DNA from: Elusimicrobia bacterium UBA5214
GTDB taxonomy: Bacteria; Elusimicrobiota; UBA5214
Reading direction: 5' to 3'
NCBI GenBank assembly: GCA_002412545.1
Contig: DHVG01000002.1
Coordinates: forward strand, 130,095 to 194,094
Length of the DNA: 64,000 nt
The notes under the pieces: model-generated
The model's database searches: none
What the model was told of the DNA's origin: nothing
Seen by the model: only the letters and a program-made list of their open reading frames with translations
Program-made: the position numbers and the translations under genes
Shown here: positions 1-64,000 of the stretch, one piece after another
Layout of the letters: each line of letters starts with the position of its first letter
How positions within the stretch are numbered: the stretch's first letter is position 1

Positions 1-541
1 CCCTGCGGATGCTTGGGGAATCTGGTTTGAATACCGCCAGAAACTATGGAAAAATTTGGAATTGTATTTTCGTCAATGGAATGACCGTAGAGAACGGTAT
101 TTTTATGACTCCAAGACACAAACTGGGACACAGGTTGCTCAATACCGTTATCGTTCCCGGTATCAGTTAACCTGGCAGAGAAAAGAAAACTTGCGTTTTC
201 GTATGCGTTATGAAACAAAAAAAGAAAGATATCCGGACTTAAACCAGAAGGATTGCGGTGAACTTTATTATTTTGATGTCCTTTCTCGGATTGTCCCTGG
301 ATTTAATTTGAATGCAAGATTAATACTTTTTGATGCAAGAGATATTTATTTAAGTGAAACTGAACCTTACTGGAATGATGTTTATTTGTCCCAACTTTTA
401 CCGAAGAAAAAAGGAGAAAGGTTTTATTTTCTTATTGAAAAGAAATTAACTAAAAATATCGCCTTCTGGATAAAATTTGAGCATATTTTAACTGAATCCA
501 GAGAACAAAGGATTAAATTCCAGTTTGATTTTTACCATTAA
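1..541 (+). CDS. C-terminal fragment of a putative outer-membrane beta-barrel protein. The frame is open back to the window edge.
   Basis: The reading frame has no stop from position 2 to 541. The C-terminus ends ...FQFDFYH, an aromatic-terminal beta-signal-like motif. No recognisable catalytic motifs. Confidence 0.35.
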   Translation, partial: PADAWGIWFEYRQKLWKNLELYFRQWNDRRERYFYDSKTQTGTQVAQYRYRSRYQLTWQRKENLRFRMRYETKKERYPDLNQKDCGELYYFDVLSRIVPGFNLNARLILFDARDIYLSETEPYWNDVYLSQLLPKKKGERFYFLIEKKLTKNIAFWIKFEHILTESREQRIKFQFDFYH

Positions 542-626
542 ATTGAGTATACTCTCTGTTAAAATATCAAATATCCAAAACAAAGTTCAAAATTTTGGAT
601 TTTGGTTGTTTGAATCAAATAAAAAG

Positions 627-1484
627 ATGCGGAAAATAAGAGTTGAAGAAATAAGCAAAACCGTAAGGAATTTAGCCTTAAAGGCCAATTATCGTATCCG
701 TCCCGATGTAGAGAAAGCATTAAGAAAGATTTACAAAAGGGAATCATCACCCTTATGTAAATGGGCAGTTGCACAAGTTTTGGAGAACCTGCGGATTGCG
801 GAAAGAGAACAAATACCGGTCTGTCAGGATACCGGTTTTGTGGTTATCTTTGTAGAATTAGGTGAAGAGGTAAAAATTGAAGGTAATCTTTATCAGGCAA
901 TTGAAAAAGGAGTAAGGCAAGCATATAAAGAAGGATATTTTCGTGATTCAGTAGTAACTGACCCGCTTCGCCAAACCAACGGACGAACGGACAAACGGTC
1001 TAACGCCAAACGGTTTTCCGAAATCCATCTTGAACTTGTCCCGGGTGACAAATTGAAAATCAATTTAATGCCAAAGGGTGCCGGGAGTGAAAATAACAGT
1101 GCTTATATAAACCTTCTGCCGGGTATTGGGGAAGAAGGGGTAAAAAAATTTGTCCTGGAAACAGTTGAAAAAGGCGCATATACTTCCTGTCCCCCGATAA
1201 TTGTGGGAGTCGGTATTGGCGGTAATTTTGAAACTTGCACATTGTTAGCGAAGAAAGCATTACTCCGTCCTTTAGGTTTACGACATCAAGATTCTTATTA
1301 TGCACAATTGGAAAAGGAAATCTTGAAGGAAATAAATGCTCTTGGTATCGGTGCACAAGGTTTTGGAGGAGGAATAACTGCATTTGATGTTTTTATTGAA
1401 ACTTATCCTTGCCATATCGCTTCCTTGCCGGTAGCAGTAAATTTACAATGTAATGCCTGCCGACATGAAGTAGCCCGGTTCTGA
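627..1484 (+). CDS. Class I (Fe-S) fumarate hydratase / tartrate dehydratase alpha subunit
   Basis: A CQDTG motif and a VVIFVELG...GNLYQAI block are typical of the Fe-S hydro-lyase tartrate/fumarate alpha region. The start is placed at ATG 627 (MRKIRVEE); the longer ORF begins at 525. Confidence 0.8.
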   Translation: MRKIRVEEISKTVRNLALKANYRIRPDVEKALRKIYKRESSPLCKWAVAQVLENLRIAEREQIPVCQDTGFVVIFVELGEEVKIEGNLYQAIEKGVRQAYKEGYFRDSVVTDPLRQTNGRTDKRSNAKRFSEIHLELVPGDKLKINLMPKGAGSENNSAYINLLPGIGEEGVKKFVLETVEKGAYTSCPPIIVGVGIGGNFETCTLLAKKALLRPLGLRHQDSYYAQLEKEILKEINALGIGAQGFGGGITAFDVFIETYPCHIASLPVAVNLQCNACRHEVARF

Positions 1485-1485
1485 A

Positions 1486-2052
1486 ATGAAAAGATTCTTT
1501 ATGCCTTTGGATGAAAAAATACTCTCTGAATTGGAAATCGGAGATAAGATTTTGTTAAACGGAGTAATTTATACGGCGAGGGATGCCGCCCATAAGAAAA
1601 TAGTTGATAGTTTAAAGTTAAAAGTTAAAGGTTCAAAAATGAAACTACCTTTTGAACTTAGAGGTGCCGTAATTTATTATTGCGGACCGACACCGGCGAA
1701 ACCTGGACAAGCGATTGGTTCGGCTGGTCCGACTACTTCTCTAAGGATGGATATTTATACACCAACTTTGTTAAAATATGGTTTAAAAGGAACAATTGGT
1801 AAAGGGAAAAGGTCTAAAGAAGTAGTGGAAGCAATGAAAAAAAATAAAGCGGTATATTTCGTTGCCGTCGGTGGTGCCGGTGCGTTTCTTTCCAAACGGA
1901 TAAAAAAAGCCGAAATAATTGCTTACCCCGAACTTGGTCCGGAAGCAATTTATCGTTTAGAAATAAAAGATTTTCCGGTAATTGTAGCTAACGATATTTA
2001 TGGTAATGATTTATTCTTAGAAGGGAGAAGGGAATATGCTCTTAGCGATTGA
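1486..2052 (+). CDS. Class I fumarate hydratase / tartrate dehydratase beta subunit
   Basis: It follows the alpha subunit with a 1-nt gap. GPTPAKPG and AVGGAGA motifs match the Fe-S hydro-lyase beta-type catalytic domain. Confidence 0.75.
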   Translation: MKRFFMPLDEKILSELEIGDKILLNGVIYTARDAAHKKIVDSLKLKVKGSKMKLPFELRGAVIYYCGPTPAKPGQAIGSAGPTTSLRMDIYTPTLLKYGLKGTIGKGKRSKEVVEAMKKNKAVYFVAVGGAGAFLSKRIKKAEIIAYPELGPEAIYRLEIKDFPVIVANDIYGNDLFLEGRREYALSD

Positions 2053-2857
2053 TATTGGGAATACGAATATTTGTCTTGGCGTATTCAAGGGTAAGAAATT
2101 ATTATATTCCTGGCGTTTGGCAACTAATAAAGAAATTACCGGTGATGAATACGGATTAAAAATTTTGTCTTTATTGAATAAGGTTAATCTACGAACGGAA
2201 AAGATTAAAGATGTGATAATTTCCAATGTCGTTCCACCGCTTACTGGAGCATTTAATGAAATTAGTCAAGAATATTTTCATCGTCAGCCACTGACGGTTA
2301 CGGTAAAAATGAAGACCGGTTTAAAAATTTGTTACTCTAATCCGGAGGAAATCGGTGCGGATAGGATTGTGGACGCAGTTGCTGGCTACCATCTTTTTGG
2401 TGCCCCTTTAATTATTGTTGATTTTGGCACCGCAACAACTTTTGACTGTATTGGTAAGATGGGGACTCACCTCGGGGGAGTATATATTGGTGGAATGATT
2501 GCACCGGGAATAAATATCTCTGCGGAAGCATTATATACACATACAGCGAAATTACCCCGTGTAGAAATCATTAAACCAGAAAGAATTATCGGTAAAAATA
2601 CAGTAGAAAGTATGCAAGCAGGAATATTTTATGGATATATCGGATTAGTTGAATATCTTATTCAGTGTTGCAAGAAAGAACTTATTCATTTGCAATTAGC
2701 TAAATCAATTGATAAAATAAACGTTATTGCTACTGGTGGATTAGCAGAACTAATTGCTAACGAGACTAAAACAATTGAAAAGGTAGTTCCTGAACTTACT
2801 TTGGAAGGATTACGGATAATTTGGGAACTTAATAAAAACGCGAATAAAGGGAGGTAA
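2036..2857 (+). CDS. coaX: Type III pantothenate kinase
   Basis: N-terminal LLAIDIGNTNICLGVF, DRIVDAVAGY and IIVDFGTATTFD are acetate/sugar-kinase fold motifs typical of CoaX. Confidence 0.88.
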   Translation: MLLAIDIGNTNICLGVFKGKKLLYSWRLATNKEITGDEYGLKILSLLNKVNLRTEKIKDVIISNVVPPLTGAFNEISQEYFHRQPLTVTVKMKTGLKICYSNPEEIGADRIVDAVAGYHLFGAPLIIVDFGTATTFDCIGKMGTHLGGVYIGGMIAPGINISAEALYTHTAKLPRVEIIKPERIIGKNTVESMQAGIFYGYIGLVEYLIQCCKKELIHLQLAKSIDKINVIATGGLAELIANETKTIEKVVPELTLEGLRIIWELNKNANKGR

Positions 2858-2863
2858 AAAGCG

Positions 2864-3634
2864 GTGAAGAAAGAGAAATTGATATTAGGATTTGTTTGGT
2901 TTTTAATTTTTTTTGTTAGTTTATTTTCAGTAAGAATAGTTTATGCACAATTTGGTGATTTATGGGGAGAGCTGAAAACAGAAATTGAAGGTAAAAGTGA
3001 AGAAATTGTTAAAACCGAATACCTTGAACCTTTAGCGAAAGATGTCGGGAGTATTATTGGTGGGGGTTCTTTTCATACGGGTAAATCCTGTGGTTTTCCG
3101 GGATTTGACATTGGTGGACATTTACCAATGATTAGTAAACCAAGTAAAGAGAATAAAATCCTACCGGCAGAACAGATGTATGGTCTACCTTGGGTTCAAG
3201 CAGAAATTGCTCTTCCTGTACCTTCGTATGATTTAATTTTGAGAGGTTTTTATCTTGGTGAATCTGGAGGAGGGATTTTTGGTATCGGGGTTAGATATTC
3301 TTTACTTTCGGGTGTGGTTCCACTAACTCCAGCGGTCTCACTTTCAGTTTTAGCTAATCAGTTGAAACATGAAAAACTTAATGTTTATAATTTTACTCTC
3401 AACAGTGTAGTTTCTATCGGTTTACCGGCAATTACCCCTTATCTTGGGTTAGGTATTGATAGTACTACGGTACAGGAAAGAGTTTTACCGGAACATTTGG
3501 AAGCAACTGCTTCTGGTTGGCGTTTAATTGGAGGAGTAAATTTGAAACTTGTACCAACGACTTATCTCCACATTGGTATCGGTTCCTATAACGGTATTTT
3601 TGGTGGTGAGGTAGGCGTAGGAATAAACTTTTAG
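2864..3634 (+). CDS. Glycine-rich secreted or outer-membrane protein, hypothetical
   Basis: GTG start with a signal-peptide-like N-terminus (LILGFVWFLIFFVSLFSV), Gly-rich repeats and a C-terminal ...GVGINF aromatic end. Confidence 0.4.
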   Translation: MKKEKLILGFVWFLIFFVSLFSVRIVYAQFGDLWGELKTEIEGKSEEIVKTEYLEPLAKDVGSIIGGGSFHTGKSCGFPGFDIGGHLPMISKPSKENKILPAEQMYGLPWVQAEIALPVPSYDLILRGFYLGESGGGIFGIGVRYSLLSGVVPLTPAVSLSVLANQLKHEKLNVYNFTLNSVVSIGLPAITPYLGLGIDSTTVQERVLPEHLEATASGWRLIGGVNLKLVPTTYLHIGIGSYNGIFGGEVGVGINF

Positions 3635-3768
3635 TTGAGACGATTCAGACAGATAAGGGATTGATTCAAACAGATGTAAAAATGATTCAAATAGATTTTT
3701 ATCCGTTTGAATCCGAGTCGTTATCTTGTTTGAGTTGTCCCATTTATCTGTTTGCATCGTGAATCTAT

Positions 3769-6700
3769 ATGAGAATTGGTGTTGATATTGGCTCAATAAA
3801 TACAAAAATTGTTCTTCTTGACCAAGAAGATAAAATTATCTGGAAAAGTATCCTTAAACACGAAGGACAACCTTTAGAAATTGTAACTTCTTTTGTAGAA
3901 GAACTTTCTAACCAATTTGTTAGTCAAGATAATCAATTGTCTCTCAGCTTTACTGGTTCAGGAGGTGAATTTTTTGCTCGTCTTTTAGATACAGAATATG
4001 TAAACGAAATTATCGCTCAGACAAAGGCAAGGGAATTTTTATATCCGCAAGTGAAAACGATTATAGAAATCGGGGGAATGAGCACGAAAGTTATATTTTT
4101 TACCGGTGATGGTAAAAATGGGAACATAAATGATTTCGGTATGAATAGTATCTGTGCGGCAGGGACGGGTTCATTTCTTGACCAGCAAGCCAGACGGTTA
4201 GGTCTATCAATTGACGAATTTGGACAGAGAGCGGTGAAAGCAAAAAATATCTCTCGTCTTGCTGGTCGTTGCAGTGTTTTCGCAAAAACGGATATGATTC
4301 ATTTACAGCAAATGGCGACACCGGCAGAAGAAATTGTTGCTGGGTTATGTTTCGCTTTGGTGCGTAATTTCCAAGGAACAATTTTACGGGGGAGGAAAAT
4401 TGAAAAACCAATCCTTTTTCATGGTGGAGTAGCCGCAAATCCAGGGATAATCCGGGCTTTAAGAGAAATATTTGAATTAGATGATACCGCTTTAATTATT
4501 CCTGAATTATATTCTTATTTTAATGCTTTTGGGGCAACATTTTCTAAAAGTAAAGCAAAGAAAACTAATTTAACCGTGCTATTGGAAAAATTAAGGAATT
4601 CGCAAGTTGTCTTTAGACGGAAGACACTCCCACCTCTTAGCTCGGGTATTTTTGCGGACAATTTAAAAAAGACAGATAATAATCTTTTAAATTTTTCTAA
4701 TTTATCAGAAGAGATTAACGCTTACTTAGGTGTTGATGTCGGTTCAATCAGTACAAATTTAGTGGTAATTGATGAACAAAAGAACCTTTTAGCAAAACGG
4801 TATCTCTGGACTGCCGGTCGTCCCTTAGAAGCAATCCAAAAAGGTTTAAGTGAAATAGATAACGAAGTTGGGAAAAAAGTAAAAATTTGTGGTGTCTGCA
4901 CTACTGGTTCAGGTCGCTATCTTACGGCTGATTTTCTCGGTGCGGATATTGTAAGAAACGAGATTACTGCTCAGGCAACTGCAGCTAAAGAAATTGACCC
5001 GCAAGTTGATACAATATTTGAAATTGGTGGACAAGATTCAAAATTTATCACTCTTAAAAATGGTGTGATTACTGATTTCCAAATGAATAAAGTCTGTGCT
5101 GCCGGAACGGGTTCATTTCTTGAAGAACAAGCGGAACGGTTAGGGATGGAAATTGAGCAGGAATTTTCTCAATTAGCTTTAGCCGCGGATTCACCGGCAC
5201 GTCTCGGTGAGCGGTGTACAGTATTTATGGAAGAAGATTTAGTTAATCAGCAACAACAGGGAGTAAAAAAAGAAGATTTAGTTGCTGGACTTTGTTATTC
5301 CATAGTAGAGAACTATTTGAATCGTGTAGTTAGTGAAAAAAAGATTGGTAAAAATATATTTTTCCAGGGTGGTGTTGCTTTCAACCATGGTGTAGTGGAA
5401 GCATTTAAAAAAGTGCTTAAGGAAAGAGTTGGTGAGTGTAAATTTACTGTTCCTGAGCATCACGAAGTTACCGGTGCACTTGGTTGTGCCTTGATTGCTT
5501 TAGAAAATGCGTGTAGTTCAACTGCCGGGCATTGTTTTTCCACTAACTTTAAAGGTTTTGATTTAGCAAAAAGAAAATACGAACTGAAGAGTTTTGTCTG
5601 TCCGGACTGTGCTAATCATTGTGAAATAAAAGAAGTTGTTGTTGAAGGCGAGAAATCTTTATTTTATGGTTCAAGATGCGAAAAATATGAAATTAACCGT
5701 TTTAAAGTGAAAAGAAATATTCCTGACCTTTTTGCTGAACGAGAGAAACTTTTACTTAGCACTTACCATTCACCACTTACCACTTACCACTCACCAATTC
5801 GTATCGGTATTCCCCGCTTTTTTACTTTTTATGAATTTTACCCTTTTTTTAATTGTTTCTTTTCTGAATTAGGTCTGCAAGTAGTTCTTTCTGATTCAAC
5901 CAACCGCAAGATTATTAATCAAGGTTTAGAGAATGTACCGGTAGAATCATGTTTTCCCCATAAGGTAAGTCATGGACATATTTTGAATTTATTAGATAAA
6001 AATGTTGATTATTTATTTCTACCGAGTGTGATTAATTTTCCAGCAATTCAGAAAAGTATTAATAACAGTTTTACTTGTCCTTATGTGCAGACTTTACCTT
6101 ATGTGCTTAAAGTAAGTTTAGAAGAAAAAATAAAAGAAAAAAAGGTAAAAATTCTTCAGCCGATACTGTATTTCAGGGAAGAAAAGTTATTGTTTGAAGC
6201 AATGAAAAGGATAGCCCAACAATTGGGTTTTAAGGGAAAGAAAATAAAAAAAGCTTTCCTCCGGGGACTGGAAATACAAAATACTTTTTCTCAGCAATTG
6301 AAAGAACGCGGTAGAGAAATATTAGAACAATTGTCAGAAAATGAAAAAATTTTCGTTATTGTAGGTCGTTCATACAATAGTTATGATCGGGGGATGAATT
6401 TAGAAATAGTAAAAAAAATAAATAATCTCGGGATACTTACTTTACCGCTTGATTTTCTCCCTTTAGACAATGTGGATATTTCCGAAGAATTCCCGAATAT
6501 GTACTGGCTTTTTGGACAAAGGTTTTTAGCGGCAGCGGAAATAATTAAAAAAGATAGACGTCTCTATCCTCTTTATTTAACAAATTTTGCCTGCGGTCCG
6601 GATTCTTTTATTCTTAAATATTTTAGAGAAAAAATTTTACCTAAACCTTTCTTGGAAATTGAAATTGATGAACATAGTTCCGATGTAGGAATTATTACCC

Positions 6701-8064
6701 GTTTAGAAGCTTTTCTTGACAGTATTAGTGATTCCAAATTCCAAATTCTCCATCCTCCGTCCCCCCTGCTTCGCTTTGCGAAGCAAAGCGGGAGGGACTG
6801 CGGAGGACGGGCAAATTTCAAATCTCAGATTTCTATGGCTACCAGTTTTCACTTTACTCCTTCCACCTTACACCGTAATTGTACTCTTTACATTCCTAAT
6901 ATGTGTGACCATGCGCATATTTTAGCAGCGGCATTTCAGGCATTCGGAGTAGATGCAGATGTCCTTCCGGAATCCGACGAAGAAAGTATCTGCTGGGGTA
7001 AGAAATATACTCTCGGCAAAGAGTGCTATCCTTGTATTCTCACTACCGGAGATATGGTGAAAATTATCAAAAGTAAAGATTTTAATCCAAAAAAAATAGC
7101 ATTTTTTATGCCTTCCGGATGTGGTCCTTGTCGTTTTGGACAATACAATTATCGTCAACGATTAGTATTGAAAGAGTTGGGTTATCCGGAAATACCCATA
7201 TATGCTCCTAACCAAGATGAGAATATTTTTCGTGACTTAGGTATTGTTGGTGGCAACGGTTTTGTGCGTTTAGCTTGGCAGGGAATAGTCGCTGGAGATA
7301 TTCTCTTCAAAACTCTTTGTAAATTTCGTCCCTATGAGATAAACCGAGGAGAAAGCGATAAAATATATCAAGAATCTTTGCGGGGAATATATCAGGTAGT
7401 CAAAGAAAAAGGAGACCTCTTAGGGGTAATGAAAAAAATAAACAAACAATTTCAAAATATTCCCCTTGACCGTAAAAAGAAAAAACCTAAGATTGGTATT
7501 GTTGGAGAAATATATATCCGTTCAAATCGTTTTAGTAACTACAACTTAATCCGCACTTTGGAAGATTTGGGTGCGGAAGTTTATCTGACGCCAACTACTG
7601 AATGGTTATATTATGTCAATTATCTCAACCAGCGGCGTTCCTGGGGAAAGAAAAGTTATTTAGAATTTCTCTCTTTCTGGATTAAGGAAAAATATCAGAA
7701 GTCCGATGCCCATAGTTTGGAATGTTGTTTTGCTGATATTCTCTCTAATGGTAAGGAACCTTCAACTAAAGAAATACTGAATTATGCGAGTCCTTACCTT
7801 CATCCTTCTTATGAAGGGGAAGCAATCTTGAGTATTGGTAAAAGTATTGAATTTTTGAAAAACGGGCTTAAAGGAATAATCAATGTATTACCTTTTACTT
7901 GTATGCCTGGCACGATAGCTACGGCAATCTTGAAAAAAGTTAGACAGGATTATACTGGTTTTCCTTGTTTAAGTATTATTTACGATGCCCAGGACGACCC
8001 TTTTCTGAAGACCAAATTGGAAGCATTTATTTATCAAGCTCAAGGATACGGAAGTCGGGAATGA
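3769..8064 (+). CDS. Giant fusion of two BadF/BadG/BcrA/BcrD (HgdC-type) ATPase domains with a 2-hydroxyacyl-CoA dehydratase D-component-like domain (CoA-substrate-specific enzyme activase family)
   Basis: Two repeats of the VDIGS..T.. / CAAGTGSF / GGVA.N activase ATPase signature at about aa 1-260 and 320-570. A Cys cluster (CPDCANHC) is followed by an HgdB/DUF2229-like region. The gene carries two in-frame repeat insertions (5761-5800, 6757-6810). Confidence 0.8.
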   Translation: MRIGVDIGSINTKIVLLDQEDKIIWKSILKHEGQPLEIVTSFVEELSNQFVSQDNQLSLSFTGSGGEFFARLLDTEYVNEIIAQTKAREFLYPQVKTIIEIGGMSTKVIFFTGDGKNGNINDFGMNSICAAGTGSFLDQQARRLGLSIDEFGQRAVKAKNISRLAGRCSVFAKTDMIHLQQMATPAEEIVAGLCFALVRNFQGTILRGRKIEKPILFHGGVAANPGIIRALREIFELDDTALIIPELYSYFNAFGATFSKSKAKKTNLTVLLEKLRNSQVVFRRKTLPPLSSGIFADNLKKTDNNLLNFSNLSEEINAYLGVDVGSISTNLVVIDEQKNLLAKRYLWTAGRPLEAIQKGLSEIDNEVGKKVKICGVCTTGSGRYLTADFLGADIVRNEITAQATAAKEIDPQVDTIFEIGGQDSKFITLKNGVITDFQMNKVCAAGTGSFLEEQAERLGMEIEQEFSQLALAADSPARLGERCTVFMEEDLVNQQQQGVKKEDLVAGLCYSIVENYLNRVVSEKKIGKNIFFQGGVAFNHGVVEAFKKVLKERVGECKFTVPEHHEVTGALGCALIALENACSSTAGHCFSTNFKGFDLAKRKYELKSFVCPDCANHCEIKEVVVEGEKSLFYGSRCEKYEINRFKVKRNIPDLFAEREKLLLSTYHSPLTTYHSPIRIGIPRFFTFYEFYPFFNCFFSELGLQVVLSDSTNRKIINQGLENVPVESCFPHKVSHGHILNLLDKNVDYLFLPSVINFPAIQKSINNSFTCPYVQTLPYVLKVSLEEKIKEKKVKILQPILYFREEKLLFEAMKRIAQQLGFKGKKIKKAFLRGLEIQNTFSQQLKERGREILEQLSENEKIFVIVGRSYNSYDRGMNLEIVKKINNLGILTLPLDFLPLDNVDISEEFPNMYWLFGQRFLAAAEIIKKDRRLYPLYLTNFACGPDSFILKYFREKILPKPFLEIEIDEHSSDVGIITRLEAFLDSISDSKFQILHPPSPLLRFAKQSGRDCGGRANFKSQISMATSFHFTPSTLHRNCTLYIPNMCDHAHILAAAFQAFGVDADVLPESDEESICWGKKYTLGKECYPCILTTGDMVKIIKSKDFNPKKIAFFMPSGCGPCRFGQYNYRQRLVLKELGYPEIPIYAPNQDENIFRDLGIVGGNGFVRLAWQGIVAGDILFKTLCKFRPYEINRGESDKIYQESLRGIYQVVKEKGDLLGVMKKINKQFQNIPLDRKKKKPKIGIVGEIYIRSNRFSNYNLIRTLEDLGAEVYLTPTTEWLYYVNYLNQRRSWGKKSYLEFLSFWIKEKYQKSDAHSLECCFADILSNGKEPSTKEILNYASPYLHPSYEGEAILSIGKSIEFLKNGLKGIINVLPFTCMPGTIATAILKKVRQDYTGFPCLSIIYDAQDDPFLKTKLEAFIYQAQGYGSRE
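5761..5800. repeat. In-frame tandem repeat (CACTTACCA family) inside the BadF-fusion gene
   Basis: acttaccattcaccacttaccacttaccactcaccaattcg encodes STYHSPLTTYHSPI. Confidence 0.85.
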
Positions 8065-8147
8065 GTGCGGGATTATGAACCGACTTGCTCGGTAGCTCCT
8101 GCCTGTACCACTGACCTATAGGGAAGAAAAAATTTTTTTCTGCTGGT

Positions 8148-8176
8148 CTTGACAAAAAATTTTAATTATGCTAAAA
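8148..8176 (+). promoter_or_regulatory. Sigma70-type promoter of groES (TTGACA-17-TAAAAT)
   Basis: TTGACA at 8148-8153 and TAAAAT at 8171-8176, preceded by an A/T UP-like tract (aaaaaatttttttct). Confidence 0.6.
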
Positions 8177-8202
8177 TTAGCACTCTCAAATTAAGAGTGC
8201 TA
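8176..8202 (+). promoter_or_regulatory. CIRCE element (HrcA operator)
   Basis: TTAGCACTC-N9-GAGTGCTAA is a perfect match to the CIRCE consensus, overlapping the -10/+1 region upstream of groES. Confidence 0.9.
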
Positions 8203-8281
8203 ATTTTTAGCGAATCCTTTTCTATCTTTCGGCGTCTAAATAAATAAGTATAAAAAAATGAAGAAAGGAGAGTGATGAAAA

Positions 8282-8569
8282 ATGAAAATTAAACCATTAG
8301 GCGACCGGGTAATTGTTAAACCAAAAGAAGTAACCGAAGAAAAAAGAGGTGGAATAATTATTCCCGATACCGCAAAAGAAAAACCACAAGAAGGCGAAGT
8401 AATTGCCGTCGGTCCGGGTAAAGTTACTGAGGATGGTAAACCAATCAAAATGGAAGTAAAAGTTGGCGACCGGATTCTCTATGGGAAGTATTCAGGTACA
8501 GAAATAAAAATTGATGATGTTGAACACTTAATTATGCACCAAGATGATATTCTTGGTATAATAGAATGA
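8282..8569 (+). CDS. groES: Co-chaperonin GroES
   Basis: [13 protein letters not shown]...[24 protein letters not shown] is canonical GroES. Confidence 0.95.
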
Positions 8570-8689
8570 TTACGGTGATTATAGAGGGCGATTACAGAGA
8601 TTTTTCGGGTATAACGAATTGGTTTAATCACTGTAATCAGTCTTAAGAAATCGCTGTAATCAATAATTTAGAAGTAAATGGAGGTGTAA

Positions 8690-10318
<1,629 letters not shown>

Positions 10319-10372
10319 GAAATAGTTGATAGTTATTAGTGTATAGTTAATAGTTAAAACGGTTTAACACAG

Positions 10373-10402
10373 AAAGGCGACTTTTTTGAGTCGCCTTTTT
10401 TG
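10373..10402 (+). terminator. Rho-independent terminator after groEL
   Basis: aggcgac-tttttt-gagtcgcc stem-loop followed by a T-run. Confidence 0.7.
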
Positions 10403-10608
10403 TTTGCCCCGTTAGAAATTCTGATAAATTAAGCTCAGTGCGAAGAAGTCTCGGCAATATCAAAATGCTCACGAAATTTCTAACGGGGTTTGCAAGAAAC
10501 AACTTGTTCTATTACCTCCCACCGCTAAAGCGGGATCTCCGAGAAGTCAACAAAATTTTTTAGAAAGCCCCTTTGACCCGTAAAATAAAAAATTTTTTTC
10601 TACAGGTC

Positions 10609-10637
10609 TTGACAAAAAAAATATAATTTTGTAAAAT
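10609..10637 (+). promoter_or_regulatory. Sigma70-type promoter (TTGACA-17-TAAAAT) sharing an upstream element with the groES promoter
   Basis: TTGACA 10609-10614 and TAAAAT 10632-10637. The upstream aaaaaatttttttctacaggtc tract is nearly identical to 8124-8147. Confidence 0.55.
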
Positions 10638-10947
10638 CCAAAAAATTGACAGATGAGCAGTTTTTATTTTAATTTCTGGGCGTTTTGATGGATGATGAGA
10701 AACTCTCTTTCTCTCTCGTAGTATTTTGTCTTAATCAGCACGAATTTATACGAATTCAATCACGAATTTTTACGAATAATGTAGTTGCCGAGTTTGCTCG
10801 GCAGATGTTTTTAAACCGAACTTGTCCTGAATCGTATGGTTCAGGATTTGTTCTCCCCGATGGTCATCGGGAAGAATAGTTCGGTTTTTTTATTTTTCAA
10901 AGGAAGAAGTATTCCAAAAAAAAATTTTTTAAGGGGGTGTAAAAAAA

Positions 10948-12482
10948 TGAGCAGAAGAAACAAACGACTCATCATTGGAACAATTTTGGTAATTGTTCCT
11001 TTAGCCGTAGTGTTTCTATCTAAGTTTGTGCTTCAGGGAGCATCTTCAGTGCCTAAACTCAATGCGATTAAGGTTACTACTCCCCCTATGCTTGATGGTG
11101 ACGCCTCGGATGCAGTGTGGCAAACTGCCCCGGAATTAAAGGTAACTATAAATGGAAGCTGGGCAACAAGCCCCGTAACTGTGGCGGGGCAGGGAGGGGG
11201 AACAGCAACGGAGATAACTATCCCCTGGGTTAAACTTAAGGCACTCTATACCGATACCACCCTTTATGTCCTGGCTACCTGGCCAGATTCAGACTTAAGT
11301 ATCACCAGAGGGGGTGGATGGGATTGGACTGGAACTGCCTGGACTAAACACAGTGGTCAGGCGGAAGATAGGCTTGCCTTTTGGTGGCCAATCAATGTTC
11401 CCAAATTTGAGAGTATCGGTTGTAGAGCAAAATGTCATATGCCGGATGCTCATCCTGATTGTTATACGGCAGGATGTCATATGAAGGATAATCATCCTTC
11501 AACCACAGGATTGGAAGATGAATGTTATGTTCAAACTGGTGAAAGAGCAGATAAATGGCATATGAAAGCAGCACGTTTTCTTGGTGTAAAAAGTGCAGCA
11601 CAATCAGGAGTTGTGGTGGTAAATCCTACTACCCACGAGGTAACCGGCGGTAAAGTTACTTTAATTGGCTACTGTGATGATAAGCATACTACAGAGTATG
11701 TTGCTGACAAAGATGGCGGTAGAAGAGGAGATAGTGGTTCCGGTGCTACTACGGATAACCGAAATGCTATCAAAACCTCACCTAAGTATATGGAATCTAA
11801 TCCGGATAATTACATTGATGCGATGATTCTTACTCAAACAGAAATTAACAACGGTGAGACGATTATTGTTGATACCACCGGAGTAACCGGTGCGTATGCT
11901 GGTGATGACGCAGTTACCTCTGCTTGGAGTAAATACAGTAGTTTTAATGCCTGTGTACCGGAAAATATTCTAAAAGAGCCATCCGGTAGTCGAGGGAATA
12001 TAGAACAAGCGGCTACTTGGGAAAATGGAATCTGGACCTCTGAATTTAAAAGAGCACTGCTCACCAGTACTACTGACCAAGATGTTCAGTTTAGCGATTT
12101 AACCAAAGAATATTCTTTTGCGGTAGCGGTGATGGATAATAGTGGTGGGGAGGAACATTTTTGGCAGAAGGATTATCAGAACTTAGTTTTTGTGACACTG
12201 ACACCGGCGGCGAGGATAGTAGAAAATGTAGTTGCTTATCCCAGTCCATTTAATCCCAAGACAGGTTTACTTAAGTTCGCTAATGTACCGGCGGATGCGA
12301 CAATTGAGATATATACTTTAACCGGTGAACTGGTTTACACCTTAGAAAATCCTACGAGTTCCGCGATAGTAGAATGGGATGGTAAAAATGAAGATGGAAA
12401 AATTGTCGCTCGTGGTATTTACATCTATCGGGTTAAATCAGGTGGGGATGAAGTAAGAGGAAAATTTGCGGTAGTGAAATGA
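10948..12482 (+). CDS. Secreted cell-surface protein with a T9SS-type (Por/FlgD-Ig-like) C-terminal sorting domain. The N-terminal region has CX3CH/CX4CH motifs.
   Basis: Strong RBS (aaggggg) at ATG 10948 and a signal-anchor MSRRNKRLIIGTILVIVPLAVVFL. The last ~80 aa (AYPSPFNPKTG...IYTLTGELV...WDGKNEDGK..ARGIYIYRVKSG...KFAVVK) match the T9SS CTD pattern. CRAKCH and CYTAGCH motifs are present. Confidence 0.6.
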
Positions 12483-12519
12483 AACGAAGATTAACTCAAT
12501 GAATGGGGAGGTGGAGAAG

Positions 12520-13428
12520 ATGAATTTCTTAAAAAAATTTAGTATTTTATTTCTTACTCTGTTTTTAGTTATTCCGGATTTAGTTTTAGCCGGTGAAGCC
12601 GAGGTAGGCACAACTGCGGCTAATTTCTTAAAGATTACACCGAACACAAAAGGTAGTGCAATGGGTGAAGCGGAAGTTGCGGTCGCTGATGATGTCAACG
12701 CTATCTATGCTAACCCGGCGGGATTAAGCAAGGTCACTGCTAAAGAAGCAACTTTTACCCATTTAGTGTGGTTAGAAGAGATTAGTTACGAATCTATCGG
12801 TTACGCTCAGGTTTTGAAAAATATCGGCGTATTGGGAGTAAACCTTGCTTATCTTTACACGGATATTGATAAGTTTAGCGAAACTTACGATTATCCTTGC
12901 TACAAAAAAGAGGGAACCTATAAAGTAAGCGATATGGCGATTACTCTTGCCTATAGTCGTAAAATTTCGGAGATTATCTCTGCGGGAATAAGTATCAAAT
13001 CTATTTCTGATAACATTGATGGAGATACAGTCAGCGGAATAGCGGTAGATATCGGTGGGTTATACAATACACCGATAAAGAATTTAACTGCGGGCTTGAG
13101 TTTACGCAATCTCGGTGGTTCCTTAGGTGATGATAGTTTACCGGTTGCCTATATTCTCGGTGCAGGCTATAAACTTTATGAAGAAAGATTAACTTTGGTT
13201 TGTGATTTAGTTATCCCTGTAGATAATAAAATCGGTTTAAGTTTCGGTGCGGAGTATTGGTATGCAGGGAAACTTGCTCTTCGCTTAGGTGGAGAAATAG
13301 GGGGTGAGTTAGGCAATTTCGGTGCAGGAATAGGGTATAAGTTTAAAAATTATCAGATTGATTATGCGCTTATACCTTATGGCGGTCTTGGGCTTACTCA
13401 TCGTATTTCTTTCTCAGCAAAATTTTAA
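12520..13428 (+). CDS. Outer-membrane beta-barrel protein of the PorV/PorQ-like family (T9SS-associated)
   Basis: Signal peptide. GTTAANFLKI..GSAMGEA.VAVADD.NAIYANPAGL is an N-terminal motif typical of the PorV/UPF0164 family. The C-terminus ends with aromatic ...SAKF. Confidence 0.5.
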   Translation: MNFLKKFSILFLTLFLVIPDLVLAGEAEVGTTAANFLKITPNTKGSAMGEAEVAVADDVNAIYANPAGLSKVTAKEATFTHLVWLEEISYESIGYAQVLKNIGVLGVNLAYLYTDIDKFSETYDYPCYKKEGTYKVSDMAITLAYSRKISEIISAGISIKSISDNIDGDTVSGIAVDIGGLYNTPIKNLTAGLSLRNLGGSLGDDSLPVAYILGAGYKLYEERLTLVCDLVIPVDNKIGLSFGAEYWYAGKLALRLGGEIGGELGNFGAGIGYKFKNYQIDYALIPYGGLGLTHRISFSAKF

Positions 13429-13473
13429 AAACGCGGATTACGCAGATAAAAAACTGGATTACACAGAATTAGG

Positions 13474-13509
13474 AAAAGGCGACCCGATGTGATACGGGTC
13501 GCCTTTTTT
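13474..13509 (+). terminator. Rho-independent terminator
   Basis: aggcgacccg-atgtgata-cgggtcgcct followed by tttttta. Confidence 0.75.
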
Positions 13510-13576
13510 ATTTCCAAGAAGACAACTTATGTGACGAGTTTGCTTTTTTCCCAAAAAATTATATAATCAAATAAAA

Positions 13577-14275
13577 TTGCAAATGATTAGTGATAATCTA
13601 AAAAAAGTACAAGAAAAAATAAATTTTACTTGTCAGAAAATTGGACGTAATCCAGAGGGAATAATTTTAGTTGCGGTAACAAAAAATGTGCCGGTAGAAA
13701 AAATTAAAGAAGTAATTTTTTTAGATGTAATAAACATTGGTGAAAACCGTGTGCAGGAAGCGCTCAAGAAGTATAGCGAATTAGCCATTAGCCATCAGCC
13801 ATCAGCTATCAGCCAAGTTAAATGGCATCTGGTTGGACATTTGCAAAAGAATAAAGTAAAATATGCCTTGAAAATATTTGACCTGATTCACTCAGTTGAC
13901 GATTTTGAGTTAGCCGAAGAAATTGATAAACAGGCAAAAAAAATTGGTAAAATCCAGGATTGTCTAATTGAAATAAAAGTTTCACCGGAAGTGACTAAAT
14001 ACGGTTGTCCACCCGAACCGGAAGAAGTTAAAAAGTTAATTGAGCGAATTAGCGAATTAGCGAATATTCGTATTCGTGGTCTAATGGCAATGGCACCGTT
14101 TTTTGAAAAATCCGAAGAGACTCGTCCCTATTTCCGTCAAGCATTTGAATGCTACTCGTTACTTGCTACTCGCTACTCGCTTACTTACTTATCAATGGGT
14201 ATGTCTAATGATTTTACTATTGCTTTAGAAGAAGGTGCAAATATGTTGCGTATTGGCACAGCTATATTTAAGTAA
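13577..14275 (+). CDS. yggS: YggS-family PLP homeostasis protein (alanine racemase N-terminal fold)
   Basis: ILVAVTKNVPVEKI..., GENRVQE and MGMSNDF.IA..EGAN.LRIGTAIF match. It lies upstream of proC, as in many bacteria. Two in-frame tandem-repeat insertions (13781-13815, 14151-14192). Confidence 0.8.
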   Translation: MQMISDNLKKVQEKINFTCQKIGRNPEGIILVAVTKNVPVEKIKEVIFLDVINIGENRVQEALKKYSELAISHQPSAISQVKWHLVGHLQKNKVKYALKIFDLIHSVDDFELAEEIDKQAKKIGKIQDCLIEIKVSPEVTKYGCPPEPEEVKKLIERISELANIRIRGLMAMAPFFEKSEETRPYFRQAFECYSLLATRYSLTYLSMGMSNDFTIALEEGANMLRIGTAIFK

Positions 14276-14608
14276 TTTCACAAAAATAATTAAGCAATTT
14301 TTGTCTCGGGAACCCTCTCTTCACTTTATAATTTTTTGACCAGAGACAAGAGGTGTCAAAAACTTTTCGGTAGACCACCTGTGCCTGCGATACCTGTGCA
14401 GGCTTCACAGGTGCAGGCATGACCTATCGGGATGTCGTTCAGAGAGGAACCCCTCAACAAATTGCTTACTTAAAGAGTTGCGAACCTTTTTCAAACGACT
14501 TTGAATTTATTTCCGACTCTTCGCTTCTGGGAAATAAATTATAGAGTGAGAAAAATGGTTCGCAAGTCAGAAACGAAATTAGGATATTATTTTTGTGAAA
14601 TTACTTAA

Positions 14609-15991
14609 ATGAAAATAACTCTTATTGAACCTTCAGCACCAGATTATCATATTTTCAGTATGTTTCATTTGCCACGCTTAGGTTTACCAATTTTAGGGAC
14701 AATTCTTAAGGAGAAAGGACATAAAGTCAATATTTATGTTGAAGGTTTACATCCGATTGATTACGATGAGGTTTACCGGTCTGATTTAGTCGGTATTTCC
14801 AGTATCACTTCTACCGCGCCACGGGCATACTCAATTGCTGAACAAGTGAGAAAGAAAGGCATCCCGGTAGTAATTGGTGGCAGTCATGTAACCTTTTTAC
14901 CTGATGAGGCATTGAAATATGTTGACTATGTAGTTCGTGGTGAAGGTGAGGAGACGCTTTTAGAGTTAGTAGATAGTATTCAGGATGGCAAACACTTTGC
15001 AGATATTTTAGGTCTTTCCTACCGAAATAATGGTTCTTACTTGCATAATCCCCAGCGTCCTTTGATTCCAGATTTGGATATGTATCCTTATCCTGATTTC
15101 AGCCTTATTCAGGGGATAGAAAGGGTTTCCAGTATTCCTCTGCAAATTTCCCGCGGTTGTCCTTTTAACTGTAGTTTCTGTTCGGTAACAAAAATGTTTG
15201 GTAGAAAATATCGTTTTCGGAATATGGAGAATGTAATTGAAGAGATTATTTTCCGTCTAAAGAGTTTTAATTCACCACCTTGGTTTTTCTTCTATGATGA
15301 TAATTTTACGGCTAATCCGAACCAGACAAAAATATTCCTGGAAGAAATATTACGGAAAAAAATAAAATTTTCCTGGACTGCTCAGACCCGTTCCGATGTA
15401 GTGAGAGACCGCGAATTGATGAACTTAATGAAAAGGACAAATTGCCAGTGCCTCTATATTGGTTTTGAATCAGTTAACCCCGAAACCTTGAAACTCTATA
15501 ATAAACGGCAATTAGTTGACGAAATACGCCAAGCAATTAAAATAATTCATAATTATGGGATTAGAATCCATGGTATGTTTGTGCTCGGTTCTGATGAGGA
15601 TGATGTGAAAATTATTAAGAATACCACACGTTTTGTGAAGAAAAACAAAATTGATACGGTTCAATATTTAATTCTTACACCGATTCCGGGAACTGAAGTA
15701 TATAACCAGATGAAGAGAGAAAACCGTCTCTTAACCACGGAATGGAATCTCTACGATGGGCTCCATGTAGTTTTTCAACCAGTAAAGATGACTGCCTATC
15801 AGTTACAGAAAGAAGCAATCAAAGCGATGCGTAAGTTTTATTCCTTTTTCAAGTCTTTAACCTTTTTAATTAAGGGTAAATTTTATTTAGGAATGGTTCG
15901 TTTTAAAGGTAGTTTGATTATTCAAAAATGGCAAAAAAGAAAAAAAGAGTTTCTTGCCGGTTTAAAAAAATTACATAAAGAACACAAATAG
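14609..15991 (+). CDS. B12-binding domain radical SAM protein
   Basis: N-terminal cobalamin-binding-like Rossmann region. The CPFNCSFCS CxxxCxxC radical-SAM cluster motif is present. Confidence 0.8.
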   Translation: MKITLIEPSAPDYHIFSMFHLPRLGLPILGTILKEKGHKVNIYVEGLHPIDYDEVYRSDLVGISSITSTAPRAYSIAEQVRKKGIPVVIGGSHVTFLPDEALKYVDYVVRGEGEETLLELVDSIQDGKHFADILGLSYRNNGSYLHNPQRPLIPDLDMYPYPDFSLIQGIERVSSIPLQISRGCPFNCSFCSVTKMFGRKYRFRNMENVIEEIIFRLKSFNSPPWFFFYDDNFTANPNQTKIFLEEILRKKIKFSWTAQTRSDVVRDRELMNLMKRTNCQCLYIGFESVNPETLKLYNKRQLVDEIRQAIKIIHNYGIRIHGMFVLGSDEDDVKIIKNTTRFVKKNKIDTVQYLILTPIPGTEVYNQMKRENRLLTTEWNLYDGLHVVFQPVKMTAYQLQKEAIKAMRKFYSFFKSLTFLIKGKFYLGMVRFKGSLIIQKWQKRKKEFLAGLKKLHKEHK

Positions 15992-16001
15992 GAATTAAAG
16001 A

Positions 16002-16814
16002 ATGTTAAAACAAAAGATTGTCTTTCTTGGTGCTGGGAATATGGGGGAAGCGCTGATTAGCGGGTTAGTAAACAGCGGTTTAGCCGGTAAGGGACAGATT
16101 ATTGCTACCGATATTCGTACGGAAAGACTGGTTTATTTAAAGAAAAAATTCGGAATCCAGGTTAGTGAAAATAACAAAAAAGCAGTTCAACAAGGGGAGA
16201 TAATTGTTTTAGCCGTCAAACCACAACAGATAAAGGGGTTATTAGGTGAAATAGGTGATTGGGTGAGAAAAGAGCAGTTAGTAATTTCAATTGCGGCTGG
16301 TATTCCTACCAAATATATTGAAAAATTTTTCCAGCAGAGAGTACCGCTAATCCGAGTAATGCCAAATACACCAGCATTAGTTGGTGAAGGGGTTACTGTG
16401 CTTACACCGGGTAAATATACAAATGAAAAGCATTTAAAAATAGCGAAGAAAATTTTTTCTGCAGTTGGTTATGTATCTGTATTACCCGAAAAATTACTTA
16501 ATGCAGTTACTGCTCTTTCCGGTTCAGGTCCGGCGTATATTTTCTATCTTGCTGAAATTTTAGATGAAGCAGCAAAAAAAATGAATCTACCCGAAGAAAC
16601 TGCTTGTGAATTAGTCACCCGGACAATTCTTGGTGCAGGAAAAATGCTCAAAATTACTGGTGAATCAGGGCGAATGCTCCGACAGAAAGTTACTTCTCCT
16701 GGTGGCACTACTGAGGCAGCAACAAAGTATCTGCAAGCAAAGAAATTCAAAGAAATATTTATTCAAGCCCTCTTCAAAGCACGGAAACGTGCCCAAGAAC
16801 TTGCACCAAAATAA
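16002..16814 (+). CDS. proC: Pyrroline-5-carboxylate reductase
   Basis: IVFLGAGNMGEAL..., MPNTPALVGEG and LSGSGPAY.F...EAL are ProC signatures. Confidence 0.88.
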   Translation: MLKQKIVFLGAGNMGEALISGLVNSGLAGKGQIIATDIRTERLVYLKKKFGIQVSENNKKAVQQGEIIVLAVKPQQIKGLLGEIGDWVRKEQLVISIAAGIPTKYIEKFFQQRVPLIRVMPNTPALVGEGVTVLTPGKYTNEKHLKIAKKIFSAVGYVSVLPEKLLNAVTALSGSGPAYIFYLAEILDEAAKKMNLPEETACELVTRTILGAGKMLKITGESGRMLRQKVTSPGGTTEAATKYLQAKKFKEIFIQALFKARKRAQELAPK

Positions 16815-16930
16815 ATCAAATTATTCTAATAATTCTAATTAATATATAAGTAAAACGTGTTGTTTTGAAAATAGCCAACCGTATTTTTTACCCATTGACA
16901 AAATAGAAAAATAGATTATACTTATAATTA

Positions 16931-17060
16931 GGAAACGATAAGGGCAAACTCCTCCCCCGTTGTAACTTTGGGGGATCTCGATGGTTTACCTTCGGGAGAG
17001 AAATCGGAGGACGCAAAGCTACGGGGCTAAATCCACTGTCTGTGGATAAGTTGGCCGGGC
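16931..17060 (+). ncRNA. Putative cyclic-di-GMP-I (GEMM) riboswitch aptamer in the pilT leader
   Basis: AAGGGCAAAC...GGACGCAAAGCUACGGGGCUAAA matches the conserved GGGCAAAC / GGACGCAAAGCC...GGCCUAAA blocks of GEMM-I (Vc2-like). A candidate terminator/expression-platform hairpin sits at 17104-17170 (gccgagttacc...ggtaactcggc + tttt). Confidence 0.55.
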
Positions 17061-17197
17061 TGCCGAAAAGATTTAGGTATCATTCATTTGGCAGTGGATA
17101 TGCTCGCCGAGTTACCGAAAAAACGATAAAAAGTAAAACAAAATTTGAATAAGGTAACTCGGCTTTTATTTTGAGGGGAGAGGAGGAGTAATTAAGA

Positions 17198-18319
17198 ATG
17201 AAAATTGATGATTTATTGCGTTTGATGGTTTCAAACCGTGCTTCAGATTTGCATTTGAAAGCCGACACTCGTCCTTTATTGAGGATAGACGGAGAACTGA
17301 TTCCCGAGGATAAATTACCTGAATTTTCCAGTGCAGAAATCTGGGAACTGGTTTGCCAGATGATTGGCGAAGAGCAAAAAGATAAATTCACTCAGGAAAA
17401 AGAATTAGATTTTGCCTATAATCTATCCGGTTTAGCAAGATTTCGTGTAAACACCTATCTACAAAGAGGACAAATTGGTGTTTCAATAAGGGCGATTCCC
17501 TGGGATATTCCTACCTTAGATAAATTGGGATTTCCACCAGTGATTAAGGAGTTAGCTCTTAAACCGAGAGGTTTGGTCTTGGTCACCGGTCCGACGGGAA
17601 GCGGAAAATCAACAACTCTCGCGGCAATCATCAATTATATCAATGTTAATCGGCGTTGTCAGATAATTACTATTGAAGACCCGATTGAGTTTGTGCATAA
17701 AAATAAATTGAGTAATATTGACCAGCGCGAGTTAGGTAGTGACACTCTCTCCTTTGCTAATGCTTTGAAACATGTCCTCCGACAAGACCCGGATGTAATT
17801 TTAGTTGGTGAAATGCGCGACTTGGAAACAATCGCTTTAGCGATTACTGCTGCGGAAACCGGGCATCTAGTTTTTTCTACTTTGCATACTACGGGTGCGG
17901 CAGCAACCATTGACCGGATTATTGATGTTTTCCCACCAACTCAACAATCTCAGGTAAGGTTGCAAATTGCTACACTCTTGGAGGGGGTAATCTCTCAGAT
18001 TCTTTTACCCTGTGCGGATAGTAAAGGAAGAGTTGCTGCTTTAGAGATTATGATTTCTACTCCGGCGATTCGCAATCTTATCCGGGAGAATAAAGTTTTT
18101 CAGATTTCTTCGGTGATGCAAACCGGTGTTTCTTCAGGAATGCAGACACTTGACCTTGCTTTGAAGAAACTATGTGAAGAAAAACTGATTACTTACGAAG
18201 AAGCATTAACTAAGTGCAGCGAGCCGGAACAGTTTCAAAAAATGCACTCTGCGGGTAAATTCAGAGAGACCAAATTTAGTTCCCCAGCACCAATTTCTGG
18301 CAATGTCGTTCCTGCATAA
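17198..18319 (+). CDS. pilT: Type IV pilus retraction ATPase PilT
   Basis: Walker A GPTGSGKST, ITIEDPIEF, the Asp box and GMQT..L are PilT/PilU family motifs. Confidence 0.85.
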   Translation: MKIDDLLRLMVSNRASDLHLKADTRPLLRIDGELIPEDKLPEFSSAEIWELVCQMIGEEQKDKFTQEKELDFAYNLSGLARFRVNTYLQRGQIGVSIRAIPWDIPTLDKLGFPPVIKELALKPRGLVLVTGPTGSGKSTTLAAIINYINVNRRCQIITIEDPIEFVHKNKLSNIDQRELGSDTLSFANALKHVLRQDPDVILVGEMRDLETIALAITAAETGHLVFSTLHTTGAAATIDRIIDVFPPTQQSQVRLQIATLLEGVISQILLPCADSKGRVAALEIMISTPAIRNLIRENKVFQISSVMQTGVSSGMQTLDLALKKLCEEKLITYEEALTKCSEPEQFQKMHSAGKFRETKFSSPAPISGNVVPA

Positions 18320-18407
18320 TGATGGTCCAATCTTACCAATTTTCCCAAGTCGGAGATCCCGCTTTAGCGGTGATTTGTCTACAAAAAATTTTTTTTTCTT
18401 CAACCCC

Positions 18408-18436
18408 TTGACACCACCCCCCCGTCAAGATATAAT
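18408..18436 (+). promoter_or_regulatory. Consensus sigma70 promoter (TTGACA-17-TATAAT) with an A/T UP tract
   Basis: TTGACA 18408-18413 and TATAAT 18431-18436, with upstream acaaaaaattttttttt. Confidence 0.6.
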
Positions 18437-18508
18437 ATAACCTAATCAGTAAAATTCGTTGCTTTTGGTTTGTTTTCCTTGTCTTGTTTGAAAAAGGAGA
18501 GCAAAAAA

Positions 18509-18532
18509 ATGGCAGATGAATTTTTTACTTGA
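18509..18532 (+). CDS. Putative 7-aa leader peptide MADEFFT followed by a terminator hairpin (attenuator-like)
   Basis: RBS aaggaga 8 nt upstream; ATG GCA GAT GAA TTT TTT ACT TGA. It is followed at 18541-18582 by the hairpin accgctaattttcaga/tctgaaatagcggt plus a T-run. Confidence 0.3.
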   Translation: MADEFFT

Positions 18533-18643
18533 TTTTTTAAACCGCTAATTTTCAGAAAAATCTGAAATAGCGGTTTTTATATTTTTACGAAAAGAAAAAC
18601 ATTCATCCGAGTATAAGTTTAACATAACTAAAAGAGGAAGGAG

Positions 18644-19282
18644 GTGAGAGAAATGGGAACAAGAGCAAATTTTCTCAAAGTTGTATTGGTGACTACCATC
18701 GGTATTGGTATTGGGTTATTCATTCCGCGTATTGCTGGAACTCATTGTGATACGCTTGATGGTCCGGTAGTAACGACCGCAAAGACGGCTTTAGAGAAGG
18801 GTGATGTAACTCCGGTTCTCAAGTGGGTGAGTAAAGAATATGAAAATGAAATTCGTGACTTGTTTAAGAAGACACTGGCGGTAAGAGGTAAAAGTCCGGA
18901 AGCAAAAGAACTTGCCGATATGTATTTCTTTGAAACATTAGTACGGCTACATCGTGCTGGTGAAGGTGCACCTTACACTGGTCTTAAACCTGCTGGTGCC
19001 GTAGAACCTCCGGTAGCGGCAGCGGATAAAGCATTGGAGATGGGTAATGTTGATGGTTTAGTAAAAAATATAACCGACCATACTGCTGCGGCGATTCGTG
19101 AACGGTTTAATCGTGTCATTGAAACAAAAAAACATATGGACGAAAGTGTTGAAGCAGGACGAGAATATGTAGAAGCATATATTGAGTTCACTCATTATGT
19201 AGAACGACTCCATCTTACTGCCCACGGTGCCCCTGGACATCACGGTGAACCGGAAGGGAAAGAACCGGAACATAAACACTAA
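18644..19282 (+). CDS. Secreted His-rich hypothetical protein (HCDTLDGPVV motif), co-operonic with a multiheme cytochrome
   Basis: Signal-like N-terminus and a C-terminal HGAPGHHGEPEGKEPEHKH tail. It sits 41 nt upstream of the cytochrome gene. Confidence 0.5.
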   Translation: MREMGTRANFLKVVLVTTIGIGIGLFIPRIAGTHCDTLDGPVVTTAKTALEKGDVTPVLKWVSKEYENEIRDLFKKTLAVRGKSPEAKELADMYFFETLVRLHRAGEGAPYTGLKPAGAVEPPVAAADKALEMGNVDGLVKNITDHTAAAIRERFNRVIETKKHMDESVEAGREYVEAYIEFTHYVERLHLTAHGAPGHHGEPEGKEPEHKH

Positions 19283-19323
19283 CCGTCTATAATAAGTATA
19301 ACACTAATGGAGGTGAAGTTCAG

Positions 19324-20580
19324 ATGCGAAGGTTTAATTTATGTGCAATTTTTATTGTAATGGTTAGTTTTATCTTCGTTTCCGGCGCATCAACACAAGA
19401 ATGTGTTGATTGCCATAAAAAGGTCACCCCAAACATTGTCTCTGACTGGCAATTAAGCAAGCACGGTCAGATTGGGATTGGTTGTTCAATCTGTCACGGT
19501 AACGAACATAAATCTGCAGAAGATGTAGCGAAGGCGAAAATTCCTCTACCCGAGACCTGCGCCACCTGTCACAAAACACGTTTTGAACAGTTTAAGGGAG
19601 GGAAACATGCTTTCGCTTGGGCAGCAATGAAAGCGATGCCTACTGCTCATTGGCAACCAATGGCACTAATGGAAGGGATGAAAGGTTGTGGTGGATGTCA
19701 TAAGATTGGATTAAAAACCGAGGATGAAATTAAAGAGTTAAAAAAAACTGGTCCCGGGTTTGGTCTTGCTTCCTGTGATGCTTGTCATACTCGGCATACT
19801 TTCTCCATTGAAGAAGCTCGTCAGCCACAAGCCTGTGAAACCTGCCATATGGGTTTTGACCATCCACAATGGGAAATGTATTCCACTTCCAAACATGGTG
19901 TTCGCTACTTATTGAAACAAAATAAAGTACTTCCGGAGACAGTTGCTGCACCAACTTGTCAAACCTGTCATCTGCAGGAAGGTAATCATAAAGTCAAAAC
20001 CGCTTGGGGATTCCTTGCGGTGCGCCTGCCGATGCCTGAGGATAAAGAATGGGCTTCTGACCGTGCAACTGTTCTTCAAGGGCTTGGTGTGCTTGACCCG
20101 GAAGGTAAACCAACTGCCCGGTTGGATATTGTTAAAGCAGCCGATGTTGCCCGGTTGACTCAAGAGGATTGGCAAAAAGAACGGGATAAGATGCTGAAAA
20201 CCTGCAATCAATGTCATTCTCTCAACTTTGTGAAAGGGGAATTAGAAAAAGGTGACCGGATGATTAAAGAAGCGGACCGTTTGATGGCTGAGGCAATTCG
20301 CATCGTTGCGGATTTATACAATGATGGTATACTTGCCAAACCGAAGAATTATGCTTACACATTTCCCGACTTGCTTACCTTCCACGATGCACCGACAGTG
20401 ATTGAACAGAAACTTTTTGTGATGTATCTGGAACATCGGATGAGAACATTCCAGGGGACATTTCACGCTAATCCTGATTATGCATTATGGTATGGTTGGA
20501 GTGAAATGCAGCGTGACTTCACCGAGATTAAAACCATCGCTGAAGAACTGCGGACGAGAACAAAAGAAAAGAAAAAATGA
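19324..20580 (+). CDS. Octaheme c-type cytochrome (HAO/ONR-superfamily-like)
   Basis: Signal peptide plus eight canonical CxxCH motifs (CVDCH, CSICH, CATCH, CGGCH, CDACH, CETCH, CQTCH, CNQCH) in about 400 aa. Confidence 0.8.
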   Translation: MRRFNLCAIFIVMVSFIFVSGASTQECVDCHKKVTPNIVSDWQLSKHGQIGIGCSICHGNEHKSAEDVAKAKIPLPETCATCHKTRFEQFKGGKHAFAWAAMKAMPTAHWQPMALMEGMKGCGGCHKIGLKTEDEIKELKKTGPGFGLASCDACHTRHTFSIEEARQPQACETCHMGFDHPQWEMYSTSKHGVRYLLKQNKVLPETVAAPTCQTCHLQEGNHKVKTAWGFLAVRLPMPEDKEWASDRATVLQGLGVLDPEGKPTARLDIVKAADVARLTQEDWQKERDKMLKTCNQCHSLNFVKGELEKGDRMIKEADRLMAEAIRIVADLYNDGILAKPKNYAYTFPDLLTFHDAPTVIEQKLFVMYLEHRMRTFQGTFHANPDYALWYGWSEMQRDFTEIKTIAEELRTRTKEKKK

Positions 20581-20600
20581 AACAATGAGGAGGTGGAGAA

Positions 20601-21722
20601 ATGGTAAATCCGCGCTATCAGAAACGTTTAGAAAGATGTGGTCATTTGATGAAAGAAACCGGACTGGATGTTATTCTGCTCAGTAAACCGGCTAATCTGT
20701 TTTATCTTACCGGTGACGGTCGTCTCTGTGCCTACGCGATGGTTACGCAAGGAGGTAAAGTTGCTCTTGGTGTTCCGCAGACCGATGTGGAAGATGTCAA
20801 GCAGGTGGCACATTTTGACCATCTTGTTGGTTTTGAAGATGAGGTGGGGATGATACATTCTATTGCGCATTACTTTATGCATTTTAATATTAGTAAAGGT
20901 GTATTGGGGCTGGAATATACTTTTCTCACTCAAGTAATGATGGGAATGTTTACCCATCCCCATGCCAAGCCGAAAGGGGTAACGGTCAAGGACTGTACCC
21001 ATATTATGTCTGAACTGCGTATAGTCAAGGATGCCGAGGAAATTGAAAATATCCAGAGAGCAGCAAAAGTGGCTGATGTGGGAATGGATGCGGCAGTAAA
21101 AGCGGTGAAACCAGGTCTCAGCGAAAGCCAAATTGCTGCCGAATCCGAGTATGCAATGCGGCAGAACGGTGCTGAAGGTTTTTGGCGAACTTATGTCTCC
21201 TCGGGTCCGCGGACAAATATTGCTCACGGGTTACCTACATTACGCAAACTGCAAAACGGTGATTTGGTAATGATTGATGTTCATCCAATTGTTAATGGTT
21301 ACAGTGCGGATATGTGTCGGACAGTATGCGTGGGTAAACCAACGGTAGAGCAGCAAACCGCTTAAGATTTGTATTTAAAAGCACAACAGGCAACCATCAG
21401 CAAAATCAAAGCCGGGGTCAAGATAATGGAGCTTGAAGAGACATTGCACGGAGTGCTTAAAAACGCTGGACATAGTGAGCATATTTTCGGTCCACCGATT
21501 CACGGTGTCGGTATAGAGTTTGAAGAAGCACCTTTACCACCTGGACATGCTTTTTTCCACGGTGAAAAAGAACCACCACCTTTAGAAACTAATGTAGTCA
21601 TTTCGGTAGGTAATTGCGGCTTGTATACTGGTCCTTGGGGTGTGCGCGTGGAAGACACGGTAGTTGTTGGTGCCGAGGGACCGGTTGTTCTCACCGGTTA
21701 TCCACGAAAATTGGGGAAATAG
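20601..21722 (+). pseudogene. M24-family Xaa-Pro aminopeptidase/prolidase interrupted by a single in-frame TAA at 21363-21365
   Basis: ORFs 20601-21365 and 21369-21722 are in the same frame. The junction ...GKPTVEQQTA*DLYLKAQQATI reads continuously across the stop. Metal-ligand motifs (H..GHG..H, E..V) lie in the second part. Confidence 0.55.
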
Positions 21723-21775
21723 GTGTGACCATTTCTCAAAAAGATAAAGAACTGCAGGCAGGACAACACCGTCCC

Positions 21776-22895
21776 TCAGTAGAATTTGTTAACAACGAAT
21801 TTAGCAATTCGACAGGCAGCATCAGGGAGAGAAAACTTTTTTACACGATTTTGTAATTCCTTAATTTTTTCCGGTGAATTAACCAGTTTGACAATCAAAG
21901 AGACAATTTTATCCGGTTCGGTCTCCACATAACCAAGTTCATGTTTCTTAATTAGTTCCGCATTACCTTCTTCCTGCCCGGGAGTAATATGGGTAATGAT
22001 TATCGGTTTACCAGCAGCAAGACATTCGGTTACAATTGCTCCTCCAGCTTTAGTTACCACTAAATCCGCTGCCCGTAAGTAATTAGCCATATTATCTACC
22101 CAGGAGAAAATGCGTGTTGACGGGAAATATTTTCTTTTGCTTAATTCTTGGTAAACATTCTCATACTTGCCGCAGATTACCATAATCTGTCCAGGTAGAC
22201 CTACATAATTGCTTAACTTCTTAATTACTGCAAGCAATTTTTCTATTTTTCCTAAACCAAGGGTGAAAAGGATAGTCGGCACTTCCGAGTTTAATCCTAA
22301 ATCGTTAAGGAATTTGTTCCGATTGAAAGGTTCACCAAGTTCAGGATTTACTGGGAAACCAAAGACCTTGATTTTTTCCGGATTAACCCCTTGGTTTATA
22401 ATTACTTCGGCAGTATCTTGGTTCGGAACAAAATAGTAATTGACTAATTCACTTAGCCACGAATAGTGTATAGAAATTGAGTCAGTAATTACCATTAAAT
22501 ATTTTATTTTTTGGTTAAACTTTTCGTTATATACTTCAAGGATATAATTCCAGTAAGGATGAGTAGAAATAAGCAGGTCCGGTCTCTTTTCGTTGAAAAG
22601 TTGGTAAAATGGTTTATAAAAAGGTTCAGTAAAAATGTTCATAATCCGGAATATCTGTTTACAGTTGGTAAGACGGTAGGTTAAGTCCCAGAGGGAAGGA
22701 CAATATTCAACACTTTTTTCGTAGTAGTTACGGGCAAAATTGGTAATTAAAGGATTACCAATTTTTACTAAATCAAGCACCTCAGTTTCTACTTCTTCCG
22801 GGTATCCGCCGATTTGGCGGATTGCTTCATTGAGATAACGTGCGGCAGTTAGATGTCCTGAACCATAACTTGCGGTTAAAATGAGGATTTTTTTC
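21776..22895 (-). CDS. Monogalactosyldiacylglycerol-synthase-like glycosyltransferase (MGDG_synth N-domain plus GT1 C-domain)
   Basis: MKKILILTASYGSGHLTAARYL start with RBS agagga. The C-terminal GT-B block (VTKAGGAIVTECLAAGKPIII...PGQEEGNAE) is present. Confidence 0.7.
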
Positions 22896-22997
22896 ATTTT
22901 GAAGTAATTCCTCTTAGCACTGATTACTACAGATAAAGACCCTGATGACCACGGATAAATCTGCGTAATCTGGTCTCTAATCTGTGTAATCTGCGTT

Positions 22998-24710
22998 TTA
23001 CATTTTTTCCGGTGCAGAAACACCGATTAAGTCCAACCCGGTTCGGATAATTGTTCTTACTGCTTCTACTAAACTTAGCCGGGCTAAAGTCAAATTCCTA
23101 TCTTCGGAAATTACCCGATATTTTTCGTAATAACGGTGGAACAAATTAGCCAACTCCAAGAGATAGACCGCTAAATTGTGCGGACTTAAATTTTCTGCAC
23201 AAGTTACCAGAATATCCGGGAAAAAAGAAAGTTTTTTTATTAAGTCAAGTTCTGATTTTTCTTTCAATAGTTGATAGTTGATAGTTAATAGTTGATAGTT
23301 GATTCCTTCTTTTTCTGCCTGACGGAAGATACTTACTGCACGCGTATGTGCGTATTGGATATAGTAGACCGGATTTTCCGGGGATTGTTTCTTTGCCAAG
23401 TCAAGGTCAAATTGTAATTGTGCTTCCGGTGAACGGGTAAGAAAGAAATAACGACAGGCATCTTTTCCTACCTCATCCAGTAATTGTCGCAGAGTAACAA
23501 ATTCACCTGCCCGGGTAGACATTGCTACCGGTTGTCCTTCACGGATAAGACTTACCAACTGGTAAAGAATAATCTGTAACTGCTCCGGTTTGTAACCGAG
23601 GGCTTTTATTCCGGTTTTCATCCGGGCAATGTATCCGTGGTGGTCAGCTCCCCAGAGGTTGATTAGGCGGTCAAATTTTCGTTCCAATTTATCCCGGTGG
23701 TAGGCAAGGTCACCAGCTAAATAAGTTGGACGGCCGTCAGCACGAATCAGAACCCGGTCTTTCTCATCGTTCCCTAAGGTAGATTTGAACCATAAAGCAT
23801 TGTCTTTTTCGTAGGCATATCCCTTCTCTTTCAGTTGAGAAATTGTCTCTTCCACTTTTTTCTTTTGGTAAAGGTCGGACTCGGTGGACCAAATATCAAA
23901 TTTAATACTAAAATCTTCCAAATCTTTTTTGATGTCTTCAAGGTTTTCTTCCATAGCGATTTTGGAAAAATAACTTTCTGGTTTCTTTTCTATATCGGCT
24001 GGAGTAAGAACTCCTGCTCTTTCTTGACGGGCTATCTTTGTAGCCATTTCTATAATATCCTTTATATACTCCCCACGGTATGCAGCATTATTTAACCATT
24101 CTTCTTCTTCCGGTGTTAATTTCTTCTTAAATATGAATTCTTTTATTCTTAATTTTACCGTTTTACCTAAGTTTTCAATCTGGTTGCCGATATCATTGAT
24201 ATAATACTCCCTTTTTACTTCCCAACCGAGAAAAGAAAAAATTCTGGCTAAAGAATCACCGATTGCTGCACCTCTGCCGTGTCCGACATGGAGCGGACCG
24301 GTAGGATTTGCCGAGACAAATTCAAAAAGTATTTTTTCTCTTTTACCTAAGTTTGTTTTTCCATAATTTTTTCCTTGTCCTAAAATTGTTTTTAATTCTT
24401 GATAAACTCTTTCTGGAGCAAGAGAAAAATTGAGAAAAACCGGGGGCATAAATTCGACTTTAACGAACGGAGAAGAGGGAGTGATAAGTGAAGGGATAAT
24501 TTTATTGGTAATCTCCATAATCTCCACGGCTGGTTTATCTATCTCCTGACTAATAATTGAAACAATATTACATGACCCATCAGCAGAAATGTGTGCAGGT
24601 GGAATTTCTACCGTAGGTTTTGGTAGTTTTCTATTCTCAGGAATAATTTTTTCTTTTTTTAGTTGTTCAATCAGCTGGTCAATAAAAGTATAAATTTCTT
24701 CTTTAATCAT
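22998..24710 (-). CDS. argS: Arginine--tRNA ligase
   Basis: Class I HIGH motif (PTGPLHVGHGRG), the anticodon-binding DALK domain and a C-terminal ...VSAPEKM. It contains an in-frame TAGTTGA tandem repeat (23266-23303). Confidence 0.95.
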   Translation of the reverse strand: MIKEEIYTFIDQLIEQLKKEKIIPENRKLPKPTVEIPPAHISADGSCNIVSIISQEIDKPAVEIMEITNKIIPSLITPSSPFVKVEFMPPVFLNFSLAPERVYQELKTILGQGKNYGKTNLGKREKILFEFVSANPTGPLHVGHGRGAAIGDSLARIFSFLGWEVKREYYINDIGNQIENLGKTVKLRIKEFIFKKKLTPEEEEWLNNAAYRGEYIKDIIEMATKIARQERAGVLTPADIEKKPESYFSKIAMEENLEDIKKDLEDFSIKFDIWSTESDLYQKKKVEETISQLKEKGYAYEKDNALWFKSTLGNDEKDRVLIRADGRPTYLAGDLAYHRDKLERKFDRLINLWGADHHGYIARMKTGIKALGYKPEQLQIILYQLVSLIREGQPVAMSTRAGEFVTLRQLLDEVGKDACRYFFLTRSPEAQLQFDLDLAKKQSPENPVYYIQYAHTRAVSIFRQAEKEGINYQLLTINYQLLKEKSELDLIKKLSFFPDILVTCAENLSPHNLAVYLLELANLFHRYYEKYRVISEDRNLTLARLSLVEAVRTIIRTGLDLIGVSAPEKM

Positions 24711-24736
24711 TTCTTATACACGAATAAACACGAATT

Positions 24737-25150
24737 TTACTTTTCTCGCGAATATTTGCGAATTGTTTTCTTTTTTGCGATTTGGCGTTTCTTGATGCGT
24801 TTTTGCGTTGTTTCCCAAGAGACCATTTTCGCTCCCTTCCAGAATTTTTCTAAATTGTAGAAATTACGTATCTCGGGCAGGAAAAGATGAACAATCAATC
24901 CACCGTAATCTAAAACTTGCCAGGAAGAGGACGAAACGCCATCTTCACGGAGAGGAGAAATATTTTCTTTACTTAAATTTTCGTTTAAAGTTTCTCTTAA
25001 AGTCGTTAAATGCAAGGAAGAAGTAGCATTAGCGAGAAAAAAATAGTCAGTAAGGAAAGTCAACTTACGGACATCAAGGATAACTATTTTTTCTGCTTTT
25101 TCTGCCCGAAGCAATAAAGCAATTTTTTTTGCTAATTGACGGAAATTCAC
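24737..25150 (-). CDS. rsfS: Ribosomal silencing factor RsfS (Iojap)
   Basis: KIVILDV.....TDYFFLANATS..H......L.E.L......EG.....W.VLDYGGLIVHLF..E.R.FY.LEKFW. Confidence 0.75.
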   Translation of the reverse strand: MNFRQLAKKIALLLRAEKAEKIVILDVRKLTFLTDYFFLANATSSLHLTTLRETLNENLSKENISPLREDGVSSSSWQVLDYGGLIVHLFLPEIRNFYNLEKFWKGAKMVSWETTQKRIKKRQIAKKKTIRKYSREK

Positions 25151-25175
25151 GAGATATCAATCACCTCCCTGATGA

Positions 25176-26420
25176 CTACTTAAGAATTTTTTTATCTTTT
25201 AAACAATCTTCACCAAGAATAATAGTTACATCAACCATCCTTTCCGGTTCAATATTACTAATTAAATCGTTACCCGGAAAGATACTTTTTACCTTTTCGG
25301 TTTTTTTTAAATCACCAGTCCGGTCAATAATCAGGGTAGATTGCTTTTTCTCCCCATAATTACCCCATTTAATTACATCTACCCCCTGGCGCCGTAAAAA
25401 ACGGGTCATCCGGAGAGCTAATCCTTGTTGTTCAGTAGCATTCCATACTTCAGCAGTTACGGTAGGTAAAACTGTCTCTTCAGTTGAAATTTTTTCTTCC
25501 GGTTTTATTTCCTCTAATCTGCTCACTGAAAGCAATTCAGTTACCGGACCGATTTTTCCTTTATCGGGTATCCATAAATTAGAGTCGGGTCTTCCGGGAA
25601 GATAAAGAATACGTAAATTATCCGGAGAGAAATTTTTTACTTCCGAAGATAAATTTAGCAAATCCCAGAATGATAGATTCGTCTGAATTTTTGCGACGGC
25701 TTCTTTCAGGAGTAAAGGTAACCTAAAAAAAAGTAAAGGATTCTTTATTTTAGCAAAGATACTGCGTAAAAACCGTTGTTGGCGGACAGTCCTTTCCGTA
25801 TCACCGCTTTCATCACGGTAACGGACATATTCCAGTGCCTTTTTGCCGTTGAGAATATATTCACCGGGCTCAAAATGGATATCCAACTTTCCCCAACTAT
25901 CATGATAATCCATAACTTTATCTATTTTGATTGGTATGCCACCGAGTAAATTAACAATTTTGACAAATGATGAATAGTCTAACTGGCAATAATAAGGGAT
26001 AACAATTTGCTTTTCTTCCGAAGAAAGGAATTCTTCAATTACTTTTTTGAAAGAAGCGGGAGCTTGCGAGTTCCCTTCCTGACGACAATAATAAGCATAA
26101 ATTTCGTTAATTCTCTTATTTCTGAAGTAGTTACCTCTTGGTACCGTAGATTCAATTCTTGTATCCCGCGGGATGAAAAGTAAATTAAGAGATTTTTCTT
26201 TGGGTAAGTAACTAAAGACAATAATCGTATCCGCATGTTTAGCGTAAGCAACTTCGTCACAACCGAGGAGTAAACCGTAGATAGTTTCATTTTTACTGAT
26301 TGCTTTAGTAAGCGGACTGGTTAAGGAAAAATATAAAGAAAAAATAATCAGTAACAGGAAAATTGCAAAAATATAGTGTTCGGTCTGAAATTGGGAGAAA
26401 ATTGTTTTATTTTTTTCCAT
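25176..26420 (-). CDS. LytR-CpsA-Psr (LCP) family cell-envelope transferase
   Basis: N-terminal TM. DTIIVFS...L..IPRDT....P.....KINE.YAY is the LCP domain core. Confidence 0.7.
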   Translation of the reverse strand: MEKNKTIFSQFQTEHYIFAIFLLLIIFSLYFSLTSPLTKAISKNETIYGLLLGCDEVAYAKHADTIIVFSYLPKEKSLNLLFIPRDTRIESTVPRGNYFRNKRINEIYAYYCRQEGNSQAPASFKKVIEEFLSSEEKQIVIPYYCQLDYSSFVKIVNLLGGIPIKIDKVMDYHDSWGKLDIHFEPGEYILNGKKALEYVRYRDESGDTERTVRQQRFLRSIFAKIKNPLLFFRLPLLLKEAVAKIQTNLSFWDLLNLSSEVKNFSPDNLRILYLPGRPDSNLWIPDKGKIGPVTELLSVSRLEEIKPEEKISTEETVLPTVTAEVWNATEQQGLALRMTRFLRRQGVDVIKWGNYGEKKQSTLIIDRTGDLKKTEKVKSIFPGNDLISNIEPERMVDVTIILGEDCLKDKKILK

Positions 26421-26991
26421 AGAGCCGATTTTGGTAAATATATTCTTCTACATTCCCAGGGACAAAATATTTTATACTTTTCCCTTCACCGATATATTCT
26501 CTAAGTTCTTTACTGGAAATATCTAAACCAAGAAGGGGGAAAACAGTGACCTTTTTAAGGATTTCCTTTTTTACTTTCTCAGTTGGAACTCCCGGGCGCA
26601 TACCGACAATGAATGAACATAATTCTAATATTTTTGTTCCTTTTTCCCAAGTATCAATTTCAAGCAGTGTATCCGAACCAATAAGAAAAAAAAGTTCATC
26701 TTTTGGGTATTTTCGTTTAAAAAAGTTTATTGTTTTGTAAGTGTAAGATTTACCTTTACTCTTTAATTCAAATGGGGAAAGAGAAAAGTATTTATTGTTT
26801 TGAATCGCCAGTTTTACCATCTGGTAGCGGTCTTCTGCTGGAGCAAGGTCAGAAACTTTATGTGGCGGCTTACCCGCAGGAATAAAAATAACCTGGTCTA
26901 AATTGAGGTATTCTCTTGAGGTTTCGGCTAGAATCAAATGTCCGTAATGAATTGGGTTAAAACAACCACCGAATAATGCAATTTTCATCAT
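26407..26991 (-). CDS. nadD: Nicotinate-nucleotide adenylyltransferase
   Basis: IALFGGCFNPIHYGHL (H/T-x-G-H nucleotidyltransferase) and SDTLLE motifs. Confidence 0.85.
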   Translation of the reverse strand: MMKIALFGGCFNPIHYGHLILAETSREYLNLDQVIFIPAGKPPHKVSDLAPAEDRYQMVKLAIQNNKYFSLSPFELKSKGKSYTYKTINFFKRKYPKDELFFLIGSDTLLEIDTWEKGTKILELCSFIVGMRPGVPTEKVKKEILKKVTVFPLLGLDISSKELREYIGEGKSIKYFVPGNVEEYIYQNRLYGKK

Positions 26992-27092
26992 TCCGTTATT
27001 TCCGTTGAGTCCGTTTTGACCGTTTAGTCGGTTATTTCCGTTGAGACCGTTGAACGGGCTGAACGGACTAAACGGATTAAACGGACTTAACG
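26992..27092. repeat. Roughly 100-bp hairpin built from CCGTT/AACGG heptamer-like repeats. It fills the entire proA-nadD intercistronic gap.
   Basis: The left half is (tccgtt[atg]n)x6 and the right half is (aacgg[agt]n)x6, so the two halves are reverse complements. Confidence 0.85.
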
Positions 27093-27093
27093 C

Positions 27094-28377
27094 TTATTCT
27101 CTTATCTGTCCTTTTCCAAAAACAATATATTTGGTTGAAGTAAGTTCATTAAGACCCATCGTCCCCCGGGCATGTAATTTTTGGGTAGAGATACCAATTT
27201 CCGAGCCAAACCCGAAGACACCACCGTCATGCAGACGGGTAGAAGCATTGTGAAATACCGCACTCGAGTCAACTTCCTGCAAAAATTTTTTTGCGGTTTC
27301 TTTATTTTCGGTAACGATTGTTTCACTATGTCCGGAACCATACTTATTGATATGCTCAATTGCTTCCTCTACCGAATCAACAATTTTTATTGCTAAAATC
27401 AAAGTGAGATATTCTCGATACCAATCGTCCTCAGTGGCTGGTTTAACCTCAGGAATAATTTGTTGTGTCCTTGTGCAACCACGGAGTTCTACGCCGGCTT
27501 TTTTATATTCCTCAATCATTAAGGGTAAGAATTTTTTGGCAATTTCTTGATGCACAAGTAATTTCTCCATTGCATTGCATACACCCGGACGCTGAACCTT
27601 AGCATTATAACAGATTTTAATTGCCATCTCTATATTTGCTTCCTTATCTACATAAGTGTGACAGTTACCTTTACCATGAGCAAGAACCGGGACGGTCGCT
27701 TTCTCCCGAATTGCCCGAATCATTTCTTCACCACCACGGGGAATGACTAAATCAATATACTGGTCTAATTTAATTAACTCAGAAATTGCCTCCCGTTCAG
27801 TAGTTTCAATGAACTCAATACTTCCATCTGGAATACCATTTGCATAAGCAGTTTGTCCAATAATTTTTGCTAAGATTGTATTTGTCTTGATTGCTTCCGA
27901 ACCACCACGCAAAATTACCGCATTACCCGATTTCAAACATAGACCACTCGCTTCTATGGTAACATTGGGGCGGGATTCGTAAATCATTAAAATTACACCC
28001 AGCGGGACCGATACTTTCTGGATTTTTAATCCATTCGGTTCGGTTTTGTTTACCTTGAGCCCGCCGAAAGGTCTAGTCCATTCAGCAATAATTTTACCTA
28101 CCGGGTCAGACAAATCAACAATTTCTTTTAGCCCCTTTACCATTTCACTAATTCTTTTTTCATTTAAAGTAAGACGGTCAATCAGTGCTGAAGAAAGATT
28201 TACCTTTTTAGCATTATTCAAATCAACTTGGTTAGCAGAGAGAATTTTTGTTTTTTCTTTCTTTAAAGCATCCGCTATTGCTAAAAGTGCCTTGTTCTTT
28301 ATTTCAGTACTTAAATTTGCTAATTTCCGACAAGCACTTTTTGCCCTTTCTGCTTTTTTAATCAGTTCTTCTTTCAT
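27094..28377 (-). CDS. proA: Gamma-glutamyl phosphate reductase
   Basis: Aldehyde dehydrogenase fold with Cys in ...GQ.CNA.E..LVH motif; ...IPRGG...I and GHSE.I.T. Confidence 0.9.
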   Translation of the reverse strand: MKEELIKKAERAKSACRKLANLSTEIKNKALLAIADALKKEKTKILSANQVDLNNAKKVNLSSALIDRLTLNEKRISEMVKGLKEIVDLSDPVGKIIAEWTRPFGGLKVNKTEPNGLKIQKVSVPLGVILMIYESRPNVTIEASGLCLKSGNAVILRGGSEAIKTNTILAKIIGQTAYANGIPDGSIEFIETTEREAISELIKLDQYIDLVIPRGGEEMIRAIREKATVPVLAHGKGNCHTYVDKEANIEMAIKICYNAKVQRPGVCNAMEKLLVHQEIAKKFLPLMIEEYKKAGVELRGCTRTQQIIPEVKPATEDDWYREYLTLILAIKIVDSVEEAIEHINKYGSGHSETIVTENKETAKKFLQEVDSSAVFHNASTRLHDGGVFGFGSEIGISTQKLHARGTMGLNELTSTKYIVFGKGQIRE

Positions 28378-28508
28378 TTTTCTCCTCTATCCGAAAACCA
28401 ATTTGACGCTGAAATTGTTACTTCTTTTTCGTTTAAGGTCACAACTTATGACCTTATATCCAGGAATAAAAAATTGTTTTCTTTTTAATTATCTCTGTGC
28501 TGATTTTA

Positions 28509-29063
28509 TCAATCTACACGAAAACCTATTTTCTTTTCAGGTTGCTTCGGTGGTGCCAGTAATTTATTTATAAGTTCAAAGACGACTTTAAATTGACGGT
28601 CATATTTCTTTTCCATTTCTTCAATTTTTCTTTTCAAATCTTCGTGTGTTGATAATATCCGTCTCAATTTTGCAAAAGTTCTCATAATCTGGATGTTCAC
28701 ATAGATAGCTCTTTTGCTATTTAATACACTGGAAAGCATAGCCACACCCTGCTCAGTAAAGGCGTAAGGGAGATATCCTCCTAAACTCCTTTTTGATGGT
28801 ATCACATTTTGTGATACCAAGATTTCTGCTTCTTCCTTAGTAAGTTTTAACATAAAGTCTTCCGGAAAACGGTCTTTATTTCTTTTTACCTGTTGTCTTA
28901 GAGCGATAGGTTTTACTCCGTAGAGTTCTGCAATGTGCCGGTCTAAAATTACATTTAATCCTTTTATTAAAAAGATTTTATTTTCTATTCTTTCTTGTGG
29001 AACTATTTCTTGAATTGTGCTTTCATCTTTTTTCATTTTTTTCACCTGACAATGGTTCGGCAT
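28509..29063 (-). CDS. ORF6N-domain protein (KilA-N/Bro-N-related, antirepressor-like)
   Basis: IRGQ-like ...ILDRHIAELYGV...LRQQVKRNKDRFPEDFMLKLTKEE...GGY.PYAFTEQGVAMLSSVL.S.RAI.VNIQIMRTF matches the ORF6N consensus almost residue-for-residue. Confidence 0.75.
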   Translation of the reverse strand: MPNHCQVKKMKKDESTIQEIVPQERIENKIFLIKGLNVILDRHIAELYGVKPIALRQQVKRNKDRFPEDFMLKLTKEEAEILVSQNVIPSKRSLGGYLPYAFTEQGVAMLSSVLNSKRAIYVNIQIMRTFAKLRRILSTHEDLKRKIEEMEKKYDRQFKVVFELINKLLAPPKQPEKKIGFRVD

Positions 29064-29263
29064 TGCTCACCACGGTAAAGGGATTGAACCGTTTTTTAAT
29101 TCCTCCGTCCCAATTCTCCCTGTTCAATGTTTATTCCGTAAAGCGTAGAAGCGTAGCCGGCCCTTAAGGGTCGGCTACCTCTTTTCCGTCACAGTTGTCA
29201 AGTAGCGTCCCCTTTTCGTTAATTCCCTCTGTCCCAATTTCCTATTTTTTGATAGTCTAAAAG

Positions 29264-29791
29264 TCATTCCAATTGTTCATATTTATCTGTCCATTCCATG
29301 GGTACGGGCGGCATTTTTGCTTGTTTGTCTATAACATCAATAACTTTTTCCGTATCCTCCACAAAATTTCTAGCATTGTCTAGAGTACATAATTTTTCCC
29401 ATCTTGTTAAAGGTGAATTCTCAGAAGTGCTTTCTATTTCTTCAGTTCTCGAGTGTACTAATTTGTTTCTCAGTTTAAATATCAAATCGAATGATTGGAA
29501 TGGTCGCTTACTGTTGTCAACTTGAAAATGTAATTTTTCACAGATAATTTTAAGTTTTGCTTTTGGAGACAATGACCTCTCTAAGTCAGCCCAACATTTG
29601 AAATTTAGATTGCCTAAATGATTCAAATAACTTTCTAATGTAAAAGCACAAAAAAGACAAGTAGCCATAATTTTATATGTTTGCCCGGCCATATCATTTG
29701 ACAATTCCAAAAAATGTTTTGACGCTGTTAATAACCATTTGTATGTATAAATAATTCTGCTGGTTCTACAAGTTCTTTTCATTATCTCCAT
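29264..29791 (-). CDS. Hypothetical protein with a HEPN-like Rx4H motif (candidate Abi/toxin RNase)
   Basis: FKLRNKLVHSRTEE contains R-N-x3-H at about aa 105 of 175. The gene is AT-rich, sits in the island and is followed by a small TM gene. Confidence 0.3.
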   Translation of the reverse strand: MEIMKRTCRTSRIIYTYKWLLTASKHFLELSNDMAGQTYKIMATCLFCAFTLESYLNHLGNLNFKCWADLERSLSPKAKLKIICEKLHFQVDNSKRPFQSFDLIFKLRNKLVHSRTEEIESTSENSPLTRWEKLCTLDNARNFVEDTEKVIDVIDKQAKMPPVPMEWTDKYEQLE

Positions 29792-29841
29792 AGTTTTCCC
29801 CTAAAATCATTTTTTCTACTTCTTGTTTGCTTGACAATTTT

Positions 29842-30057
29842 TTAATTCCCTCTGATCTGTAATATTTGGATTATAATAAAAATAATTTGGATAATACCAA
29901 GAAAAATCATGGCTCCTGATAAATAACTGCTTTTACAATTGAATTTATCTATTGATTCTCGTAAGCGTATAATTAATTCTGCTAAAGATTTTTGACTTTG
30001 TTCTAAACTTCCCCATGTAGTTCCTTTAATTATTTTACTATCACTTTCATTGTTCAT
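29842..30057 (-). CDS. Small single-pass membrane protein, hypothetical
   Basis: RBS gggagggg upstream and a C-terminal hydrophobic helix AMIFLGIIQIIFIIIQILQI. It starts 51 nt downstream of the HEPN-like gene. Confidence 0.35.
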   Translation of the reverse strand: MNNESDSKIIKGTTWGSLEQSQKSLAELIIRLRESIDKFNCKSSYLSGAMIFLGIIQIIFIIIQILQIRGN

Positions 30058-30225
30058 AGTTTACCCCTCCCGAAATTATATTTTCAACTTTTTGTTTAGC
30101 TTCGGATAAAAGTTCTTTTGTTTTTATGCGTGCTTCGTGTGATTGGCGAAAACTGGCAACAGAGTCAACAAGTGTCCTTTTTCCCGAAAAACTTGCTTAT
30201 AAATAGATATATATAACAATCCCAT

Positions 30226-30564
30226 TTATGAGTATCTTTCTTCTTGTCCAGTATGCAATTCAGGAGAATAAAGCTCGTATGTTGATAAATGGTGTTCATA
30301 CCTCACTAATTTTTCTTTTTCCAGTTGATACAATATATAGTCAAGTTCGTCAGTCGGTATATCCGAGAATGCCTGGGCTATCTCCTCACGAGAAAACACT
30401 CTGGTTCCCGGTACTTTTTGTTGTTCTTTCCTCAGCCAATTGAGAACGCTTAGTTTTCTTTTTTCCTTTCTTCCTACAAACCATTTCCATAATAACTTGT
30501 AAAGTAGATTGATAATTTTTCCTTTCACTTTTCTATTTTTCCACTTTCGGATAAATGCCGTCAA
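30226..30564 (-). CDS. Small basic hypothetical protein (possible wHTH regulator) overlapping the R-M gene start
   Basis: Lys/Arg-rich N-terminus and C-terminal SREEIAQAFSDIPTDELDYILYQLEKEKLV. It overlaps the start of 30533-33658 by 32 nt. Confidence 0.3.
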   Translation of the reverse strand: MTAFIRKWKNRKVKGKIINLLYKLLWKWFVGRKEKRKLSVLNWLRKEQQKVPGTRVFSREEIAQAFSDIPTDELDYILYQLEKEKLVRYEHHLSTYELYSPELHTGQEERYS

Positions 30565-33500
30565 TTAGTTTCTGGACTTCAATTGTCTTTTGAAGAGCGG
30601 TGACAATCTTGCAATAAGGTTTTATGTCGTTAAGTGTAGTTCCTATCTTGTCCTTCAGCCATTTATCACAAACTTGATAACCTCCGATTTGGTATTTCCA
30701 GATTTCTGGTTTTATGCCTTCAAAATATTGTTCATTATTTATATAAACTCGTCCTTTTTCATATTTTACTTTTTCAATTTTGTAATTTCCTTTACCTTGA
30801 AATTTAGCAACCGGTGGGTCGAGTTCCGCTGATTTAAGTAAATGTAAGTCAACCAGCCTTTTTCCATATTCAGCCATTTTACTGAAAAGTTTGTAATCTT
30901 TCGTTAAAGGAATTCTCGGGAAATCCATCTTTAGAAACTCGGCGTATCTTGTTCGGTAGATATTTGAGTAAAGAATAGCATAAACATAAAAGAAGATTTG
31001 TTCCGGAGACGGTATTTTTTTAAACTCTTTGGTTAATTGTTCGACTATTTCCGGAGAGAGGTTCGGTTTTTTTGCTCCGTAATCTGCTTGTGGTTCAAAG
31101 AGCATTATAACACTGCCTAAAGACCGTTTTTTAGGATTATCCTTTTTTTCTTGATATAGGTAAAGAGGGAAAAGGTAATTTATATCAAGGGCAGTAATAG
31201 ATGTTGCACCTGCAACAACTTTATCTGTAACAAAGGCATATCTCCAATCTTCTACACTTCTTGACCGTCTAATGGTAATTAAACCTAAATTTTCTCCTGC
31301 CAGCATATGGTACATAATTTCTGGACGGGGCATACAATGAAAACCACGGGATTTGCCGGTGTAATAGGTATATCTTATATCAAAAGGTCGGTATAAAATT
31401 GGTACTATTTTCTTTTTGTCTAATCCACTTTCTTCTAAATCCTTCTGAGCCAGTTCAACTTTCCAATCTCTTGCGTCTTTACCAAGGCTGTAAGCCTGCC
31501 TTGCCAATTCCGGATCAAGTTTTGAAAAGTTTAAAATAGTTTGCCAAACTTCTTCCGGTTTCCATTTGATAGTCAAATTGTCCCTCGCCGTAACTATCCC
31601 TACACTGTTAGCAAGAAAGATGTCAGTTATCTTTGGATATGAGTAGTATAACTTGAAAAGTTTTCTTTCCGTTGGAATAAAACGATAAAAAAACTCCGAT
31701 TTTAGTGATATTTTTTGCCATTTAGTTGTTTTTATATCATTTTTCAAAAGCCAATCATACTTTTTTTCCTGCAATCCCCAAAGGTCTGAATGATGAACTT
31801 CGCACTCTCTCTTTTCATCTTTCTTTTTTATGAAAAGGGCAATCGCTACTCCCTGTCGAATATCAAAGACATTTCCATCTTTAGACCCGTCAGGACATTT
31901 CCCTTTTTCTTTCGTAATATTGCCATGCAAATCTAAAATATAAATTTCATTGAAACTATTCATCAGGGATTGTCGCATTCCTCTAAAAGTTGGATTATCC
32001 AGATAACTATGATTGGTAATAAATCCTAAAATTCCTTCACCTGCTTGGTCAATTTTCCACTGGGCAAAACGAATGAATTTTACATAATCATCTTGTAGCC
32101 ATTTAGGATTTTTTTCGCCAAGCGGTTTACCATCCACCTGATAGTAAACTTTAATTTCTTTTGAAATCCATTCACCTACATTATAGGAATGTCCCGAATA
32201 AGGCGGATTGCCAAAAATAACTAAAATTGGTGTTTCCTTTTTTACCTTGCCTGCCAAATGAGATTCCTCAGAAAGGGAAACCATACCCGGAAGTTCGGTC
32301 TGGGCGAGTTCTTCCATTTCCAAAGTATTGGTTAGATAGAGTTTAAACCGGTCGTCATCCTTGAGTTCGTAGCCGAGTTCTTCTAAGAGAAAAGACATTT
32401 TGAGGTGTCCTACTGCGTAAGGTGCCATCATCAATTCAAAAGCATAAAAATTTTTGAGGATATGTTCTCTGATAAGATTTTCTTTTCCACCTTCTCCATA
32501 TTTGTGAACAAATTCATTTACTACTAATTTAGATGCTTCTGCTAAAAAAGTAAGTGTTCCTGCCGCAGGGTCCAAAACGGTAACTAATTCGCTTGCAAAT
32601 CCATCCTTTCTATTAAAATGTTCCTTCAAAATACGATGCAAAGAACGAACGATATAAGATACGACGGGTTCTGGTGTGTAATATACGCCCCTCTTTTCTC
32701 TTGTTTGTGGGTCATATTCAGCCAAGAAGGTTTCATAAAAGTGGACAATTGGGTCTTTACCTTTGCCTTCATGAAAATATTTGTGAAGGATATTTTTTAC
32801 ATCAGTAACTGCTAATACTTCTGAAATATCATCAATAATCCATTCCATTTGTTGGGAAGGTTTACCCAGTGAAATAAAATGAAAAACATCCCTTAGAATA
32901 CCTATAGTTGGTGGAATCTTATCGTAGGCAAGTTTTCTATTAAACTCGTTTTCTGAACGAGTTCGGGCAGCAAAAAGTCCGTAGGTAATGGTTTGGGAAT
33001 AAAGGTCAGCAAAATCCTCTTTTGTAAGACCACTTATTAGATATTTTCTGAATGCTTCATAAAATCCTAAAATAAATCCTTTTCCTATTTCTTCTTCTTC
33101 TTTTAGTTCTTGGGCAACGACTTCGTCTCTAAGGAAACGTGTCCTATTTGCTAATTCAATTGCTAGTGTTTTAGCATCATAAACCTTTGGCAAAGAAAAA
33201 GAAAAGAATTTCTCAAGCAGTTTAACAAAATCCTGTTCTTTTTCAACAGGTGGCACTGTTTTAAGTTTATGAACAATAAAGGGTCTACCAATAAGAACTT
33301 TATCTATTAAAGTACCGTTGTGATAACGTCTGAATTCAAAAAAGTTAGTTAATATAAGATTGGGGAAGGTATGCCGATAGCGTTTTAACTGTTCCGTTTC
33401 TTCTGTCTGGTCTAAATCCTCGTTCTTTGGTTCCTTGGCTTCAATATACCCAACGATATGCTGACTTCCATCCCAGACCCTGAAGTCAGGATTACCGGCT

Positions 33501-33658
33501 TCAGTTTTCTTTGGTAGAGTGGTAATATGGATATTTTTTTTGCCGACCGATTCTATATATTCCTGTAGTAATCCTTCAAGGATTGAGTAGTAACTCTCTT
33601 CCCTTGCGTCTCCATGTTGGGCAACTCCAAAGATTTTTTCTAAATATGCTTTCAACAT
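30533..33658 (-). CDS. MmeI-like Type IIL/IIG restriction-modification enzyme: N-terminal PD-(D/E)xK nuclease, N6-adenine MTase and a C-terminal TRD
   Basis: DFRVWDGSQHIVGYIEAKEP is a D-x13-EAK nuclease motif at the N-terminus. MTase motif I is VLDPAAGTLTFL and motif IV is IFGNPPYSG (NPPY). Total length is 1041 aa. Confidence 0.75.
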   Translation of the reverse strand: MLKAYLEKIFGVAQHGDAREESYYSILEGLLQEYIESVGKKNIHITTLPKKTEAGNPDFRVWDGSQHIVGYIEAKEPKNEDLDQTEETEQLKRYRHTFPNLILTNFFEFRRYHNGTLIDKVLIGRPFIVHKLKTVPPVEKEQDFVKLLEKFFSFSLPKVYDAKTLAIELANRTRFLRDEVVAQELKEEEEIGKGFILGFYEAFRKYLISGLTKEDFADLYSQTITYGLFAARTRSENEFNRKLAYDKIPPTIGILRDVFHFISLGKPSQQMEWIIDDISEVLAVTDVKNILHKYFHEGKGKDPIVHFYETFLAEYDPQTREKRGVYYTPEPVVSYIVRSLHRILKEHFNRKDGFASELVTVLDPAAGTLTFLAEASKLVVNEFVHKYGEGGKENLIREHILKNFYAFELMMAPYAVGHLKMSFLLEELGYELKDDDRFKLYLTNTLEMEELAQTELPGMVSLSEESHLAGKVKKETPILVIFGNPPYSGHSYNVGEWISKEIKVYYQVDGKPLGEKNPKWLQDDYVKFIRFAQWKIDQAGEGILGFITNHSYLDNPTFRGMRQSLMNSFNEIYILDLHGNITKEKGKCPDGSKDGNVFDIRQGVAIALFIKKKDEKRECEVHHSDLWGLQEKKYDWLLKNDIKTTKWQKISLKSEFFYRFIPTERKLFKLYYSYPKITDIFLANSVGIVTARDNLTIKWKPEEVWQTILNFSKLDPELARQAYSLGKDARDWKVELAQKDLEESGLDKKKIVPILYRPFDIRYTYYTGKSRGFHCMPRPEIMYHMLAGENLGLITIRRSRSVEDWRYAFVTDKVVAGATSITALDINYLFPLYLYQEKKDNPKKRSLGSVIMLFEPQADYGAKKPNLSPEIVEQLTKEFKKIPSPEQIFFYVYAILYSNIYRTRYAEFLKMDFPRIPLTKDYKLFSKMAEYGKRLVDLHLLKSAELDPPVAKFQGKGNYKIEKVKYEKGRVYINNEQYFEGIKPEIWKYQIGGYQVCDKWLKDKIGTTLNDIKPYCKIVTALQKTIEVQKLIDGIYPKVEK

Positions 33659-33668
33659 TTTATTCTTT

Positions 33669-34664
33669 TCAATGTTTAGTTTTCTTTTTTTCCCTCTCTC
33701 TTAAACACATCTCAGCAGCGAGTTTAACTGCGGAGAACATCGGGCGTGCGTCAGCGAGATTTTTACCGGCAATGTCAAAAGCAGTGCCGTGTCCGGGTGA
33801 AGTGCGAATGAAGGGCAAACCAAGGGTAACATTGACTAAAGAATAAGGGTCAAGCAGTTTTAGAGGTATCATTGCCTGGTCGTGATACATTACAATAATT
33901 AAATCATATTTTTTCCACCACTGGAAAACCGTATCTGCCGGTAAAGGACCTGTAACTTGCAACTTGTAACCTGTAACTTGTTTGATTGCCGGGATGATTA
34001 TCTCTTTTTCTTCCTTACCGAGAACTCCGCCTTCGCCGCGGTGCGGATTTAAGGCACAAACCGCAATTCTTAGTTTAGCAATAGAGAAATATTTTTCTAA
34101 TGCTTTGGCTCCAAGTTTAATTGCCAAAATAATTTTTTCTTTAGTTAAACTATTAGCGACATCTTTTAAAGGTAAATGCCGGGTAACCATTGCTACTTTA
34201 AGTTTTTTGTTCACCATCAGCATAAGCAAATTCTTTTTCCCGGTTAATTCAGCAAGGATTTCGGTATGTCCGGAATAATTCAATCCGGCACGGTTTAATG
34301 CTTCTTTAGATATCGGTGCAGTAACCAAACCGTCCACCTGTCCATTCTGCACCAATTCTACTGCTTTTTTGATATATTCATAACTTAATTGTCCATACTC
34401 AGAGTTAGTCATACCGAAGTTTAGTTTCCTAATCTTGCCGATATTGATTAATTCAAATTCTCTATTGGAAACGACTGGAGGGTATTTTTTAAGATAAAAG
34501 TCTAAAACTGATTTTGTACCGATAACTACCGGTTGGCAAATTTGGTAAACTTCTTTCTTGGCAAGTGTTTTGATGACTATTTCCGGACCGATACCTGCAG
34601 GGTCACCGATTGTGATTGCAAGAGACGGCTTTTTACTCAATTTCGCTAATTTTGATTGTAGCAT
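33669..34664 (-). CDS. pdxA: 4-hydroxythreonine-4-phosphate dehydrogenase
   Basis: ITIGDPAGIGPEIV, HTE, NPHRGEGG and SPGHGTAFDIAGK are PdxA signatures. It contains an in-frame repeat (33949-33980). Confidence 0.85.
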   Translation of the reverse strand: MLQSKLAKLSKKPSLAITIGDPAGIGPEIVIKTLAKKEVYQICQPVVIGTKSVLDFYLKKYPPVVSNREFELINIGKIRKLNFGMTNSEYGQLSYEYIKKAVELVQNGQVDGLVTAPISKEALNRAGLNYSGHTEILAELTGKKNLLMLMVNKKLKVAMVTRHLPLKDVANSLTKEKIILAIKLGAKALEKYFSIAKLRIAVCALNPHRGEGGVLGKEEKEIIIPAIKQVTGYKLQVTGPLPADTVFQWWKKYDLIIVMYHDQAMIPLKLLDPYSLVNVTLGLPFIRTSPGHGTAFDIAGKNLADARPMFSAVKLAAEMCLREREKKKTKH

Positions 34665-35703
34665 TACTCCTTAATTGTTTTAAGAAATCCTGATATATTT
34701 TTTCTGCTTTACTCCGATAGAGATACTCTTGTAACTCTTCCTTCACTTCGCTATAAGTGAGTTTACTTTTTGCTTTTTTCTCTTCACATTTGATTAAATG
34801 ATAACCAAAATCAGTCTCCACAATATCGCTTACTTCGCCCACCGGTAAGGAAAAGGCAACTTTTTCAAATTCGGGAACCATATCGCCGTGGACAAAAAAA
34901 CCGAGGTCGCCGCCTTGTTCTTTACTTCCCGGGTCTTCAGAATATTTTCGTGCTAATTCACTGAAATCTTCACCGTTTTTAATCTTTTGTTGGATTTCTT
35001 TGATTTTGTTCAGTGCAGTTGTCTTATCCTGCATACTGGCATTTTTTTCTACCCGAATAAGAATATGTCTCACTCGGACACGTTCAGCAGTGCGCCGCTG
35101 AAAGAATTTGGCTAAACTGGCAATTTCATTTTCTTCTTCAGCGGATAGATTTGGGTCTTGTTTCCCGTCAATTTGGTCAACAATTTTATCGTACAATTTT
35201 GTAGTTTCTTCTTCTTTGGGTACCCCCACTTTCGCTTTTATTTCTAAATCAATAAGTTTAATCACCATCAATTGGTCCTGGATTCTTTTTTCAAAATCAG
35301 TTTCAGTTAAAGATTGTTTTTTTAATTCGGTTTGGAAATCTTCCGGGTTAGGGAAACGTTTTTTTACTTCGTTGACCCCATCCTCAATCTCTCTTTTGGC
35401 AACCACAATTTTGCGTTTCTTTGTCTCCTGAAGTAAGATTTTTTCGTCAATCATCTGATTGAGGACATCTTTTTTTAACTGACGGATTTTTTCCGTAGTT
35501 TGTTCACTTGCCGGGGTTAAAAGTTTATATTGTTCAACTAATGGCTGGACATTTTTTTCTAACTCGGAGAGAAGGATTGCCTCACCATTAACCATAGCGA
35601 TAGTTTTATTTACCACCGTTTTCTCTTGAGCAAGGACTGACTGAGTCAGTAACCAATAACCGATAACCAGTAACCAATAACCGAATTTCAAGGATTTCTT
35701 CAT
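34633..35703 (-). CDS. SurA/PrsA-like periplasmic chaperone with a parvulin PPIase domain
   Basis: Signal peptide and a parvulin block VRHILI...GGDLGFF..G.M...F...AF.L..GEVS..V.T.FGYHLIK. The signal peptide itself is encoded by the tandem repeat LVIGYWLLVIGYWLL. Confidence 0.7.
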   Translation of the reverse strand: MKKSLKFGYWLLVIGYWLLTQSVLAQEKTVVNKTIAMVNGEAILLSELEKNVQPLVEQYKLLTPASEQTTEKIRQLKKDVLNQMIDEKILLQETKKRKIVVAKREIEDGVNEVKKRFPNPEDFQTELKKQSLTETDFEKRIQDQLMVIKLIDLEIKAKVGVPKEEETTKLYDKIVDQIDGKQDPNLSAEEENEIASLAKFFQRRTAERVRVRHILIRVEKNASMQDKTTALNKIKEIQQKIKNGEDFSELARKYSEDPGSKEQGGDLGFFVHGDMVPEFEKVAFSLPVGEVSDIVETDFGYHLIKCEEKKAKSKLTYSEVKEELQEYLYRSKAEKIYQDFLKQLRSNATIKISEIE

Positions 35704-35729
35704 ATTTCCTTTCCTCTTTTCATAATTAT

Positions 35730-38700
35730 TTAAATTTTACTATTTTCAAGAAGATTTAGCAAGTATTTTGTTAAAAAAAATATTGTTCTTTCCTGGGGGA
35801 AATTATGCAGGTTTAAATGTAGGAATTTTTCTTGGAGGAAAAAAACTTTCCCGCGATAATTTTCGGTAAATCTTTTTATTTTCTCTCGGTCAATATTCGC
35901 TTCAGGAAAGAAACTTATTTCCAATCCGCCACGGAGGGATTTTTTACTTTTGATTTCTTTAATCATCAGTTTCTTTGCTAAAATGCGTAACTCGGCTAAA
36001 GAGAAAAGGTTTTCGGTTGGTTCGGGTATTTTACCGAAACGGTCAAGGAGTTCATCTTTCATCTCTTTTAATTCTTTCGTTGAAGACACCGAAAGAATGC
36101 GTTTATAAAAGATAATTCTTATTGAAGAAACCGGGATATAGTTTTCCGGTAAATGCGCTTCCAGAGGAAAATCAAATAGCGGTTCTTTTTCTTTCGATAC
36201 AGTTTCGCCTCTAAGTTTTTTGACTTCTTCTTCTAAGAGGCGGCAGTAAAGGTCATAACCGAGTTCACCAATGAAACCGTGCTGTTGCGGACCGAGGACA
36301 TTCCCAGCACCACGGATTTCTAAATCTCTTAAAGCAAGACGCATTCCCGAACCTAAAGAAGTAAATTCGGTTAACGCCTGCAGCCGTTTTAACGCACTTT
36401 CGGTAAGTTGCGTGTCACGATTATAAAAAAGGTAACAATATGCCTTCTGGTCGCCTCTACCGATGCGTCCGCGTAGTTGATAAAGTTGAGCTAAACCAAA
36501 TTCTTCCGCATTTTCTACAATTAAAGTATTAACCCGGGGCAAGTCCAAACCGGACTCAATGATACTTGTAGAAACAAGTACCGCATATTCACCGGTCAAA
36601 AATTTATGCATTGTTTTTTCCAGTTCCCGGGCGGACATTTGCCCATGGGCTAAACCAAATTTTATCTCCGGGAGAAAATTCTTCAGCCGGTTGATTACGG
36701 TTAGAATCGTCTCAATCCGGTTATGGACATAAAATACCTGTCCCCCACGGTTAAGTTCCGAAAGAACCGCCTTCTTAATTATTCCATCATTGTGAATAGA
36801 GATGCAGGTTTCAATTGGTAACCGTCCTTCCGGTGGTGTTTCAATTACCGAAACTTCACGGAGTCCACTTAAAGTCATAGATAATGTCCGGGGTATCGGT
36901 GTTGCGGAAAGAGTAAGTGTATCTACAGAAAAACGCAATTTTTTTAATTTTTCTTTTGCACCTACACCAAAACGATGTTCTTCGTCAATCACTACTAAAC
37001 CTAAATCCTTAAATCCAATATCTTTCTGCAAGAGACGATGTGTGCCGATAATGATATCAATTAACCCATTTTTTAAATCGGAAAGAATTTTTTCTTGTTC
37101 TCTTTTTGTCCGGAAACGGGAAAGCATTTCAATATTTACCGGGTATTCTTTGAACCGTTCAGTAAAAGTGCGGTAATGTTGTTCAGCAAGAATTGTTGTC
37201 GGGACGAGCAGGGCTACCTGTTTACCAGCAAGAGCAACTTTTAATCCTGCACGCATCGCTACTTCAGTTTTACCATAACCGACATCACCAATCACTACCC
37301 GGTCCATCGGTTTGGAAGAGATTAAATCAGTTTTCACTTCTTCAATTGCTTTTGCCTGGTCAGGTGTTTCTTCGTAAGGGAAACTGGCCGCAAATTCTTT
37401 TTCAATATAGGAGTCGGGAGGGAAAGAATAAGCGGGTAAAATTTGACGCTGGGCATAAACCTGGAGAAGTTCACGAGCAAAATTATAGAGTGATTCTTTT
37501 ATTTTTTGTTTAAGTCGTTCCCAGGAAATACCATCAAGGGAATAAATTCTTGGACGATGTCCTTGCGGACCGATATATTTCTGGACTAAACGGAAATCAG
37601 TAATTGGCACATAAAGTTTGTCACCGCCTTTATATTCAAGAGAAAGGAAGTCAGCATATTTATTCTCAATGAGGAGATGTCTTAATCCACGGTAGATACC
37701 GATACCATACTGCTCATGAACGATGTAGTCACTGGGTTGGATTTCACTCAGATGTTCAAGGATGCCTCCACTGCGGAATTTTGGTAAACGGTAATGAATT
37801 TTATAGCGGGCAAAAATATCGTTACCGGTAATAATAACTAATTTCATTTCGGGCAAAAGAAAACCATTTACTAAAGGACCAATAAAAATGGGTAAACTTA
37901 TTTCCGGTTTTTTTTCTTCTAAAAGGGCAGACAACCTTTCTTCTTCCTGTCGGTTTTGTGCATAAAGATAAATTTTATATTTTTCTTTAATCCAAGTTTC
38001 CAGTTCTTCTAAAAAAAGAGTAAATTTACCGTTAAAACTTGGTAAATCTTGTGCGCCAAAATTAAACGTTTCGTGAGCAGGCAAAAGAACATTTTCTACT
38101 TGCTTAAAATCGGAAAATTCATTTGACTTCACTGTTTCTTTTACATCAATATCCCAGAAAATTAAGGTATTTTTGGGAAAATACTCGGCAAACCCTGAAC
38201 CATTACGGTTCAGGGCAAGTGGAGTTTGTTTTTCTATGGAAGCAGGAATAATTTTTGCTTCTTGAATATTTTCTTTTGAACGCTGGGTAGTGACATCAAA
38301 AAGACGTATTTCTTCAATTTTATTTTCAAAAAAAATAATCCGCAAGGGTAAAACAAAATTTGCTGCCCAGAGGTCAACAATTTCGCCGCGGACACTATAT
38401 TCACCGCTTTGTTCAACGAAATCTATCCGTTCATATCCGGCAGAAGTTAAATAATTGACGAATTCATCACGACTGATTTCTTCTTCAAGTTTAATTTCCC
38501 GACAAAATTTGATGAATTTATCTTTTTTCGGGATAGTTTTTCCCAGAATTTGAGCAGAAGTAACCAGAATTGAGACCTTATTTTCTAAAATTTCATTCAG
38601 ACCGGCAATCTGTGCCTGATGGACTTTTTCGGGATATAAATATATCTTTTTAGTTAACTTAAAAAATATTTTTAATGCTTCCAAATCGTCAGTAAGTTCT

Positions 38701-38873
38701 TCACTTTCTTCCTCAGTTTTTGTTACGGCAACTATCGGACAATCAAGTCTTTCGGCTAAACCAAGCAGAAAAAATGCTTTACTCCCACCGGCAAGTCCGC
38801 TTACCTGCAGATGTCGCCGGGTAGTGATTTTTCTAATTAGAACCTCAAAAATAGGTAATTCCATTTTTATCAT
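35730..38873 (-). CDS. mfd: Transcription-repair coupling factor
   Basis: UvrB-homology N-domain, helicase motifs (GDVGYGKTEVA, DEEHRFGV, TLSATPIPRTL, QLRGRIGR) and a C-terminal TRCF domain. Length 1047 aa. Confidence 0.92.
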   Translation of the reverse strand: MIKMELPIFEVLIRKITTRRHLQVSGLAGGSKAFFLLGLAERLDCPIVAVTKTEEESEELTDDLEALKIFFKLTKKIYLYPEKVHQAQIAGLNEILENKVSILVTSAQILGKTIPKKDKFIKFCREIKLEEEISRDEFVNYLTSAGYERIDFVEQSGEYSVRGEIVDLWAANFVLPLRIIFFENKIEEIRLFDVTTQRSKENIQEAKIIPASIEKQTPLALNRNGSGFAEYFPKNTLIFWDIDVKETVKSNEFSDFKQVENVLLPAHETFNFGAQDLPSFNGKFTLFLEELETWIKEKYKIYLYAQNRQEEERLSALLEEKKPEISLPIFIGPLVNGFLLPEMKLVIITGNDIFARYKIHYRLPKFRSGGILEHLSEIQPSDYIVHEQYGIGIYRGLRHLLIENKYADFLSLEYKGGDKLYVPITDFRLVQKYIGPQGHRPRIYSLDGISWERLKQKIKESLYNFARELLQVYAQRQILPAYSFPPDSYIEKEFAASFPYEETPDQAKAIEEVKTDLISSKPMDRVVIGDVGYGKTEVAMRAGLKVALAGKQVALLVPTTILAEQHYRTFTERFKEYPVNIEMLSRFRTKREQEKILSDLKNGLIDIIIGTHRLLQKDIGFKDLGLVVIDEEHRFGVGAKEKLKKLRFSVDTLTLSATPIPRTLSMTLSGLREVSVIETPPEGRLPIETCISIHNDGIIKKAVLSELNRGGQVFYVHNRIETILTVINRLKNFLPEIKFGLAHGQMSARELEKTMHKFLTGEYAVLVSTSIIESGLDLPRVNTLIVENAEEFGLAQLYQLRGRIGRGDQKAYCYLFYNRDTQLTESALKRLQALTEFTSLGSGMRLALRDLEIRGAGNVLGPQQHGFIGELGYDLYCRLLEEEVKKLRGETVSKEKEPLFDFPLEAHLPENYIPVSSIRIIFYKRILSVSSTKELKEMKDELLDRFGKIPEPTENLFSLAELRILAKKLMIKEIKSKKSLRGGLEISFFPEANIDREKIKRFTENYRGKVFFLQEKFLHLNLHNFPQERTIFFLTKYLLNLLENSKI

Positions 38874-39036
38874 TGTTTCCTATAAAAACAAGTATAGTAA
38901 AACAATGACTATTTTAGCAAATTTTATTCTCCTTCGCCCCGATAGGTCATGGTCTACCGAGAATACCCCCCCGATGTAACATTGGGACAGAAATGAAGGC
39001 GAGGAGAAGGAGAATTCCGCTCTGATACCCCGCCCC

Positions 39037-39068
39037 TTAGGGCGGGGAGCTTCATTTTTTGGAGTTGT
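39037..39068 (+). terminator. Plus-oriented intrinsic-terminator-like hairpin in the mfd-pilB intergenic region
   Basis: ccccgccc-ctta-gggcgggg followed by agcttcatttttt. The flanking genes are on the minus strand. Confidence 0.4.
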
Positions 39069-39108
39069 TGTCTGATTTTTTAAAGGGGGAAACAAGAAGC
39101 AAGAAGGG

Positions 39109-40662
39109 TTAACTTTCAGTTACCCGGAGGATTTCTTCCGGCGTAGTGATACCTTGAACAACTTTTTCCCAGCCGTCTTCCCGAAGGGTCTTCATTCCTT
39201 TTTTTCTTGCAGTTTCTTTTAGTATTGTCGGGGTTGCTTTTTTTATAATCAGTTCGCGCAAATCGTTATCTATGAGTATCAGTTCAAATATACCGGTCCG
39301 ACCACGATATCCAGTTTGATGACATATTTTGCATCCTTTGCCTCGGTAAAAAACGATATCCTTATTCAATTGTTGCATTTCCAGGGTAGTAATTAATTCT
39401 TCTGAAAGTTTATATTGTTCCCTGCAGTTTGTGCAGATAGTCCGGACCAAACGCTGAGCAAGGACACCGATGAGTGCCGAAGAAATGAGAAATGGCTCAA
39501 CATGCATATCAATAAGCCGAGTAACCGCACCGATTGCATCATTAGTGTGGAGAGTAGTAAGAACCAGGTGACCGGTCAATGCTGCTCGCATAGCAATTTC
39601 TACGGTTTCTAAATCGCGCACTTCTCCAACCATAATCACATCCGGGTCCTGACGCAGGACTGCCCGTAACCCGTCAGCAAAAGTGAAACCAGCTTCCGGA
39701 TTCATTTCCGCTTGATTAATACCTCTTAGGAAATACTCACGCGGGTCTTCTAAAGTAATAATGTTTTTTCCTGGTGAGTTAATTTTCTGCAAGGCAGCAT
39801 ACAAGGTGCTTGTCTTTCCGCTTCCGGTCGGACCGGTAACAAGAATAATACCGTAGGGTTTTTTAATCAGCATTTTAAATTTTTCTAAGGTGTCGGTTGG
39901 GAATCCCAGTTTTTCTAAGTTAACATTTGTCTCCTTTTGGTCAAGAATACGGAGGACTACTTTTTCGCCAAAAGCCACCGGAAAAGTGGAAACTCGCACA
40001 TCAACTTCACGGTCTTCTATGCGCACACGGAAACGTCCATCCTGCGGACGACGGCGTTCAACGATATCCAAACCAGCGACGATTTTTATCCGGGGGATAA
40101 TCGGCAACTGCAATTGTTGAGGGAAAGAAATAGACTCATGTAAGATACCGTCAATACGGAACCGTATTTTTACTGTATTTTCTTCCGGTTCAATATGAAT
40201 ATCGCTTGCTTTTTCTTTGATTGCTTGGGAAAGGAGCAGGTTTACAAATTTGATTACTGGCGGTTCCTCGCTTATCCGCTGTAACCTAAGAAGGTCAAGG
40301 TGTTCTTCTTTAGCGAATGTAATGCCCATTTTCCCGATATTCTTGATAATTTCGTCCATTGAATCGCTTACTCCATAAAACTGTTCAATTGTCTTAAAGA
40401 TATCGGTTTCATTACTTGTCACTGGCTGGATATTACATCCGGTTATCAGTCGTGCTTCATCAATAGCAATGATATTCATCGGGTCAGACATCGCTACGGT
40501 TAATGTATCTTTAATTTTGAAGAGAGGCACCATTTTATATTTCTTTGCCAATTTTTCCGGCATAATATTTACCACCTCGGGGTCAATAAGATAACTGTTT
40601 AATTCAATAAAAGGAATATTACTGGTAATTTTATCCGGGTTAGCCATTTTGGGTTTCACCAA
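39109..40662 (-). CDS. pilB: Type IV pilus assembly / type II secretion ATPase (PilB/GspE family)
   Basis: GSPII_E N-terminal domain, Walker A GPTGSGKT, Asp/His boxes and a C-terminal tetracysteine motif (CTNC...CKIC). Confidence 0.85.
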   Translation of the reverse strand: MVKPKMANPDKITSNIPFIELNSYLIDPEVVNIMPEKLAKKYKMVPLFKIKDTLTVAMSDPMNIIAIDEARLITGCNIQPVTSNETDIFKTIEQFYGVSDSMDEIIKNIGKMGITFAKEEHLDLLRLQRISEEPPVIKFVNLLLSQAIKEKASDIHIEPEENTVKIRFRIDGILHESISFPQQLQLPIIPRIKIVAGLDIVERRRPQDGRFRVRIEDREVDVRVSTFPVAFGEKVVLRILDQKETNVNLEKLGFPTDTLEKFKMLIKKPYGIILVTGPTGSGKTSTLYAALQKINSPGKNIITLEDPREYFLRGINQAEMNPEAGFTFADGLRAVLRQDPDVIMVGEVRDLETVEIAMRAALTGHLVLTTLHTNDAIGAVTRLIDMHVEPFLISSALIGVLAQRLVRTICTNCREQYKLSEELITTLEMQQLNKDIVFYRGKGCKICHQTGYRGRTGIFELILIDNDLRELIIKKATPTILKETARKKGMKTLREDGWEKVVQGITTPEEILRVTES

Positions 40663-41020
40663 GTAATTCTTTTACTTTTTGTAACAATTCGTTAGGTCTA
40701 AACGGTTTAGTCAGATAATAATTTGCACCAGCTTTTTCACCCCACATTTTATCCTCTTCTTGACTTTTTGCGGTGAGCATAATGATTGGGGTATGCCGGT
40801 AATTTTCATCAAATTTAAGTAATCGGCAGACCTGATACCCGTCTAATCCCGGGAGCATTAAATCTAAGATGATTAAATCGGGCAATTCAGTTTTTGCTTT
40901 TTTGTAGCCCTCGTTTCCATCGGTTGCGGTAAGGACATTGTAGCCGTTAGCTTCCAGTCGCATTTTTATGGTTTCTAAGATATCCGGTTCATCATCAACA
41001 ACTAAAATTTTTTTCGGCAT
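40640..41020 (-). CDS. Single-domain response regulator (CheY-like receiver)
   Basis: KILVVDDEPDILE...DLIILDLMLPGLDG...TAK...KPF. Confidence 0.85.
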   Translation of the reverse strand: MPKKILVVDDEPDILETIKMRLEANGYNVLTATDGNEGYKKAKTELPDLIILDLMLPGLDGYQVCRLLKFDENYRHTPIIMLTAKSQEEDKMWGEKAGANYYLTKPFRPNELLQKVKELLGETQNG

Positions 41021-41023
41021 TTT

Positions 41024-42655
41024 TTATTCCCGAGGGAGAAGAAAACTAAATTTGCTACCTTTCCCGAGTTCACTCTCTGCCCAGATTCTACCGTGATGTT
41101 TTTCAATAATTCCTTTACAAATAGCCAAGCCCAATCCCGTCCCTTTTATTTTTGTTTTGGCGGAAGAACGTACTTGATAAAATTTATCAAATATTTTTTC
41201 CAAGTCCTGGGACGGTATACCTATTCCGTTATCAACAATCTCAACTTGCACACCTTCTTCAGATATTCTTGCAATAACCTTGATTGTTCCATTTTCCGGG
41301 GTGAATTTTATTGCATTACCAATAAGATTAGTAATTACCTGATTAATTCTATCCGAGTCAATATTTATCTCGGGTAAGTTCGCATCGGCATCAATGAATA
41401 AGGAGATATTTTTTTTACTTGCCGATTCATTCAAAAAGAGGACAATATCTTTGATTAACTGGTTAAGATTAGTTTTTTCTTTTTTCAATTCCAATCTATT
41501 TGCTTCAATTCGTGAAATATCCAGAAGGTCATCAATGAGTCGGCCTAAACGGTCAATATTACGATTGATGATGAGTAATGAACTCTTCTGGTATTCGCTT
41601 ACTTCACCGGCAATACCATCAAGTAAGTTGTCCATTGCTCCTCTGATTGCGGTTAAAGGTGTGCGTAACTCGTGTGAGACCATAGAAACGAAATCCGACT
41701 TCATCTGGTCAATTTTTCGTTCTTCAGTAACATCACGCAAAATTAGCAGTGTGCCAATCTTTTTATCTTCTCTATCTTTTACGGTAGTCATTTCAAACCG
41801 GACAATTCTTGGATACGGTTGGAACAAATCTATTTCCTTAATTGTAGGTTTATCCATTTCTTCTTTAAGCGTTTCCCAGGAAGTTGAAATATTCAATTCT
41901 CTAAATCGCTGGTTCACTTTCGTTATATCTAATTTTTCATTCTTGTTGAAGCCAAGCATTTCTCTTGCGGTTGGATTGTGAATAATCAATTCATCCTTTT
42001 CGTCAGTCATAATTACTCCTTCGGACATATTTTCTACCATTATTCTCATCTTGCTTTTTTCTGCCGAAATTACTGCCTGTAATCGTTCAATCGCACCCGA
42101 TGCCTGGCTAGCAATAGTGTAAAGAAGTTTTATTGTCTCTTCCGGATATTCTATTTCCCTAATACTACCAATATTTAAAATACCGACGATTTCATCCCGC
42201 ACAAAGAGAGGTACATCAAATGAAGATTTAACTTTTTGTTCTTTTACAATCAAATTTCCTGCTACTTTAGTTTTCAATTCCCAATCTTTTTGTTCTAAAT
42301 TGATATTCCGGAGAGCAAGAGTGTTAAACTTTATGATTAGATTATTTCTAATTTCTTCTAAGAAGGATTGTTCCGGATTAAAGGTAGTTCGGATTGATAT
42401 TTGCGGTTTCTCATCCTTACCAGCAATAAGTAAAGAAGCACAGAAATCGTAATTCACGACCCGATGGAGGGAATCCACCAAAAGATGAATAAGTTCATCG
42501 TAGTCAAGAGTATAACTTATGGCATTACTCAGTTCGTAGAGGATGGATAACTCAAAAATTCTTTGTTTTAATTCTTCTTTCAGGTGTCTATTTTCGGCAA
42601 TAATTTCTTCTTGGTTGGTAATCGGAATTATATCCGAAGAAGTATTTAACATCAC
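41024..42655 (-). CDS. Sensor histidine kinase (GAF/PAS sensor, HisKA, HATPase)
   Basis: H-box SHELRTPL; N/G boxes NLIGNAIKFT, DNGIGI and GTGLGLAI. Confidence 0.85.
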   Translation of the reverse strand: MMLNTSSDIIPITNQEEIIAENRHLKEELKQRIFELSILYELSNAISYTLDYDELIHLLVDSLHRVVNYDFCASLLIAGKDEKPQISIRTTFNPEQSFLEEIRNNLIIKFNTLALRNINLEQKDWELKTKVAGNLIVKEQKVKSSFDVPLFVRDEIVGILNIGSIREIEYPEETIKLLYTIASQASGAIERLQAVISAEKSKMRIMVENMSEGVIMTDEKDELIIHNPTAREMLGFNKNEKLDITKVNQRFRELNISTSWETLKEEMDKPTIKEIDLFQPYPRIVRFEMTTVKDREDKKIGTLLILRDVTEERKIDQMKSDFVSMVSHELRTPLTAIRGAMDNLLDGIAGEVSEYQKSSLLIINRNIDRLGRLIDDLLDISRIEANRLELKKEKTNLNQLIKDIVLFLNESASKKNISLFIDADANLPEINIDSDRINQVITNLIGNAIKFTPENGTIKVIARISEEGVQVEIVDNGIGIPSQDLEKIFDKFYQVRSSAKTKIKGTGLGLAICKGIIEKHHGRIWAESELGKGSKFSFLLPRE

Positions 42656-42656
42656 C

Positions 42657-43415
42657 TTATTCTATTTTTTGTTCTACACTTTTAAGGAAACCGAATATTT
42701 TTTCAATGTCCAAAGGTTTAGAAAGACAACCCCGAATACCGGATAATTGTTTTGCCTCCTCTAATTTTTCCGGATAACTGGTCATAAAGATAACTTGCGG
42801 TTTATTAGATACCTCTCTAAATTTTTGATATAATTTTATACCGCTGGTATCTTTGAGAACGATATCCAGAAAGATAAGGTCAAATTCCTTTTCTTTAATT
42901 AACTTTTCCGCCTGCTCACTGTTGTTTGCTACTTCAAAGGAGTAATTTTTTCTCCCTAAAAAATTGGAAAAGAAATCAAGCATATTCTCATCGTCATCAA
43001 CAACCAGGATGCGTGGTTTGGTCGTAAATTTACTCAACTGGATATCGCTGAGTATTGTATTAACTTGGGTGATATCAAAAGGCTTGTAGATTGAATCACG
43101 CACTCCTTCCTTTTTCGCTTGTTCCAGTGTTTCTTCTACGGCATAACCGGTCATCATTACTACCGGTATTTCGGGATTGATTTTCCGTATTTGCCGGTAT
43201 GTTTCTAAACCATCCATCCCCGGCATTTTTACATCCAAAAAACAAATATCAAAACTTTTTTCTTTCACTAATTCTACCCCACGGTAACCGTTTTCTGCCT
43301 CGGTTACTTCAACCCCTTGTGCCGATAAAAGACGACCAAAAAAAACACGGATAATTTTTTCATCGTCAATAACTAAAACTTTAAGTCCCGTTTTTGCCGT
43401 AGTCATGAAATTCAA
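42657..43415 (-). CDS. Tandem double-receiver response regulator (REC-REC)
   Basis: Two consecutive receiver domains: KVLVIDDEK...D..FLDVKMPGMDG and RILVVDDDENM...DLIFLDIVL. Confidence 0.8.
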   Translation of the reverse strand: MNFMTTAKTGLKVLVIDDEKIIRVFFGRLLSAQGVEVTEAENGYRGVELVKEKSFDICFLDVKMPGMDGLETYRQIRKINPEIPVVMMTGYAVEETLEQAKKEGVRDSIYKPFDITQVNTILSDIQLSKFTTKPRILVVDDDENMLDFFSNFLGRKNYSFEVANNSEQAEKLIKEKEFDLIFLDIVLKDTSGIKLYQKFREVSNKPQVIFMTSYPEKLEEAKQLSGIRGCLSKPLDIEKIFGFLKSVEQKIE

Positions 43416-43430
43416 CCCCCGTTTAAATAT

Positions 43431-43823
43431 TTATTTGCTTGTAGTGGAAGACTTTGCTTTGGCAATTTCTTCAATAACTTCAGCCAGTTCTTTAATCTCA
43501 AATGGTTTAAGAAAAAACCGATATGGATTTAACTTTTTTGCTTCTTCTTCTAATGTCTGTTTTGCACTGCTGGACATAATTACCACCGGTAATTCGGGCT
43601 TAATTTGTTTAATAATTTTTAAAGTTTCTACCCCGTCCATCTTGGGCATAACCGTATCCAGAAAGACAAGGTCATAAGTTTCTTGCTTTACTTTTTCAAT
43701 ACCATTCAATCCATTTTCTGCAATTTCGTATTTATACCCGTACTTCTGAATTAAACGGGATAATACCGCCTGGATTAATTCATCATCATCAATGATTAAG
43801 AGTAATAATGTTTTGCTATCCAT
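43431..43823 (-). CDS. Single-domain response regulator
   Basis: LLLIIDDDELIQ...DLVFLDTVMPKMDG. Confidence 0.85.
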   Translation of the reverse strand: MDSKTLLLLIIDDDELIQAVLSRLIQKYGYKYEIAENGLNGIEKVKQETYDLVFLDTVMPKMDGVETLKIIKQIKPELPVVIMSSSAKQTLEEEAKKLNPYRFFLKPFEIKELAEVIEEIAKAKSSTTSK

Positions 43824-43842
43824 TAATTTAATTGCAAAGTAA

Positions 43843-45453
43843 TCATCCTTTCAAAATTGGTAAAGTAATTACAAATTTTGCACCTTTATCTTTACCTTCA
43901 CTTTCTACTCTAATGTTTCCTTGGTGTTTCTGAATGATTCCGTGGCTTACCGAAAGTCCTAATCCAGTTCCCTTGCCTACTTCTTTGGTAGTAAAAAACG
44001 GTTCAAAGATGTGTTTCAAATTCTCTTTTTCAATTCCTATACCGGTGTCAATAAAAGAAATTTCTATTGAATCCGGTTCTCTGAAGTATGTATTTATGGT
44101 TAAGGTGCCACCTTTAGGCATCGCTTGTTGTGCATTTACAATGATGTTCAAAAATACCTGTTGTAAATGACTTGTACTTGCATTTATAAAAGGTGAATTC
44201 TGAGCGTAATTCCTGACTATTTTTACATTAGCAAGTGTAATTTGATGTTCACATAACTTCAATGTTTCTTCAATTACTTCATTAACATTAGCCGGTTTAA
44301 AATCAAATTGGGATTGCCTGGAGAAACTTAACAAACTGGCAATAATCTTTTTACAGCGCTGAGCAGATTTCTCAATTTCTTTGAGGTCATTTTTCCAAGG
44401 AATATCGTTGGGTATTTCGTTAATAAGTATTTGGGCAAAACCCAGTATCCCGCTTAAAGGATTATTCAATTCATGAGCCGCTCCTCCGGCTAACTGCCCA
44501 AGAGCGGCTAATTTCTCCGATTGGATAAGTTTTGCTTGTGATATTTCAAGATTACGGCATACCTCTTTTAATTCGGTGATTTTCTCCTCTAATTTTTTAT
44601 AAAGATGTGCGTTTTCTATTGCCTGACTGATTTGAGCGACAAAAACCGAAACCATCTGAAGGTCAGTTTGACTAAAATTTTCTTTAGTTTGGGTCCTCGT
44701 CAGGTTGATTAACCCGAGGAGATTGTCCCCTCGTATTATTGGAAAAAGAATTGCCGAATTTGTTCCATTGTAATCTACAAATTTGTTAAATTCCGGATAG
44801 TTGCCGAATCCTTCAACTAAAAGTAAAGGTGCTCTTGTCTGTTTGGTCTTCTCAGCAATAATCTGACCGAGGGTTAACCTTTTTTCTTTCTCAATTTCTC
44901 CATCAAATCCAGAAGAAGCAGCAAGATAAAGTTTTTCTTGTTCGTCATAAAGCATAATTGATACCTCGTCAGCACGGAAAGTCCTAATACTTAAATCAAC
45001 GATTATATTCAGCAGGTCGTCTAACTTTAGCGAAGAGAATACTGCCCTACTTGTTTCGTAAAGGGCAAGGGTAAATTTTAATTCTTTCTTTTCTAAAACT
45101 TTTTCAATGAGAGTAGTTAATTCATCAATATTGAACGGTTTGGCGATGTAATCATAAGCACCCATTTTCATACATTCTACTGCCGTTTCTACCGTGCCGT
45201 AACCGGTAGCAACAATTGCTTCTATTGTCGGGTCAATTTTTTTTATTTCTTTCAAGGTTTCCGTGCCACTTAATTTTGGCATTTTTAAGTCAAGAATAAC
45301 CAAGTCAAACTTTCCTTGTTTAACTTTTTCTATTCCCTCAAGACCGTCAGCAGTGGTAACGATACTATACCCTCGTGAACCCAATTCAAAAGTAAGTAAA
45401 TCCCGCAACCCCCTTTCATCATCAATGACTAAAATTTTTTGTTTACTTCCCAT
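43843..45453 (-). CDS. Hybrid REC-GAF-HisKA-HATPase histidine kinase
   Basis: N-terminal receiver (ILVIDDERGLRDLL...DLVILDLKMPKLSG), a GAF-like middle, H-box AAHELNNPL and HATPase G-boxes. Confidence 0.8.
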   Translation of the reverse strand: MGSKQKILVIDDERGLRDLLTFELGSRGYSIVTTADGLEGIEKVKQGKFDLVILDLKMPKLSGTETLKEIKKIDPTIEAIVATGYGTVETAVECMKMGAYDYIAKPFNIDELTTLIEKVLEKKELKFTLALYETSRAVFSSLKLDDLLNIIVDLSIRTFRADEVSIMLYDEQEKLYLAASSGFDGEIEKEKRLTLGQIIAEKTKQTRAPLLLVEGFGNYPEFNKFVDYNGTNSAILFPIIRGDNLLGLINLTRTQTKENFSQTDLQMVSVFVAQISQAIENAHLYKKLEEKITELKEVCRNLEISQAKLIQSEKLAALGQLAGGAAHELNNPLSGILGFAQILINEIPNDIPWKNDLKEIEKSAQRCKKIIASLLSFSRQSQFDFKPANVNEVIEETLKLCEHQITLANVKIVRNYAQNSPFINASTSHLQQVFLNIIVNAQQAMPKGGTLTINTYFREPDSIEISFIDTGIGIEKENLKHIFEPFFTTKEVGKGTGLGLSVSHGIIQKHQGNIRVESEGKDKGAKFVITLPILKG

Positions 45454-45833
45454 TAGTCCTTACCTCTTTGATAGACAGTAGATTTTTCGATTATAGTGAA
45501 TATCTCATTTATGTCAACCGGTTTATAAAGGCAGGTATAAGCACCGAGTTCTTTTGCCTTGTTTTCAAAAGTAAAGGCAGGGTCTGAACTGCTGCTGAAG
45601 ATCACTACAACCTGGGTCGGTCGTAATTGTTTGATAATTTTCAGTGCTTCCGGTCCTCGCATTCTCGGCATATGCACATCTAAAAAAATAATATCAAAAG
45701 TATCTTTTTTTACCATTTCTATACCTTCTAACCCATCGTTAGCGGTAAATACTTCAAAACCGTTTGGTTCTAAGAGAAATTTAAACAAATCCCGTATTCC
45801 TTGTTCGTCATCAACAACTAATATTTTTTTCAT
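45453..45833 (-). CDS. Single-domain response regulator
   Basis: KILVVDDEQGIRDLF...DIIFLDVHMPRMRG. Confidence 0.85.
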   Translation of the reverse strand: MKKILVVDDEQGIRDLFKFLLEPNGFEVFTANDGLEGIEMVKKDTFDIIFLDVHMPRMRGPEALKIIKQLRPTQVVVIFSSSSDPAFTFENKAKELGAYTCLYKPVDINEIFTIIEKSTVYQRGKD

Positions 45834-45932
45834 TTCCGATTTCCGATTTTAGATTTACGATGTCAATCGTCAATCAACAATCATCAATCACTAAATCGGT
45901 AGTTTTCTCGTAAAAGTTGTTCCTTTCTTTGA

Positions 45933-47507
45933 CTACTCCGCTAAGAGTTTACTGATTCTCTTGCCTAATTCTTCAATCTCAAACGGCTTGGAAAGATAAT
46001 CGTTGGCGCCAGCAGTGAATATCTTTTCCCGATTTTCCGGTGAATCATAACCGGTAATGGCTAAAATTTTTATTCCTTTAGTTTTTTCGTTACTGCGGAT
46101 ATTCCGGCAGACTTGAAAACCGTCAATTCCCGGAAGCAATAGGTCAAGAATCATTAGGTCTGGGTTAAACTCAAGAACTGCCTGCCCAGCACGGAAGCCA
46201 TCAGTAGCCGAGGTAAACTGGTATTTTTCCGGGAATTTTTTCAAAAAAGCAATTGCCAGGTTAATAATTGCCCGGTCATCATCCACAACGAGTACTTTTT
46301 TCTTTTCCTTTTCAGTGAATTCTTCAATAATAGGGAGTTTAATGGTGAAAGTTGTTCCTTTACCTTTTTCACTCTCAAAATCAATTGTTCCATTATGTTT
46401 CTGCATTATTTCATAACATAAACTTAGACCTAAACCAGTTCCTTTACCCGGTTCTTTGGTTGTGAAAAATGGTTCAAAAATTTTATGTTTGACTTCTTCC
46501 GGGATACCTGCCCCGGTATCTTCTACACGAATTTCCACGAATTTCCCCTCACCTTCCACCTTTGCTAAAGCTACGGTGGACAGGTTTTCCTCTCCCTCAA
46601 GGGGAGAGGGGATGGTGAGGGTGGTGGTTATGGTTATTGTTCCACCATCGGGCATTACATCAAGAGCATTGTTCGCCAAATTCATAATTACCTGTTGGAT
46701 TTGGTTACGGTTGGCAAAAATCATTGGTAAATCAGGGGCATATTTTTTGGTTATTACAACATTGCGCATTTTTGCTTGATGTTCAACCAGTAACAAGGTT
46801 TCTTCAACTGCTTGGTTTATTTCCATTGATGTTTTCCCGGTTCCGCTTGAACGCGAGAAAACCAAAAGATTTTGCACTAAGGTCTTACAGCGCAGCGCTT
46901 CTCTTTCAATTGAGGACAAAGGCAGATAAAGAGGATTATTCTGGTCAATTCGTTTCATTACACTCTGGGCAAAACCTAAGATTACACCCATCGGATTATT
47001 TATTTCGTGAGCGATACCACCAGCTAATTGACCGATTGCCGCCATCTTGTCCGATTGAATAAGTTTAGCTTGCGTTTCTTTCAACTGTTTATTTGCTTCC
47101 TCAACATCTTCTAAGATATTGAGTATTGCTTTTCGGTCGTTGCTTAATTCAGCGATTTCTTTTTCTCTTTCTTCAATCATTGTCCAGATTAGTTTTGCCG
47201 AGGCACCTTTTAAAAGTTCTACACCGGGAGGTAACATTTTACTTAACGATTTTTCAACTTCGGGGTTACCGGTTACCTCAATAACTGTATTGAGACCACT
47301 AATTTTTAAGAAGGGGGAGAAATCTTTCCCGGTCGGTAGTCCCAATTCTTTTGCTAATTTGATTCCCGGTGCGTCATCATTAGTGTCCACAATGCCGCAA
47401 ATATTTAACCACGGTTCTTTATGAAATAACTCAATTAATGCCTTTCCACCTTTCCCGGCGCCGATAATTAAAACATTTATTTTTTTGTCCATTTGCATTA
47501 TTCTCAC
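45933..47507 (-). CDS. Soluble hybrid histidine kinase: Rex-like NAD(H)/CoA-binding Rossmann domain, HisKA, HATPase, REC
   Basis: N-terminal [19 protein letters not shown]...ICGIVDTN...[11 protein letters not shown] is a Rex C-domain-like GxGxxG fold. H-box [10 protein letters not shown]-terminal receiver. The HATPase loop carries a GC-rich palindromic insertion (46546-46628). Confidence 0.7.
46546..46628. repeat. GC-rich compound palindromic element inserted in frame in the HATPase loop of a histidine kinase
   Basis: cccctcaccttccacc ... cctctccctcaaggggagagg ... ggggatggtgagggtggtgg. The core is the exact reverse complement of 54944-54964. Confidence 0.85.
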
Positions 47508-47508
47508 C

Positions 47509-48534
47509 TCAGCTTCCTATTCTTGCTTTAAGTTGAGCAATTTCATTTTTCAGTTCAACCATTTTCAGTTCCCGTCCAACGACCGTCTTTTTCCAGCGCT
47601 GTAATTCATCAAATTCTTTTTTCAATTCATCTCTTGATGCTTCTAATTCCTTTGTCCGTTCTTTGACTCTTTGTTCTAAGAAAAGATTAGCCGCTTTTAA
47701 TTCTTCGGTAGTTATCTGCAGTTTTTCTGCCATTGAATTGAAAGAATTAGCAAGTTTACCGATTTCGTCTTTTGATTTTATTTTGGCTCTTACTGCGAGA
47801 TTACCCCCGGCGATTATTTCGGTAACCACGGCTAACTGGTCAAGAGGACGAGTTATTCCTGAAGAGAGAAGGAAAGAAATAACCGCACTAATAACTATAA
47901 ATAAGAAAATAAAACCTATACTGGAAATAAAAATCTTGTTTCTTTCTATTCCAATCCCTTTAAGGGAGAAACCAATTTTTACTAATCCAAGAGCATTTAT
48001 TTTGCCTTCTCCTTGCTCCGATTCTAATGCTTTTTCTACGACCGTCCCCGCAGAAGGGATAATTAAACTACAGACCTCAAGGAATTTACCTTCTTTTTTA
48101 CTCCGCTGATGATAATGAATACTTGGTTTTGCTGTAGAAATGGTCTCTCGGTCAAGTTCATCTTGATATACTTTCCCAATTTCTTGAGGGTTACTATGGG
48201 CTAAGACATTACCGGTGTTGTCCATAATTGATATATAAGCCACATTAGGGTCAAGAGCAAAAGATTGGACTAAAGAATTGAGTCGGTCCGCATTTCCCAG
48301 ATATAAATCTACCGCACTTGATGAACTTAATATCTCAATTAAATGCATTCCATGCTCGTGCATATTTTTTATTAAAACATTTCTTATTTGAAGAAGAAAA
48401 AAAATGCTTAAAGTAAGTCCAATCATTCCGGTTAGAAATGATGAAAAAAGGAATAATTTTGTCTTTAGACTGTTTAGAAGATGATAACCCTTTTTTTCTG
48501 AAGATTGCTGACTAATTTGTTCTTCTTTATTCAT
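47509..48534 (-). CDS. Membrane sensor module without a kinase domain: TM, extracytoplasmic domain, TM, HAMP, coiled coil
   Basis: Two hydrophobic segments flank a ~150 aa domain. The HAMP-like segment is RPLDQLAVVTEIIAGGNLAVRAKIKSKDEIGKLANSFNSMAEKL. The C-terminal coiled coil has no H-box or HATPase. Confidence 0.6.
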   Translation of the reverse strand: MNKEEQISQQSSEKKGYHLLNSLKTKLFLFSSFLTGMIGLTLSIFFLLQIRNVLIKNMHEHGMHLIEILSSSSAVDLYLGNADRLNSLVQSFALDPNVAYISIMDNTGNVLAHSNPQEIGKVYQDELDRETISTAKPSIHYHQRSKKEGKFLEVCSLIIPSAGTVVEKALESEQGEGKINALGLVKIGFSLKGIGIERNKIFISSIGFIFLFIVISAVISFLLSSGITRPLDQLAVVTEIIAGGNLAVRAKIKSKDEIGKLANSFNSMAEKLQITTEELKAANLFLEQRVKERTKELEASRDELKKEFDELQRWKKTVVGRELKMVELKNEIAQLKARIGS

Positions 48535-48537
48535 CTT

Positions 48538-49110
48538 TTATTCCTCCAGTAATTTGGCGATTCTCTCGCTTAATTCTTCGGTACCAAACGGTTTAGGAAG
48601 ATAATCGTCAGCACCGGCAGCAAATATCTTTTCCCGATTTTCCGGCGAATCATAGCCGGTGATTGCTAAAATTTTCATTTCTTTTGTCTTTTCATTACTG
48701 CGGATATTCCGACAGACCTGGAAACCATCAATTCCGGGAAGCATTAAATCAAGAATGATTAAATCCGGTTCAAATTCAGAAAGTTTTTGCCCGGCTTGGA
48801 AACCATCCATAGCCGAAGCAAACTGATATTTTTCCGGTAATTTTTTCAAAAAACGAGTGATAAGATTAATAATCGCTTGGTCGTCATCAACAACTAAAAT
48901 TTTTTTTCTACCATCCTCAAGTAATTCTTTGGGAATAGGCATAGCGTATTTTTTCAAGAATTCAAGTAAGTCATCTTTTCTTACCCGGCGATGTCCTCCG
49001 GGTGTGTAGAAAGCTTTGAGTTCACCGGCATCAATCCAATCAGCTACGGTGGTAGGAGAAGCACCACAAATTTCACTGATATCAAAAGTGCTGTATGTTT
49101 TTTCCGCCAT
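48538..49110 (-). CDS. MerR/excisionase-type HTH fused to a receiver domain (DNA-binding response regulator)
   Basis: N-terminal FDISEICGASPTTVADWIDAGELKAF..GGHRRVRKDDL HTH. The receiver is ~80% identical to the C-terminal receiver of 45933-47507. Confidence 0.75.
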   Translation of the reverse strand: MAEKTYSTFDISEICGASPTTVADWIDAGELKAFYTPGGHRRVRKDDLLEFLKKYAMPIPKELLEDGRKKILVVDDDQAIINLITRFLKKLPEKYQFASAMDGFQAGQKLSEFEPDLIILDLMLPGIDGFQVCRNIRSNEKTKEMKILAITGYDSPENREKIFAAGADDYLPKPFGTEELSERIAKLLEE

Positions 49111-49229
49111 TTATTTACCGCTTTTGCTGTTTTTACCGCTTAATCAGATTATACCGCTTTTACTGTTTTTGTCAAGGGTTTTTTGGAAAGATTTTTTTGC
49201 TGCAGAGGAACCCTAAAGTGTGGGTAAGT

Positions 49230-50066
49230 TTAGATGGTTAACCGGGTAGGTTTTTTCTGGTTAAGTTTTATTTTTCCGTTAGCAAGATTTTTTATGGTAG
49301 AAATGATTAAAGGGAACTCTCTTTTTAAACCTTCAGCACGGATTTTTTTGAAAAGTGGCTCATTTTCACCTTCCTCTTCAATAATCCGCTCTAAAGTTTT
49401 AGGAGTAAACATCTTCACAATTTCTTTCCCCTTCCTTTTATCCTTCCCCACTTGTGGGGGAGGGAGAGGATGGGGGGGTGTTTTCAGTTTCGCCTCCAAC
49501 TGTCTCCGCAAACGGTCAAATTCTTTACCCACAATTGGATAGGTGCAATAACTGATTGGAGGACCAGCGTCAAGTTCGGGAGTGACTAAATGCATCATTA
49601 CCCCCGATTCTTTTTCTTTATTTCTAATCAGTTGCCAGATTACTTCCTGCCAGGTGCCTTTCGGTCCACCCGGTTTTGCTGGGTGTAAGTTTATCATTTT
49701 ATACCTTCGGCAAATTTCAGCATTGACAATTAACATATATCCAGCAAGAACAATCAGGTCAACTGGATATTTTTCAATGAGTTTGATTACTTGATGATGA
49801 TATTCGGTACGCCATTTTCCCAGGTTTTCTTTCCGTAAATCCGGTTTAAATTTTAATGCAGAAAAAGTTACCAAAGGAAATTCGTATTTCTTTACTAAAG
49901 CAAAAAATTTATCGCTTTCCGGATTTTCACCTTCTTCACGGTTAGAAAAAACGAAACTAATTTCCGTATTTAGTATTTCGTTTTTTGTAATTTGTTTAAC
50001 CACCGTATTTAATAAATCCCTTGCTGCTTTATCTCTTCCGGTTGAAAACCAACCAATTTTATACAT
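49230..50066 (-). CDS. purN: Phosphoribosylglycinamide formyltransferase-like (PurN family) with a C-terminal extension
   Basis: The formyl-transferase N-domain has IGWFSTGRDKAARDLL and VDLIVLAGYMLIV. The gene ends the pur/pyr operon and contains a GC-rich in-frame palindrome (49441-49490). Confidence 0.6.
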   Translation of the reverse strand: MYKIGWFSTGRDKAARDLLNTVVKQITKNEILNTEISFVFSNREEGENPESDKFFALVKKYEFPLVTFSALKFKPDLRKENLGKWRTEYHHQVIKLIEKYPVDLIVLAGYMLIVNAEICRRYKMINLHPAKPGGPKGTWQEVIWQLIRNKEKESGVMMHLVTPELDAGPPISYCTYPIVGKEFDRLRRQLEAKLKTPPHPLPPPQVGKDKRKGKEIVKMFTPKTLERIIEEEGENEPLFKKIRAEGLKREFPLIISTIKNLANGKIKLNQKKPTRLTI

Positions 50067-50152
50067 ATCTAATCCTTACTGTCTCGGTACAACTCTCAAA
50101 AATTCAGTCAACGCTTTTGCACTTTGCTTTTGTTCACTACGTTTCAGAAAAA

Positions 50153-50240
50153 AGGTGGTTAGGTGGCTAAGTGGTCAGGTAGTTAGTTTAAACCTAATAA
50201 CTTCCTTACTTCACTTACTCACTTAACCACTTAACCACTT
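50153..50240. repeat. Inverted pair of heptamer tandem arrays (GGTGGTTA... / ...TTAACCAC). One arm encodes the C-terminus and stop codon of the PfkB kinase gene.
   Basis: ggtggttaggtggctaagtggtcaggtagttagtt - taaacctaataa - cttccttacttcacttactcacttaaccacttaaccac. Confidence 0.8.
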
Positions 50241-51183
50241 TTTGTAGCGCTTCTCTCGTTGGATACCTATTCCTACCGTAACCAGTAATACTTACTTCAG
50301 CTAATTTTGTTCCTAATTGACCACATTTCTTGAGCGCTAAATTCAAGAGTAACCCGGCTAAGAAACCGGCAGCGTAAACATCACCGGCACCGGTTGGGTC
50401 AGCAACTTTAACTTTTTTGTCCGTAGGGATTTCATACTCCTCATTTTTATTTAAGATATATGACCCTTTAGCCCCGAGCGTGCAAACAACTATTTTCGCC
50501 CCATGGTTTAAGAGAATTTTTGCTCCTTGTTTATAGTTTTCTCCAGTTAATAATCTCACTTCTTCTTCACTGGGGAAAATTATATAACTCTTTTCAATTA
50601 TTGGTAAAAGTGCTTTTAAACCTTTTTGGGCATAACATCTTCCCGGGTCAAAACTTAGGCGGCAAGTGCCGCCAGACATTTTCTTAACTAATCTTTTTTG
50701 TGCCTGGAAAGGTAAATCACCAGTAAAAGAAGTTAAATGCAGAAATTTTGTTTTCCGTGCATAAGTAAGGTCAATTTCTTCGTAAGTCAAGGTATTATTA
50801 CTGTTCGGCAAAATATGAATAATTCGTTCTTTACCATCTACCAGGACAAGACAAATACCGCTTTTTTTACCGAAACAAATTCTACTTGTATCTACAGGTG
50901 AAAGGTTTTTAATGAGGAATTTTCCTTCCTCATTTTTGCCCACTTTACCCAGATAGCCGGTCTTAAATCCCATTCTTGCTAAAGCATAGACCGTATTTGC
51001 TGCTGAACCACCACCACTTTTTAGTTTCAATTCTGCTTTTTCACGCAAGAGTTTTTTTAGTTCCTCAAACCTATCTCCGCTAATTGCAGTTTCACTAATT
51101 TTAAGTTCCTTGAGTAAATTTTCGTCTTTAACTTTGTAGATTAAATCTAAATTTATTGCCCCAAAACCAATTACATCTTTCAT
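50215..51183 (-). CDS. PfkB-family carbohydrate/nucleoside kinase (ribokinase superfamily)
   Basis: Gly-Gly dipeptide region and DPTGAGDVYAAGFLAGLL anion-hole motif. Confidence 0.75.
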   Translation of the reverse strand: MKDVIGFGAINLDLIYKVKDENLLKELKISETAISGDRFEELKKLLREKAELKLKSGGGSAANTVYALARMGFKTGYLGKVGKNEEGKFLIKNLSPVDTSRICFGKKSGICLVLVDGKERIIHILPNSNNTLTYEEIDLTYARKTKFLHLTSFTGDLPFQAQKRLVKKMSGGTCRLSFDPGRCYAQKGLKALLPIIEKSYIIFPSEEEVRLLTGENYKQGAKILLNHGAKIVVCTLGAKGSYILNKNEEYEIPTDKKVKVADPTGAGDVYAAGFLAGLLLNLALKKCGQLGTKLAEVSITGYGRNRYPTREALQKVVKWLSE

Positions 51184-51240
51184 TTTTATAAATTGATTAC
51201 AAAGATTCTAAGGTTAGTACTGATAATTCGTATCGCTATC

Positions 51241-51882
51241 TCAATGCAAAATGTTTTGTTTTATAAAATACAACTTTGATAATAAAGGATAGAAAATAAA
51301 CCGCCCGATACCAAGCATTGAATAGACAAACAATATCCCACATCTCAACATTTGATATTCTATTACTACTGGTTCTCTTGCTCGGAAATACCTTTCCCAT
51401 AAGACACCTAAACCAAAAATTGCTACTGCTGTTCCAAGCCAAAGTAACGAAATCGTTATGGCAAGGTTAAGGAATCCCCATAATTCATTATAACGCAGAT
51501 TCAAAAGGTTGAGATTATTATTCTTCAATGTATCAAGATTATAATTCTTGTCCAAACGGAAAGAAAGCAAAATAATCAGCCAAAAAAGTGATTCAAATCC
51601 AAGTTTTATAAGACTTCTACTAAATATTTGAGAAATTAGTAACGAAATTATTGCTACGGTCAAGAAAAACGGCAACTTGTCAAATATTGCGCGTCTACCA
51701 ATCTTCAAAATCAAAAAGACCACAACTCCAATAGTTAAAGAGAAAATAAATGTATAACGCAAAGGGAGTGCGAATTGAGGAAAAGCAATCACCGTTGCCC
51801 ATTTTACTTGGTAGAATGCTAAAGTATGAAAAAGTTGTGACAAGGAAAAACCAACTGCCAGATAGAGAGAATACTTTGTCAC
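51241..51882 (-). CDS. Polytopic membrane protein, hypothetical
   Basis: About 6 hydrophobic helices, AT-rich, no recognisable motifs. Confidence 0.4.
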   Translation of the reverse strand: MTKYSLYLAVGFSLSQLFHTLAFYQVKWATVIAFPQFALPLRYTFIFSLTIGVVVFLILKIGRRAIFDKLPFFLTVAIISLLISQIFSRSLIKLGFESLFWLIILLSFRLDKNYNLDTLKNNNLNLLNLRYNELWGFLNLAITISLLWLGTAVAIFGLGVLWERYFRAREPVVIEYQMLRCGILFVYSMLGIGRFIFYPLLSKLYFIKQNILH

Positions 51883-51908
51883 ATTTTTAGATTAAGATTG
51901 ATTCCATT

Positions 51909-52883
51909 TTAAATAAGTTTTACTTCTTGTTTACCGGAAACGATTTTACCAATAATAACCGAGTTTTTCAGTAACTTATGAACTCGTGAACTTATCAACC
52001 CTGAACCAAAACGGTTCAGGGTAAACTTATCAACTATTATCACCATGCCAACTCCCATATTAAATATACGGAACATTTCTTTTTCCGGAATTTTACCTTT
52101 ATCCTGAATGATGCGGAAAATTTCCGGTACTTGCCAACTTTTTTTATCAATTACCGCTTGACAATTCTTGGGTAAAATACGAGGTATATTGTCGTAGAAT
52201 CCACCACCGGTGATGTTGACGATTCCGCTGATGGCTGATGGCTGACGGCGGATGGCGGATAATATCTCTTTGACATAAATCTTGGTAGGGGTGAGGAGTT
52301 CTTCACCGTATTTAATTAGTTCTTTTTTGGAGAAAATTTTGCGCACTAAGGAGAAACCGTTTGAATGTAAGCCACTTGAAGGTAGACCGATAATTAAATC
52401 ACCGGGTTTAATTTTTCTACCATCAATAACTTTATTTTTTTCTACCAAACCGACGGTAAAACCAGCTAAATCGTATTCACCTTCATGATAAAATCCGGGC
52501 ATTTCAGCAGTTTCACCACCAAGAAGGATACAATCTGCCTGACAGCATCCTTCGTTTATACCTTTGATAATTTGTTCGGCAACTTTTAAATCCAATTTAC
52601 TACAAGCGAAATAATCAAGAAAAAATAAAGGTTTTGCTCCACAACAGATTACATCGTTGACATTCATTGCTACTAAATCAACCCCGACGGTATTGTGTTT
52701 ATTTAAGAGAAAAGCGAGTTTAAGTTTTGTGCCGACACCGTCACTGGAAGCAGAAAGATAATGTTTCTTATCTAATGGATATAAACCGCTAAATCCGCCG
52801 ATTACCGGAGCAATTTTTTTAATCCTTTTTACGAAAAGGTTACCTTTGTCAATGTCTACACCCGCTTGTTTGTAAGTTACCAT
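51909..52883 (-). CDS. purM: Phosphoribosylformylglycinamidine cyclo-ligase (AIR synthetase)
   Basis: VTYKQAGVDIDKGN, DGVGTKL and LVAMNVNDV are PurM signatures. In-frame AGCCATC repeat at 52226-52262. Confidence 0.9.
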   Translation of the reverse strand: MVTYKQAGVDIDKGNLFVKRIKKIAPVIGGFSGLYPLDKKHYLSASSDGVGTKLKLAFLLNKHNTVGVDLVAMNVNDVICCGAKPLFFLDYFACSKLDLKVAEQIIKGINEGCCQADCILLGGETAEMPGFYHEGEYDLAGFTVGLVEKNKVIDGRKIKPGDLIIGLPSSGLHSNGFSLVRKIFSKKELIKYGEELLTPTKIYVKEILSAIRRQPSAISGIVNITGGGFYDNIPRILPKNCQAVIDKKSWQVPEIFRIIQDKGKIPEKEMFRIFNMGVGMVIIVDKFTLNRFGSGLISSRVHKLLKNSVIIGKIVSGKQEVKLI

Positions 52884-52985
52884 TATTAAGCTCCTTTTGG
52901 CTATTGGCCTTTAGCCATTAGCTTTCAGCCAGATGCCCGGGCTAAGAGCCGATGGCTAACGGCTATTCGTTAAAGGCTAATAGCC

Positions 52986-54257
52986 TCATTTCACTATTGG
53001 TAAGATTGCCGCACCGTTAGGGATAATATATGTCTTAAAATTATTCCCGTGTTTTTTTCTCAGATAACTCAATATTTCATTTATATCTTTCTTGTAGGAA
53101 AAATGCATTTCTTCAACCAATTCTTTTGCCAAAGAAGAAACCACGATTACTTCACATTTTTTTAGTATTTTAGCAGTTAAATATGCACGATGTCCCTCTA
53201 CTTCAATATCTTCTTCTTTTTTGTGTAATATTTCTTCAAGATGATGTTTTCTTAACCATTTCTCAAAGACAGGTTGCCCGACACCGTCACGACATTCAGC
53301 AAGGAGAACAATAGTTCCTCCCTCTTTGGTTATTTCTGCGCTTGCAGTTATGGTTTTCTGTGACTGGTATAAATTTATATCTTTAGGATAACCGCCACAA
53401 CTGCTGATTACTACTTCTGCCTTTTCAGGAACAGTAACTGAATAAAGTGATTGAGCAATTTTAATTCCAGCAAAGAATGCTTTTTCAAAATCACCAGCAA
53501 CTATACCAATAATTTCCTTCGTACTATTACGAATAACATTAAGAATAAAAAAAGGTTTAGTGCTTGCTACCCGATGTGCAGCTTCTAACATTTCTTCGTG
53601 GATAGGATTATTTTCCAGTTTACCGATTTCGGTTCCTCGCCGGCATACTTTACTATGGTTTTTGGTAATCGTTTTTCTACCACTTACTCCGGGAAGAATT
53701 GCTTTCCGACCGCCACCGTAACCAGCAAAAGCGTGAGGTTCAATATTACCGGTAGCAATCAAGAAGTCAGCTTGAGCAACATACTTATTTATCCATAGTT
53801 CATTGCCAGTAGATAATTTACCCAAAGAGATAAGGTCATCAGCATCAGGATTATGGTCAATAAATTGGAACCTGTTGATTAACGCTTCTCCGTAAATTTT
53901 TTTATTTTCTTCTGCACGATGTTGCCGGTGTGTGCCGTAAGCAATGATGAATCTTATTTTTTCGTCAGAAATACCAGCAATTTTAAGTTCTTCAATCAAG
54001 GAATCAAGAATTTCCCGGTAATCCGGATTAGGACGAGTAATATCTTCTACAATAATTACGAGATTATTTGGTTTTATCTTTTCTGCAATTTCTTTCAATG
54101 GTTCGCTACCGATAGGATTTTTTAAAACTTTTTTTATCTCTTCCCGAGGATTAGTAATTTTTTCTCGTTGAGTAGATAGTTCTAAAACTCGGAGCAGATT
54201 TTTTTCTTCTAATTTCAAAATTTGTGTAGATTCACCGTATTTAAGTTTTATTTCCAT
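52986..54257 (-). CDS. LarA-like (lactate racemase / DUF2088) family protein
   Basis: The size and overall pattern (N-terminal DUF2088-like region, central His/Lys-rich region KNHSKVCRRG...) are compatible with the LarA family. I could not verify catalytic residues. Confidence 0.4.
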   Translation of the reverse strand: MEIKLKYGESTQILKLEEKNLLRVLELSTQREKITNPREEIKKVLKNPIGSEPLKEIAEKIKPNNLVIIVEDITRPNPDYREILDSLIEELKIAGISDEKIRFIIAYGTHRQHRAEENKKIYGEALINRFQFIDHNPDADDLISLGKLSTGNELWINKYVAQADFLIATGNIEPHAFAGYGGGRKAILPGVSGRKTITKNHSKVCRRGTEIGKLENNPIHEEMLEAAHRVASTKPFFILNVIRNSTKEIIGIVAGDFEKAFFAGIKIAQSLYSVTVPEKAEVVISSCGGYPKDINLYQSQKTITASAEITKEGGTIVLLAECRDGVGQPVFEKWLRKHHLEEILHKKEEDIEVEGHRAYLTAKILKKCEVIVVSSLAKELVEEMHFSYKKDINEILSYLRKKHGNNFKTYIIPNGAAILPIVK

Positions 54258-54288
54258 CTTTTTTCTCGCAGAGAGCGCAAAAAGGTCA

Positions 54289-54900
54289 TTAAATTTTCTG
54301 CGTTCTTTGCGATAACTCTGCGTTCTTTGCGGCTATTCTACTACCGGGTTTAACTAAAGGTATATTTTTTTTACATAAAAGACACCTCTGGGATTGATAA
54401 TTTTTAATTTTTAATTTAAGTAAAGAAATCAATGAATAGTCAAATTTTACTTGTCCGCCGCTACGGTCAACTAAACATCCCACGGCTACAATTTTTCCAC
54501 CAGCATTTTTGACCACGTTGATTACTTCTTGTGTAGAACCACCAGTAGTGATTACATCTTCCACAACTAAGACTTTTTCTTCTTTCTTAATTTGGAATCC
54601 TCGTCGGAGAGTCATTTTTCCTTCTTCTCTTTCAGTAAAAATTGCCCGACAACCCAAAACCCGTGCTACTTCTTGTCCAATCACTATTCCTCCTAATGCT
54701 GGAGAAACAACAGTATCAATCTTTGAGCGGGTGAGTTTATGGACAATGAGGCGGGCAAGTTTTCCGGCTAAATCGGGATATTGTAAAACCAAAGCAGATT
54801 GTAAATATGTATCCGAATGTAATCCACTGGAAAGCAAAAAATGTCCTTTAAGTAACGCTTTTTTTTCTTCAAATAATTTTAGTATTTTTTCTTTTTTCAT
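54289..54900 (-). CDS. pyrE: Orotate phosphoribosyltransferase
   Basis: PRPP-binding motif VLVVEDVITTGGS. Confidence 0.85.
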   Translation of the reverse strand: MKKEKILKLFEEKKALLKGHFLLSSGLHSDTYLQSALVLQYPDLAGKLARLIVHKLTRSKIDTVVSPALGGIVIGQEVARVLGCRAIFTEREEGKMTLRRGFQIKKEEKVLVVEDVITTGGSTQEVINVVKNAGGKIVAVGCLVDRSGGQVKFDYSLISLLKLKIKNYQSQRCLLCKKNIPLVKPGSRIAAKNAELSQRTQKI

Positions 54901-54928
54901 ATCTGTTTGATAAGATTTATGATATTTT

Positions 54929-54980
54929 CACCCTCTCCTTAATCCTCTCCCCTTGAGGGAGAGGGACGGGGTGAGGGGGA
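54929..54980. repeat. GC-rich compound palindromic element with core cctctccccttgagggagagg
   Basis: The 21-bp core is the exact reverse complement of the core at 46589-46609. Flanking C-run/G-run arms are also inverted. Confidence 0.85.
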
Positions 54981-54981
54981 A

Positions 54982-55668
54982 TTAAATTTCTTGTTTAATC
55001 TTCTTAACTATTGTCAGTGGTTCTTCAGATTCAGTGATTGGTCTACCAACAACAATATAATTTGCCCCTTTGGCTGATGCAAGTGCCGGAGTAATCGTTC
55101 TTCTCTGGTCGTAGATTTCTTCACCGGCTAATCTTATTCCAGGAACGACAAGAAGGAAATCTTCCCCACAAGCTTTACGGATTAAATCAATTTCTCTACC
55201 CGAAGCGACAATACCGTTCAGTCCAACATTTTTTGCTAATAAAGCAAAACGGACTACCTGATTACTCAATTTTCTTTTAAAGCCCAGAACTTCTATATCT
55301 TCTTCTTCTAAACTGGTTAAAACCGTAACTCCAAACAATAGTGGTCGCATAACTACCGGCTGATGTCTCACGGTATCTACTGCTTCTTTAAGCATTTTTT
55401 CACCACCGGAAATATGTAAAGTAAAAGCGAAAGGTTTATATTTCATCAGGGCAAGCACTGCTCTACTCACGGTTGCTGGAATATCATGAAATTTGAAATC
55501 AAAAAATATTTTTTTCTTTTTTTCCTGAAGTTTCTTAATAAATTCTGGACTACAGGTAGAAAAAAGGGGGAAACCAATTTTAAAAATTTCCACCTCTTCA
55601 CTAAGAAGATTTACTAACTCGGTTGCCTTTTTCTCCTCGACATCTAAAGCAACAATCAATTCCGTCAT
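54982..55668 (-). CDS. pyrF: Orotidine-5'-phosphate decarboxylase
   Basis: LIVALDV.... (Asp-x-Lys region), FFDFKFHDIP and VVGRPI. Confidence 0.85.
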   Translation of the reverse strand: MTELIVALDVEEKKATELVNLLSEEVEIFKIGFPLFSTCSPEFIKKLQEKKKKIFFDFKFHDIPATVSRAVLALMKYKPFAFTLHISGGEKMLKEAVDTVRHQPVVMRPLLFGVTVLTSLEEEDIEVLGFKRKLSNQVVRFALLAKNVGLNGIVASGREIDLIRKACGEDFLLVVPGIRLAGEEIYDQRRTITPALASAKGANYIVVGRPITESEEPLTIVKKIKQEI

Positions 55669-55785
55669 TTAATAAACCATCCTTCTCGTTACAAAAATAC
55701 TTTGATTAACGAGTGTAATAAGTATTTTCTGAATTTAATAGGACTGTTAAAATGAACATAAAGTAGATAATTCATTTTTCAGTAT

Positions 55786-56001
55786 TTATTTCTGTTTAAG
55801 TTCTTTTTTTGTAGTCGCATTCTCTTCGTTGGGGAATAAATATTTTACTATTTCCCAAACAAGTAATCCGAGAGCAACCAAGATACCAATGATGCTACCG
55901 GTTTTGCCTATCCGGGGTATTAGCCCGAGAAATAAATTCAGAGTTAAAACTATAATTGCCATCCATAAGATTATTCCGATAAAAATATTCTTCAATCTCA
56001 T
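55786..56001 (-). CDS. Small two-helix membrane protein, hypothetical
   Basis: Hydrophobic segments only. Confidence 0.25.
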   Translation of the reverse strand: MRLKNIFIGIILWMAIIVLTLNLFLGLIPRIGKTGSIIGILVALGLLVWEIVKYLFPNEENATTKKELKQK

Positions 56002-56375
56002 AGTTTCGTAAAACAGACTTTCCTCCAGTCACAGGAAAAGCAGGCAAATTCTTGCCATTTAGGTAATATCTTTGATATCTTACTTTTTATTTTTCTCCAG
56101 AGAAGAGCATCTCCTTTTTTTAAATTTAACAATTTTAATGCCATTTTATCAAGTGCTTCTATTTCTTTTTCATAACCGGGTTTATAAATACAGATATTTG
56201 TTTTCAGATGTGGACAATACGCACATACTGCATCTGCACCGTCAACAATTTTTGTTTTTGTATCGTTTTCTAAATTTTTGATGATACCTTTAAGATTAGA
56301 TATAAACTTTTTACTATATCCTTCACCTTCAAAGAAATGTAAACAGATGAGATGGTGTCCACGCAGTTTAATCAT
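55998..56375 (-). CDS. Cys-rich DUF1284-like protein
   Basis: MIKLRGHHLICLHFF... with CAYCPH and CFSCDW Cys pairs. Confidence 0.45.
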   Translation of the reverse strand: MIKLRGHHLICLHFFEGEGYSKKFISNLKGIIKNLENDTKTKIVDGADAVCAYCPHLKTNICIYKPGYEKEIEALDKMALKLLNLKKGDALLWRKIKSKISKILPKWQEFACFSCDWRKVCFTKL

Positions 56376-56380
56376 TTACT

Positions 56381-56462
56381 CAGTTAATTCGGTTTAGTCG
56401 GTTAATTCTGTTTGGTCCGTTCAACGGTCATAACGGACATAACCGACAAAACGGACAAAACA
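56381..56462. repeat. CCGTT/AACGG heptamer-array hairpin between DUF1284 and pyrD (same family as 26992-27092)
   Basis: ttaattcggtttagtcggttaattctgtttggtccgtt | caacggtcataacggacataaccgacaaaacggacaaaac. Confidence 0.85.
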
Positions 56463-56472
56463 TTTTTTGCGA

Positions 56473-57501
56473 TCATTCGTGTATCATACTGCCGGTTAGT
56501 TTACTCAAGGTAATTTTTTGTATTTTAAGATATTGTTTTAGACCGATAAGTATTTTCTGTGGTAAAAATGGGTCACGGAAAAGAGCGCTACCTAAAGCAA
56601 TTGCTTTTGCACCGACAAGAAAAAATTCTATTGCATCTTGAGGACTATTTATTCCACCCATACCGATAATTGGTATTTTAACCTTTTGGTAAGTTTCGTA
56701 AATCATCCGTAAAACAATTGGTTTAATTGCTGGACCAGATAAACCACCAAAGACTGGTGAGTGGGAAGTGGTGAGTGGTGAGTGGGGAAAGGCAAGGGCG
56801 GAGAAAGTGTTGACTAAAGAGAGAGCATCGGCACCGGCAGATTCGGCAGTTTTGGCAATTACAGTTATATCCGTAACATTAGGGGTAAGTTTAGCAATTA
56901 CCGGTAATTTGGTTACCTTTTTTACTCTCTTTACCACCTCGTAAGTCAGTTCTGCATCCTGCGAGATAAGCGAAATTACTCCTTGCTCGGAGTTTATCCC
57001 CCCATTCTTGCTTTCGCCTGCCCCCGCGTCTCCCGACGCAAGTCGGGGCGGCGGGCAAGAAAGCAGGGGGGGACTCTTTGCTCTTGGCTCTTTGCTACGA
57101 ACATTCGGACAAGAAAGATTTAATTCCAGAGCAGATATACCTTTTTCTTTGTCTAATCTACGAGAAATCTCAGCGAATTCTTCTGCGTTCTCCGCAGCAA
57201 TACTTACGACTATTGGTATTTTAAGTTTTCTTTTTAAAAAAGGTAATTTTTCTTTTAGAAAAATTTCCAAACCCGGATTTTCCAGACCAATTGAATTAAT
57301 CATTCCTTCCATTGTTTCTACAATTCTCGGCGACGGATTACCCGCACGCGGTTTAAGAGTAACTGTCTTTGTAGTTATCGCCCCGAAAACATTCAGGTTA
57401 ATTAACTTACTGTATTCTTCACCAAAACCAATAATTCCACTGGCAACAAGGAGTGGATTTTTTAGTTTTATTCTGGCAATTTCAGTTGATAAATTAACCA
57501 T
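56473..57501 (-). CDS. pyrD: Dihydroorotate dehydrogenase catalytic subunit (class 1B)
   Basis: NPLL.ASG, ...ELN.SCPN..., GG and other TIM-barrel FMN motifs. It carries a ~35-aa low-complexity insertion (AKSPPLLSCPPPRLASGDAGAGESKNGGINSEQG) encoded by a GC-rich palindrome at 56997-57098, plus a heptamer repeat at 56745-56790. Confidence 0.85.
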   Translation of the reverse strand: MVNLSTEIARIKLKNPLLVASGIIGFGEEYSKLINLNVFGAITTKTVTLKPRAGNPSPRIVETMEGMINSIGLENPGLEIFLKEKLPFLKRKLKIPIVVSIAAENAEEFAEISRRLDKEKGISALELNLSCPNVRSKEPRAKSPPLLSCPPPRLASGDAGAGESKNGGINSEQGVISLISQDAELTYEVVKRVKKVTKLPVIAKLTPNVTDITVIAKTAESAGADALSLVNTFSALAFPHSPLTTSHSPVFGGLSGPAIKPIVLRMIYETYQKVKIPIIGMGGINSPQDAIEFFLVGAKAIALGSALFRDPFLPQKILIGLKQYLKIQKITLSKLTGSMIHE

Positions 57502-57547
57502 TCTTGTTCCTCTTCACAAACCGAATCTTTCAGTATGTCTATGTATA

Positions 57548-59254
57548 TCATTTCAAAATCGTGATTCCATATTTATCTATTAATATTTTTGTAGTTTTGT
57601 CTATTAATAAATCTTTTTCTACGCTTTTGGCGGAAATCAATTGCTCAGGTAGTTTATCTATTTTCACCCAGTTTCCTTCTACAAATTTAGCAATTTGTTC
57701 AATTTTATGCGGATAAAGTATACCCTGATGCCAAGGTTCCCAATTTGTTTTGTAACCTTGCGCATAGAGTATACCATCACTCAAATAAATATTTTCTACA
57801 TAAAAATTAGGCGAAATCGTTCGTAGAGCCAAAGTTGAAACATTTATTTCATCAATTTCGGAATACTTCTCACCTTCCATTTCAGGGTAGATTCTCAAAA
57901 TATAAATTAAATTTTCTGTTCCAAGTACATAGTTCCTGTCAGGTGCGGAGTAGAGTCTGTAGTTATTTGAACCACTTATATGTTTGATAGTTAAGCTATC
58001 TAAGTCTAATATATCCAACCCACGATTCGTTTGCATAAGCACTTTTTTTCCAAGAGAAGTAATTAGTATTTCATACCTCATGGGTTCTTGTACAAATTGG
58101 GCAATTTCCATTATCCATCTCTGTTCATCAAGGGAAAATATTTTATTTCTAAGCACAAAATTCTTATGCATACCGAAATAAGGAATTTTCTCCATCATAT
58201 CTAATTGTGGAATTTTACTTAATTTATTTACAATTTTTTCCATTTTTTCTTCAGAGTAATCTTCAAAATATTTTTTTAGGTCTGAATCTTGATGGTATCG
58301 TTTGTAGCCATCTTGGTATCCTCTTAGAAATCTTGCTAAGTCAAATCTTGGGTAAGATTTAATCATAGAAATATCGTTGAGCAACCTGTCAATCGTTTCT
58401 TCTGTCTGAATTAGTCGGAATATCTTCCATTTTCCGTTATTCTTGTCGTATTCCGCTATTCTCGTATCATAATAATTTTGGAAACCAACAAGAACCCAAG
58501 CATATTTAGGAGATACAACAAAACAGTCTATAGTGGCATATGGACTTTGATCCCCCATTAATTCGTCATGATGATAAGTCTTCCATTCCCCAGAGATTTT
58601 ATTGTAGCAAAGCAATACACCCTTTGACCTCCTCTCAGCAAATGGTACAATCCATACGAAAGTAGTTTCAATAACTGCATAATTATTACCCGGTGGTTCA
58701 TCTATTCCTAATTTAGTATATATATGATTCAAGTTCTCCCACAGACCGATTTTAGTGTCATAAATATCGATACGATGGAAACTTGATATCCAGATGGTTT
58801 CTGTTTTCTGGTCATATACAAACTTTAAATTTTCATTTGCTCCGAATTCCGTGCTTTGACTTACCTTAAAATCATCTACAAATTGTTTGCTGGTTAAATC
58901 AAAAATCTTAATTCCATCGCGCCAAGTTCCCACCCATAATTTGTTTTCTATTTTGGCAAGTGAGGAAATTCCACTCTCTGATTTTGGCAGTCGGTATACC
59001 AAAAGGCCGTTGTCCGAAGGATTAAACTCACCTAAACCGCTTGTAAGAGGTAGGTACCATCTTCCTTCGAATTCTACTGCCGCGGCACCATTAATTGCGG
59101 TAGTATTAGGCAACCAAATTGTTTTTCCATCGGTTTGGTAAAGAGGAACAAATTGAGGCGGGAAATCTTCACCAAAACAAATACTACAACAAATAAATAA
59201 CATATTTAACCAGAATACTATTTTTGTTAGTTTTAACATTTTTTCAAATTTCAT
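57548..59254 (-). CDS. Secreted 568-aa hypothetical protein (possible beta-propeller repeats) embedded between pyrK and pyrD
   Basis: Signal peptide MKFEKMLKLTKIVFWLNMLFICCSICFG. Repeated W.GTW.DGI.IFD / IWISSFHRIDIYD-like blades. Its start overlaps the pyrK stop (ATGA). Confidence 0.5.
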   Translation of the reverse strand: MKFEKMLKLTKIVFWLNMLFICCSICFGEDFPPQFVPLYQTDGKTIWLPNTTAINGAAAVEFEGRWYLPLTSGLGEFNPSDNGLLVYRLPKSESGISSLAKIENKLWVGTWRDGIKIFDLTSKQFVDDFKVSQSTEFGANENLKFVYDQKTETIWISSFHRIDIYDTKIGLWENLNHIYTKLGIDEPPGNNYAVIETTFVWIVPFAERRSKGVLLCYNKISGEWKTYHHDELMGDQSPYATIDCFVVSPKYAWVLVGFQNYYDTRIAEYDKNNGKWKIFRLIQTEETIDRLLNDISMIKSYPRFDLARFLRGYQDGYKRYHQDSDLKKYFEDYSEEKMEKIVNKLSKIPQLDMMEKIPYFGMHKNFVLRNKIFSLDEQRWIMEIAQFVQEPMRYEILITSLGKKVLMQTNRGLDILDLDSLTIKHISGSNNYRLYSAPDRNYVLGTENLIYILRIYPEMEGEKYSEIDEINVSTLALRTISPNFYVENIYLSDGILYAQGYKTNWEPWHQGILYPHKIEQIAKFVEGNWVKIDKLPEQLISAKSVEKDLLIDKTTKILIDKYGITILK

Positions 59255-60105
59255 TCCCAGATTATTTGATTTGCTTCAAAAACTGGTCCATCTTTACAGA
59301 CGGTCTTGTAGACGAAATGCTGGTGGCTAGTGGTTAGTGATTGATGGCTGGTTTTCACAACACATCCTCGGCAAGCACCAAGACCACAAGCCATCATTGC
59401 TTCTAAAGATACCTGATAGGGAATTTTGTATTTTTGTGTAATTTTAGCAATTTCTTTTAGCATTGCATAGGGACCACAAGCATATATATTAGTTATGAGT
59501 GATGAGTTATGAGTTATGAGTGAATTTCTGAACAGGTCAGTGACAAGACCTTTATAACCAAGGGAACCGTCTTCAGTAGCGAGTTTAACCTGGCAACCAA
59601 GTTTTTTGAAATTATCAATGCAGAGGAGGTCGTTTTTTGTTTTTGCACCAAGGAAAACAGTTAAAGGTGTAAGGTGTGAAGTGTAAAGTGTAATTAACTT
59701 CTGAGCAAGGAAGAGAAGTGAGGCGACACCGGTGCCACCGGCGATGAGGATGGGTGATTGGGTGATTGGGTGATTGAGTGATTGAGTAAAACCGTTACCG
59801 AGGGGACCAAGCACATCTAAAGTATTACCTTTTTTCTTTCGGGATAAGAGTTCAGTTCCTTTACCGACAACTTTGTAGATTATTTCAACCTGATTTTTTT
59901 TGACTTTCGCGATACTGAAAGGACGACGAAGGTAAGTACCTTCTCCACAATAAATATGGACAAATTGTCCCGGTTGAGCAATTTGGGCAATCTGTGGGGC
60001 AGAAAAAATTAAACGAAAATAGCCGGATGAGATTTCTTTCTGGTCAGTGATTAAGGATTGTAAATGATAAACTTTATTCTGAATAGACAATTTTGCCGTT
60101 AACAA
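59251..60105 (-). CDS. pyrK: Dihydroorotate dehydrogenase electron-transfer subunit
   Basis: FAD/NAD-binding FNR-like fold (RPFSIA, GGTGVA) and a C-terminal 2Fe-2S Cys cluster (CGLGACRGC). It holds four separate in-frame tandem-repeat insertions. Confidence 0.8.
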   Translation of the reverse strand: MLTAKLSIQNKVYHLQSLITDQKEISSGYFRLIFSAPQIAQIAQPGQFVHIYCGEGTYLRRPFSIAKVKKNQVEIIYKVVGKGTELLSRKKKGNTLDVLGPLGNGFTQSLNHPITQSPILIAGGTGVASLLFLAQKLITLYTSHLTPLTVFLGAKTKNDLLCIDNFKKLGCQVKLATEDGSLGYKGLVTDLFRNSLITHNSSLITNIYACGPYAMLKEIAKITQKYKIPYQVSLEAMMACGLGACRGCVVKTSHQSLTTSHQHFVYKTVCKDGPVFEANQIIWE

Positions 60106-61354
60106 TAGTATTGACTACCTTACCCGTTACCTGCCAGCCAAGAAAAGGTGAATTTTTACTTTTGGAAACAAAATTTTCTACTTTCCATTTCTTGTTCAAG
60201 TCAACAATGGTAATATCGGCTGGAGAACCAGGTTTCAGTTGTCCGGAGTTGAGTTTCAAAACTTGTGCCGGATTAATCGTGACTTTGGCGATTGCTTCCA
60301 TTAACGAGATAATTTTCTTATTTACTAATTCAGTAACCACCAAGGAAAGTAAAGTTTCCAAACCGATAATCCCAAACGGTGCTAAATCGTATTCTTTATT
60401 TTTTTCTTCTTCAGTATGTGGTGCATGGTCAGTAGCGATACAGTCAATTGTTCCGTCTGTTAATCCCTTTTTGATTGCTTCCACATCTTCTTTCGTTCTT
60501 AAAGGAGGATTAACTTTTGTATTTGTGTCAAATTGAGAAACTTTCTCTTCAGTAAGAGTGAAATATTGTGGTGCAGTTTCACAGGTAACCCGGATACCTC
60601 GTTTTTTTGCTTGCCGGATTAGTTCTACCGAGCCAGCAGTAGAAATATGAGCAATATGCAAATGCCCACTGGTAAGTTCAGCTAAGATTATATCCCTTGC
60701 TACCATTGCTTCTTCGGCTTCTTTTGGTATCCCGTGGAGACCTAAAATTGTAGAATAGTATCCTTCATTCATTGCTCCATCTTTAGATAAATTTTTGTCT
60801 TCACAATGGGAAATTACTGGCAAGTCAAACATTTTTGCATATTCTAATGCCCGACGCATAATCAGACTATTCATTACTGTTTCACCGTCATCAGAAATTG
60901 CTACGATGCCGGCTTTTTTCAATTCACCAATTTCGGATAATTCTTCACCTAACGAACCTTTAGTGATTGCACCAATTGGTAAAACATTGACCACACCTTC
61001 ATTTTTTGCTTTGAGCAGAATAAATTCAACCGTGGTTTGGTCGTCAATTACTGGATGAGTATTTGGCATACAACAGACGGTAGTAATACCACCTTTTGCT
61101 GCTGCCCGTGTCCCAGTAGCAATCGTCTCTTCTTCTTCATGTCCGGGTTCACGCAAATGGGTATGCATATCAATAAGTCCGGGAATAACAATTTTACCTT
61201 TAGCATCAATGACTTTTATGGCTGATGGCTGTTGGCTGATGGCTGATGGCTTACCGATAGAAACAATTTTGCTATCTTCAACTAAAATATCGGTGATTCT
61301 GTTCGTTTTACTTGCCGGGTCAATTACTCTACCACTTTTAACGAGCAACTTCAT
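60074..61354 (-). CDS. pyrC: Dihydroorotase
   Basis: Amidohydrolase metal ligands DMHTHLREPG, ...HxH and D...H. In-frame AGCCATC repeat at 61213-61245. Confidence 0.85.
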   Translation of the reverse strand: MKLLVKSGRVIDPASKTNRITDILVEDSKIVSIGKPSAISQQPSAIKVIDAKGKIVIPGLIDMHTHLREPGHEEEETIATGTRAAAKGGITTVCCMPNTHPVIDDQTTVEFILLKAKNEGVVNVLPIGAITKGSLGEELSEIGELKKAGIVAISDDGETVMNSLIMRRALEYAKMFDLPVISHCEDKNLSKDGAMNEGYYSTILGLHGIPKEAEEAMVARDIILAELTSGHLHIAHISTAGSVELIRQAKKRGIRVTCETAPQYFTLTEEKVSQFDTNTKVNPPLRTKEDVEAIKKGLTDGTIDCIATDHAPHTEEEKNKEYDLAPFGIIGLETLLSLVVTELVNKKIISLMEAIAKVTINPAQVLKLNSGQLKPGSPADITIVDLNKKWKVENFVSKSKNSPFLGWQVTGKVVNTIVNGKIVYSE

Positions 61355-62292
61355 TAACCACCTCCGCCTAAAAGATACAGCACTGCCATCCGAATCGCAA
61401 TACCGTTAGTTACCTGTTCTTGAATTACTGAAGATGGACCGTCAGCAACTTCCGATGAAATTTCTATTCCTCGGTTCAATGGTCCGGGATGCATTACTAA
61501 GACATCCTCTTTTGCCGCAGCCAGCCGTTCTTTAGTTATTCCGTAGAGTAAAGTATATTCGTGCAAGGAAGGGAAAAAGTAACTCTGTTGTTGTCGTTCA
61601 AGTTGCACCCGTAAGATATTAATTACATCCGCTCCGGGTAAAGCATCTTCAAGACGGTAATATATCTTTACACCTATTTTTTCTATTCCTTGTGGGATTA
61701 AGGTTGCTGGACCGACCACACATACTTCGGCACCGAGTTTAGTTAAACCCCAGATATTAGATTTTGCTACCCGACTGTGTAAAATATCACCAACAATTAC
61801 TACTTTTAAACCTTTGAGGTGATTACCTCTAATCCTTTTCTTCTTTTCTCTAATCGTGAAAATATCCAGTAATCCTTGGGTTGGGTGTTCATGTAAACCG
61901 TCACCCGCATTGATTACCGAAGCAGTAATATTCCTTGCCAAGACATTTGGTGCGCCGGACATCCCGTGACGGATAATCACAAAATCTGATTTCATCGCTT
62001 CTAAGGTTTTGCCGGTATCAATTAGACCTTCGCCTTTGACTACACTGCTTGCCGAAACGGTAATATTGATTACATCCGCACTCAACCTTTTTGCGGCAAG
62101 TTCAAAAGAAGTACGGGTGCGGGTAGAAGCTTCATAGAAGAGTAAAACCACAGTCTTACCCCGTAAGGTAGGAACTTTTTTTACTGAACGAGTAAATAAA
62201 TCTTTAAACGGGCTTGCCGTGTCTAAAATATGTTCAATTTCTTCTTTGGTAAGATATTCTAAACCTAAGAGGTCTTTGCTTTTAAGTGGCAA
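61354..62292 (-). CDS. pyrB: Aspartate carbamoyltransferase catalytic subunit
   Basis: STRTR, HPTQ and HPGP motifs. Confidence 0.9.
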
Positions 62293-62295
62293 CTT

Positions 62296-62835
62296 TTATT
62301 TCTCCCAAAGACTTACCTCATCTTTACTATCAACTTCTTTAAGTTCAACTTTGACCATTTCTTTTAAACTGGTAGAAATTTTTTTACCAATATAGTCCGC
62401 CTGAATTGGTAATTCACGATTTCCCCGGTCAATCAAGACCGCTAATTTTATTCCTTGCGGACGACCAAAATCAATTAAAGCATCTAAAGCCGAACGAATT
62501 GTCCGCCCGGTAAAAAGGACATCATCAATCAGAATAATTACTTTCTCATCTATACCGAAAGGCAATTTTGTCTCCTTCACAATCGGTTGACTGGCAACCA
62601 GACTTAAATCATCACGGTAAAGAGTAATATCAAGTATTCCCAAGGACAGATTTTTTGCACCGAGTTTTTCTAACTCTTTGGCTAAACGTTCGGCTAAAGG
62701 CACCCCACGGCAACGTATTCCGATTAAAGCAACTTTTTCTAAATTTTCTTTTTTCGCAATTTCCTGGGCAAGAGTGTTCAAAGTTTTACCAATTTCTTTA
62801 GCGGTCATTAAAACTTTCTTTTTCTTAAATTCCAT
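62296..62835 (-). CDS. pyrR: Bifunctional pyr operon regulator / uracil phosphoribosyltransferase
   Basis: PRTase motif ILIDDVLFTGRT and ~180 aa size. It is positioned at the head of the pyr genes. Confidence 0.85.
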   Translation of the reverse strand: MEFKKKKVLMTAKEIGKTLNTLAQEIAKKENLEKVALIGIRCRGVPLAERLAKELEKLGAKNLSLGILDITLYRDDLSLVASQPIVKETKLPFGIDEKVIILIDDVLFTGRTIRSALDALIDFGRPQGIKLAVLIDRGNRELPIQADYIGKKISTSLKEMVKVELKEVDSKDEVSLWEK

Positions 62836-62843
62836 TTCTACTC

Positions 62844-63350
62844 CTACTTTCGCAGCGATTCTTTAACCTTTTTTGCTTTTGCGATTACTTCAACAGTCAA
62901 CTTTTCCCGATATTTTAGCAAATTTTTTCTTATTTGTGGATACTTTAAAGAAAGAATTTCTGCCGCATAAATTGCGGCATTTTTTGCTCCCGCTTCACCA
63001 ATTGCCATTGTTCCGACCGGTATACCCGAAGGCATTTGCACAATTGAATAGAGTGAATCTTTCCCTTGAAGATATTTTGTTTCCATGGGAACACCAATTA
63101 CTGGCAACACGGTTTCTGCCGCAATTACTCCCGGTAAATGGGCAGCACCACCAGCACAGGCAATAATCACTTCAATTCCTTTCTTTTCTGCCTGGTGGAT
63201 ATAATTCCGGGTGCGTTTCGGTGTTCGATGTGCGGAAGAGATAGTCAACTCGTAAGGAATATTTAACTCTTCCAAAATTTTACATCCTGATTTTACAGTT
63301 GGTAAGTCCGAATCACTACCAAGAACAATCCCCACTAATACTTTTTTCAC
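62844..63350 (-). CDS. purE: N5-carboxyaminoimidazole ribonucleotide mutase
   Basis: VGIVLGSDSD, SAHRTP and IIACAGGAAHLPGV. Confidence 0.9.
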   Translation of the reverse strand: MKKVLVGIVLGSDSDLPTVKSGCKILEELNIPYELTISSAHRTPKRTRNYIHQAEKKGIEVIIACAGGAAHLPGVIAAETVLPVIGVPMETKYLQGKDSLYSIVQMPSGIPVGTMAIGEAGAKNAAIYAAEILSLKYPQIRKNLLKYREKLTVEVIAKAKKVKESLRK

Positions 63351-63395
63351 TCTCCATCTCTCCTTACTTTCCTAACTTTCTAACTCTTTAACTAT

Positions 63396-64000
63396 CTAAC
63401 TCCCTAACTTCCTAACTGCTTTTATCCCGATATCTCTTCGGTAATGCATCTTCTCAAATTTTATTTTTTCTACCGCGCTATATGTATTCTTTATCGCTTT
63501 TTCTATATTTTCACCTAAACCAGTTACACCGAGCACTCTCCCGCCATTGGTCACTAAAGTTGACCGTTCACCGTTCACCGTTAACCGTTTAGTGCCAGCA
63601 TGGAAAACAGTTATATTTTGCATTTTTTTCGTTTCTTCAAGACCAAATATTTCTTTACCTTTTTCGTAATCACCCGGATAGCCACCAGAAGCGAGGACGA
63701 CACAAACTGACGAACAAGCAGACTGGTGATTAGTGGTTAGTGATTGGTAATCGGACAAATTTTTGTCAATTGTGGCTAAACAGAGGTCAACTAAATCTTC
63801 ATTAAGCAAAGGTAAAGTTACCTGTGCTTCCGGGTCACCGAAACGACAATTGAACTCTAAAACTTTTGGTCCTTCTTCAGTAATCATTAAACCAAAATAG
63901 ATTATCCCCCGATAGTCCAGTTTTTCTGCATTTATCCCTTTTATAAAGTTAGCAAATATTTCTTTATCTATTTTTTTTCTAATTTTTTCGTTAATAATCG
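63396..64000 (-). CDS. purD: Phosphoribosylamine--glycine ligase (partial; the N-terminus lies beyond the window end)
   Basis: GIIYFGLMITEEGPKVLEFNCRFGDPE ATP-grasp block. The frame is open past 63887 to the window edge. Two in-frame heptamer repeats (63545-63575, 63715-63745). Confidence 0.85.
   Translation of the reverse strand, partial: IINEKIRKKIDKEIFANFIKGINAEKLDYRGIIYFGLMITEEGPKVLEFNCRFGDPEAQVTLPLLNEDLVDLCLATIDKNLSDYQSLTTNHQSACSSVCVVLASGGYPGDYEKGKEIFGLEETKKMQNITVFHAGTKRLTVNGERSTLVTNGGRVLGVTGLGENIEKAIKNTYSAVEKIKFEKMHYRRDIGIKAVRKLGS

Follow-up and report, generated by a model that had tools for sequence, protein, structure and literature searches.

The window under analysis is a stretch of 64,000 nucleotides from an uncultured Elusimicrobia bacterium, within which an interval of about 5 kb separates proA (27094–28377, minus strand) from pdxA (33669–34664, minus strand). 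The first-pass annotation had placed five minus-strand genes between these two housekeeping genes, and all five open reading frames are indeed present: read from the pdxA side, they encode a restriction-modification (R-M) enzyme, a small basic protein, a small membrane protein, a HEPN-domain protein and an ORF6N protein. The identity of the flanking genes was confirmed with NCBIfam models, as proA scores 601 bits against NF001221 (cut-off 289) and pdxA scores 352 bits against TIGR00557 (cut-off 290), with a Pfam PdxA match of 1.7e-98. The description of the region as markedly AT-rich turned out to be overstated, since its GC content is 35.0%, against 37.6% in the window and 36.9% and 37.8% in the two 5-kb flanks. 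When each gene is scored against the distribution of the other 46, the R-M gene (z −0.8), the gene of the basic protein (z −0.7) and the ORF6N gene (z −1.5) fall inside it, and the only outliers are the HEPN gene (32.2% GC, z −2.1) and the membrane protein gene (26.4% GC, z −4.1), the latter having the lowest value among the genes of the window. The status of the region as an island is putative: the R-M gene has a host-like composition and codon usage, and no tRNA, integrase or flanking direct (att-like) repeat was found. The sole relative found has a PdxA 73% identical, and its contig stops 42 nt past pdxA.

The largest gene of the interval (30533–33658, minus strand) encodes a protein of 1041 residues, which we assign from its domain and family matches to the single-polypeptide Type IIG/IIL R-M enzymes. 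A PD-(D/E)XK nuclease at the N terminus is followed by a gamma-class N6-adenine methyltransferase and, at the C terminus, by a target-recognition domain; the matches include Type_ISP_C (3.6e-86) and N6_Mtase (4.9e-10) in Pfam and REase_MTase_IIG in PADLOC (2.1e-256), where a second model spans residues 13–693. The motifs NPDF (56–59), EAK (73–75), DPAAG (363–367) and NPPY (484–487) are all found in the translation, the nuclease signature PD58 ... E73-A-K75 being encoded at 33434–33493 and the NPPY catalytic motif IV of the methyltransferase at 32198–32209 (both minus strand). As judged from its sequence, which lacks none of the expected domains and has undamaged catalytic motifs, the enzyme is intact.

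Concerning its class, the earlier designation as an MmeI-like enzyme is sustained as to Type IIG by the REase_MTase_IIG and Type_ISP_C matches, with the MmeI-specific Pfam models barely matching. In MmeI, which modifies one strand only, one polypeptide carries the endonuclease at its N terminus, the methyltransferase in the centre and the recognition domain at its C terminus (PMC2582602); like MmeI and DrdV, the present enzyme is a single chain of about 1000 residues with the same domain order and without a separate methyltransferase or S subunit. It differs from MmeI in that its MmeI_Mtase match reaches only 0.0012, below threshold, and in that its recognition domain is of the Type_ISP_C type, common to LlaGI and LlaBIII. 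The closest solved chain is 7lo5 (DrdV, 3.2e-44), followed by LlaBIII and LlaGI, and the similarity to DrdV is limited to residues 306–943. The methyltransferase and recognition domains of the Type ISP enzymes LlaGI and LlaBIII are homologous to those of the query (about 5e-44); however, the latter lacks the helicase-like ATPase motor of about 500 residues that defines Type ISP, as no ATPase or helicase domain was detected in the domain search, and it is shorter (1041 residues) than the solved LlaGI (1406 residues) and LlaBIII (1578 residues). Plasmids carry full-length homologues with 35–37% identity (143 records, ranging from Acinetobacter to Borrelia and Haloferax), which NCBI labels ‘type ISP restriction/modification enzyme’ and which have no conserved partner genes. 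The interval thus holds a bona fide single-chain enzyme next to genes that lie outside the R-M system, as had been proposed.

The gene directly downstream (30226–30528, minus strand) starts at a GTG 4 nt past the R-M stop codon and encodes a protein of 100 residues. It had first been described as a basic protein of 112 residues: its basic character holds (pI 9.1), whereas the length does not, as the longer version requires a TTG start at 30564 that overlaps the R-M gene, and gene callers on two other assemblies give 100 residues. Among 5.8 billion proteins it matches only itself, and no gene resembling it lies downstream of the plasmid homologues of the R-M enzyme. A single-sequence AF2 model (pLDDT 65.5) has a helix-strand-helix-helix-strand layout, and its Foldseek matches are weak (E>1) and mostly to winged-helix regulators; it may be a DNA-binding protein of the winged-helix type.

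A distinct situation is found for the protein of 175 residues (29264–29791, minus strand), in which a HEPN-like RNKLVH motif had been noted and for which structure prediction had been proposed as a check on the fold. The AF2 model (pLDDT 95.8, pTM 0.89) is that of a HEPN domain rather than of an unrelated fold: the best Foldseek matches in the PDB are the HEPN protein 2hsb (probability 1.00), the HepT toxins 7bxo, 5yep and 6m6u, and sacsin HEPN. The motif R108-N-K-L-V-H113 (29453–29470, minus strand) lies at the C-terminal end of the modelled helix 98–112, which is helix 3, where Anantharaman et al. 2013 (PMC3710099) place the HEPN motif; the conserved acidic residue likewise occupies the position given to it in the definition of the HEPN domain. 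Within the family (124 members aligned) H113 is invariant, and R108, E53 and N57 are conserved in at least 90%. On the grounds of modelled fold and motif, this is a real HEPN protein, a stand-alone and predicted metal-independent RNase of the Rx4H kind. Nevertheless, it does not reach the threshold of any HEPN model in Pfam (best score 15.1 bits, cut-off 28.4), and neither the protein nor its family, which comprises 989 representative clusters, is captured by any Pfam, NCBIfam or PADLOC model; those of the 124 members that do match Pfam match HEPN models only, 17 of them HEPN_RiboL-PSP and 11 HEPN_MAE_28990. Within the superfamily, this undescribed family belongs to the AbiD/AbiF/RiboL-PSP-like part.

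As in the Abi-type proteins (AbiD/AbiF clade, RiboL-PSP-HEPN, MAE_28990), a four-helix core has an insert between helices 2 and 3, and as in these and in HEC-08 the gene stands alone, in some cases next to R-M or BREX loci; the query differs in having additional N- and C-terminal beta-strands and no fused L-PSP, ParB, Zn-ribbon or other domain. The HepT toxins of HepT-MntA (HEPN-MNT) systems are its closest structural matches after AF_0298 (target-normalised TM 0.54–0.61 for 7bxo, 5yep and 6m6u) and have the same Rx4H chemistry, but they are about 130 residues long and only 10–16% identical, and no MNT nucleotidyltransferase gene adjoins the query or recurs around 80 related loci.

We have analysed the gene neighbourhoods of the family at these 80 metagenome loci, of which 73 are non-redundant, and found no conserved partner gene. 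The neighbours are mostly housekeeping genes, such as those for luciferase-like monooxygenases, peptidases and glycosyltransferases, and that most of them are of this kind counts against a defence role. A clear defence neighbour is present at about 7 of the 73 non-redundant loci (about 10%, a raw count). Genes directly adjoining members of the family encode BrxC (L075), a type III methyltransferase (L074), an SspH/mad8-like protein (L083/L053), a SIR2-APAZ-like protein (L084), HsdS (L043) and an HSDR_N nuclease (L064), and at L032 a protein with a YxDD motif, probably the source of retron/DRT-type reverse transcriptase matches.

These data bear on the view that the R-M enzyme is the only defence gene of the interval, the HEPN protein being an accessory of RNA processing or turnover, the ORF6N protein an anti-repressor-like regulator of a decayed element, and the two orphans young or spurious genes. 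It is favoured by the mostly metabolic or housekeeping surroundings of the HEPN family, for which viral contigs and phage genomes yielded no member and PADLOC no matching model. We consider it rather unlikely, since HEPN relatives immediately adjoin BREX, type I and III R-M, SIR2-APAZ-like and probable retron/DRT-type genes, the family is patchily distributed, the nearest relative sharing no more than 43% identity, and the active-site motif is canonical. The evidence from the ORF6N protein is likewise divided. Its gene (28509–29063, minus strand; a second ATG at 29036 has a better ribosome-binding site) encodes 184 residues with a C-terminal helical tail, and the assignment as an ORF6N/KilA-N-like DNA-binding protein was borne out by Pfam PF10543 (8.3e-31). 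Its best PHROG match is an anti-repressor (5.3e-24), no Virulence_RhuM or enzymatic domain was detected with Pfam, and its closest annotated short-form homologue (52.5% identity) lies after a conjugative-transposon integrase, and further homologues, on plasmids and conjugative transposons, have an integrase or Tn3 transposase as neighbour; all this agrees with a regulator left from a mobile element. On the other side, it matches PADLOC PDC-S05 over the full length (1.3e-54, model positions 4–175 of 177), a published candidate defence family, and a Treponema homologue lies between hsdM and hsdS of a type I R-M operon. PDC families are defined by their embedding in R-M, BREX or DISARM loci, and the sole PDC-S05 representative shown to be protective carried the Virulence_RhuM domain that is absent here. 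Like PDC-S05 proteins, the query is found near an R-M gene, but it is three genes away and beyond a hairpin rather than embedded, and its closest annotated homologues adjoin integrases on mobile elements.

The hairpin is a GC-rich palindrome with an 11-bp stem (29153–29178), located in the 200-bp spacer that separates the HEPN gene from the ORF6N gene and present in a single copy in the window. Two independent short-read assemblies break right beside it, at 29182–29189, and it probably marks a transcription-unit boundary. A short motif with the core ACAGAGGGAATTAA occurs four times on the minus strand between 28485 and 29855: the copies at 28485–28498, 29219–29239 and 29842–29855 lie at or just past the stop codons of the genes for the ORF6N, HEPN and membrane proteins, and that at 29095–29115 precedes the ORF6N start by about 30 nt. 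About one match would be expected in the entire window of 64 kb, and the copies observed are all confined to 1.4 kb of a single strand. With the motif recurring around both genes as a conceivable operator, the adjacent and co-oriented ORF6N and HEPN genes might be viewed as a toxin-antitoxin-like pair in which ORF6N acts as antitoxin or repressor, and on a Legionella plasmid an ORF6N gene and a DUF3644 (HEPN) gene lie two genes apart. Such a joint module is nonetheless highly improbable: the two genes are parted by the spacer and its strong hairpin, an ORF6N homologue adjoins none of the 80 HEPN relatives, this HEPN family appears in none of six ORF6N neighbourhoods, and a toxin-first order with a 200-bp gap is atypical for toxin-antitoxin systems.

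Upstream of the HEPN gene, the membrane protein of 71 residues (29842–30057, minus strand) has a GGGAGGGG Shine-Dalgarno sequence 6–7 nt before its ATG. The single transmembrane segment that had been proposed is confirmed by the hydrophobicity profile, which contains one strong hydrophobic segment at residues 48–66 (Kyte-Doolittle 19-residue mean 2.61); the segment is C-terminal and the protein thus of the tail-anchored type. Its proposed pairing with the HEPN protein in a module for abortive infection or of toxin type, where it might serve the RNase as a sensor, an anchor or an antitoxin, has a few points in its favour: the genes are co-oriented with a terminator-free gap of 50 nt, they are the two most AT-rich of the island, which suggests joint arrival, and other parts of the superfamily contain HEPN-TM fusions and pairings (PMC3710099, Table 1). 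However, the pair is without comparative support because the membrane protein is an orphan, matching only itself among 5.8 billion proteins. Neither a homologue nor a consistently similar upstream neighbour is found at the 80 HEPN loci (best BLAST E about 1); small upstream TM ORFs occur at only about 8 of them, with unrelated architectures and several being fragments, and in three long contigs the upstream gene is trypsin-like, DUF4352 or Tricorn_N/PD40. A two-gene module is therefore improbable. For neither the 71-residue nor the 100-residue protein, both of them lineage-specific orphans, can a link to the neighbouring genes be demonstrated.

Taken together, the proA–pdxA interval appears as a fairly ordinary, putative phage-defence island. 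We favour, with modest confidence, a small accessory cluster around an intact R-M enzyme, alongside which independent genes (a candidate Abi-type HEPN, ORF6N and two orphans) are stacked, rather than one multi-gene system. By homology to MmeI and DrdV, the R-M enzyme would act alone: its recognition domain would bind an asymmetric site, the methyltransferase would place m6A on one strand of host sites, and the N-terminal PD-ExK nuclease would cut unmodified incoming DNA at a distance. The ORF6N protein would be a non-enzymatic DNA-binding protein, either a candidate defence gene of the PDC-S05 type or a leftover regulator of a mobile element. For the HEPN protein, the most likely role would be an Abi-type second line of defence. 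Against this reading, a free-standing HEPN toxin without antitoxin or sensor is mechanistically unexplained; still, single-gene HEPN defence has a precedent in HEC-08, in which mutation of the Rx4-6H histidine abolishes protection (bioRxiv 10.1101/2024.01.29.577857), and HEPN genes attached to R-M operons are a known theme (PMC3710099). The protein would presumably be kept inactive until infection, and its dimer, in which a composite Rx4H site may form, would upon activation cut host or phage RNA.

Between proA (27094–28377, minus strand) and pdxA (33669–34664, minus strand), both of which pass their NCBIfam equivalog cut-offs, lie five co-oriented minus-strand ORFs, at exactly the coordinates given in the first-pass annotation. 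The gene beyond proA is nadD, and beyond pdxA there are a SurA-like gene and mfd. The JGI 3300038308 contig Ga0134309_00002 is a counterpart of the window, and GCA_003530275.1 as well as two Logan assemblies carry the same sequence. At a distance from the island, a c-di-GMP-I riboswitch (RF01051, 16933–17067, plus strand, scoring 59.8 bits where the gathering score is 35) is located upstream of an ORF at 17198–18319. On balance, we read the five genes as probably a stack of independent units, namely a Type IIL restriction-modification (R-M) system, a solo HEPN RNase, an ORF6N protein and two lineage-specific orphans.

The largest gene (30533–33658, minus strand) encodes an R-M enzyme of 1041 residues, identified from Pfam, PADLOC and motif evidence, in which nuclease, methyltransferase and recognition domains are all carried in one polypeptide. 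Pfam returns Type_ISP_C at 3.6e-86, with N6_Mtase also matching, and PADLOC returns REase_MTase_IIG at 2e-256, the models spanning residues 13–693, which include the N-terminal nuclease, and 511–1032. In the translation the PD-(D/E)XK nuclease motif is intact (PD58 ... E73-A-K75), as is methyltransferase motif IV (NPPY484–487), and motif I reads DPAAG363–367. The best solved relatives are DrdV (7lo5, 3.2e-44), followed by LlaBIII and LlaGI in their methyltransferase-recognition halves; however, the solved chains of LlaGI and LlaBIII run to 1406 and 1578 residues, against 1041 here. No helicase or ATPase domain of the enzyme was matched by Pfam, and lacking the ATPase motor it is assigned to Type IIG/IIL and not to Type ISP. 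The earlier label of an MmeI-like enzyme is right in architecture, since MmeI, the founding member, is likewise one protein with endonuclease, methyltransferase and recognition domain, which modifies one strand only (PMC2582602), although the MmeI-specific Pfam models barely match. Full-length homologues with 35–37% identity occur across phyla in 143 plasmid records, and no conserved neighbour or small partner was found in the neighbourhoods of two plasmid homologues. Judged from its sequence, the R-M gene is typical mobile defence cargo whose product is predicted to be self-sufficient, to methylate one strand of its specific site (m6A) and to cleave at a fixed distance from it; it would by itself constitute the Type IIL system of the stack.

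The 175-residue product of the gene at 29264–29791 (minus strand) had been proposed to be HEPN-like on account of an RNKLVH motif. Taken alone, the protein barely reaches the Pfam HEPN models (RiboL-PSP, E 0.022), the score against HEPN_RiboL-PSP (PF18735) being 15.1 bits for a cut-off of 28.4, and it has neither an L-PSP fusion nor a ParB neighbour. An exhaustive HMMER search gathered a family of 989 representative clusters at E≤0.001, or 481 at E≤1e-10, whose members nearly all stand alone with 170–220 residues; these clusters (~990 at 50% identity) are almost all from environmental metagenomes. When 124 members were scanned one by one against Pfam, matches were to HEPN families only (RiboL-PSP 17 at E≤0.01, best 1.7e-7; MAE_28990 11; Cthe_2314 3; HepT-like 2). 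In the alignment of these members W67 and H113 are invariant, and A49, E53, N57, G60, K79, L80, P97, Q99, R108 and W131 are conserved in at least 90%. AlphaFold2, run with this alignment, yields a confident model (pLDDT 95.8, pTM 0.89) consisting of a four-helix up-down bundle (helices 16–30, 37–63, 98–112 and 137–158) with an insert at 64–97. The top Foldseek matches in the PDB are the HEPN protein AF_0298 (probability 1.00), HepT toxins and the sacsin HEPN domain, with weak E-values of 0.05–1, and the HepT toxins 7bxo, 5yep, 6m6u and 8xeh align with target-normalised TM scores of 0.54–0.61. Under the published definition (PMC3710099), helix 3 of a HEPN domain closes with an Rx4-6H motif whose arginine is followed by a polar residue, helix 2 carries a conserved acidic residue, and an insert separates these two helices. 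In the model, R108-N-K-L-V-H113, a canonical Rx4H, ends helix 98–112, E53 is placed in helix 37–63, and the insert corresponds to residues 64–97. Fold, family matches and topology therefore all fit the definition, which confirms the HEPN assignment.

The family itself appears to be undescribed. No NCBIfam or PADLOC model covers it, RTasHEPN being only grazed by 5 of the 124 members, and its profile has no significant match among the sequences of solved structures. A link to DUF3644/HEC-08 was sought by hhalign comparison of the family profile with a fragment of a Legionella DUF3644 protein, which gave a probability of 0.6%. As for a phage origin, two conserved peptide patterns found no match in IMG/VR and tblastn found none in the INPHARED phage genomes; the viral fold matches of the protein amount to a single marginal one (E 0.0099).

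We have analysed the surroundings of HEPN relatives in metagenomes, where 333 loci were found and the best 80 fetched, by calling ORFs and clustering the neighbours within three genes. Among these best 80 of 333 loci no neighbour family is common beyond near-identical contigs: the largest cluster comprises six luciferase-like monooxygenases, and the 111 neighbours at a distance of up to two genes belong most often to Pfam families of the housekeeping kind (Bac_luciferase 5, Peptidase_S41 3, and glycosyl- and methyltransferases). On three long contigs the gene upstream of the HEPN relative is a trypsin-like, DUF4352 or Tricorn_N/PD40 gene. These data bear on the pairing of the HEPN protein with the adjoining 71-residue transmembrane protein, which the first-pass annotation had put forward. 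A homologue of the 71-residue protein stands beside none of the HEPN relatives in the best 80 of 333 loci, the protein being an orphan, and we regard a functional pair as improbable despite the adjacency of the two genes; indeed, a small transmembrane orphan beside a HEPN gene is not to be taken as its partner without comparative support. A toxin-antitoxin pair with the ORF6N protein, the other neighbour, seems very improbable. In HepT-MntA the toxin gene is accompanied by an adjacent MNT antitoxin gene, whereas here the HEPN gene is adjoined by the transmembrane orphan and the ORF6N gene, and no nucleotidyltransferase family is found among the recurrent neighbours of HEPN relatives (best 80 of 333 loci). 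No protein antitoxin candidate was found for the HEPN protein. An RNA antitoxin was considered as well and rejected: shuffled sequences fold just as well as the two long spacers (z −0.10 and +1.20), no structured RNA of Rfam is matched in 28300–30700, and there is no tandem repeat array of the ToxI type.

A minority of the individual loci hold defence genes directly beside the HEPN relative. The relative is preceded by BrxC at 45 nt (locus L075), by HsdS at 8 nt (L043) and by an SspH/mad8-like protein at 7–8 nt (L083 and L053), and it is adjoined by an HSDR_N nuclease (L064), a type III methyltransferase (L074), a SIR2-APAZ-like protein (L084) and a YxDD-motif protein that is probably the source of the retron/DRT-type reverse transcriptase matches (L032). 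For L075, L043, L084 and L083, the distance from the respective BrxC, HsdS, SIR2-APAZ-like and SspH/mad8-like genes is 0–45 nt. Altogether, a defence gene stands directly beside a HEPN member in ~7 of the 73 non-redundant loci from the best 80 of 333, a raw count that is suggestive of a defence link. Moreover, lactococcal Abi proteins have been recognised as HEPN proteins (PMC3710099), and HEC-08 loses protection when the histidine of its Rx4-6H motif is mutated (bioRxiv 10.1101/2024.01.29.577857), so that single-gene HEPN defence has precedent. A narrower reading, in which the R-M enzyme alone is defensive, we consider unlikely though by no means negligible. In the stack of independent units, the HEPN protein is predicted to be a solo, metal-independent RNase that would serve as an Abi-like back-up.

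The two orphans offer fewer clues. The 71-residue protein (29842–30057, minus strand, from the ORF call) has one very hydrophobic C-terminal segment, its gene carries a strong Shine-Dalgarno sequence, and among 5.8 billion proteins it matches only itself. JGI names it (P0159) 'FMN-dependent NADH-azoreductase', which is almost certainly a mis-annotation, as the protein lacks any family match and that enzyme is far longer. In the spacer before this gene (30058–30210, minus strand, third frame) there is a stretch of ~48 open codons without a start codon (…FRQSHEARIKTKELLSEAKQKVENIISGGVN), which has the look of a C-terminal remnant from a gene since lost; an HsdS remnant was considered and dropped, there being no Pfam match. 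The second orphan had been described as a basic protein of 112 residues: the gene is there, but a GTG start 4 nt past the R-M stop codon, giving 100 residues, is more plausible. This protein is likewise an orphan in the protein database search, and its AlphaFold2 model is of low confidence (pLDDT 65.5), with non-significant fold matches that are mostly to winged-helix regulators, a hint at DNA binding to be used as a lead only.

The ORF6N protein (28509–29063, minus strand; Pfam ORF6N, 8.3e-31) matches the PADLOC PDC-S05 model PDLC04856 over its full length (1.3e-54, residues 18–181 against model positions 4–175 of 177). The PDC families are candidates picked by computation for lying within loci of BREX, DISARM or type I R-M systems (bioRxiv 10.1101/2024.01.29.577857). 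The one PDC-S05 representative tested in the literature, which carries a Virulence_RhuM domain, reduced plating of T7 and T5 by ~1000-fold, but the protein under study does not have that domain. Other observations point to a mobile-element role: the nearest short-form homologue (Parabacteroides, 52.5% identity) is located after a conjugative-transposon integrase and before ardA, a homologue in Legionella lies downstream of an integrase and one in Sulfuricurvum abuts Tn3, and the top PHROG match is an anti-repressor. Since the protein consists of no more than a DNA-binding domain with a helical tail, it cannot be an enzymatic toxin itself. Its role within the stack is uncertain, that of either a candidate defence gene or a mobile-element regulator. 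On the Treponema saccharophilum plasmid pTS1 (NZ_AP025289.1, 295437–305931) a type I R-M operon with embedded genes has the order hsdR, ATP-binding protein, hsdM, a 90-residue winged-helix regulator, ORF6N (298 residues), hsdS, Fic, HNH and P-loop NTPase, in which the winged-helix gene and ORF6N within an R-M locus echo the possibly winged-helix 100-residue gene and ORF6N here; this arrangement counts in favour of a defence role for the ORF6N protein.

With respect to acquisition, the description of the region as markedly AT-rich holds in direction but not in degree: the GC content of the island is 35.0%, only 2–3 points lower than that of the flanks (36.9% and 37.8%). The R-M gene is host-like in GC and codon usage, and the small-gene half (28509–30532), with 33.8% GC, looks younger than it. 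In favour of an island we count the two orphans, the plasmid-common R-M family, the patchy HEPN family, whose nearest relative (43% identical) is found in unrelated contexts, and the tetranucleotide distance, which ranks 4 of 59 windows. The hallmarks of mobility, which also include an atypical composition, are wanting: the window contains no tRNA that could be a target, none of the five genes encodes an integrase, and no convincing direct repeat flanks them. A scan of genome contigs with PdxA returned one relative (73% identity), whose contig stops 42 nt after pdxA, and exact-protein look-ups of ProA, the ORF6N protein, the 100-residue protein and the HEPN protein retrieved the same organism only, with an identical island.

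Some short elements were also noted. The HEPN gene is separated from the ORF6N gene by a spacer with a GC-rich palindrome of 26 nt and an 11-bp stem (GTAGCCGGCCCTTAAGGGTCGGCTAC, 29153–29178), of which the window has no second copy. Beside it, at 29182–29189, two independent short-read assemblies break, one contig having an N-gap; strain variation was considered, and the breaks are read as assembly artefacts. The motif core ACAGAGGGAATTAA occurs in four copies within 1.4 kb, on the minus, coding strand (28485–28498, 29095–29115, 29219–29239 and 29842–29855), compared with ~1 match expected in the whole 64-kb window; three copies stand at or just past a stop codon, that of the ORF6N, of the HEPN and of the 71-residue gene, the fourth being ~30 nt upstream of ORF6N, and they could be cassette boundaries or an operator. 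Outside the island, an 88-nt element (10407–10494) recurs in the relative's contig L009 (1323–1410), in another neighbourhood just upstream of mfd, with 94% identity, whereas the genes of the two genomes are only 75–80% identical. It is built of ~16-bp inverted repeats (CCCCGTTAGAAATTTC and a second copy that is nearly its complement) enclosing a ~50-nt loop. Rfam has no family that fits, a tRNA is excluded, and the element may be MITE-like or a structured RNA.

R-M systems with attached HEPN or Abi-like genes are a theme already set out in 2013 (PMC3710099), and the island, taken as one, is a fresh instance of this well-known arrangement, its R-M enzyme and ORF6N protein being routine. What gives the finding some value is the undescribed and reasonably large HEPN family. 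A useful product is the definition of this unannotated family, with a confident model, the catalytic residues E53, N57, R108 and H113, and a list of defence-adjacent loci, of which L075, L043, L084 and L083, with HEPN members beside defence genes, are good entry points for probing a possible defence role. We tentatively suggest, as a possibility short of an expectation, that its members are unnamed free-standing RNases of single-gene abortive infection, which dock opportunistically beside R-M, BREX, retron/DRT and SIR2-APAZ loci and are kept silent without a protein antitoxin. Such silencing might proceed, for example, by auto-inhibition through extra terminal β-strands, or a phage-made trigger may be required. 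Even if true, this would extend an already crowded class only incrementally, and yet antitoxin-less, single-gene RNase defence would provide an entry for defence-finder databases and raise the question of how a solo HEPN protein stays harmless to its host.

What the first reader, a model, noticed from the sequence alone, without database searches (positions are those of the whole stretch)
29264..30057. HEPN-like protein plus small membrane protein as a two-gene module
The 175-aa protein carries FKLRNKLVHSRTEE, which fits the R-[NHQ]-x3-H HEPN RNase motif in the second half of a domain about 120 aa long. It is followed 51 nt later by a 71-aa protein with one C-terminal TM helix that has its own strong RBS. 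Pairings of a HEPN nuclease with a small membrane or immunity partner are typical of Abi and toxin-antitoxin-like defence modules. This pairing does not match a system I can name.
Basis: inference. Interest (0 to 1): 0.6.

Follow-up and report, generated by a model that had tools for sequence, protein, structure and literature searches.

The report
Stand-alone HEPN RNase beside orphan membrane gene
The 175-residue protein very probably has the HEPN ribonuclease fold and belongs to a large unnamed family, but that family travels alone, and the small membrane protein beside it is an orphan seen only in this genome, so there is no evidence for a conserved two-gene defence module.

Summary
Both ORFs exist at the stated coordinates, but on the minus strand. 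The 71-aa membrane gene is therefore upstream of the 175-aa gene, separated by a 50-nt gap.

**HEPN call: supported.**
- R108-N-x3-H113 is invariant in 65 homologues and present in 154 of 157 family representatives.
- An AlphaFold2 model (pLDDT 86) has the canonical HEPN topology: the motif at the end of helix 3, conserved E53 in helix 2, and an insert between helices 2 and 3.
- Its best PDB fold matches are almost all HEPN proteins, but with weak Foldseek E-values.
- The family is large (about 2,300 clusters at 50% identity) and almost always about 190 aa and single-domain.
- It is named "hypothetical" wherever a name was found and falls below threshold for every Pfam, NCBIfam and PADLOC model.

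**Two-gene module: not supported.**
- The 71-aa protein has no relative in a 5.8-billion-protein database, in metagenome DNA, or in 70 homologue loci.
- Neighbours of the HEPN gene differ from locus to locus, and no partner family recurs.

**Best reading.** This is a stand-alone, probably latent HEPN RNase in a five-gene variable island, alongside a Type IIG restriction-modification enzyme and an ORF6N protein (PADLOC candidate PDC-S05). That fits the known pattern of HEPN genes next to R-M systems. It is a new member of a known kind, of modest interest.

The parts
29264..29791 (-). 175-aa stand-alone HEPN-superfamily protein, a predicted metal-independent RNase
   Evidence: ORF. Twelve homologues in the protein database and 66 genome loci. 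AF2 model with pLDDT 86 and pTM 0.82. Top Foldseek PDB matches are HEPN proteins. Weak, sub-threshold Pfam hits only to HEPN families.
29453..29470 (-). Codons for R108-N-K-L-V-H113, the Rx4H catalytic motif at the C-terminal end of helix 3
   Evidence: Invariant R and H in 12 and in 65 aligned homologues. R[polar]x3H is present in 154 of 157 family representatives. The position at the end of helix 98-113 matches the canonical HEPN description.
29618..29635 (-). Codons for E53-S-Y-L-N57-H58 (family motif EAYLNH) in helix 2, the predicted auxiliary active-site residues
   Evidence: E53 and N57 are invariant and H58 is at least 90% conserved in 65 sequences. The canonical HEPN has a conserved acidic residue in helix 2 close to the Rx4-6H motif.
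29797..29802 (-). Shine-Dalgarno-like AGGGGA 5 nt upstream of the HEPN ATG
   Evidence: Read from the sequence. The same initiation context, AGGGG[A/T]AAACTATG, precedes the 71-aa gene (repeat D14).
29842..30057 (-). 71-aa orphan ORF with a hydrophilic N-terminal 45 residues and one C-terminal TM helix (tail-anchored type). It is upstream of the HEPN gene.
   Evidence: ORF. TM segment. Gene-like codon usage. Called by JGI and Logan. No homologue anywhere. No family hit.
29854..29922 (-). Codons for the predicted TM helix (about residues 46-68, LSGAMIFLGIIQIIFIIIQILQI)
   Evidence: Kyte-Doolittle window scan and the translation.
30064..30071 (-). Strong Shine-Dalgarno GGGAGGGG 6 nt upstream of the 71-aa ATG
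   Evidence: Read from the sequence.
29153..29178 (.). GC-rich 11-bp-stem palindromic hairpin 86 nt downstream of the HEPN stop codon. It is a possible transcript end that separates the HEPN gene from the ORF6N gene.
   Evidence: Inverted repeat I4. Terminator-like site, with the T tail scored on the + strand only.
30226..30528 (-). 100-aa orphan ORF (112 aa from an upstream TTG) directly after the R-M gene. Context only.
   Evidence: ORF. JGI call. Only itself in the protein database. Gene-like codon usage. Low-confidence helical model, pLDDT 65.
30533..33658 (-). 1041-aa Type IIG restriction-modification enzyme (N6-adenine methylase plus Type ISP-like C-terminal specificity domain). Context only.
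   Evidence: Pfam Type_ISP_C 3.6e-86 and N6_Mtase 4.9e-10. PADLOC REase_MTase_IIG 2.1e-256.
28509..29063 (-). 184-aa ORF6N-domain protein (PADLOC defence candidate PDC-S05). Context only.
   Evidence: Pfam ORF6N 8.3e-31. PADLOC PDC-S05 1.3e-54. PHROG anti-repressor family 5.3e-24.

Best explanation
The 175-aa gene encodes a minimal, stand-alone member of the HEPN superfamily. It belongs to a large, unnamed family of about 190-aa single-domain proteins whose nearest named relatives are the RiboL-PSP, MAE_28990 and Cthe_2314 HEPN families.

By analogy with characterised HEPN enzymes, I infer that it is a metal-independent RNase. It would dimerise so that R108/H113, assisted by E53/N57/H58 from helix 2, line a composite cleft, and it would cleave RNA leaving a 2',3'-cyclic phosphate.

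The family has no conserved partner gene, so its activity must be self-limited. It could be latent until triggered, as in single-gene HEPN Abi proteins and Tha, or it could have narrow substrate specificity.

In this genome (an Elusimicrobia MAG) the gene lies in a five-gene variable block between pdxA and proA. The order is Type IIG R-M enzyme, 100-aa orphan, 71-aa orphan membrane protein, HEPN, ORF6N/PDC-S05. I read it as a back-up RNA-targeting defence or abortive-infection gene next to an R-M system.

The 71-aa tail-anchored membrane protein is a real-looking but lineage-specific gene. It is not a defining partner of the HEPN family.

Shown: the ORFs, motif conservation, fold, family size, absence of a conserved partner, and the local gene content. 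Inferred: RNase activity, dimerisation, latency and the defence role.
For: Motif and family:
- R108 and H113 are invariant in 12 and in 65 homologues. E53, N57, F50 and K79 are also invariant.
- 154 of 157 best family representatives keep R[polar]x3H.
- A profile search finds 2,328 clusters at E<=1e-3. Among the 157 family sequences held, median length is 192 aa and only 3 exceed 250 aa.

Fold:
- The AF2 model has pLDDT 86 and pTM 0.82.
- Its helices are 16-30 and 37-63, then an insert (67-86), then 98-113 ending in Rx4H, then 130-158. This matches the published HEPN topology.
- 17 of the 19 best Foldseek PDB hits are HEPN proteins, including 2hsb, HepT/MntA 6m6u and 7bxo, 5yep, 8xeh, 7ae6 and sacsin 3o10. 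Probabilities reach 1.0 and target-normalised TM is 0.55-0.64.
- The only Pfam hits in the HEPN clan's range, for the query or for family members, are HEPN families; the query also has one comparably weak, probably chance, hit to FlaA. The sporadic PADLOC hits are mostly to HEPN-containing models.

No conserved partner:
- The neighbour census of 63 non-redundant loci finds no recurring family.
- The 71-aa, 100-aa and ORF6N proteins are absent from all 70 homologue loci.
- The 71-aa protein has no relative in 5.8 billion proteins or in metagenome DNA.

Local context:
- Type IIG R-M enzyme and PDC-S05 candidate.
- HEPN families embedded in or next to R-M operons are a described pattern (PMC3710099).
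- Single-gene HEPN defence exists, as shown for Tha (PMC11087260).
Against: - No biochemical or genetic data exist for any member of this family.
- Family-wide context is mostly housekeeping genes (FtsK, hisB, trpE, luciferase-like oxidoreductase, DnaJ-TPR), and only a small minority of neighbours look like R-M or defence genes.
- The family is nearly absent from plasmids (1 hit) and absent from the phage collection. That is unusual for a mobile defence gene.
- Dimerisation and juxtaposition of Arg and His were not modelled.
- The short 50-nt gap, the same strand and near-identical initiation contexts leave open co-expression, and so a functional link, with the 71-aa gene.
Confidence: 0.6

Rival explanations
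1. The 71-aa membrane protein and the HEPN protein form a lineage-specific two-gene abortive-infection or toxin-antitoxin-like module. Possible arrangements are that the membrane protein tethers or inhibits the RNase, or acts as a second membrane-disrupting effector, as in the HEPN-TM system reported from phage-inducible chromosomal islands.
For: - The genes share a strand, are 50 nt apart, and have near-identical strong initiation contexts.
- A GC-rich hairpin follows the HEPN gene and may close the transcription unit.
- The 71-aa ORF looks coding.
- The location is an island with an R-M enzyme and a defence candidate.
- A HEPN-plus-TM defence system is known from the literature.
Against: - The 71-aa protein is an orphan with no relative in 5.8 billion proteins, in metagenome DNA or in 70 homologue loci.
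- No partner family recurs across 63 loci, and only 2 of 63 have any small TM-containing ORF upstream on the same strand.
- Even the closest relatives (36-43% identity) have unrelated upstream genes: a DUF4352 protein, trypsin, a 60-aa soluble protein, and a DUF4160/DUF2442-like pair.
- The family plainly functions without such a partner.
- No PADLOC model matches the 71-aa protein.
Confidence: 0.12
2. The family is a housekeeping or stress-related RNA-processing RNase rather than a conflict or defence gene. On this view its position next to an R-M enzyme is incidental.
For: - Most neighbours in 63 loci are core metabolic or cell-division genes, often tightly packed with the HEPN gene (gaps of -4 to +13 nt next to FtsK, hisB and trpE).
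- Synteny is retained among close relatives, such as Nostoc L039/L042/L059 and L006/L009.
- The family is almost absent from plasmids and absent from phages.
- No antitoxin-like partner was found.
- Some HEPN families are known to have RNA-processing roles (PMC3710099).
Against: - The distribution is patchy, spanning many phyla at 25-40% identity.
- There is no conserved neighbourhood even within a family such as Comamonadaceae (L037, L044, L049 and L050 are not syntenic). That looks like horizontal transfer rather than a core function.
- An 8.4-kb segment carrying the gene is 99.98% identical between two different genera.
- In this window the gene lies in a slightly GC-poor five-gene block holding two orphans, an R-M enzyme and a defence candidate.
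Confidence: 0.22
3. The Rx4H match is coincidental, or the ORFs are not real genes.
For: Every individual database match of the query to a named HEPN family is below the curated threshold, for example PF18735 at 15.1 bits against a cut-off of 28.4.
Against: - The motif is invariant across 65 homologues.
- The model is confident and has HEPN topology.
- Thousands of homologous clusters exist.
- Codon usage is gene-like for both ORFs.
Confidence: 0.02

Closest known systems
HEPN superfamily (Anantharaman et al. 2013, PMC3710099), especially the RiboL-PSP-HEPN (PF18735), MAE_28990 (PF18737) and Cthe_2314 (PF18730) families. RiboL-PSP-HEPN is described as distantly related to AbiD/AbiF.
   Same: Four-helix core with an insert between helices 2 and 3. 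R-N-x3-H at the end of helix 3. A conserved acidic residue in helix 2. These are the only Pfam families that family members hit (12, 9 and 3 of 65). Location near an R-M gene matches a pattern described for many HEPN families.
   Different: All hits are below Pfam gathering scores. There is no fusion to endoRNase L-PSP and no ParB operon. The family has its own signature (AF.LEAYLNH ... SPK.KL ... RP.QSF ... FRN.LAHGKTE ... W) and predicted terminal beta-strands. It has no dedicated Pfam or NCBIfam model and is annotated 'hypothetical protein' in every case checked.
Single-gene HEPN abortive-infection and defence proteins (AbiD/AbiF/AbiJ/AbiU2 of Lactococcus; Tha of S. aureus prophages, PMC11087260)
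   Same: A HEPN RNase domain that works without a dedicated antitoxin gene. Rx4H is essential in Tha. The proteins are presumed latent until triggered.
   Different: Those proteins are larger (Tha is 301 aa, with an N-terminal sensing region). This protein is little more than the HEPN domain. There is no Pfam Abi_2 hit. The family was not found on phages. No trigger is known.
HEPN-TM defence system of phage-inducible chromosomal islands (Fillol-Salom et al. 2022, as cited in PMC11087260 and PMC12948488; details are from my own recollection)
   Different: Here the pairing is not conserved, the TM protein is an orphan, and the locus is chromosomal between pdxA and proA with no satellite or phage genes in the 16 kb read around it. 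Sequence relationship to the PICI system could not be tested because no reference sequences were at hand.
HepT/MntA (HEPN-MNT) type VII toxin-antitoxin systems (PDB 5yep, 6m6u, 7bxo, 7ae6)
   Same: Best structural matches. A small HEPN RNase of comparable core size with Rx4H.
   Different: No MNT nucleotidyltransferase gene lies next to it here. Sequence identity is 10-16% only. The family has no conserved antitoxin.

Membership tests
HEPN superfamily | [quoted passage not shown] | tested here: met
   The AF2 model (pLDDT 86) has helices 16-30, 37-63, an insert at 67-86, then 98-113 and 130-158. Top Foldseek PDB hits are HEPN proteins, with probability up to 1.0 and target-normalised TM 0.55-0.64, but weak E-values of 0.02-0.5. 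Topology description from PMC3710099.
HEPN superfamily | Rx4-6H motif with a polar residue after R, at the end of helix 3, conserved in the family | tested here: met
   R108-N109-x3-H113 lies at the end of helix 98-113. R and H are invariant in 65 sequences. 154 of 157 representatives keep the motif, with N or D after R in 145.
HEPN superfamily | Conserved acidic residue in helix 2 near the motif | tested here: met
   E53 is invariant and lies within helix 37-63.
HEPN superfamily | Metal-independent RNase activity dependent on R and H | not testable with these tools
   Needs biochemistry or a toxicity assay with R108A and H113A mutants.
Pfam PF18735 RiboL-PSP-HEPN | Score at or above the curated gathering threshold (28.4 bits) | tested here: not met
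   The query scores 15.1 bits, E 0.022. Only 12 of 65 family members match at E<=0.01, best 1.4e-5.
Pfam PF18735 RiboL-PSP-HEPN | Fusion to endoRNase L-PSP or an operon with ParB (Table 1 of PMC3710099) | tested here: not met
   Family proteins are about 190-aa single-domain. Neither L-PSP nor ParB is among the 25 listed (most frequent) neighbour Pfam families, of 101 found, nor in the window island.
HEPN-MNT (HepT/MntA) toxin-antitoxin | Adjacent minimal nucleotidyltransferase antitoxin gene | tested here: not met
   Window neighbours are a 71-aa TM orphan and an ORF6N protein. No nucleotidyltransferase family is among the 25 listed (most frequent) neighbour families, of 101 found.
HEPN-TM two-component defence (PICI-borne) | Conserved pairing of the HEPN gene with a TM-protein gene | tested here: not met
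   There are no homologues of the 71-aa protein. Only 2 of 63 loci have a small TM-containing ORF upstream on the same strand.
HEPN-TM two-component defence (PICI-borne) | Sequence homology to the published HEPN and TM components | not testable with these tools
   No reference sequences were at hand. PADLOC v2 gave no relevant hit for either protein, but I do not know whether that library holds a model for this system.
HEPN-TM two-component defence (PICI-borne) | Carried on a phage satellite or mobile island | tested here: not met
   The block sits between pdxA and proA. No Pfam family typical of integrases, primases or packaging proteins is on record for any of the 14 genes called in the 16 kb around it.
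Dazbog (DzbB) | Full-length match to DzbB with a DzbA partner | tested here: not met
   There is only a local 58-position hit (profile positions 260-317 of 341), E 2.2e-4, covering the Rx4H region. One of 65 family members hits it. No neighbour matches DzbA.
Type II toxin-antitoxin pair (generic) | Conserved bicistronic pairing of toxin with a cognate small antitoxin | tested here: not met
   The upstream small gene also encodes a membrane protein with no detectable DNA-binding domain.

The most novel reading that the evidence does not exclude
This roughly 2,300-cluster family of about 190-aa HEPN-only proteins could be an undescribed class of self-contained, single-gene latent RNases with no antitoxin and no sensor domain, used for abortive infection. 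In this Elusimicrobia genome it could have recruited a de novo tail-anchored membrane protein as a local regulator or anchor, a convergent analogue of the PICI HEPN-TM system.
Probability: 0.1. Interest if true: 0.5.

Novelty: new member of a known kind. Interest (0 to 1): 0.27.

Why it matters
- The result gives a fold and a predicted activity to a large protein family that is labelled "hypothetical" in every case checked and that current Pfam, NCBIfam and PADLOC models miss.
- It adds one more example of a HEPN gene parked beside a restriction-modification enzyme.
- A minimal HEPN RNase with no partner gene raises a question about self-control: how does a cell tolerate such an enzyme with neither an antitoxin nor a sensor domain?
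- It also corrects a tempting but unsupported call of a new two-gene defence system. The small membrane gene is an orphan, so it should not be used as a signature for mining.

Tried and rejected
**Partner searches that found nothing**
- The 71-aa protein was searched in the 5.8-billion-protein database, in metagenome DNA, by tblastn against 70 homologue loci, and in Pfam, NCBIfam, PHROGs and PADLOC. Only two weak TM-driven PHROG hits appeared.
- The 100-aa ORF was searched for homologues and found only itself. Its single-sequence AF2 model is low confidence (pLDDT 65), so I ran no fold search on it.
- All-vs-all BLAST clustering of neighbours in 63 loci looked for a recurring partner. Only syntenic close relatives clustered.
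- A metagenome scan for close relatives of the HEPN protein gave one locus at 36% identity with unrelated neighbours.

**Ideas considered and dropped**
- The variable upstream genes (trypsin, DUF4352, PD40 lipoprotein) might share a membrane or secreted theme with the 71-aa protein. I rejected this after the wider census showed FtsK, hisB, trpE and other unrelated genes.
- The motif AGAGGGAATTAA recurs at gene boundaries and might mark cassette junctions. Window-wide it occurs at chance level: 14 matches against 12.5 expected.

**Other searches with no result**
- Rfam on 28300-30700 gave no meaningful hit.
- A profile search of PDB sequences gave no significant hit.
- The BFVD viral fold search was uninformative.

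**Could not be run**
Full report
**1. What is at the coordinates**

- The ORF listing finds a 175-aa ORF at 29264..29791 and a 71-aa ORF at 29842..30057, both on the minus strand.
- In the direction of transcription the 71-aa gene therefore comes first. The 175-aa gene follows after a 50-nt gap (29792..29841).
- The peptide FKLRNKLVHSRTEE is present. R108 and H113 are encoded at 29453..29470.
- Both genes have purine-rich ribosome-binding sites in nearly the same context, AGGGG[A/T]AAACTATG. For the 71-aa gene it extends to GGGAGGGG.
- The 71-aa product has 45 hydrophilic residues followed by one hydrophobic helix (about residues 46-68) and only three further residues, so it is of the tail-anchored type.
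- Its codon usage scores 0.22 log2 units per codon in frame. The mean is 0.31 for true-gene windows of the same size and -0.31 for off-frame windows, and none of the off-frame windows reaches 0.22.
- Two independent public annotations of the same genome call both genes.

**2. Is the 175-aa protein a HEPN protein?**

*Direct family scans*
- These give only sub-threshold hits, and apart from one equally weak, probably chance, hit to FlaA (E 0.071) all are to HEPN families: PF18735 RiboL-PSP-HEPN (E 0.022), PF18730 Cthe_2314 (E 0.059), and a local hit to PADLOC DzbB (2.2e-4).
- NCBIfam gives no hit and PHROGs only one insignificant hit (E 0.28).

*Homologues*
- The 5.8-billion-protein database holds 12 relatives at no more than 43% identity apart from the protein itself.
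- A scan of GTDB species genomes returned 66 loci across Chloroflexota, Desulfobacterota, Cyanobacteria, Burkholderiales, Planctomycetota, Bacteroidales, Patescibacteria and others.
- A profile search of 1.84 billion cluster representatives found 2,328 clusters at E<=1e-3, of which 421 are at E<=1e-30.

*Conservation*
- In alignments of 12 and of 65 sequences, R108 and H113 are invariant. So are F50, E53, N57 and K79. H58, W67, P97 and W131 are at least 90% conserved.
- Of 157 family sequences, 154 keep R[polar]x3H, and the residue after R is N or D in 145.

*Structure*
- An AlphaFold2 model built on the 12-sequence alignment has mean pLDDT 86 and pTM 0.82.
- Its helices are 16-30 and 37-63, a helical insert at 67-86, helix 98-113 ending in the Rx4H motif, and helices 130-134 and 137-158, read here as one kinked last helix.
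- This matches the description in the HEPN survey: the motif at the end of helix 3, the conserved acidic residue in helix 2, an insert between helices 2 and 3, and a kinked helix 4 (PMC3710099).
- Foldseek against the PDB puts HEPN proteins in 17 of the first 19 places. These include AF_0298 (2hsb), the HepT toxins of HepT/MntA (6m6u, 7bxo, 6m6w), SO_3166 (5yep), 8xeh, 4nqf, 7ae6, the sacsin HEPN domain (3o10), 1wol and 2q00.
- Probabilities are up to 1.0 and target-normalised TM-scores are 0.55-0.64, although E-values are weak, with a best of 0.023.

I regard HEPN superfamily membership as established to the extent that computation allows. RNase activity is inferred.

**3. What kind of HEPN family?**

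- Members are almost all single-domain proteins, with a median of 192 aa. Only 3 of 157 exceed 250 aa, and one of those has an N-terminal zinc ribbon.
- Scanned one by one against Pfam, 12 of 65 touch PF18735, 9 touch PF18737 (MAE_28990) and 3 touch PF18730. The best E-value is 1.4e-5, and no other family is hit.
- Against PADLOC there are only sporadic weak hits, mostly to HEPN-containing models (CARF_HEPN, RTasHEPN, DzbB).
- Public names, where any exist, are "hypothetical protein".
- The family is therefore a distinct, unnamed branch of the HEPN superfamily. [quoted passage not shown]

**4. Is there a two-gene module?**

*The 71-aa protein has no relatives*
- It has no relative in the protein database other than itself.
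- It has none in a DNA-level scan of 241 million metagenome records.
- A tblastn at E<=10 against all 70 homologue loci returned only noise-level matches for the 71-aa and 100-aa proteins (best E 2.2) and none for the ORF6N protein.

*The neighbours of the HEPN gene vary*
- I made crude gene calls in 63 non-redundant homologue loci and tabulated the flanking genes. They differ in size, strand and spacing everywhere.
- All-vs-all BLAST clustering of every ORF within 3.5 kb found no family shared by more than four loci. The shared ones come from syntenic close relatives: Nostoc L039/L042/L059, L006/L009 and L008/L063.
- Pfam assignment of 123 immediate neighbours gives 101 different families. 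The commonest, Uma2, occurs only 6 times.
- Even the tightly abutting neighbours are housekeeping or unrelated genes: FtsK, imidazoleglycerol-phosphate dehydratase, anthranilate synthase, a luciferase-like oxidoreductase and a DnaJ-TPR protein.
- The closest relatives of the window protein (36-43% identity) sit behind a trypsin-like protease, a DUF4352 membrane protein, a PD40 lipoprotein, a soluble 60-aa protein, or a pair of ORFs that I recognise by eye as DUF4160- and DUF2442-like.
- Only 2 of 63 loci have any small TM-containing ORF upstream on the same strand.

What remains in its favour is purely local: same strand, a short gap, matching initiation signals, and a GC-rich hairpin (29153-29178) after the HEPN gene that could close a two-gene transcript.

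**5. Local context**

- The same genome is present as a 325-kb JGI contig, and NCBI names it an Elusimicrobia MAG.
- The gene order is mfd, surA-like, pdxA, then the five-gene block, then proA, nadD, LCP, rsfS and argS.
- The block holds a 1041-aa Type IIG R-M enzyme, a 100-aa orphan, the 71-aa orphan, the HEPN gene and a 184-aa ORF6N protein.
- It is slightly GC-poorer (0.30-0.37) than its flanks.
- It contains two orphans, a complete single-polypeptide R-M enzyme (PADLOC REase_MTase_IIG, 2.1e-256) and an ORF6N protein that matches the PADLOC defence candidate PDC-S05 (1.3e-54).
- HEPN genes embedded in or beside R-M operons are a recurrent theme in the 2013 survey, which interprets them as a second, RNA-directed line of defence.
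- This local context is the main argument for a defence role of this particular copy.

**6. Mechanism I commit to**

- I infer that the protein dimerises like other HEPN domains and uses R108/H113, assisted by E53/N57/H58, for metal-independent RNA cleavage.
- Because the family has no conserved inhibitor gene, I infer that activity is kept in check within the protein itself. It is either latent until an infection-associated trigger appears, as shown for the single-gene HEPN system Tha (PMC11087260), or narrowly substrate-specific.
- Here it would back up the adjacent R-M enzyme.
- My confidence is about 0.9 for the HEPN fold, about 0.8 for the absence of a conserved partner, and about 0.45 for a defence role. 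Overall confidence in the combined statement is 0.6.

**7. Rivals**

- **A lineage-specific HEPN plus membrane-protein module, analogous to the PICI HEPN-TM system.** It is not excluded but is unsupported. I give it 0.12.
- **A housekeeping or stress RNase.** This is a serious rival at 0.22. Family-wide neighbours are mostly core genes. The family is nearly absent from plasmids (1 hit in 72,556 records) and absent from 50,697 phage records. Against it stand the patchy cross-phylum distribution, the lack of synteny within Comamonadaceae, and an 8.4-kb segment 99.98% identical between Comamonas faecalis and Oryzisolibacter propanilivorax.
- **A chance motif or non-genes.** This is effectively refuted.

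**8. Novelty and score**

- The protein is a new, unannotated member, and really a distinct family, of a very well-known superfamily. It sits in a context (next to R-M) that is already described for HEPN proteins.
- The supposed new two-gene system does not hold up.
- A specialist would not be surprised. The useful outputs are an annotation for a large "hypothetical" family and the open question of how a bare HEPN domain is kept harmless.
- Interest is 0.27. Novelty class: new member of a known kind.

Noticed in passing
window 29095-29239 (between the HEPN stop codon and the ORF6N start codon): Two 21-nt direct repeats, TT(T)AATTCCYTCYGTCCCAATT at 29095-29115 and 29219-29239, flank a GC-rich 26-nt palindromic hairpin at 29153-29178. 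The degenerate pattern (up to 3 mismatches allowed) matches the 64-kb window only at these two sites, against 0.03 expected by chance. No Rfam family matches. It could be a terminator with flanking repeats or a small inserted element.
   Followed up: partly
window 30226-30564 (minus strand): A 100-aa ORF (112 aa from an upstream TTG that overlaps the end of the R-M gene) is also an orphan, with only itself in the protein database. Its codon usage is gene-like. The single-sequence AF2 model is helical but low confidence (pLDDT 65). The island therefore contains two consecutive orphan genes.
   Followed up: partly
window 30533-33658 (minus strand): A 1041-aa single-polypeptide Type IIG R-M enzyme with N6_Mtase and Type_ISP_C domains (PADLOC REase_MTase_IIG, 2.1e-256). 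Its N-terminus reads ...NPDFRVWDGSQHIVGYIEAKEP..., which looks to me like a D...ExK nuclease motif of the MmeI type. This is read by eye and was not tested.
   Followed up: no
window 28509-29063 (minus strand): An ORF6N-domain protein matches the PADLOC defence candidate PDC-S05 almost end to end (1.3e-54) and PHROG anti-repressor families. It lies directly downstream of the HEPN gene, but no ORF6N homologue occurs in any of the 70 HEPN-homologue loci.
   Followed up: partly
P0013 (the 71-aa protein), JGI annotation: JGI names this 71-aa membrane ORF 'FMN-dependent NADH-azoreductase'. That name cannot be right for a 71-residue protein with no family hit, so it is a spurious annotation.
   Followed up: no
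L044 and L045, whole loci (8,462 nt each): The segment carrying the HEPN homologue is 99.98% identical between Comamonas faecalis and Oryzisolibacter propanilivorax, which implies very recent transfer on a larger mobile element. There the HEPN gene overlaps by 4 nt with an upstream DUF6367 gene.
   Followed up: partly
L002 4578-6618; L003; L074; L075: In one subgroup of relatives (P0003 and P0006) the HEPN gene always follows, by 13-18 nt, a 469-470-aa DUF4352 protein with one TM helix. This pairing is conserved only within that close subgroup.
   Followed up: no
P0083 (324 aa) and P0076 (279 aa), family representatives: These are rare multi-domain members. P0083 has an N-terminal CxxC...CxxC zinc-ribbon region fused to the HEPN domain, and P0076 has a 95-aa N-terminal extension. 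They could hint at how some members are regulated.
   Followed up: no
L076 1323-1857: The metagenomic relative is preceded by two small ORFs that look by eye like a DUF2442/DUF4160 pair, a toxin-antitoxin-like pairing. They were not scanned against any family library.
   Followed up: no

Follow-up and report, generated by a model that had tools for sequence, protein, structure and literature searches.

Rossmann-type dinucleotide-binding domains that serve as sensors and not as enzymes are known from Rex, where the domain accompanies a winged-helix DNA-binding domain, and a domain binding NAD+ and CoA at one site forms the N-terminus of the acylating acetaldehyde dehydrogenases DmpF and BphJ, which also carry a catalytic cysteine and a dimerisation domain. 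The Bacillaceae regulator BkdR, a sigma-54 (SigL)-dependent activator of the ptb-bcd-buk-bkd operon, responds physiologically to isoleucine and valine. Its published domain description comprises PAS/PAC and AAA+ only, the role of the N-terminal domain being undescribed there (PMC4428206). In MCP-CheA systems a transmembrane sensor with HAMP and a long cytoplasmic helix, lacking enzymatic output, is encoded beside a soluble kinase. The RedCDEF proteins of Myxococcus xanthus bring together two kinases, a dual receiver and a single receiver, with neither output domains nor Hpt; one of the two kinases is only kinase-like, and the signal passes via receiver competition, not through a linear relay (PMC2755868). 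Output-less receivers associated with PilB-family ATPases are represented by the PATAN-REC proteins PixG, PixE and LsiR of Synechocystis, where receivers bind PilB1 directly (10.1101/2021.06.11.447907; PMC11181946), and by PilG and PilH of P. aeruginosa, for which a direct interaction with PilB is not reported (PMC11656802).

The locus analysed here lies in a 64,000-nt stretch of DNA (the window) from an uncultured Elusimicrobia genome and consists of ten minus-strand ORFs between 39109 and 49110, nine signalling genes and one motor ATPase gene, as described in an earlier note on this DNA; the architectures obtained by a Pfam search of the ten proteins (core-domain E-values all ≤1e-10) agree with that description. 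Together they encode 8 receiver domains, 3 histidine kinases, a Cache-HAMP protein with no kinase and a PilB/GspE-family ATPase, and residue inspection found the catalytic residues and phospho-acceptor pockets of kinases and receivers intact. The only recovered relative carrying the cluster, L004, is an independent metagenome contig with other flanking genes in which the first seven genes are retained in synteny (64-83% identity between the proteins), so the arrangement is not due to chance. The genes likely form three modules (Table 1), which differ in H-box and receiver subtypes: a conserved module A (HTH-REC, Cache-HAMP and the Rossmann kinase with its receiver, headed by promoter P1), a conserved module B (REC1, REC-GAF-kinase, REC2 and REC-REC) and a variable module C (GAF-PAS-kinase, REC3 and the ATPase). 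That they work as proposed below, as co-located two-component modules and not as one linear phosphorelay, is in our judgement an evenly balanced proposition.

Table 1. Features of the cluster, with positions in the window.
Feature	Position	Strand	Basis and remarks
P1, perfect sigma-70 consensus promoter, TTGACA-N16-TATAAT	49148..49175	-	HTH-REC start codon lies 38 nt downstream
Two 19-nt direct repeats, AAAAACAG[T/C]AAAAGCGGTA	49116..49170	-	36 nt apart; candidate HTH-REC operator
HTH-REC response regulator	48538..49110	-	Pfam; N-terminal HTH_17 (excisionase/MerR-like) DNA-binding domain, C-terminal receiver
Kinase-less sensor: TM1, sCache-like periplasmic domain, TM2, HAMP, long C-terminal helix	47509..48534	-	Pfam sCache_3_2 and HAMP
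Tip motif, VGRELKMVELKNEIA	47536..47580	-	Best conserved segment of the kinase-less sensor family
Truncated Rossmann (predicted dinucleotide-binding) sensor domain, about 110 aa	47163..47498	-	Kinase N-terminus; feeds straight into the signalling helix
Soluble hybrid histidine kinase: Rossmann-like sensor, long helix, HisKA, HATPase_c, REC	45933..47498	-	Pfam
Promoter-like site, TTGACG-N16-TAAAAT (10/12)	45846..45873	-	In the 99-nt gap before REC1
REC1, single-domain receiver	45453..45833	-	Pfam 9e-26; pocket intact; L004 orthologue 72% identical
Second perfect sigma-70 promoter	45490..45517	-	Inside the REC1 3' end; the REC-GAF-kinase starts 37 nt downstream
REC-GAF-HisKA-HATPase, receiver-gated kinase	43843..45453	-	Pfam; L004 orthologue 81% identical
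REC2, single-domain receiver	43431..43823	-	Pfam; L004 orthologue 74% identical
REC-REC, dual-receiver protein	42657..43415	-	Pfam 6e-53, two stretches; both pockets intact; L004 70% identical
GAF-PAS-HisKA-HATPase kinase, PhoR/WalK-type H-box (SHELRTPL)	41024..42655	-	Pfam; boxes intact
REC3, single PhoB/OmpR-like receiver, no output domain	40640..41020	-	Pfam; pocket intact; translationally coupled to the ATPase gene
PilB/GspE-family assembly ATPase, T2SSE_N (MshEN) and T2SSE	39109..40647	-	T2SSE E 6.6e-139
GC-rich 8-bp hairpin	39028..39047		Lies in the 235 nt that separate the ATPase gene from mfd; minus strand lacks a U-run

The longest ORF of the soluble kinase spans 45933-47507, and Pfam leaves its N-terminus without assignment. 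The start is most likely the ATG at 47498, with GAGGTG ahead of it (independent gene callers place it at M4 or M6), so the junction with the HAMP gene reads stop, 10 nt and start, with a Shine-Dalgarno sequence, and the split formerly placed at 47507/47509 has to be moved. The kinase shows no TM segments, all four of its catalytic boxes (H, N, G1 and G2) are intact, as is its receiver pocket, and identity to the L004 orthologue amounts to 75% over the core and 60% over the N-domain. In the AF2 model (pLDDT 87.7) this N-domain displays a beta-alpha-beta topology truncated after about five strands and continued by a helix (96-127). It had been called a Rex-C-like NAD(H)-binding domain, of which the Rossmann assignment holds, with the dinucleotide-binding GxGxxG and the acidic residue (Asp) at the end of beta2 both intact; Rex is nonetheless not its closest relative, since DmpF comes first both by Foldseek (1nvm_B, E 3.2e-6, vs 1.5e-4 for Rex) and by profile search against the PDB (E 1.2e-6 vs 5.4e-5). 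The nearest solved relatives are thus the acylating acetaldehyde dehydrogenases, with Rex second. About 100 residues align with DmpF/BphJ (1nvm_B, 4jn6_B, 8ih7_B) at 23% identity, sharing the pattern GxGxxG ... D/G-I-D ... (S/A)(D/P)G(L/I)xxA ... G(V/I)xT ... (T/S)(G/A), but the sensor keeps no more than about the first five strands, has neither the catalytic cysteine nor the dimerisation domain, and is fused to signalling outputs. With Rex it has in common GxGxxG and a G-I-x-D-x-N stretch at the end of beta2, and it differs in having a histidine kinase, reached via a continuous helix, in place of the winged-helix domain.

No model in Pfam or NCBIfam covers the family of this domain, which numbers at least 1,663 protein clusters. 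Among 142 divergent representatives (pairwise identity at most 50%) G11 is conserved in 100%, G13 in 98%, G16 in 93% and D36 in 92%, and GxGxxG, D36, APG, TG and W103 all fall between 87 and 100%, which, together with the modelled fold, points to a genuine dinucleotide-binding domain. In 137 of 149 representatives it begins no later than residue 15. Of the proteins carrying it, 85 were scanned: 52 proved to be histidine kinases, 16 had GGDEF outputs (diguanylate cyclases) and 4 were sigma-54 activators. A chemoreceptor with the domain was also found. No fusion of HAMP and Rossmann domain (a "Rosetta stone") was present among the 10 representatives in which the domain is not N-terminal. The most likely ligand would be NAD(H), with CoA or acyl-CoA as the alternative; NAD(H) is not secured, because in the nearest solved relatives a single site takes both NAD+ and CoA, and redox sensing is therefore one of at least two options. 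The isoleucine/valine response of BkdR, whose N-terminal domain is of the same family, fits an acyl-CoA or an NADH signal equally well. Anoxybacillus BkdR (691 aa), with the order domain-PAS-PAS-AAA+-HTH, has ptb, bcd and buk directly downstream of its gene; its output is transcriptional activation, not phosphorylation. Of the regulators found here whose families have the domain, only BkdR has been characterised genetically (B. subtilis, B. thuringiensis; PMC4428206).

Pfam finds no kinase in the membrane sensor, as had been proposed, and none of five orthologues (62-66% identity, all 340-343 aa) has one. Its TM segments lie at about aa 27-55 and 199-229, and the C-terminal helix is a single, uninterrupted stretch of 84 residues (257-340; AF2 pLDDT 79) that ends in the tip motif, with consensus VGRELKMxELKxEI, near-invariant in the orthologues. 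Over 25 family proteins from unrelated contexts R321 is invariant and E322, L323, K324, M325, E327 and L328 reach at least 90%; in 30 proteins the motif always stands 6-19 residues before the C-terminus, and the same tip is found on other kinase-less sensors (MASE3, flavodoxin-like, Rossmann/PAS). Alignment of the family with HAMP-kinases holds as far as the linker, beyond which the two diverge. Six of nine tip-motif HAMP loci have a kinase in the same-strand cluster and three have none within 5 kb, while a periplasmic binding protein lies directly upstream in five of the nine, the frequent presence of such proteins being a further likeness to MCP-CheA. The differences are the single stalk with its distinct end motif and, in Pfam, the lack of an MCPsignal hairpin, CheW, the CheA P1-P5 architecture and methylation genes. 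Judging from these comparisons, the protein is a conserved kinase-less sensor and no broken kinase, and the split, formerly regarded as unusual, is the architecture of the family.

The HTH-REC regulator (Pfam E 1.2e-28 for REC and 2.5e-11 for HTH_17; pocket intact) lies 3 nt from the HAMP gene and is 83% identical to its L004 orthologue, and HTH_17-REC homologues from distant taxa (40% identity) likewise stand directly upstream of a kinase. Its receiver is 77-78% identical to the C-terminal receiver of the Rossmann kinase, against 24-43% for other receiver pairs of the cluster, and the same pattern holds in L004 (73%), so that the likeness is ancestral. Perfect sigma-70 consensus matches number 3 in 64 kb vs 0.07 expected, and two of them fall within the cluster. 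P1 is kept in L004 (9360-9387) in both hexamers and spacing, and the perfect match of the second promoter is not kept there; TGATTGATGATTGTTGATTGAC, flanking the promoter-like site in the sole sizeable gap, is conserved in L004. Between the two 19-nt repeats a third AAGCGGTA occurs with 18-nt phasing, and a similar arrangement lies upstream of the orthologue in L004; the repeats are a candidate operator. In module A, then, the soluble kinase would read a cytoplasmic nucleotide-type cofactor through the truncated Rossmann domain, which an uninterrupted helix joins to the phospho-acceptor helix bundle; the Cache-HAMP protein, which lacks an enzymatic output, would sense an extracellular signal and act in trans, the tip of its long helix (VGRELKMxELK) docking onto the kinase. 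The kinase may phosphorylate both its own receiver, as a competing sink, and that of HTH-REC, which would bind the repeats overlapping its own promoter.

Module B would centre on the receiver-gated kinase, whose H-box is of the same type as that of the Rossmann kinase (LAGGxAHExNNP), the single and dual receivers possibly serving as connectors or phosphate sinks. It resembles, by analogy, the "four-component" logic of RedCDEF, and differs in the N-terminal receiver and GAF of the second kinase and in the extra single receivers. Modules B and C are only 1-4 nt apart, hence co-transcription and cross-talk between them are possible. In module C, the gene at 41024-42655 had been listed as a bare histidine kinase; kinase it is, with GAF and PAS domains in addition. 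This PhoR-type kinase would phosphorylate REC3; the direct target of REC3 is most likely the PilB/GspE-type ATPase encoded by the translationally coupled gene. The pairing of an output-less receiver with such an ATPase recalls, at the level of the genes, the Synechocystis and P. aeruginosa systems; REC3 has no PATAN domain, and it would be fed by a classical PhoR-type and not a CheA-type kinase. The overlap of 23 nt reported for the two genes holds only for the longest ATPase ORF (39109-40662), which opens at TTG; the start is probably the ATG at 40647, giving an 8-nt overlap, ATGGCTAA. The c-di-GMP-binding MshEN motif RLGxx[LVI][LVI]xxG was not found in the ATPase.

For module A two other readings were weighed. 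The HAMP protein and the kinase might have arisen through the recent break-up of a Cache-HAMP-kinase gene, the former being a functionless, decaying remnant: their genes are only 10 nt apart, and a fused Cache-HAMP-HisKA-HATPase protein does exist, 41% identical to the HAMP protein in HAMP and linker and 60% to the kinase in its core. However, the pair stays separate in L004 (64% and 75% identity), the orthologues are of constant length, conservation across the 25-member family is highest in the C-terminal tail, and the kinase has a start codon and Shine-Dalgarno sequence to itself as well as an N-domain that is complete and widespread independently, which makes a recent break very improbable. 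That the Rossmann-like domain senses nothing, being either the relic of an enzyme or a module for constitutive dimerisation or scaffolding in a kinase controlled only via its partners, would be in line with its truncation and with Pfam NAD-domain matches that all stay below the gathering cut-offs (CoA_binding, 12.9 bits vs 22.3). We regard this as unlikely, as the near-invariant GxGxxG and beta2 Asp are hard to explain without nucleotide binding, and the N-terminal place before kinase, GGDEF, sigma-54 AAA+ and MCP outputs is typical of input domains.

The reading put forward in the earlier note, one multi-step phosphorelay carrying the HAMP signal and the NADH/NAD+ ratio, through a Rex-like domain, along nine proteins to PilB and type IV pilus assembly, is favoured by genes that share one strand with short or overlapping gaps, by receivers and kinases that all look functional, by Rex as a detectable homologue of the sensor domain, and by terminator-like sites that are not above chance (10 vs 9.7 expected). 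Nevertheless Pfam finds no Hpt domain in any of the ten proteins, therefore a His-Asp-His-Asp phosphorelay is not encoded here, and with two perfect promoters in the cluster, besides the promoter-like site in the gap, a single integrated pilus-assembly circuit is unproven. The L004 locus has no orthologues of the GAF-PAS kinase and the ATPase, and its terminal receiver, the best match to REC3, is only 38% identical, so that the pilus link is weak and "redox control of pili" poorly supported; elsewhere in the L004 locus there is a short kinase-like relic, with which either loss or gain would be compatible. A scan of window ORFs that covered about 25,000-59,000 and ten large ORFs within 3,769-24,710 revealed neither pilin nor pilC or pilMNOPQ genes, the only related gene being a PilT-like ATPase about 20 kb off on the opposite strand. 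Altogether we deem one relay improbable. A stronger contender, possible if still short of an even case, is that the ATPase serves as GspE in a type II secretion-like system or is an orphan paralogue, module C then regulating secretion or another fibre and not type IV pilus extension. Its length (512 aa) is GspE-like, no pilus genes adjoin it, and the NCBIfam GspE model scores higher (623.2 bits, cut-off 630.25) than PilB (597.8 bits, cut-off 675.65), although neither score reaches its cut-off and PilB and GspE are not easily told apart in deep-branching phyla, while the PilT-like gene suggests a retractile pilus system.

The earlier interpretation is thus partly supported as a whole, and three co-located modules remain our preferred reading. 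Most of the cluster is ordinary two-component machinery; what stands out is the unnamed, widespread sensor domain, of cofactor-binding type, in the first kinase, together with the kinase-less membrane sensor beside it.

All ten minus-strand ORFs described in the earlier note are present, and high-scoring Pfam matches bear out their architectures (see table); the gene recorded there as a plain histidine kinase is indeed a kinase, with a GAF-PAS-kinase architecture. The acidic pair, phospho-acceptor Asp, Thr/Ser and Lys are found in all eight receiver domains, and the H, N, G1 and G2 boxes of classical HisKA kinases in all three kinases. The second gene product, hereafter the HAMP protein, is 100% identical to the GenBank MAG protein DHV62_03355 and has two hydrophobic segments, whereas the third, hereafter the Rossmann kinase, has none. 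The contig carrying the cluster was found in three metagenomes.

Genes of the signalling cluster, in order of transcription, with architectures assigned by Pfam
Feature	Coordinates	Strand	Source
HTH_17-REC	48538-49110	-	Pfam
TM-sCache-TM-HAMP, without kinase (HAMP protein)	47509-48534	-	Pfam
Unassigned N-terminus + HisKA + HATPase_c + REC (Rossmann kinase)	45933-47507 (longest ORF)	-	Pfam
REC (REC1)	45453-45833	-	Pfam
REC-GAF-kinase	43843-45453	-	Pfam
REC (REC2)	43431-43823	-	Pfam
REC-REC	42657-43415	-	Pfam
GAF-PAS-kinase	41024-42655	-	Pfam
REC (REC3)	40640-41020	-	Pfam
T2SSE_N + T2SSE ATPase	39109-40662 (longest ORF)	-	Pfam

Two gene boundaries had to be revised. The Rossmann kinase most likely starts at ATG 47498, with GAGGTG seven to ten bases before it (independent gene callers chose M4 or M6), which replaces the tight 47507/47509 junction claimed previously by 10 nt between the HAMP protein stop and the kinase start. 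Similarly, the ATPase probably starts at ATG 40647, giving a ATGGCTAA overlap with REC3 in place of the 23 nt reported. Other spacings range from -1 to 24 nt, except for 99 nt before REC1 and 235 nt after the ATPase, and the cluster is flanked by housekeeping genes (mfd downstream, a formyltransferase-like gene upstream). In a relative, seven of the genes occur in the same order with 64-83% identity, on an unrelated contig of 173 kb (L004) where CODH/ACS genes flank them, hence the cluster is conserved as a unit and did not come together by chance; a metagenome scan for further syntenic relatives yielded a single full orthologue, on that same contig. A histidine-kinase C-terminus relic (L004:12961-13083) lies in the 475-nt gap from the Rossmann kinase to REC1 of that locus, matches aa 501-541 of the window GAF-PAS-kinase at 51% identity, and hints at past rearrangement.

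Perfect TTGACA-N16-18-TATAAT promoters number only three in the 64-kb window, against 0.07 expected, and two of them are on the coding strand of the cluster. One lies 38 nt upstream of HTH-REC, with hexamers, spacing and a 19-nt direct-repeat pair conserved in L004; the other, inside the end of REC1 and 37 nt upstream of REC-GAF-kinase, is not kept there as a perfect site. A 10/12 promoter-like site occupies the 99-nt gap before REC1. Internal terminators were looked for, and terminator-like hairpins in the cluster are as frequent as in shuffled sequence; no riboswitch or other Rfam family was found in 38500-49600. The third perfect promoter, at 18408-18436 (+), follows a PilT-like T2SSE ATPase (373 aa, 17198-18319, +), with a multihaem cytochrome gene (19324-20580, +) downstream. 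The window has 10 copies of the octamer AAGCGGTA, where 1.34 would be expected (sites include 9057-9073, +, and 49116-49159, -); three of them are in the leader ahead of HTH-REC and two, 9 nt apart, inside a chaperonin gene. Elsewhere in the window, 28509-33658 (-), between pdxA and an aldehyde dehydrogenase-like gene, holds a Type ISP restriction-modification enzyme (1041 aa), an ORF6N-domain protein and two small ORFs without Pfam match, possibly a small defence or mobile island, and 3769-8064 (+) encodes a 1431-aa fusion of two BcrAD/BadFG ATPase domains and DUF2229, of the CoA-enzyme activase type.

Concerning the unassigned N-terminus of the Rossmann kinase (N-domain), which starts at about residue 5 and had been called Rex-like, the Rossmann fold stands, but Rex is a remote homologue and not its nearest relative. 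Residues 1 to ~110 match DapB_N, GFO_IDH_MocA and CoA_binding, all below the Pfam threshold (CoA_binding, the model for the Rossmann domain of Rex, with 12.9 bits against a gathering cut-off of 22.3), and NCBIfam gave no match. The AlphaFold model, obtained with an alignment of five homologues as input (pLDDT 87.7), displays a Rossmann core of beta-alpha-beta topology with about five strands, which ends after ~95 residues and passes into a single long helix (96-127 and beyond) leading to HisKA. Foldseek against the PDB places the NAD-binding domains of acylating acetaldehyde dehydrogenases on top (DmpF 1nvm_B, E 3.2e-6), followed by Gfo/Idh/MocA enzymes, with the Rex family at rank 14 (E 1.5e-4), and a PDB profile search agrees with this ranking (DmpF E 1.2e-6, Rex E 5.4e-5). 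The NAD-binding residues implied by the original description are kept, namely GAGKGG (GxGxxG) and D36 at the acidic end of beta2. These features are shared with Rex, but the winged-helix DNA-binding domain is absent, Pfam detecting no DNA-binding domain in the kinase; with DmpF, its best PDB match in both searches, the domain shares an NAD+/CoA-type Rossmann fold but lacks the catalytic cysteine and the C-terminal dimerisation domain, the profile alignments reaching only DmpF residues 1-101. In enzymes of the DmpF type the Rossmann domain accommodates NAD+ as well as CoA, hence the ligand of the N-domain may be NAD(H) or of CoA type.

An exhaustive HMM search retrieved 1,663 cluster representatives with the N-domain at E <= 1e-3 and 1,097 at E <= 1e-10, and in 137 of the 149 best representatives the domain starts no later than residue 15. 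Scanning of 85 longer members gave 52 histidine kinases, 50 proteins with PAS, 16 with GGDEF, 15 with REC, 4 with sigma-54 AAA+ and 1 of HD-GYP type, with only 5 of the 85 touching any of the Pfam NAD-domain models; a chemoreceptor fusion was also found. Over 142 representatives, mutually at most 50% identical, the conserved positions are G11 (100%), G13 (98%), G16 (93%), D36 (92%), A41 (96%), G43 (92%), A47 (99%), T74/G75 (95%) and W103 (87%), which make up the dinucleotide-binding fingerprint and, where the output helix begins, a conserved Trp. Hosts include Desulfovibrionales, Omnitrophota, Methylomirabilota, Nitrospirota, Acidobacteriota, Syntrophomonas and many Bacillaceae. We found no Pfam or NCBIfam name for the family, and a literature search for Rossmann-type sensors in kinases returned nothing relevant. 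Among representatives in which the domain is not N-terminal, a HAMP-Rossmann fusion of the Rosetta-stone kind was sought and not found; only Hpt-, LuxR-HTH- and tandem-domain variants appeared.

The Bacillaceae proteins, of ~690 aa, are sigma-54 activators with the order domain-PAS-PAS-AAA+-HTH, encoded at BkdR-type loci (L024:5983-8058 and others among L022-L087). In Anoxybacillus the genes that follow directly are those for phosphate butyryltransferase, an amino-acid dehydrogenase and butyrate kinase (ptb-bcd-buk), which identify the bkd operon, and the protein is thus BkdR, whose signal, to our knowledge, has never been defined. Genetic work on BkdR exists for B. subtilis and B. thuringiensis, and a published domain description of it comprises PAS/PAC and AAA+ only, leaving the Rossmann-like N-domain unmentioned (PMC4428206). 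Two further architectures were observed. An Omnitrophota locus (L049) encodes a 1117-aa Rossmann-PAS protein with a different, Cys-rich C-terminal module (…LVPICANCKKMRVEG…HGLCPECIHKLY), a further case of a Rossmann domain feeding a non-enzymatic C-terminal output. The Rossmann kinase orthologue of L004 (L004:11055-12938, 627 aa) carries between Rossmann domain and kinase a Cys-rich insert of ~105 residues (…RCWEVKNCQNTQCPAYKSENLRCWLIQQTQCGDKS…ECKKCTVFK) that matches nothing in Pfam or NCBIfam and possibly senses a metal or redox state.

The absence of a kinase from the HAMP protein, as first described, holds in its five orthologues (62-66% identity, all 340-343 aa) and in distant homologues (25-31% identity, 290-375 aa). 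In a 25-member alignment conservation peaks at the very C-terminus and not in the HAMP domain, with R321 invariant and E322, L323, K324, M325, E327 and L328 conserved at 90% or more, and the pattern G[RK]E..[MIL]..LK..[IV] sits 6-19 residues from the C-terminus in 30 proteins. We accordingly define a tip-motif family by one or more sensor domains, a long helix, VGRELKM[IV]ELKxEI at most 20 residues from the C-terminus and no enzymatic output, to which the HAMP protein belongs; the tip also ends other output-less sensors, of dCache-HAMP, MASE3, flavodoxin-like and Rossmann+PAS type, and a 157-aa Rossmann-only protein. AlphaFold predicts for the HAMP protein a Cache-like periplasmic domain, HAMP and then an unbroken helix 257-340 (pLDDT 82-91), and Pfam gives sCache and HAMP only, with no MCPsignal domain. 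Neither a Pfam or NCBIfam name for the tip nor relevant literature on output-less HAMP proteins was found.

That the HAMP protein is a broken gene was considered and rejected, and we conclude that it belongs to a conserved class of trans-acting membrane sensors. The profile of its family matches conventional HAMP-kinases (100% probability) from TM1 to the end of the LEQRVxERTKEL linker and breaks off where the kinases enter the phospho-acceptor helix. A conventional fused relative (L090) is 41% identical to it over TM2-HAMP-linker (E 2e-20), and the kinase core of L090 is 60% identical to the Rossmann kinase. The resemblance of TVGRELK to SVSHDLR would allow the tip to be read as a degenerate kinase H-box with His changed to Arg; this is unsupported, as the profiles align only to LEQRVxERTKEL and motif-only against DHp-only profiles reach just 8.9% probability. 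As a trans-acting sensor, the HAMP protein would dock onto the Rossmann kinase through its tip. At six of nine loci with a tip-motif HAMP protein a kinase, mostly soluble and of PAS type, lies in the same-strand cluster, and at five of the nine a periplasmic solute-binding protein gene lies immediately upstream. Two tip-motif proteins sometimes share an operon, and one partner may be shared by several such sensors. Examples of operons in which both sensors carry a VGRELKM/GREEKM tip are a flavodoxin-like plus HAMP pair (L127:2691-4004 and 5001-6011) and a dCache-HAMP plus MASE3 pair (L128:5001-6308 and 6335-7618).

Regarding the wiring, the multi-step phosphorelay proposed earlier was not borne out. 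The Rossmann kinase is a hybrid kinase, with its REC at aa 405-518 (Pfam), but no Hpt domain was found in the ten cluster proteins (Pfam, E <= 0.01), hence a classical His-Asp-His-Asp relay is not encoded in the cluster. The HTH-REC and Rossmann kinase receivers are 77-78% identical, against 24-43% for all other receiver pairs in the cluster. Their L004 counterparts are 73% identical to each other and orthologues between the loci 81-82%, so the twin receivers are old and maintained and not a product of recent gene conversion; this points to a single kinase serving both. HTH_17-REC genes 40% identical to that of the window lie directly upstream of HDOD-kinases in distant high-GC genomes, an arrangement that fits a cognate regulator-kinase pair. 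An NtrB/AtoS-like H-box is common to the Rossmann kinase and REC-GAF-kinase, and REC1, REC2 and REC-REC resemble NtrC/AtoC-type receivers, whereas the H-box of the GAF-PAS-kinase is of PhoR/WalK type and REC3 resembles PhoB. The best reading of the locus is a set of three adjacent two-component modules, from HTH-REC to the Rossmann kinase (A), from REC1 to REC-REC (B) and from the GAF-PAS-kinase to the ATPase (C), of which A and B are conserved together, whereas C, ending in the PilB/GspE-type ATPase, is variable. By gene content only, it resembles the RedCDEF four-component system of kinase, dual receiver, second kinase(-like) protein and single receiver.

The assignment of the last gene to PilB/GspE stands at superfamily level (Pfam T2SSE 6.6e-139, MshEN/T2SSE_N 1.2e-19), but not as a PilB equivalog, since it scores 597.8 bits with TIGR02538 (curated cut-off 675.65); with the GspE model TIGR02533 it narrowly misses the equivalog cut-off (623.2 against 630.25 bits). 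Control by c-di-GMP was rejected, as a regex for the MshEN motif (tandem 24-residue RLGxx(L/V/I)(L/V/I)xxG...) had no match in the whole window; the T2SSE_N fold has only ~15 residues ahead of it. The window ORFs scanned near the cluster included no pilin or platform gene, and a PilT-like gene lies ~20 kb away on the other strand. Orthologues of the GAF-PAS-kinase and of the ATPase are both missing from the L004 locus, the last receiver there shares only 38% identity with REC3, and a short relic of a PhoR-type kinase C-terminus elsewhere in that locus makes the module C difference readable as loss or as gain. What is best supported is a local link: translation of the ATPase gene is coupled to that of REC3, and REC3 may act on the ATPase directly, much as receivers in Synechocystis bind PilB1 (10.1101/2021.06.11.447907; PMC11181946). 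Between the Rossmann kinase and the ATPase the one link is proximity, and the proposal of redox-gated pilus assembly is weak. At three tip-motif HAMP loci, perhaps by chance in so small a sample, type IV pilus-related genes occur within 5-10 kb (L006:14703-17025, L126:195-1499, L127:1-1070), either pilMNO or a PilT/PilB-like T2SSE ATPase 47% identical to that of the window.

Taken as a whole, the observation made in the earlier note is confirmed and its interpretation partly supported. Two-component clusters are common, which is the ordinary side of the locus; what makes it worthwhile is not so much redox control of pili as two parts that are uncurated, the Rossmann sensor domain shared with BkdR and the kinase-less sensors with the tip motif, both testable in cultivable organisms. 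We tentatively advance a joint reading, as a possibility that may well prove wrong, in which a truncated DmpF/Rex-like domain acts as an N-terminal NAD(H)/CoA-type sensor (in at least 1,663 protein clusters, covering kinases, diguanylate cyclases, chemoreceptors and sigma-54 activators including BkdR), and the tip is the only output of output-less sensors (HAMP, MASE3, flavodoxin-like, Rossmann/PAS), several of which would plug in trans into one soluble kinase. The N-domain fingerprint provides a testable hypothesis on the signal of hundreds of kinases, cyclases and enhancer-binding proteins, which can be approached in cultivable Bacillaceae with the domain instead of uncultured Elusimicrobia. 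The recurrence of the tip beside soluble kinases and periplasmic binding proteins suggests a general way of connecting interchangeable sensors to one kinase; if true, this plug-in would be a receptor-kinase coupling principle distinct from MCP-CheW-CheA and, if confirmed, would change the annotation of "orphan" HAMP proteins and sensor-less soluble kinases.
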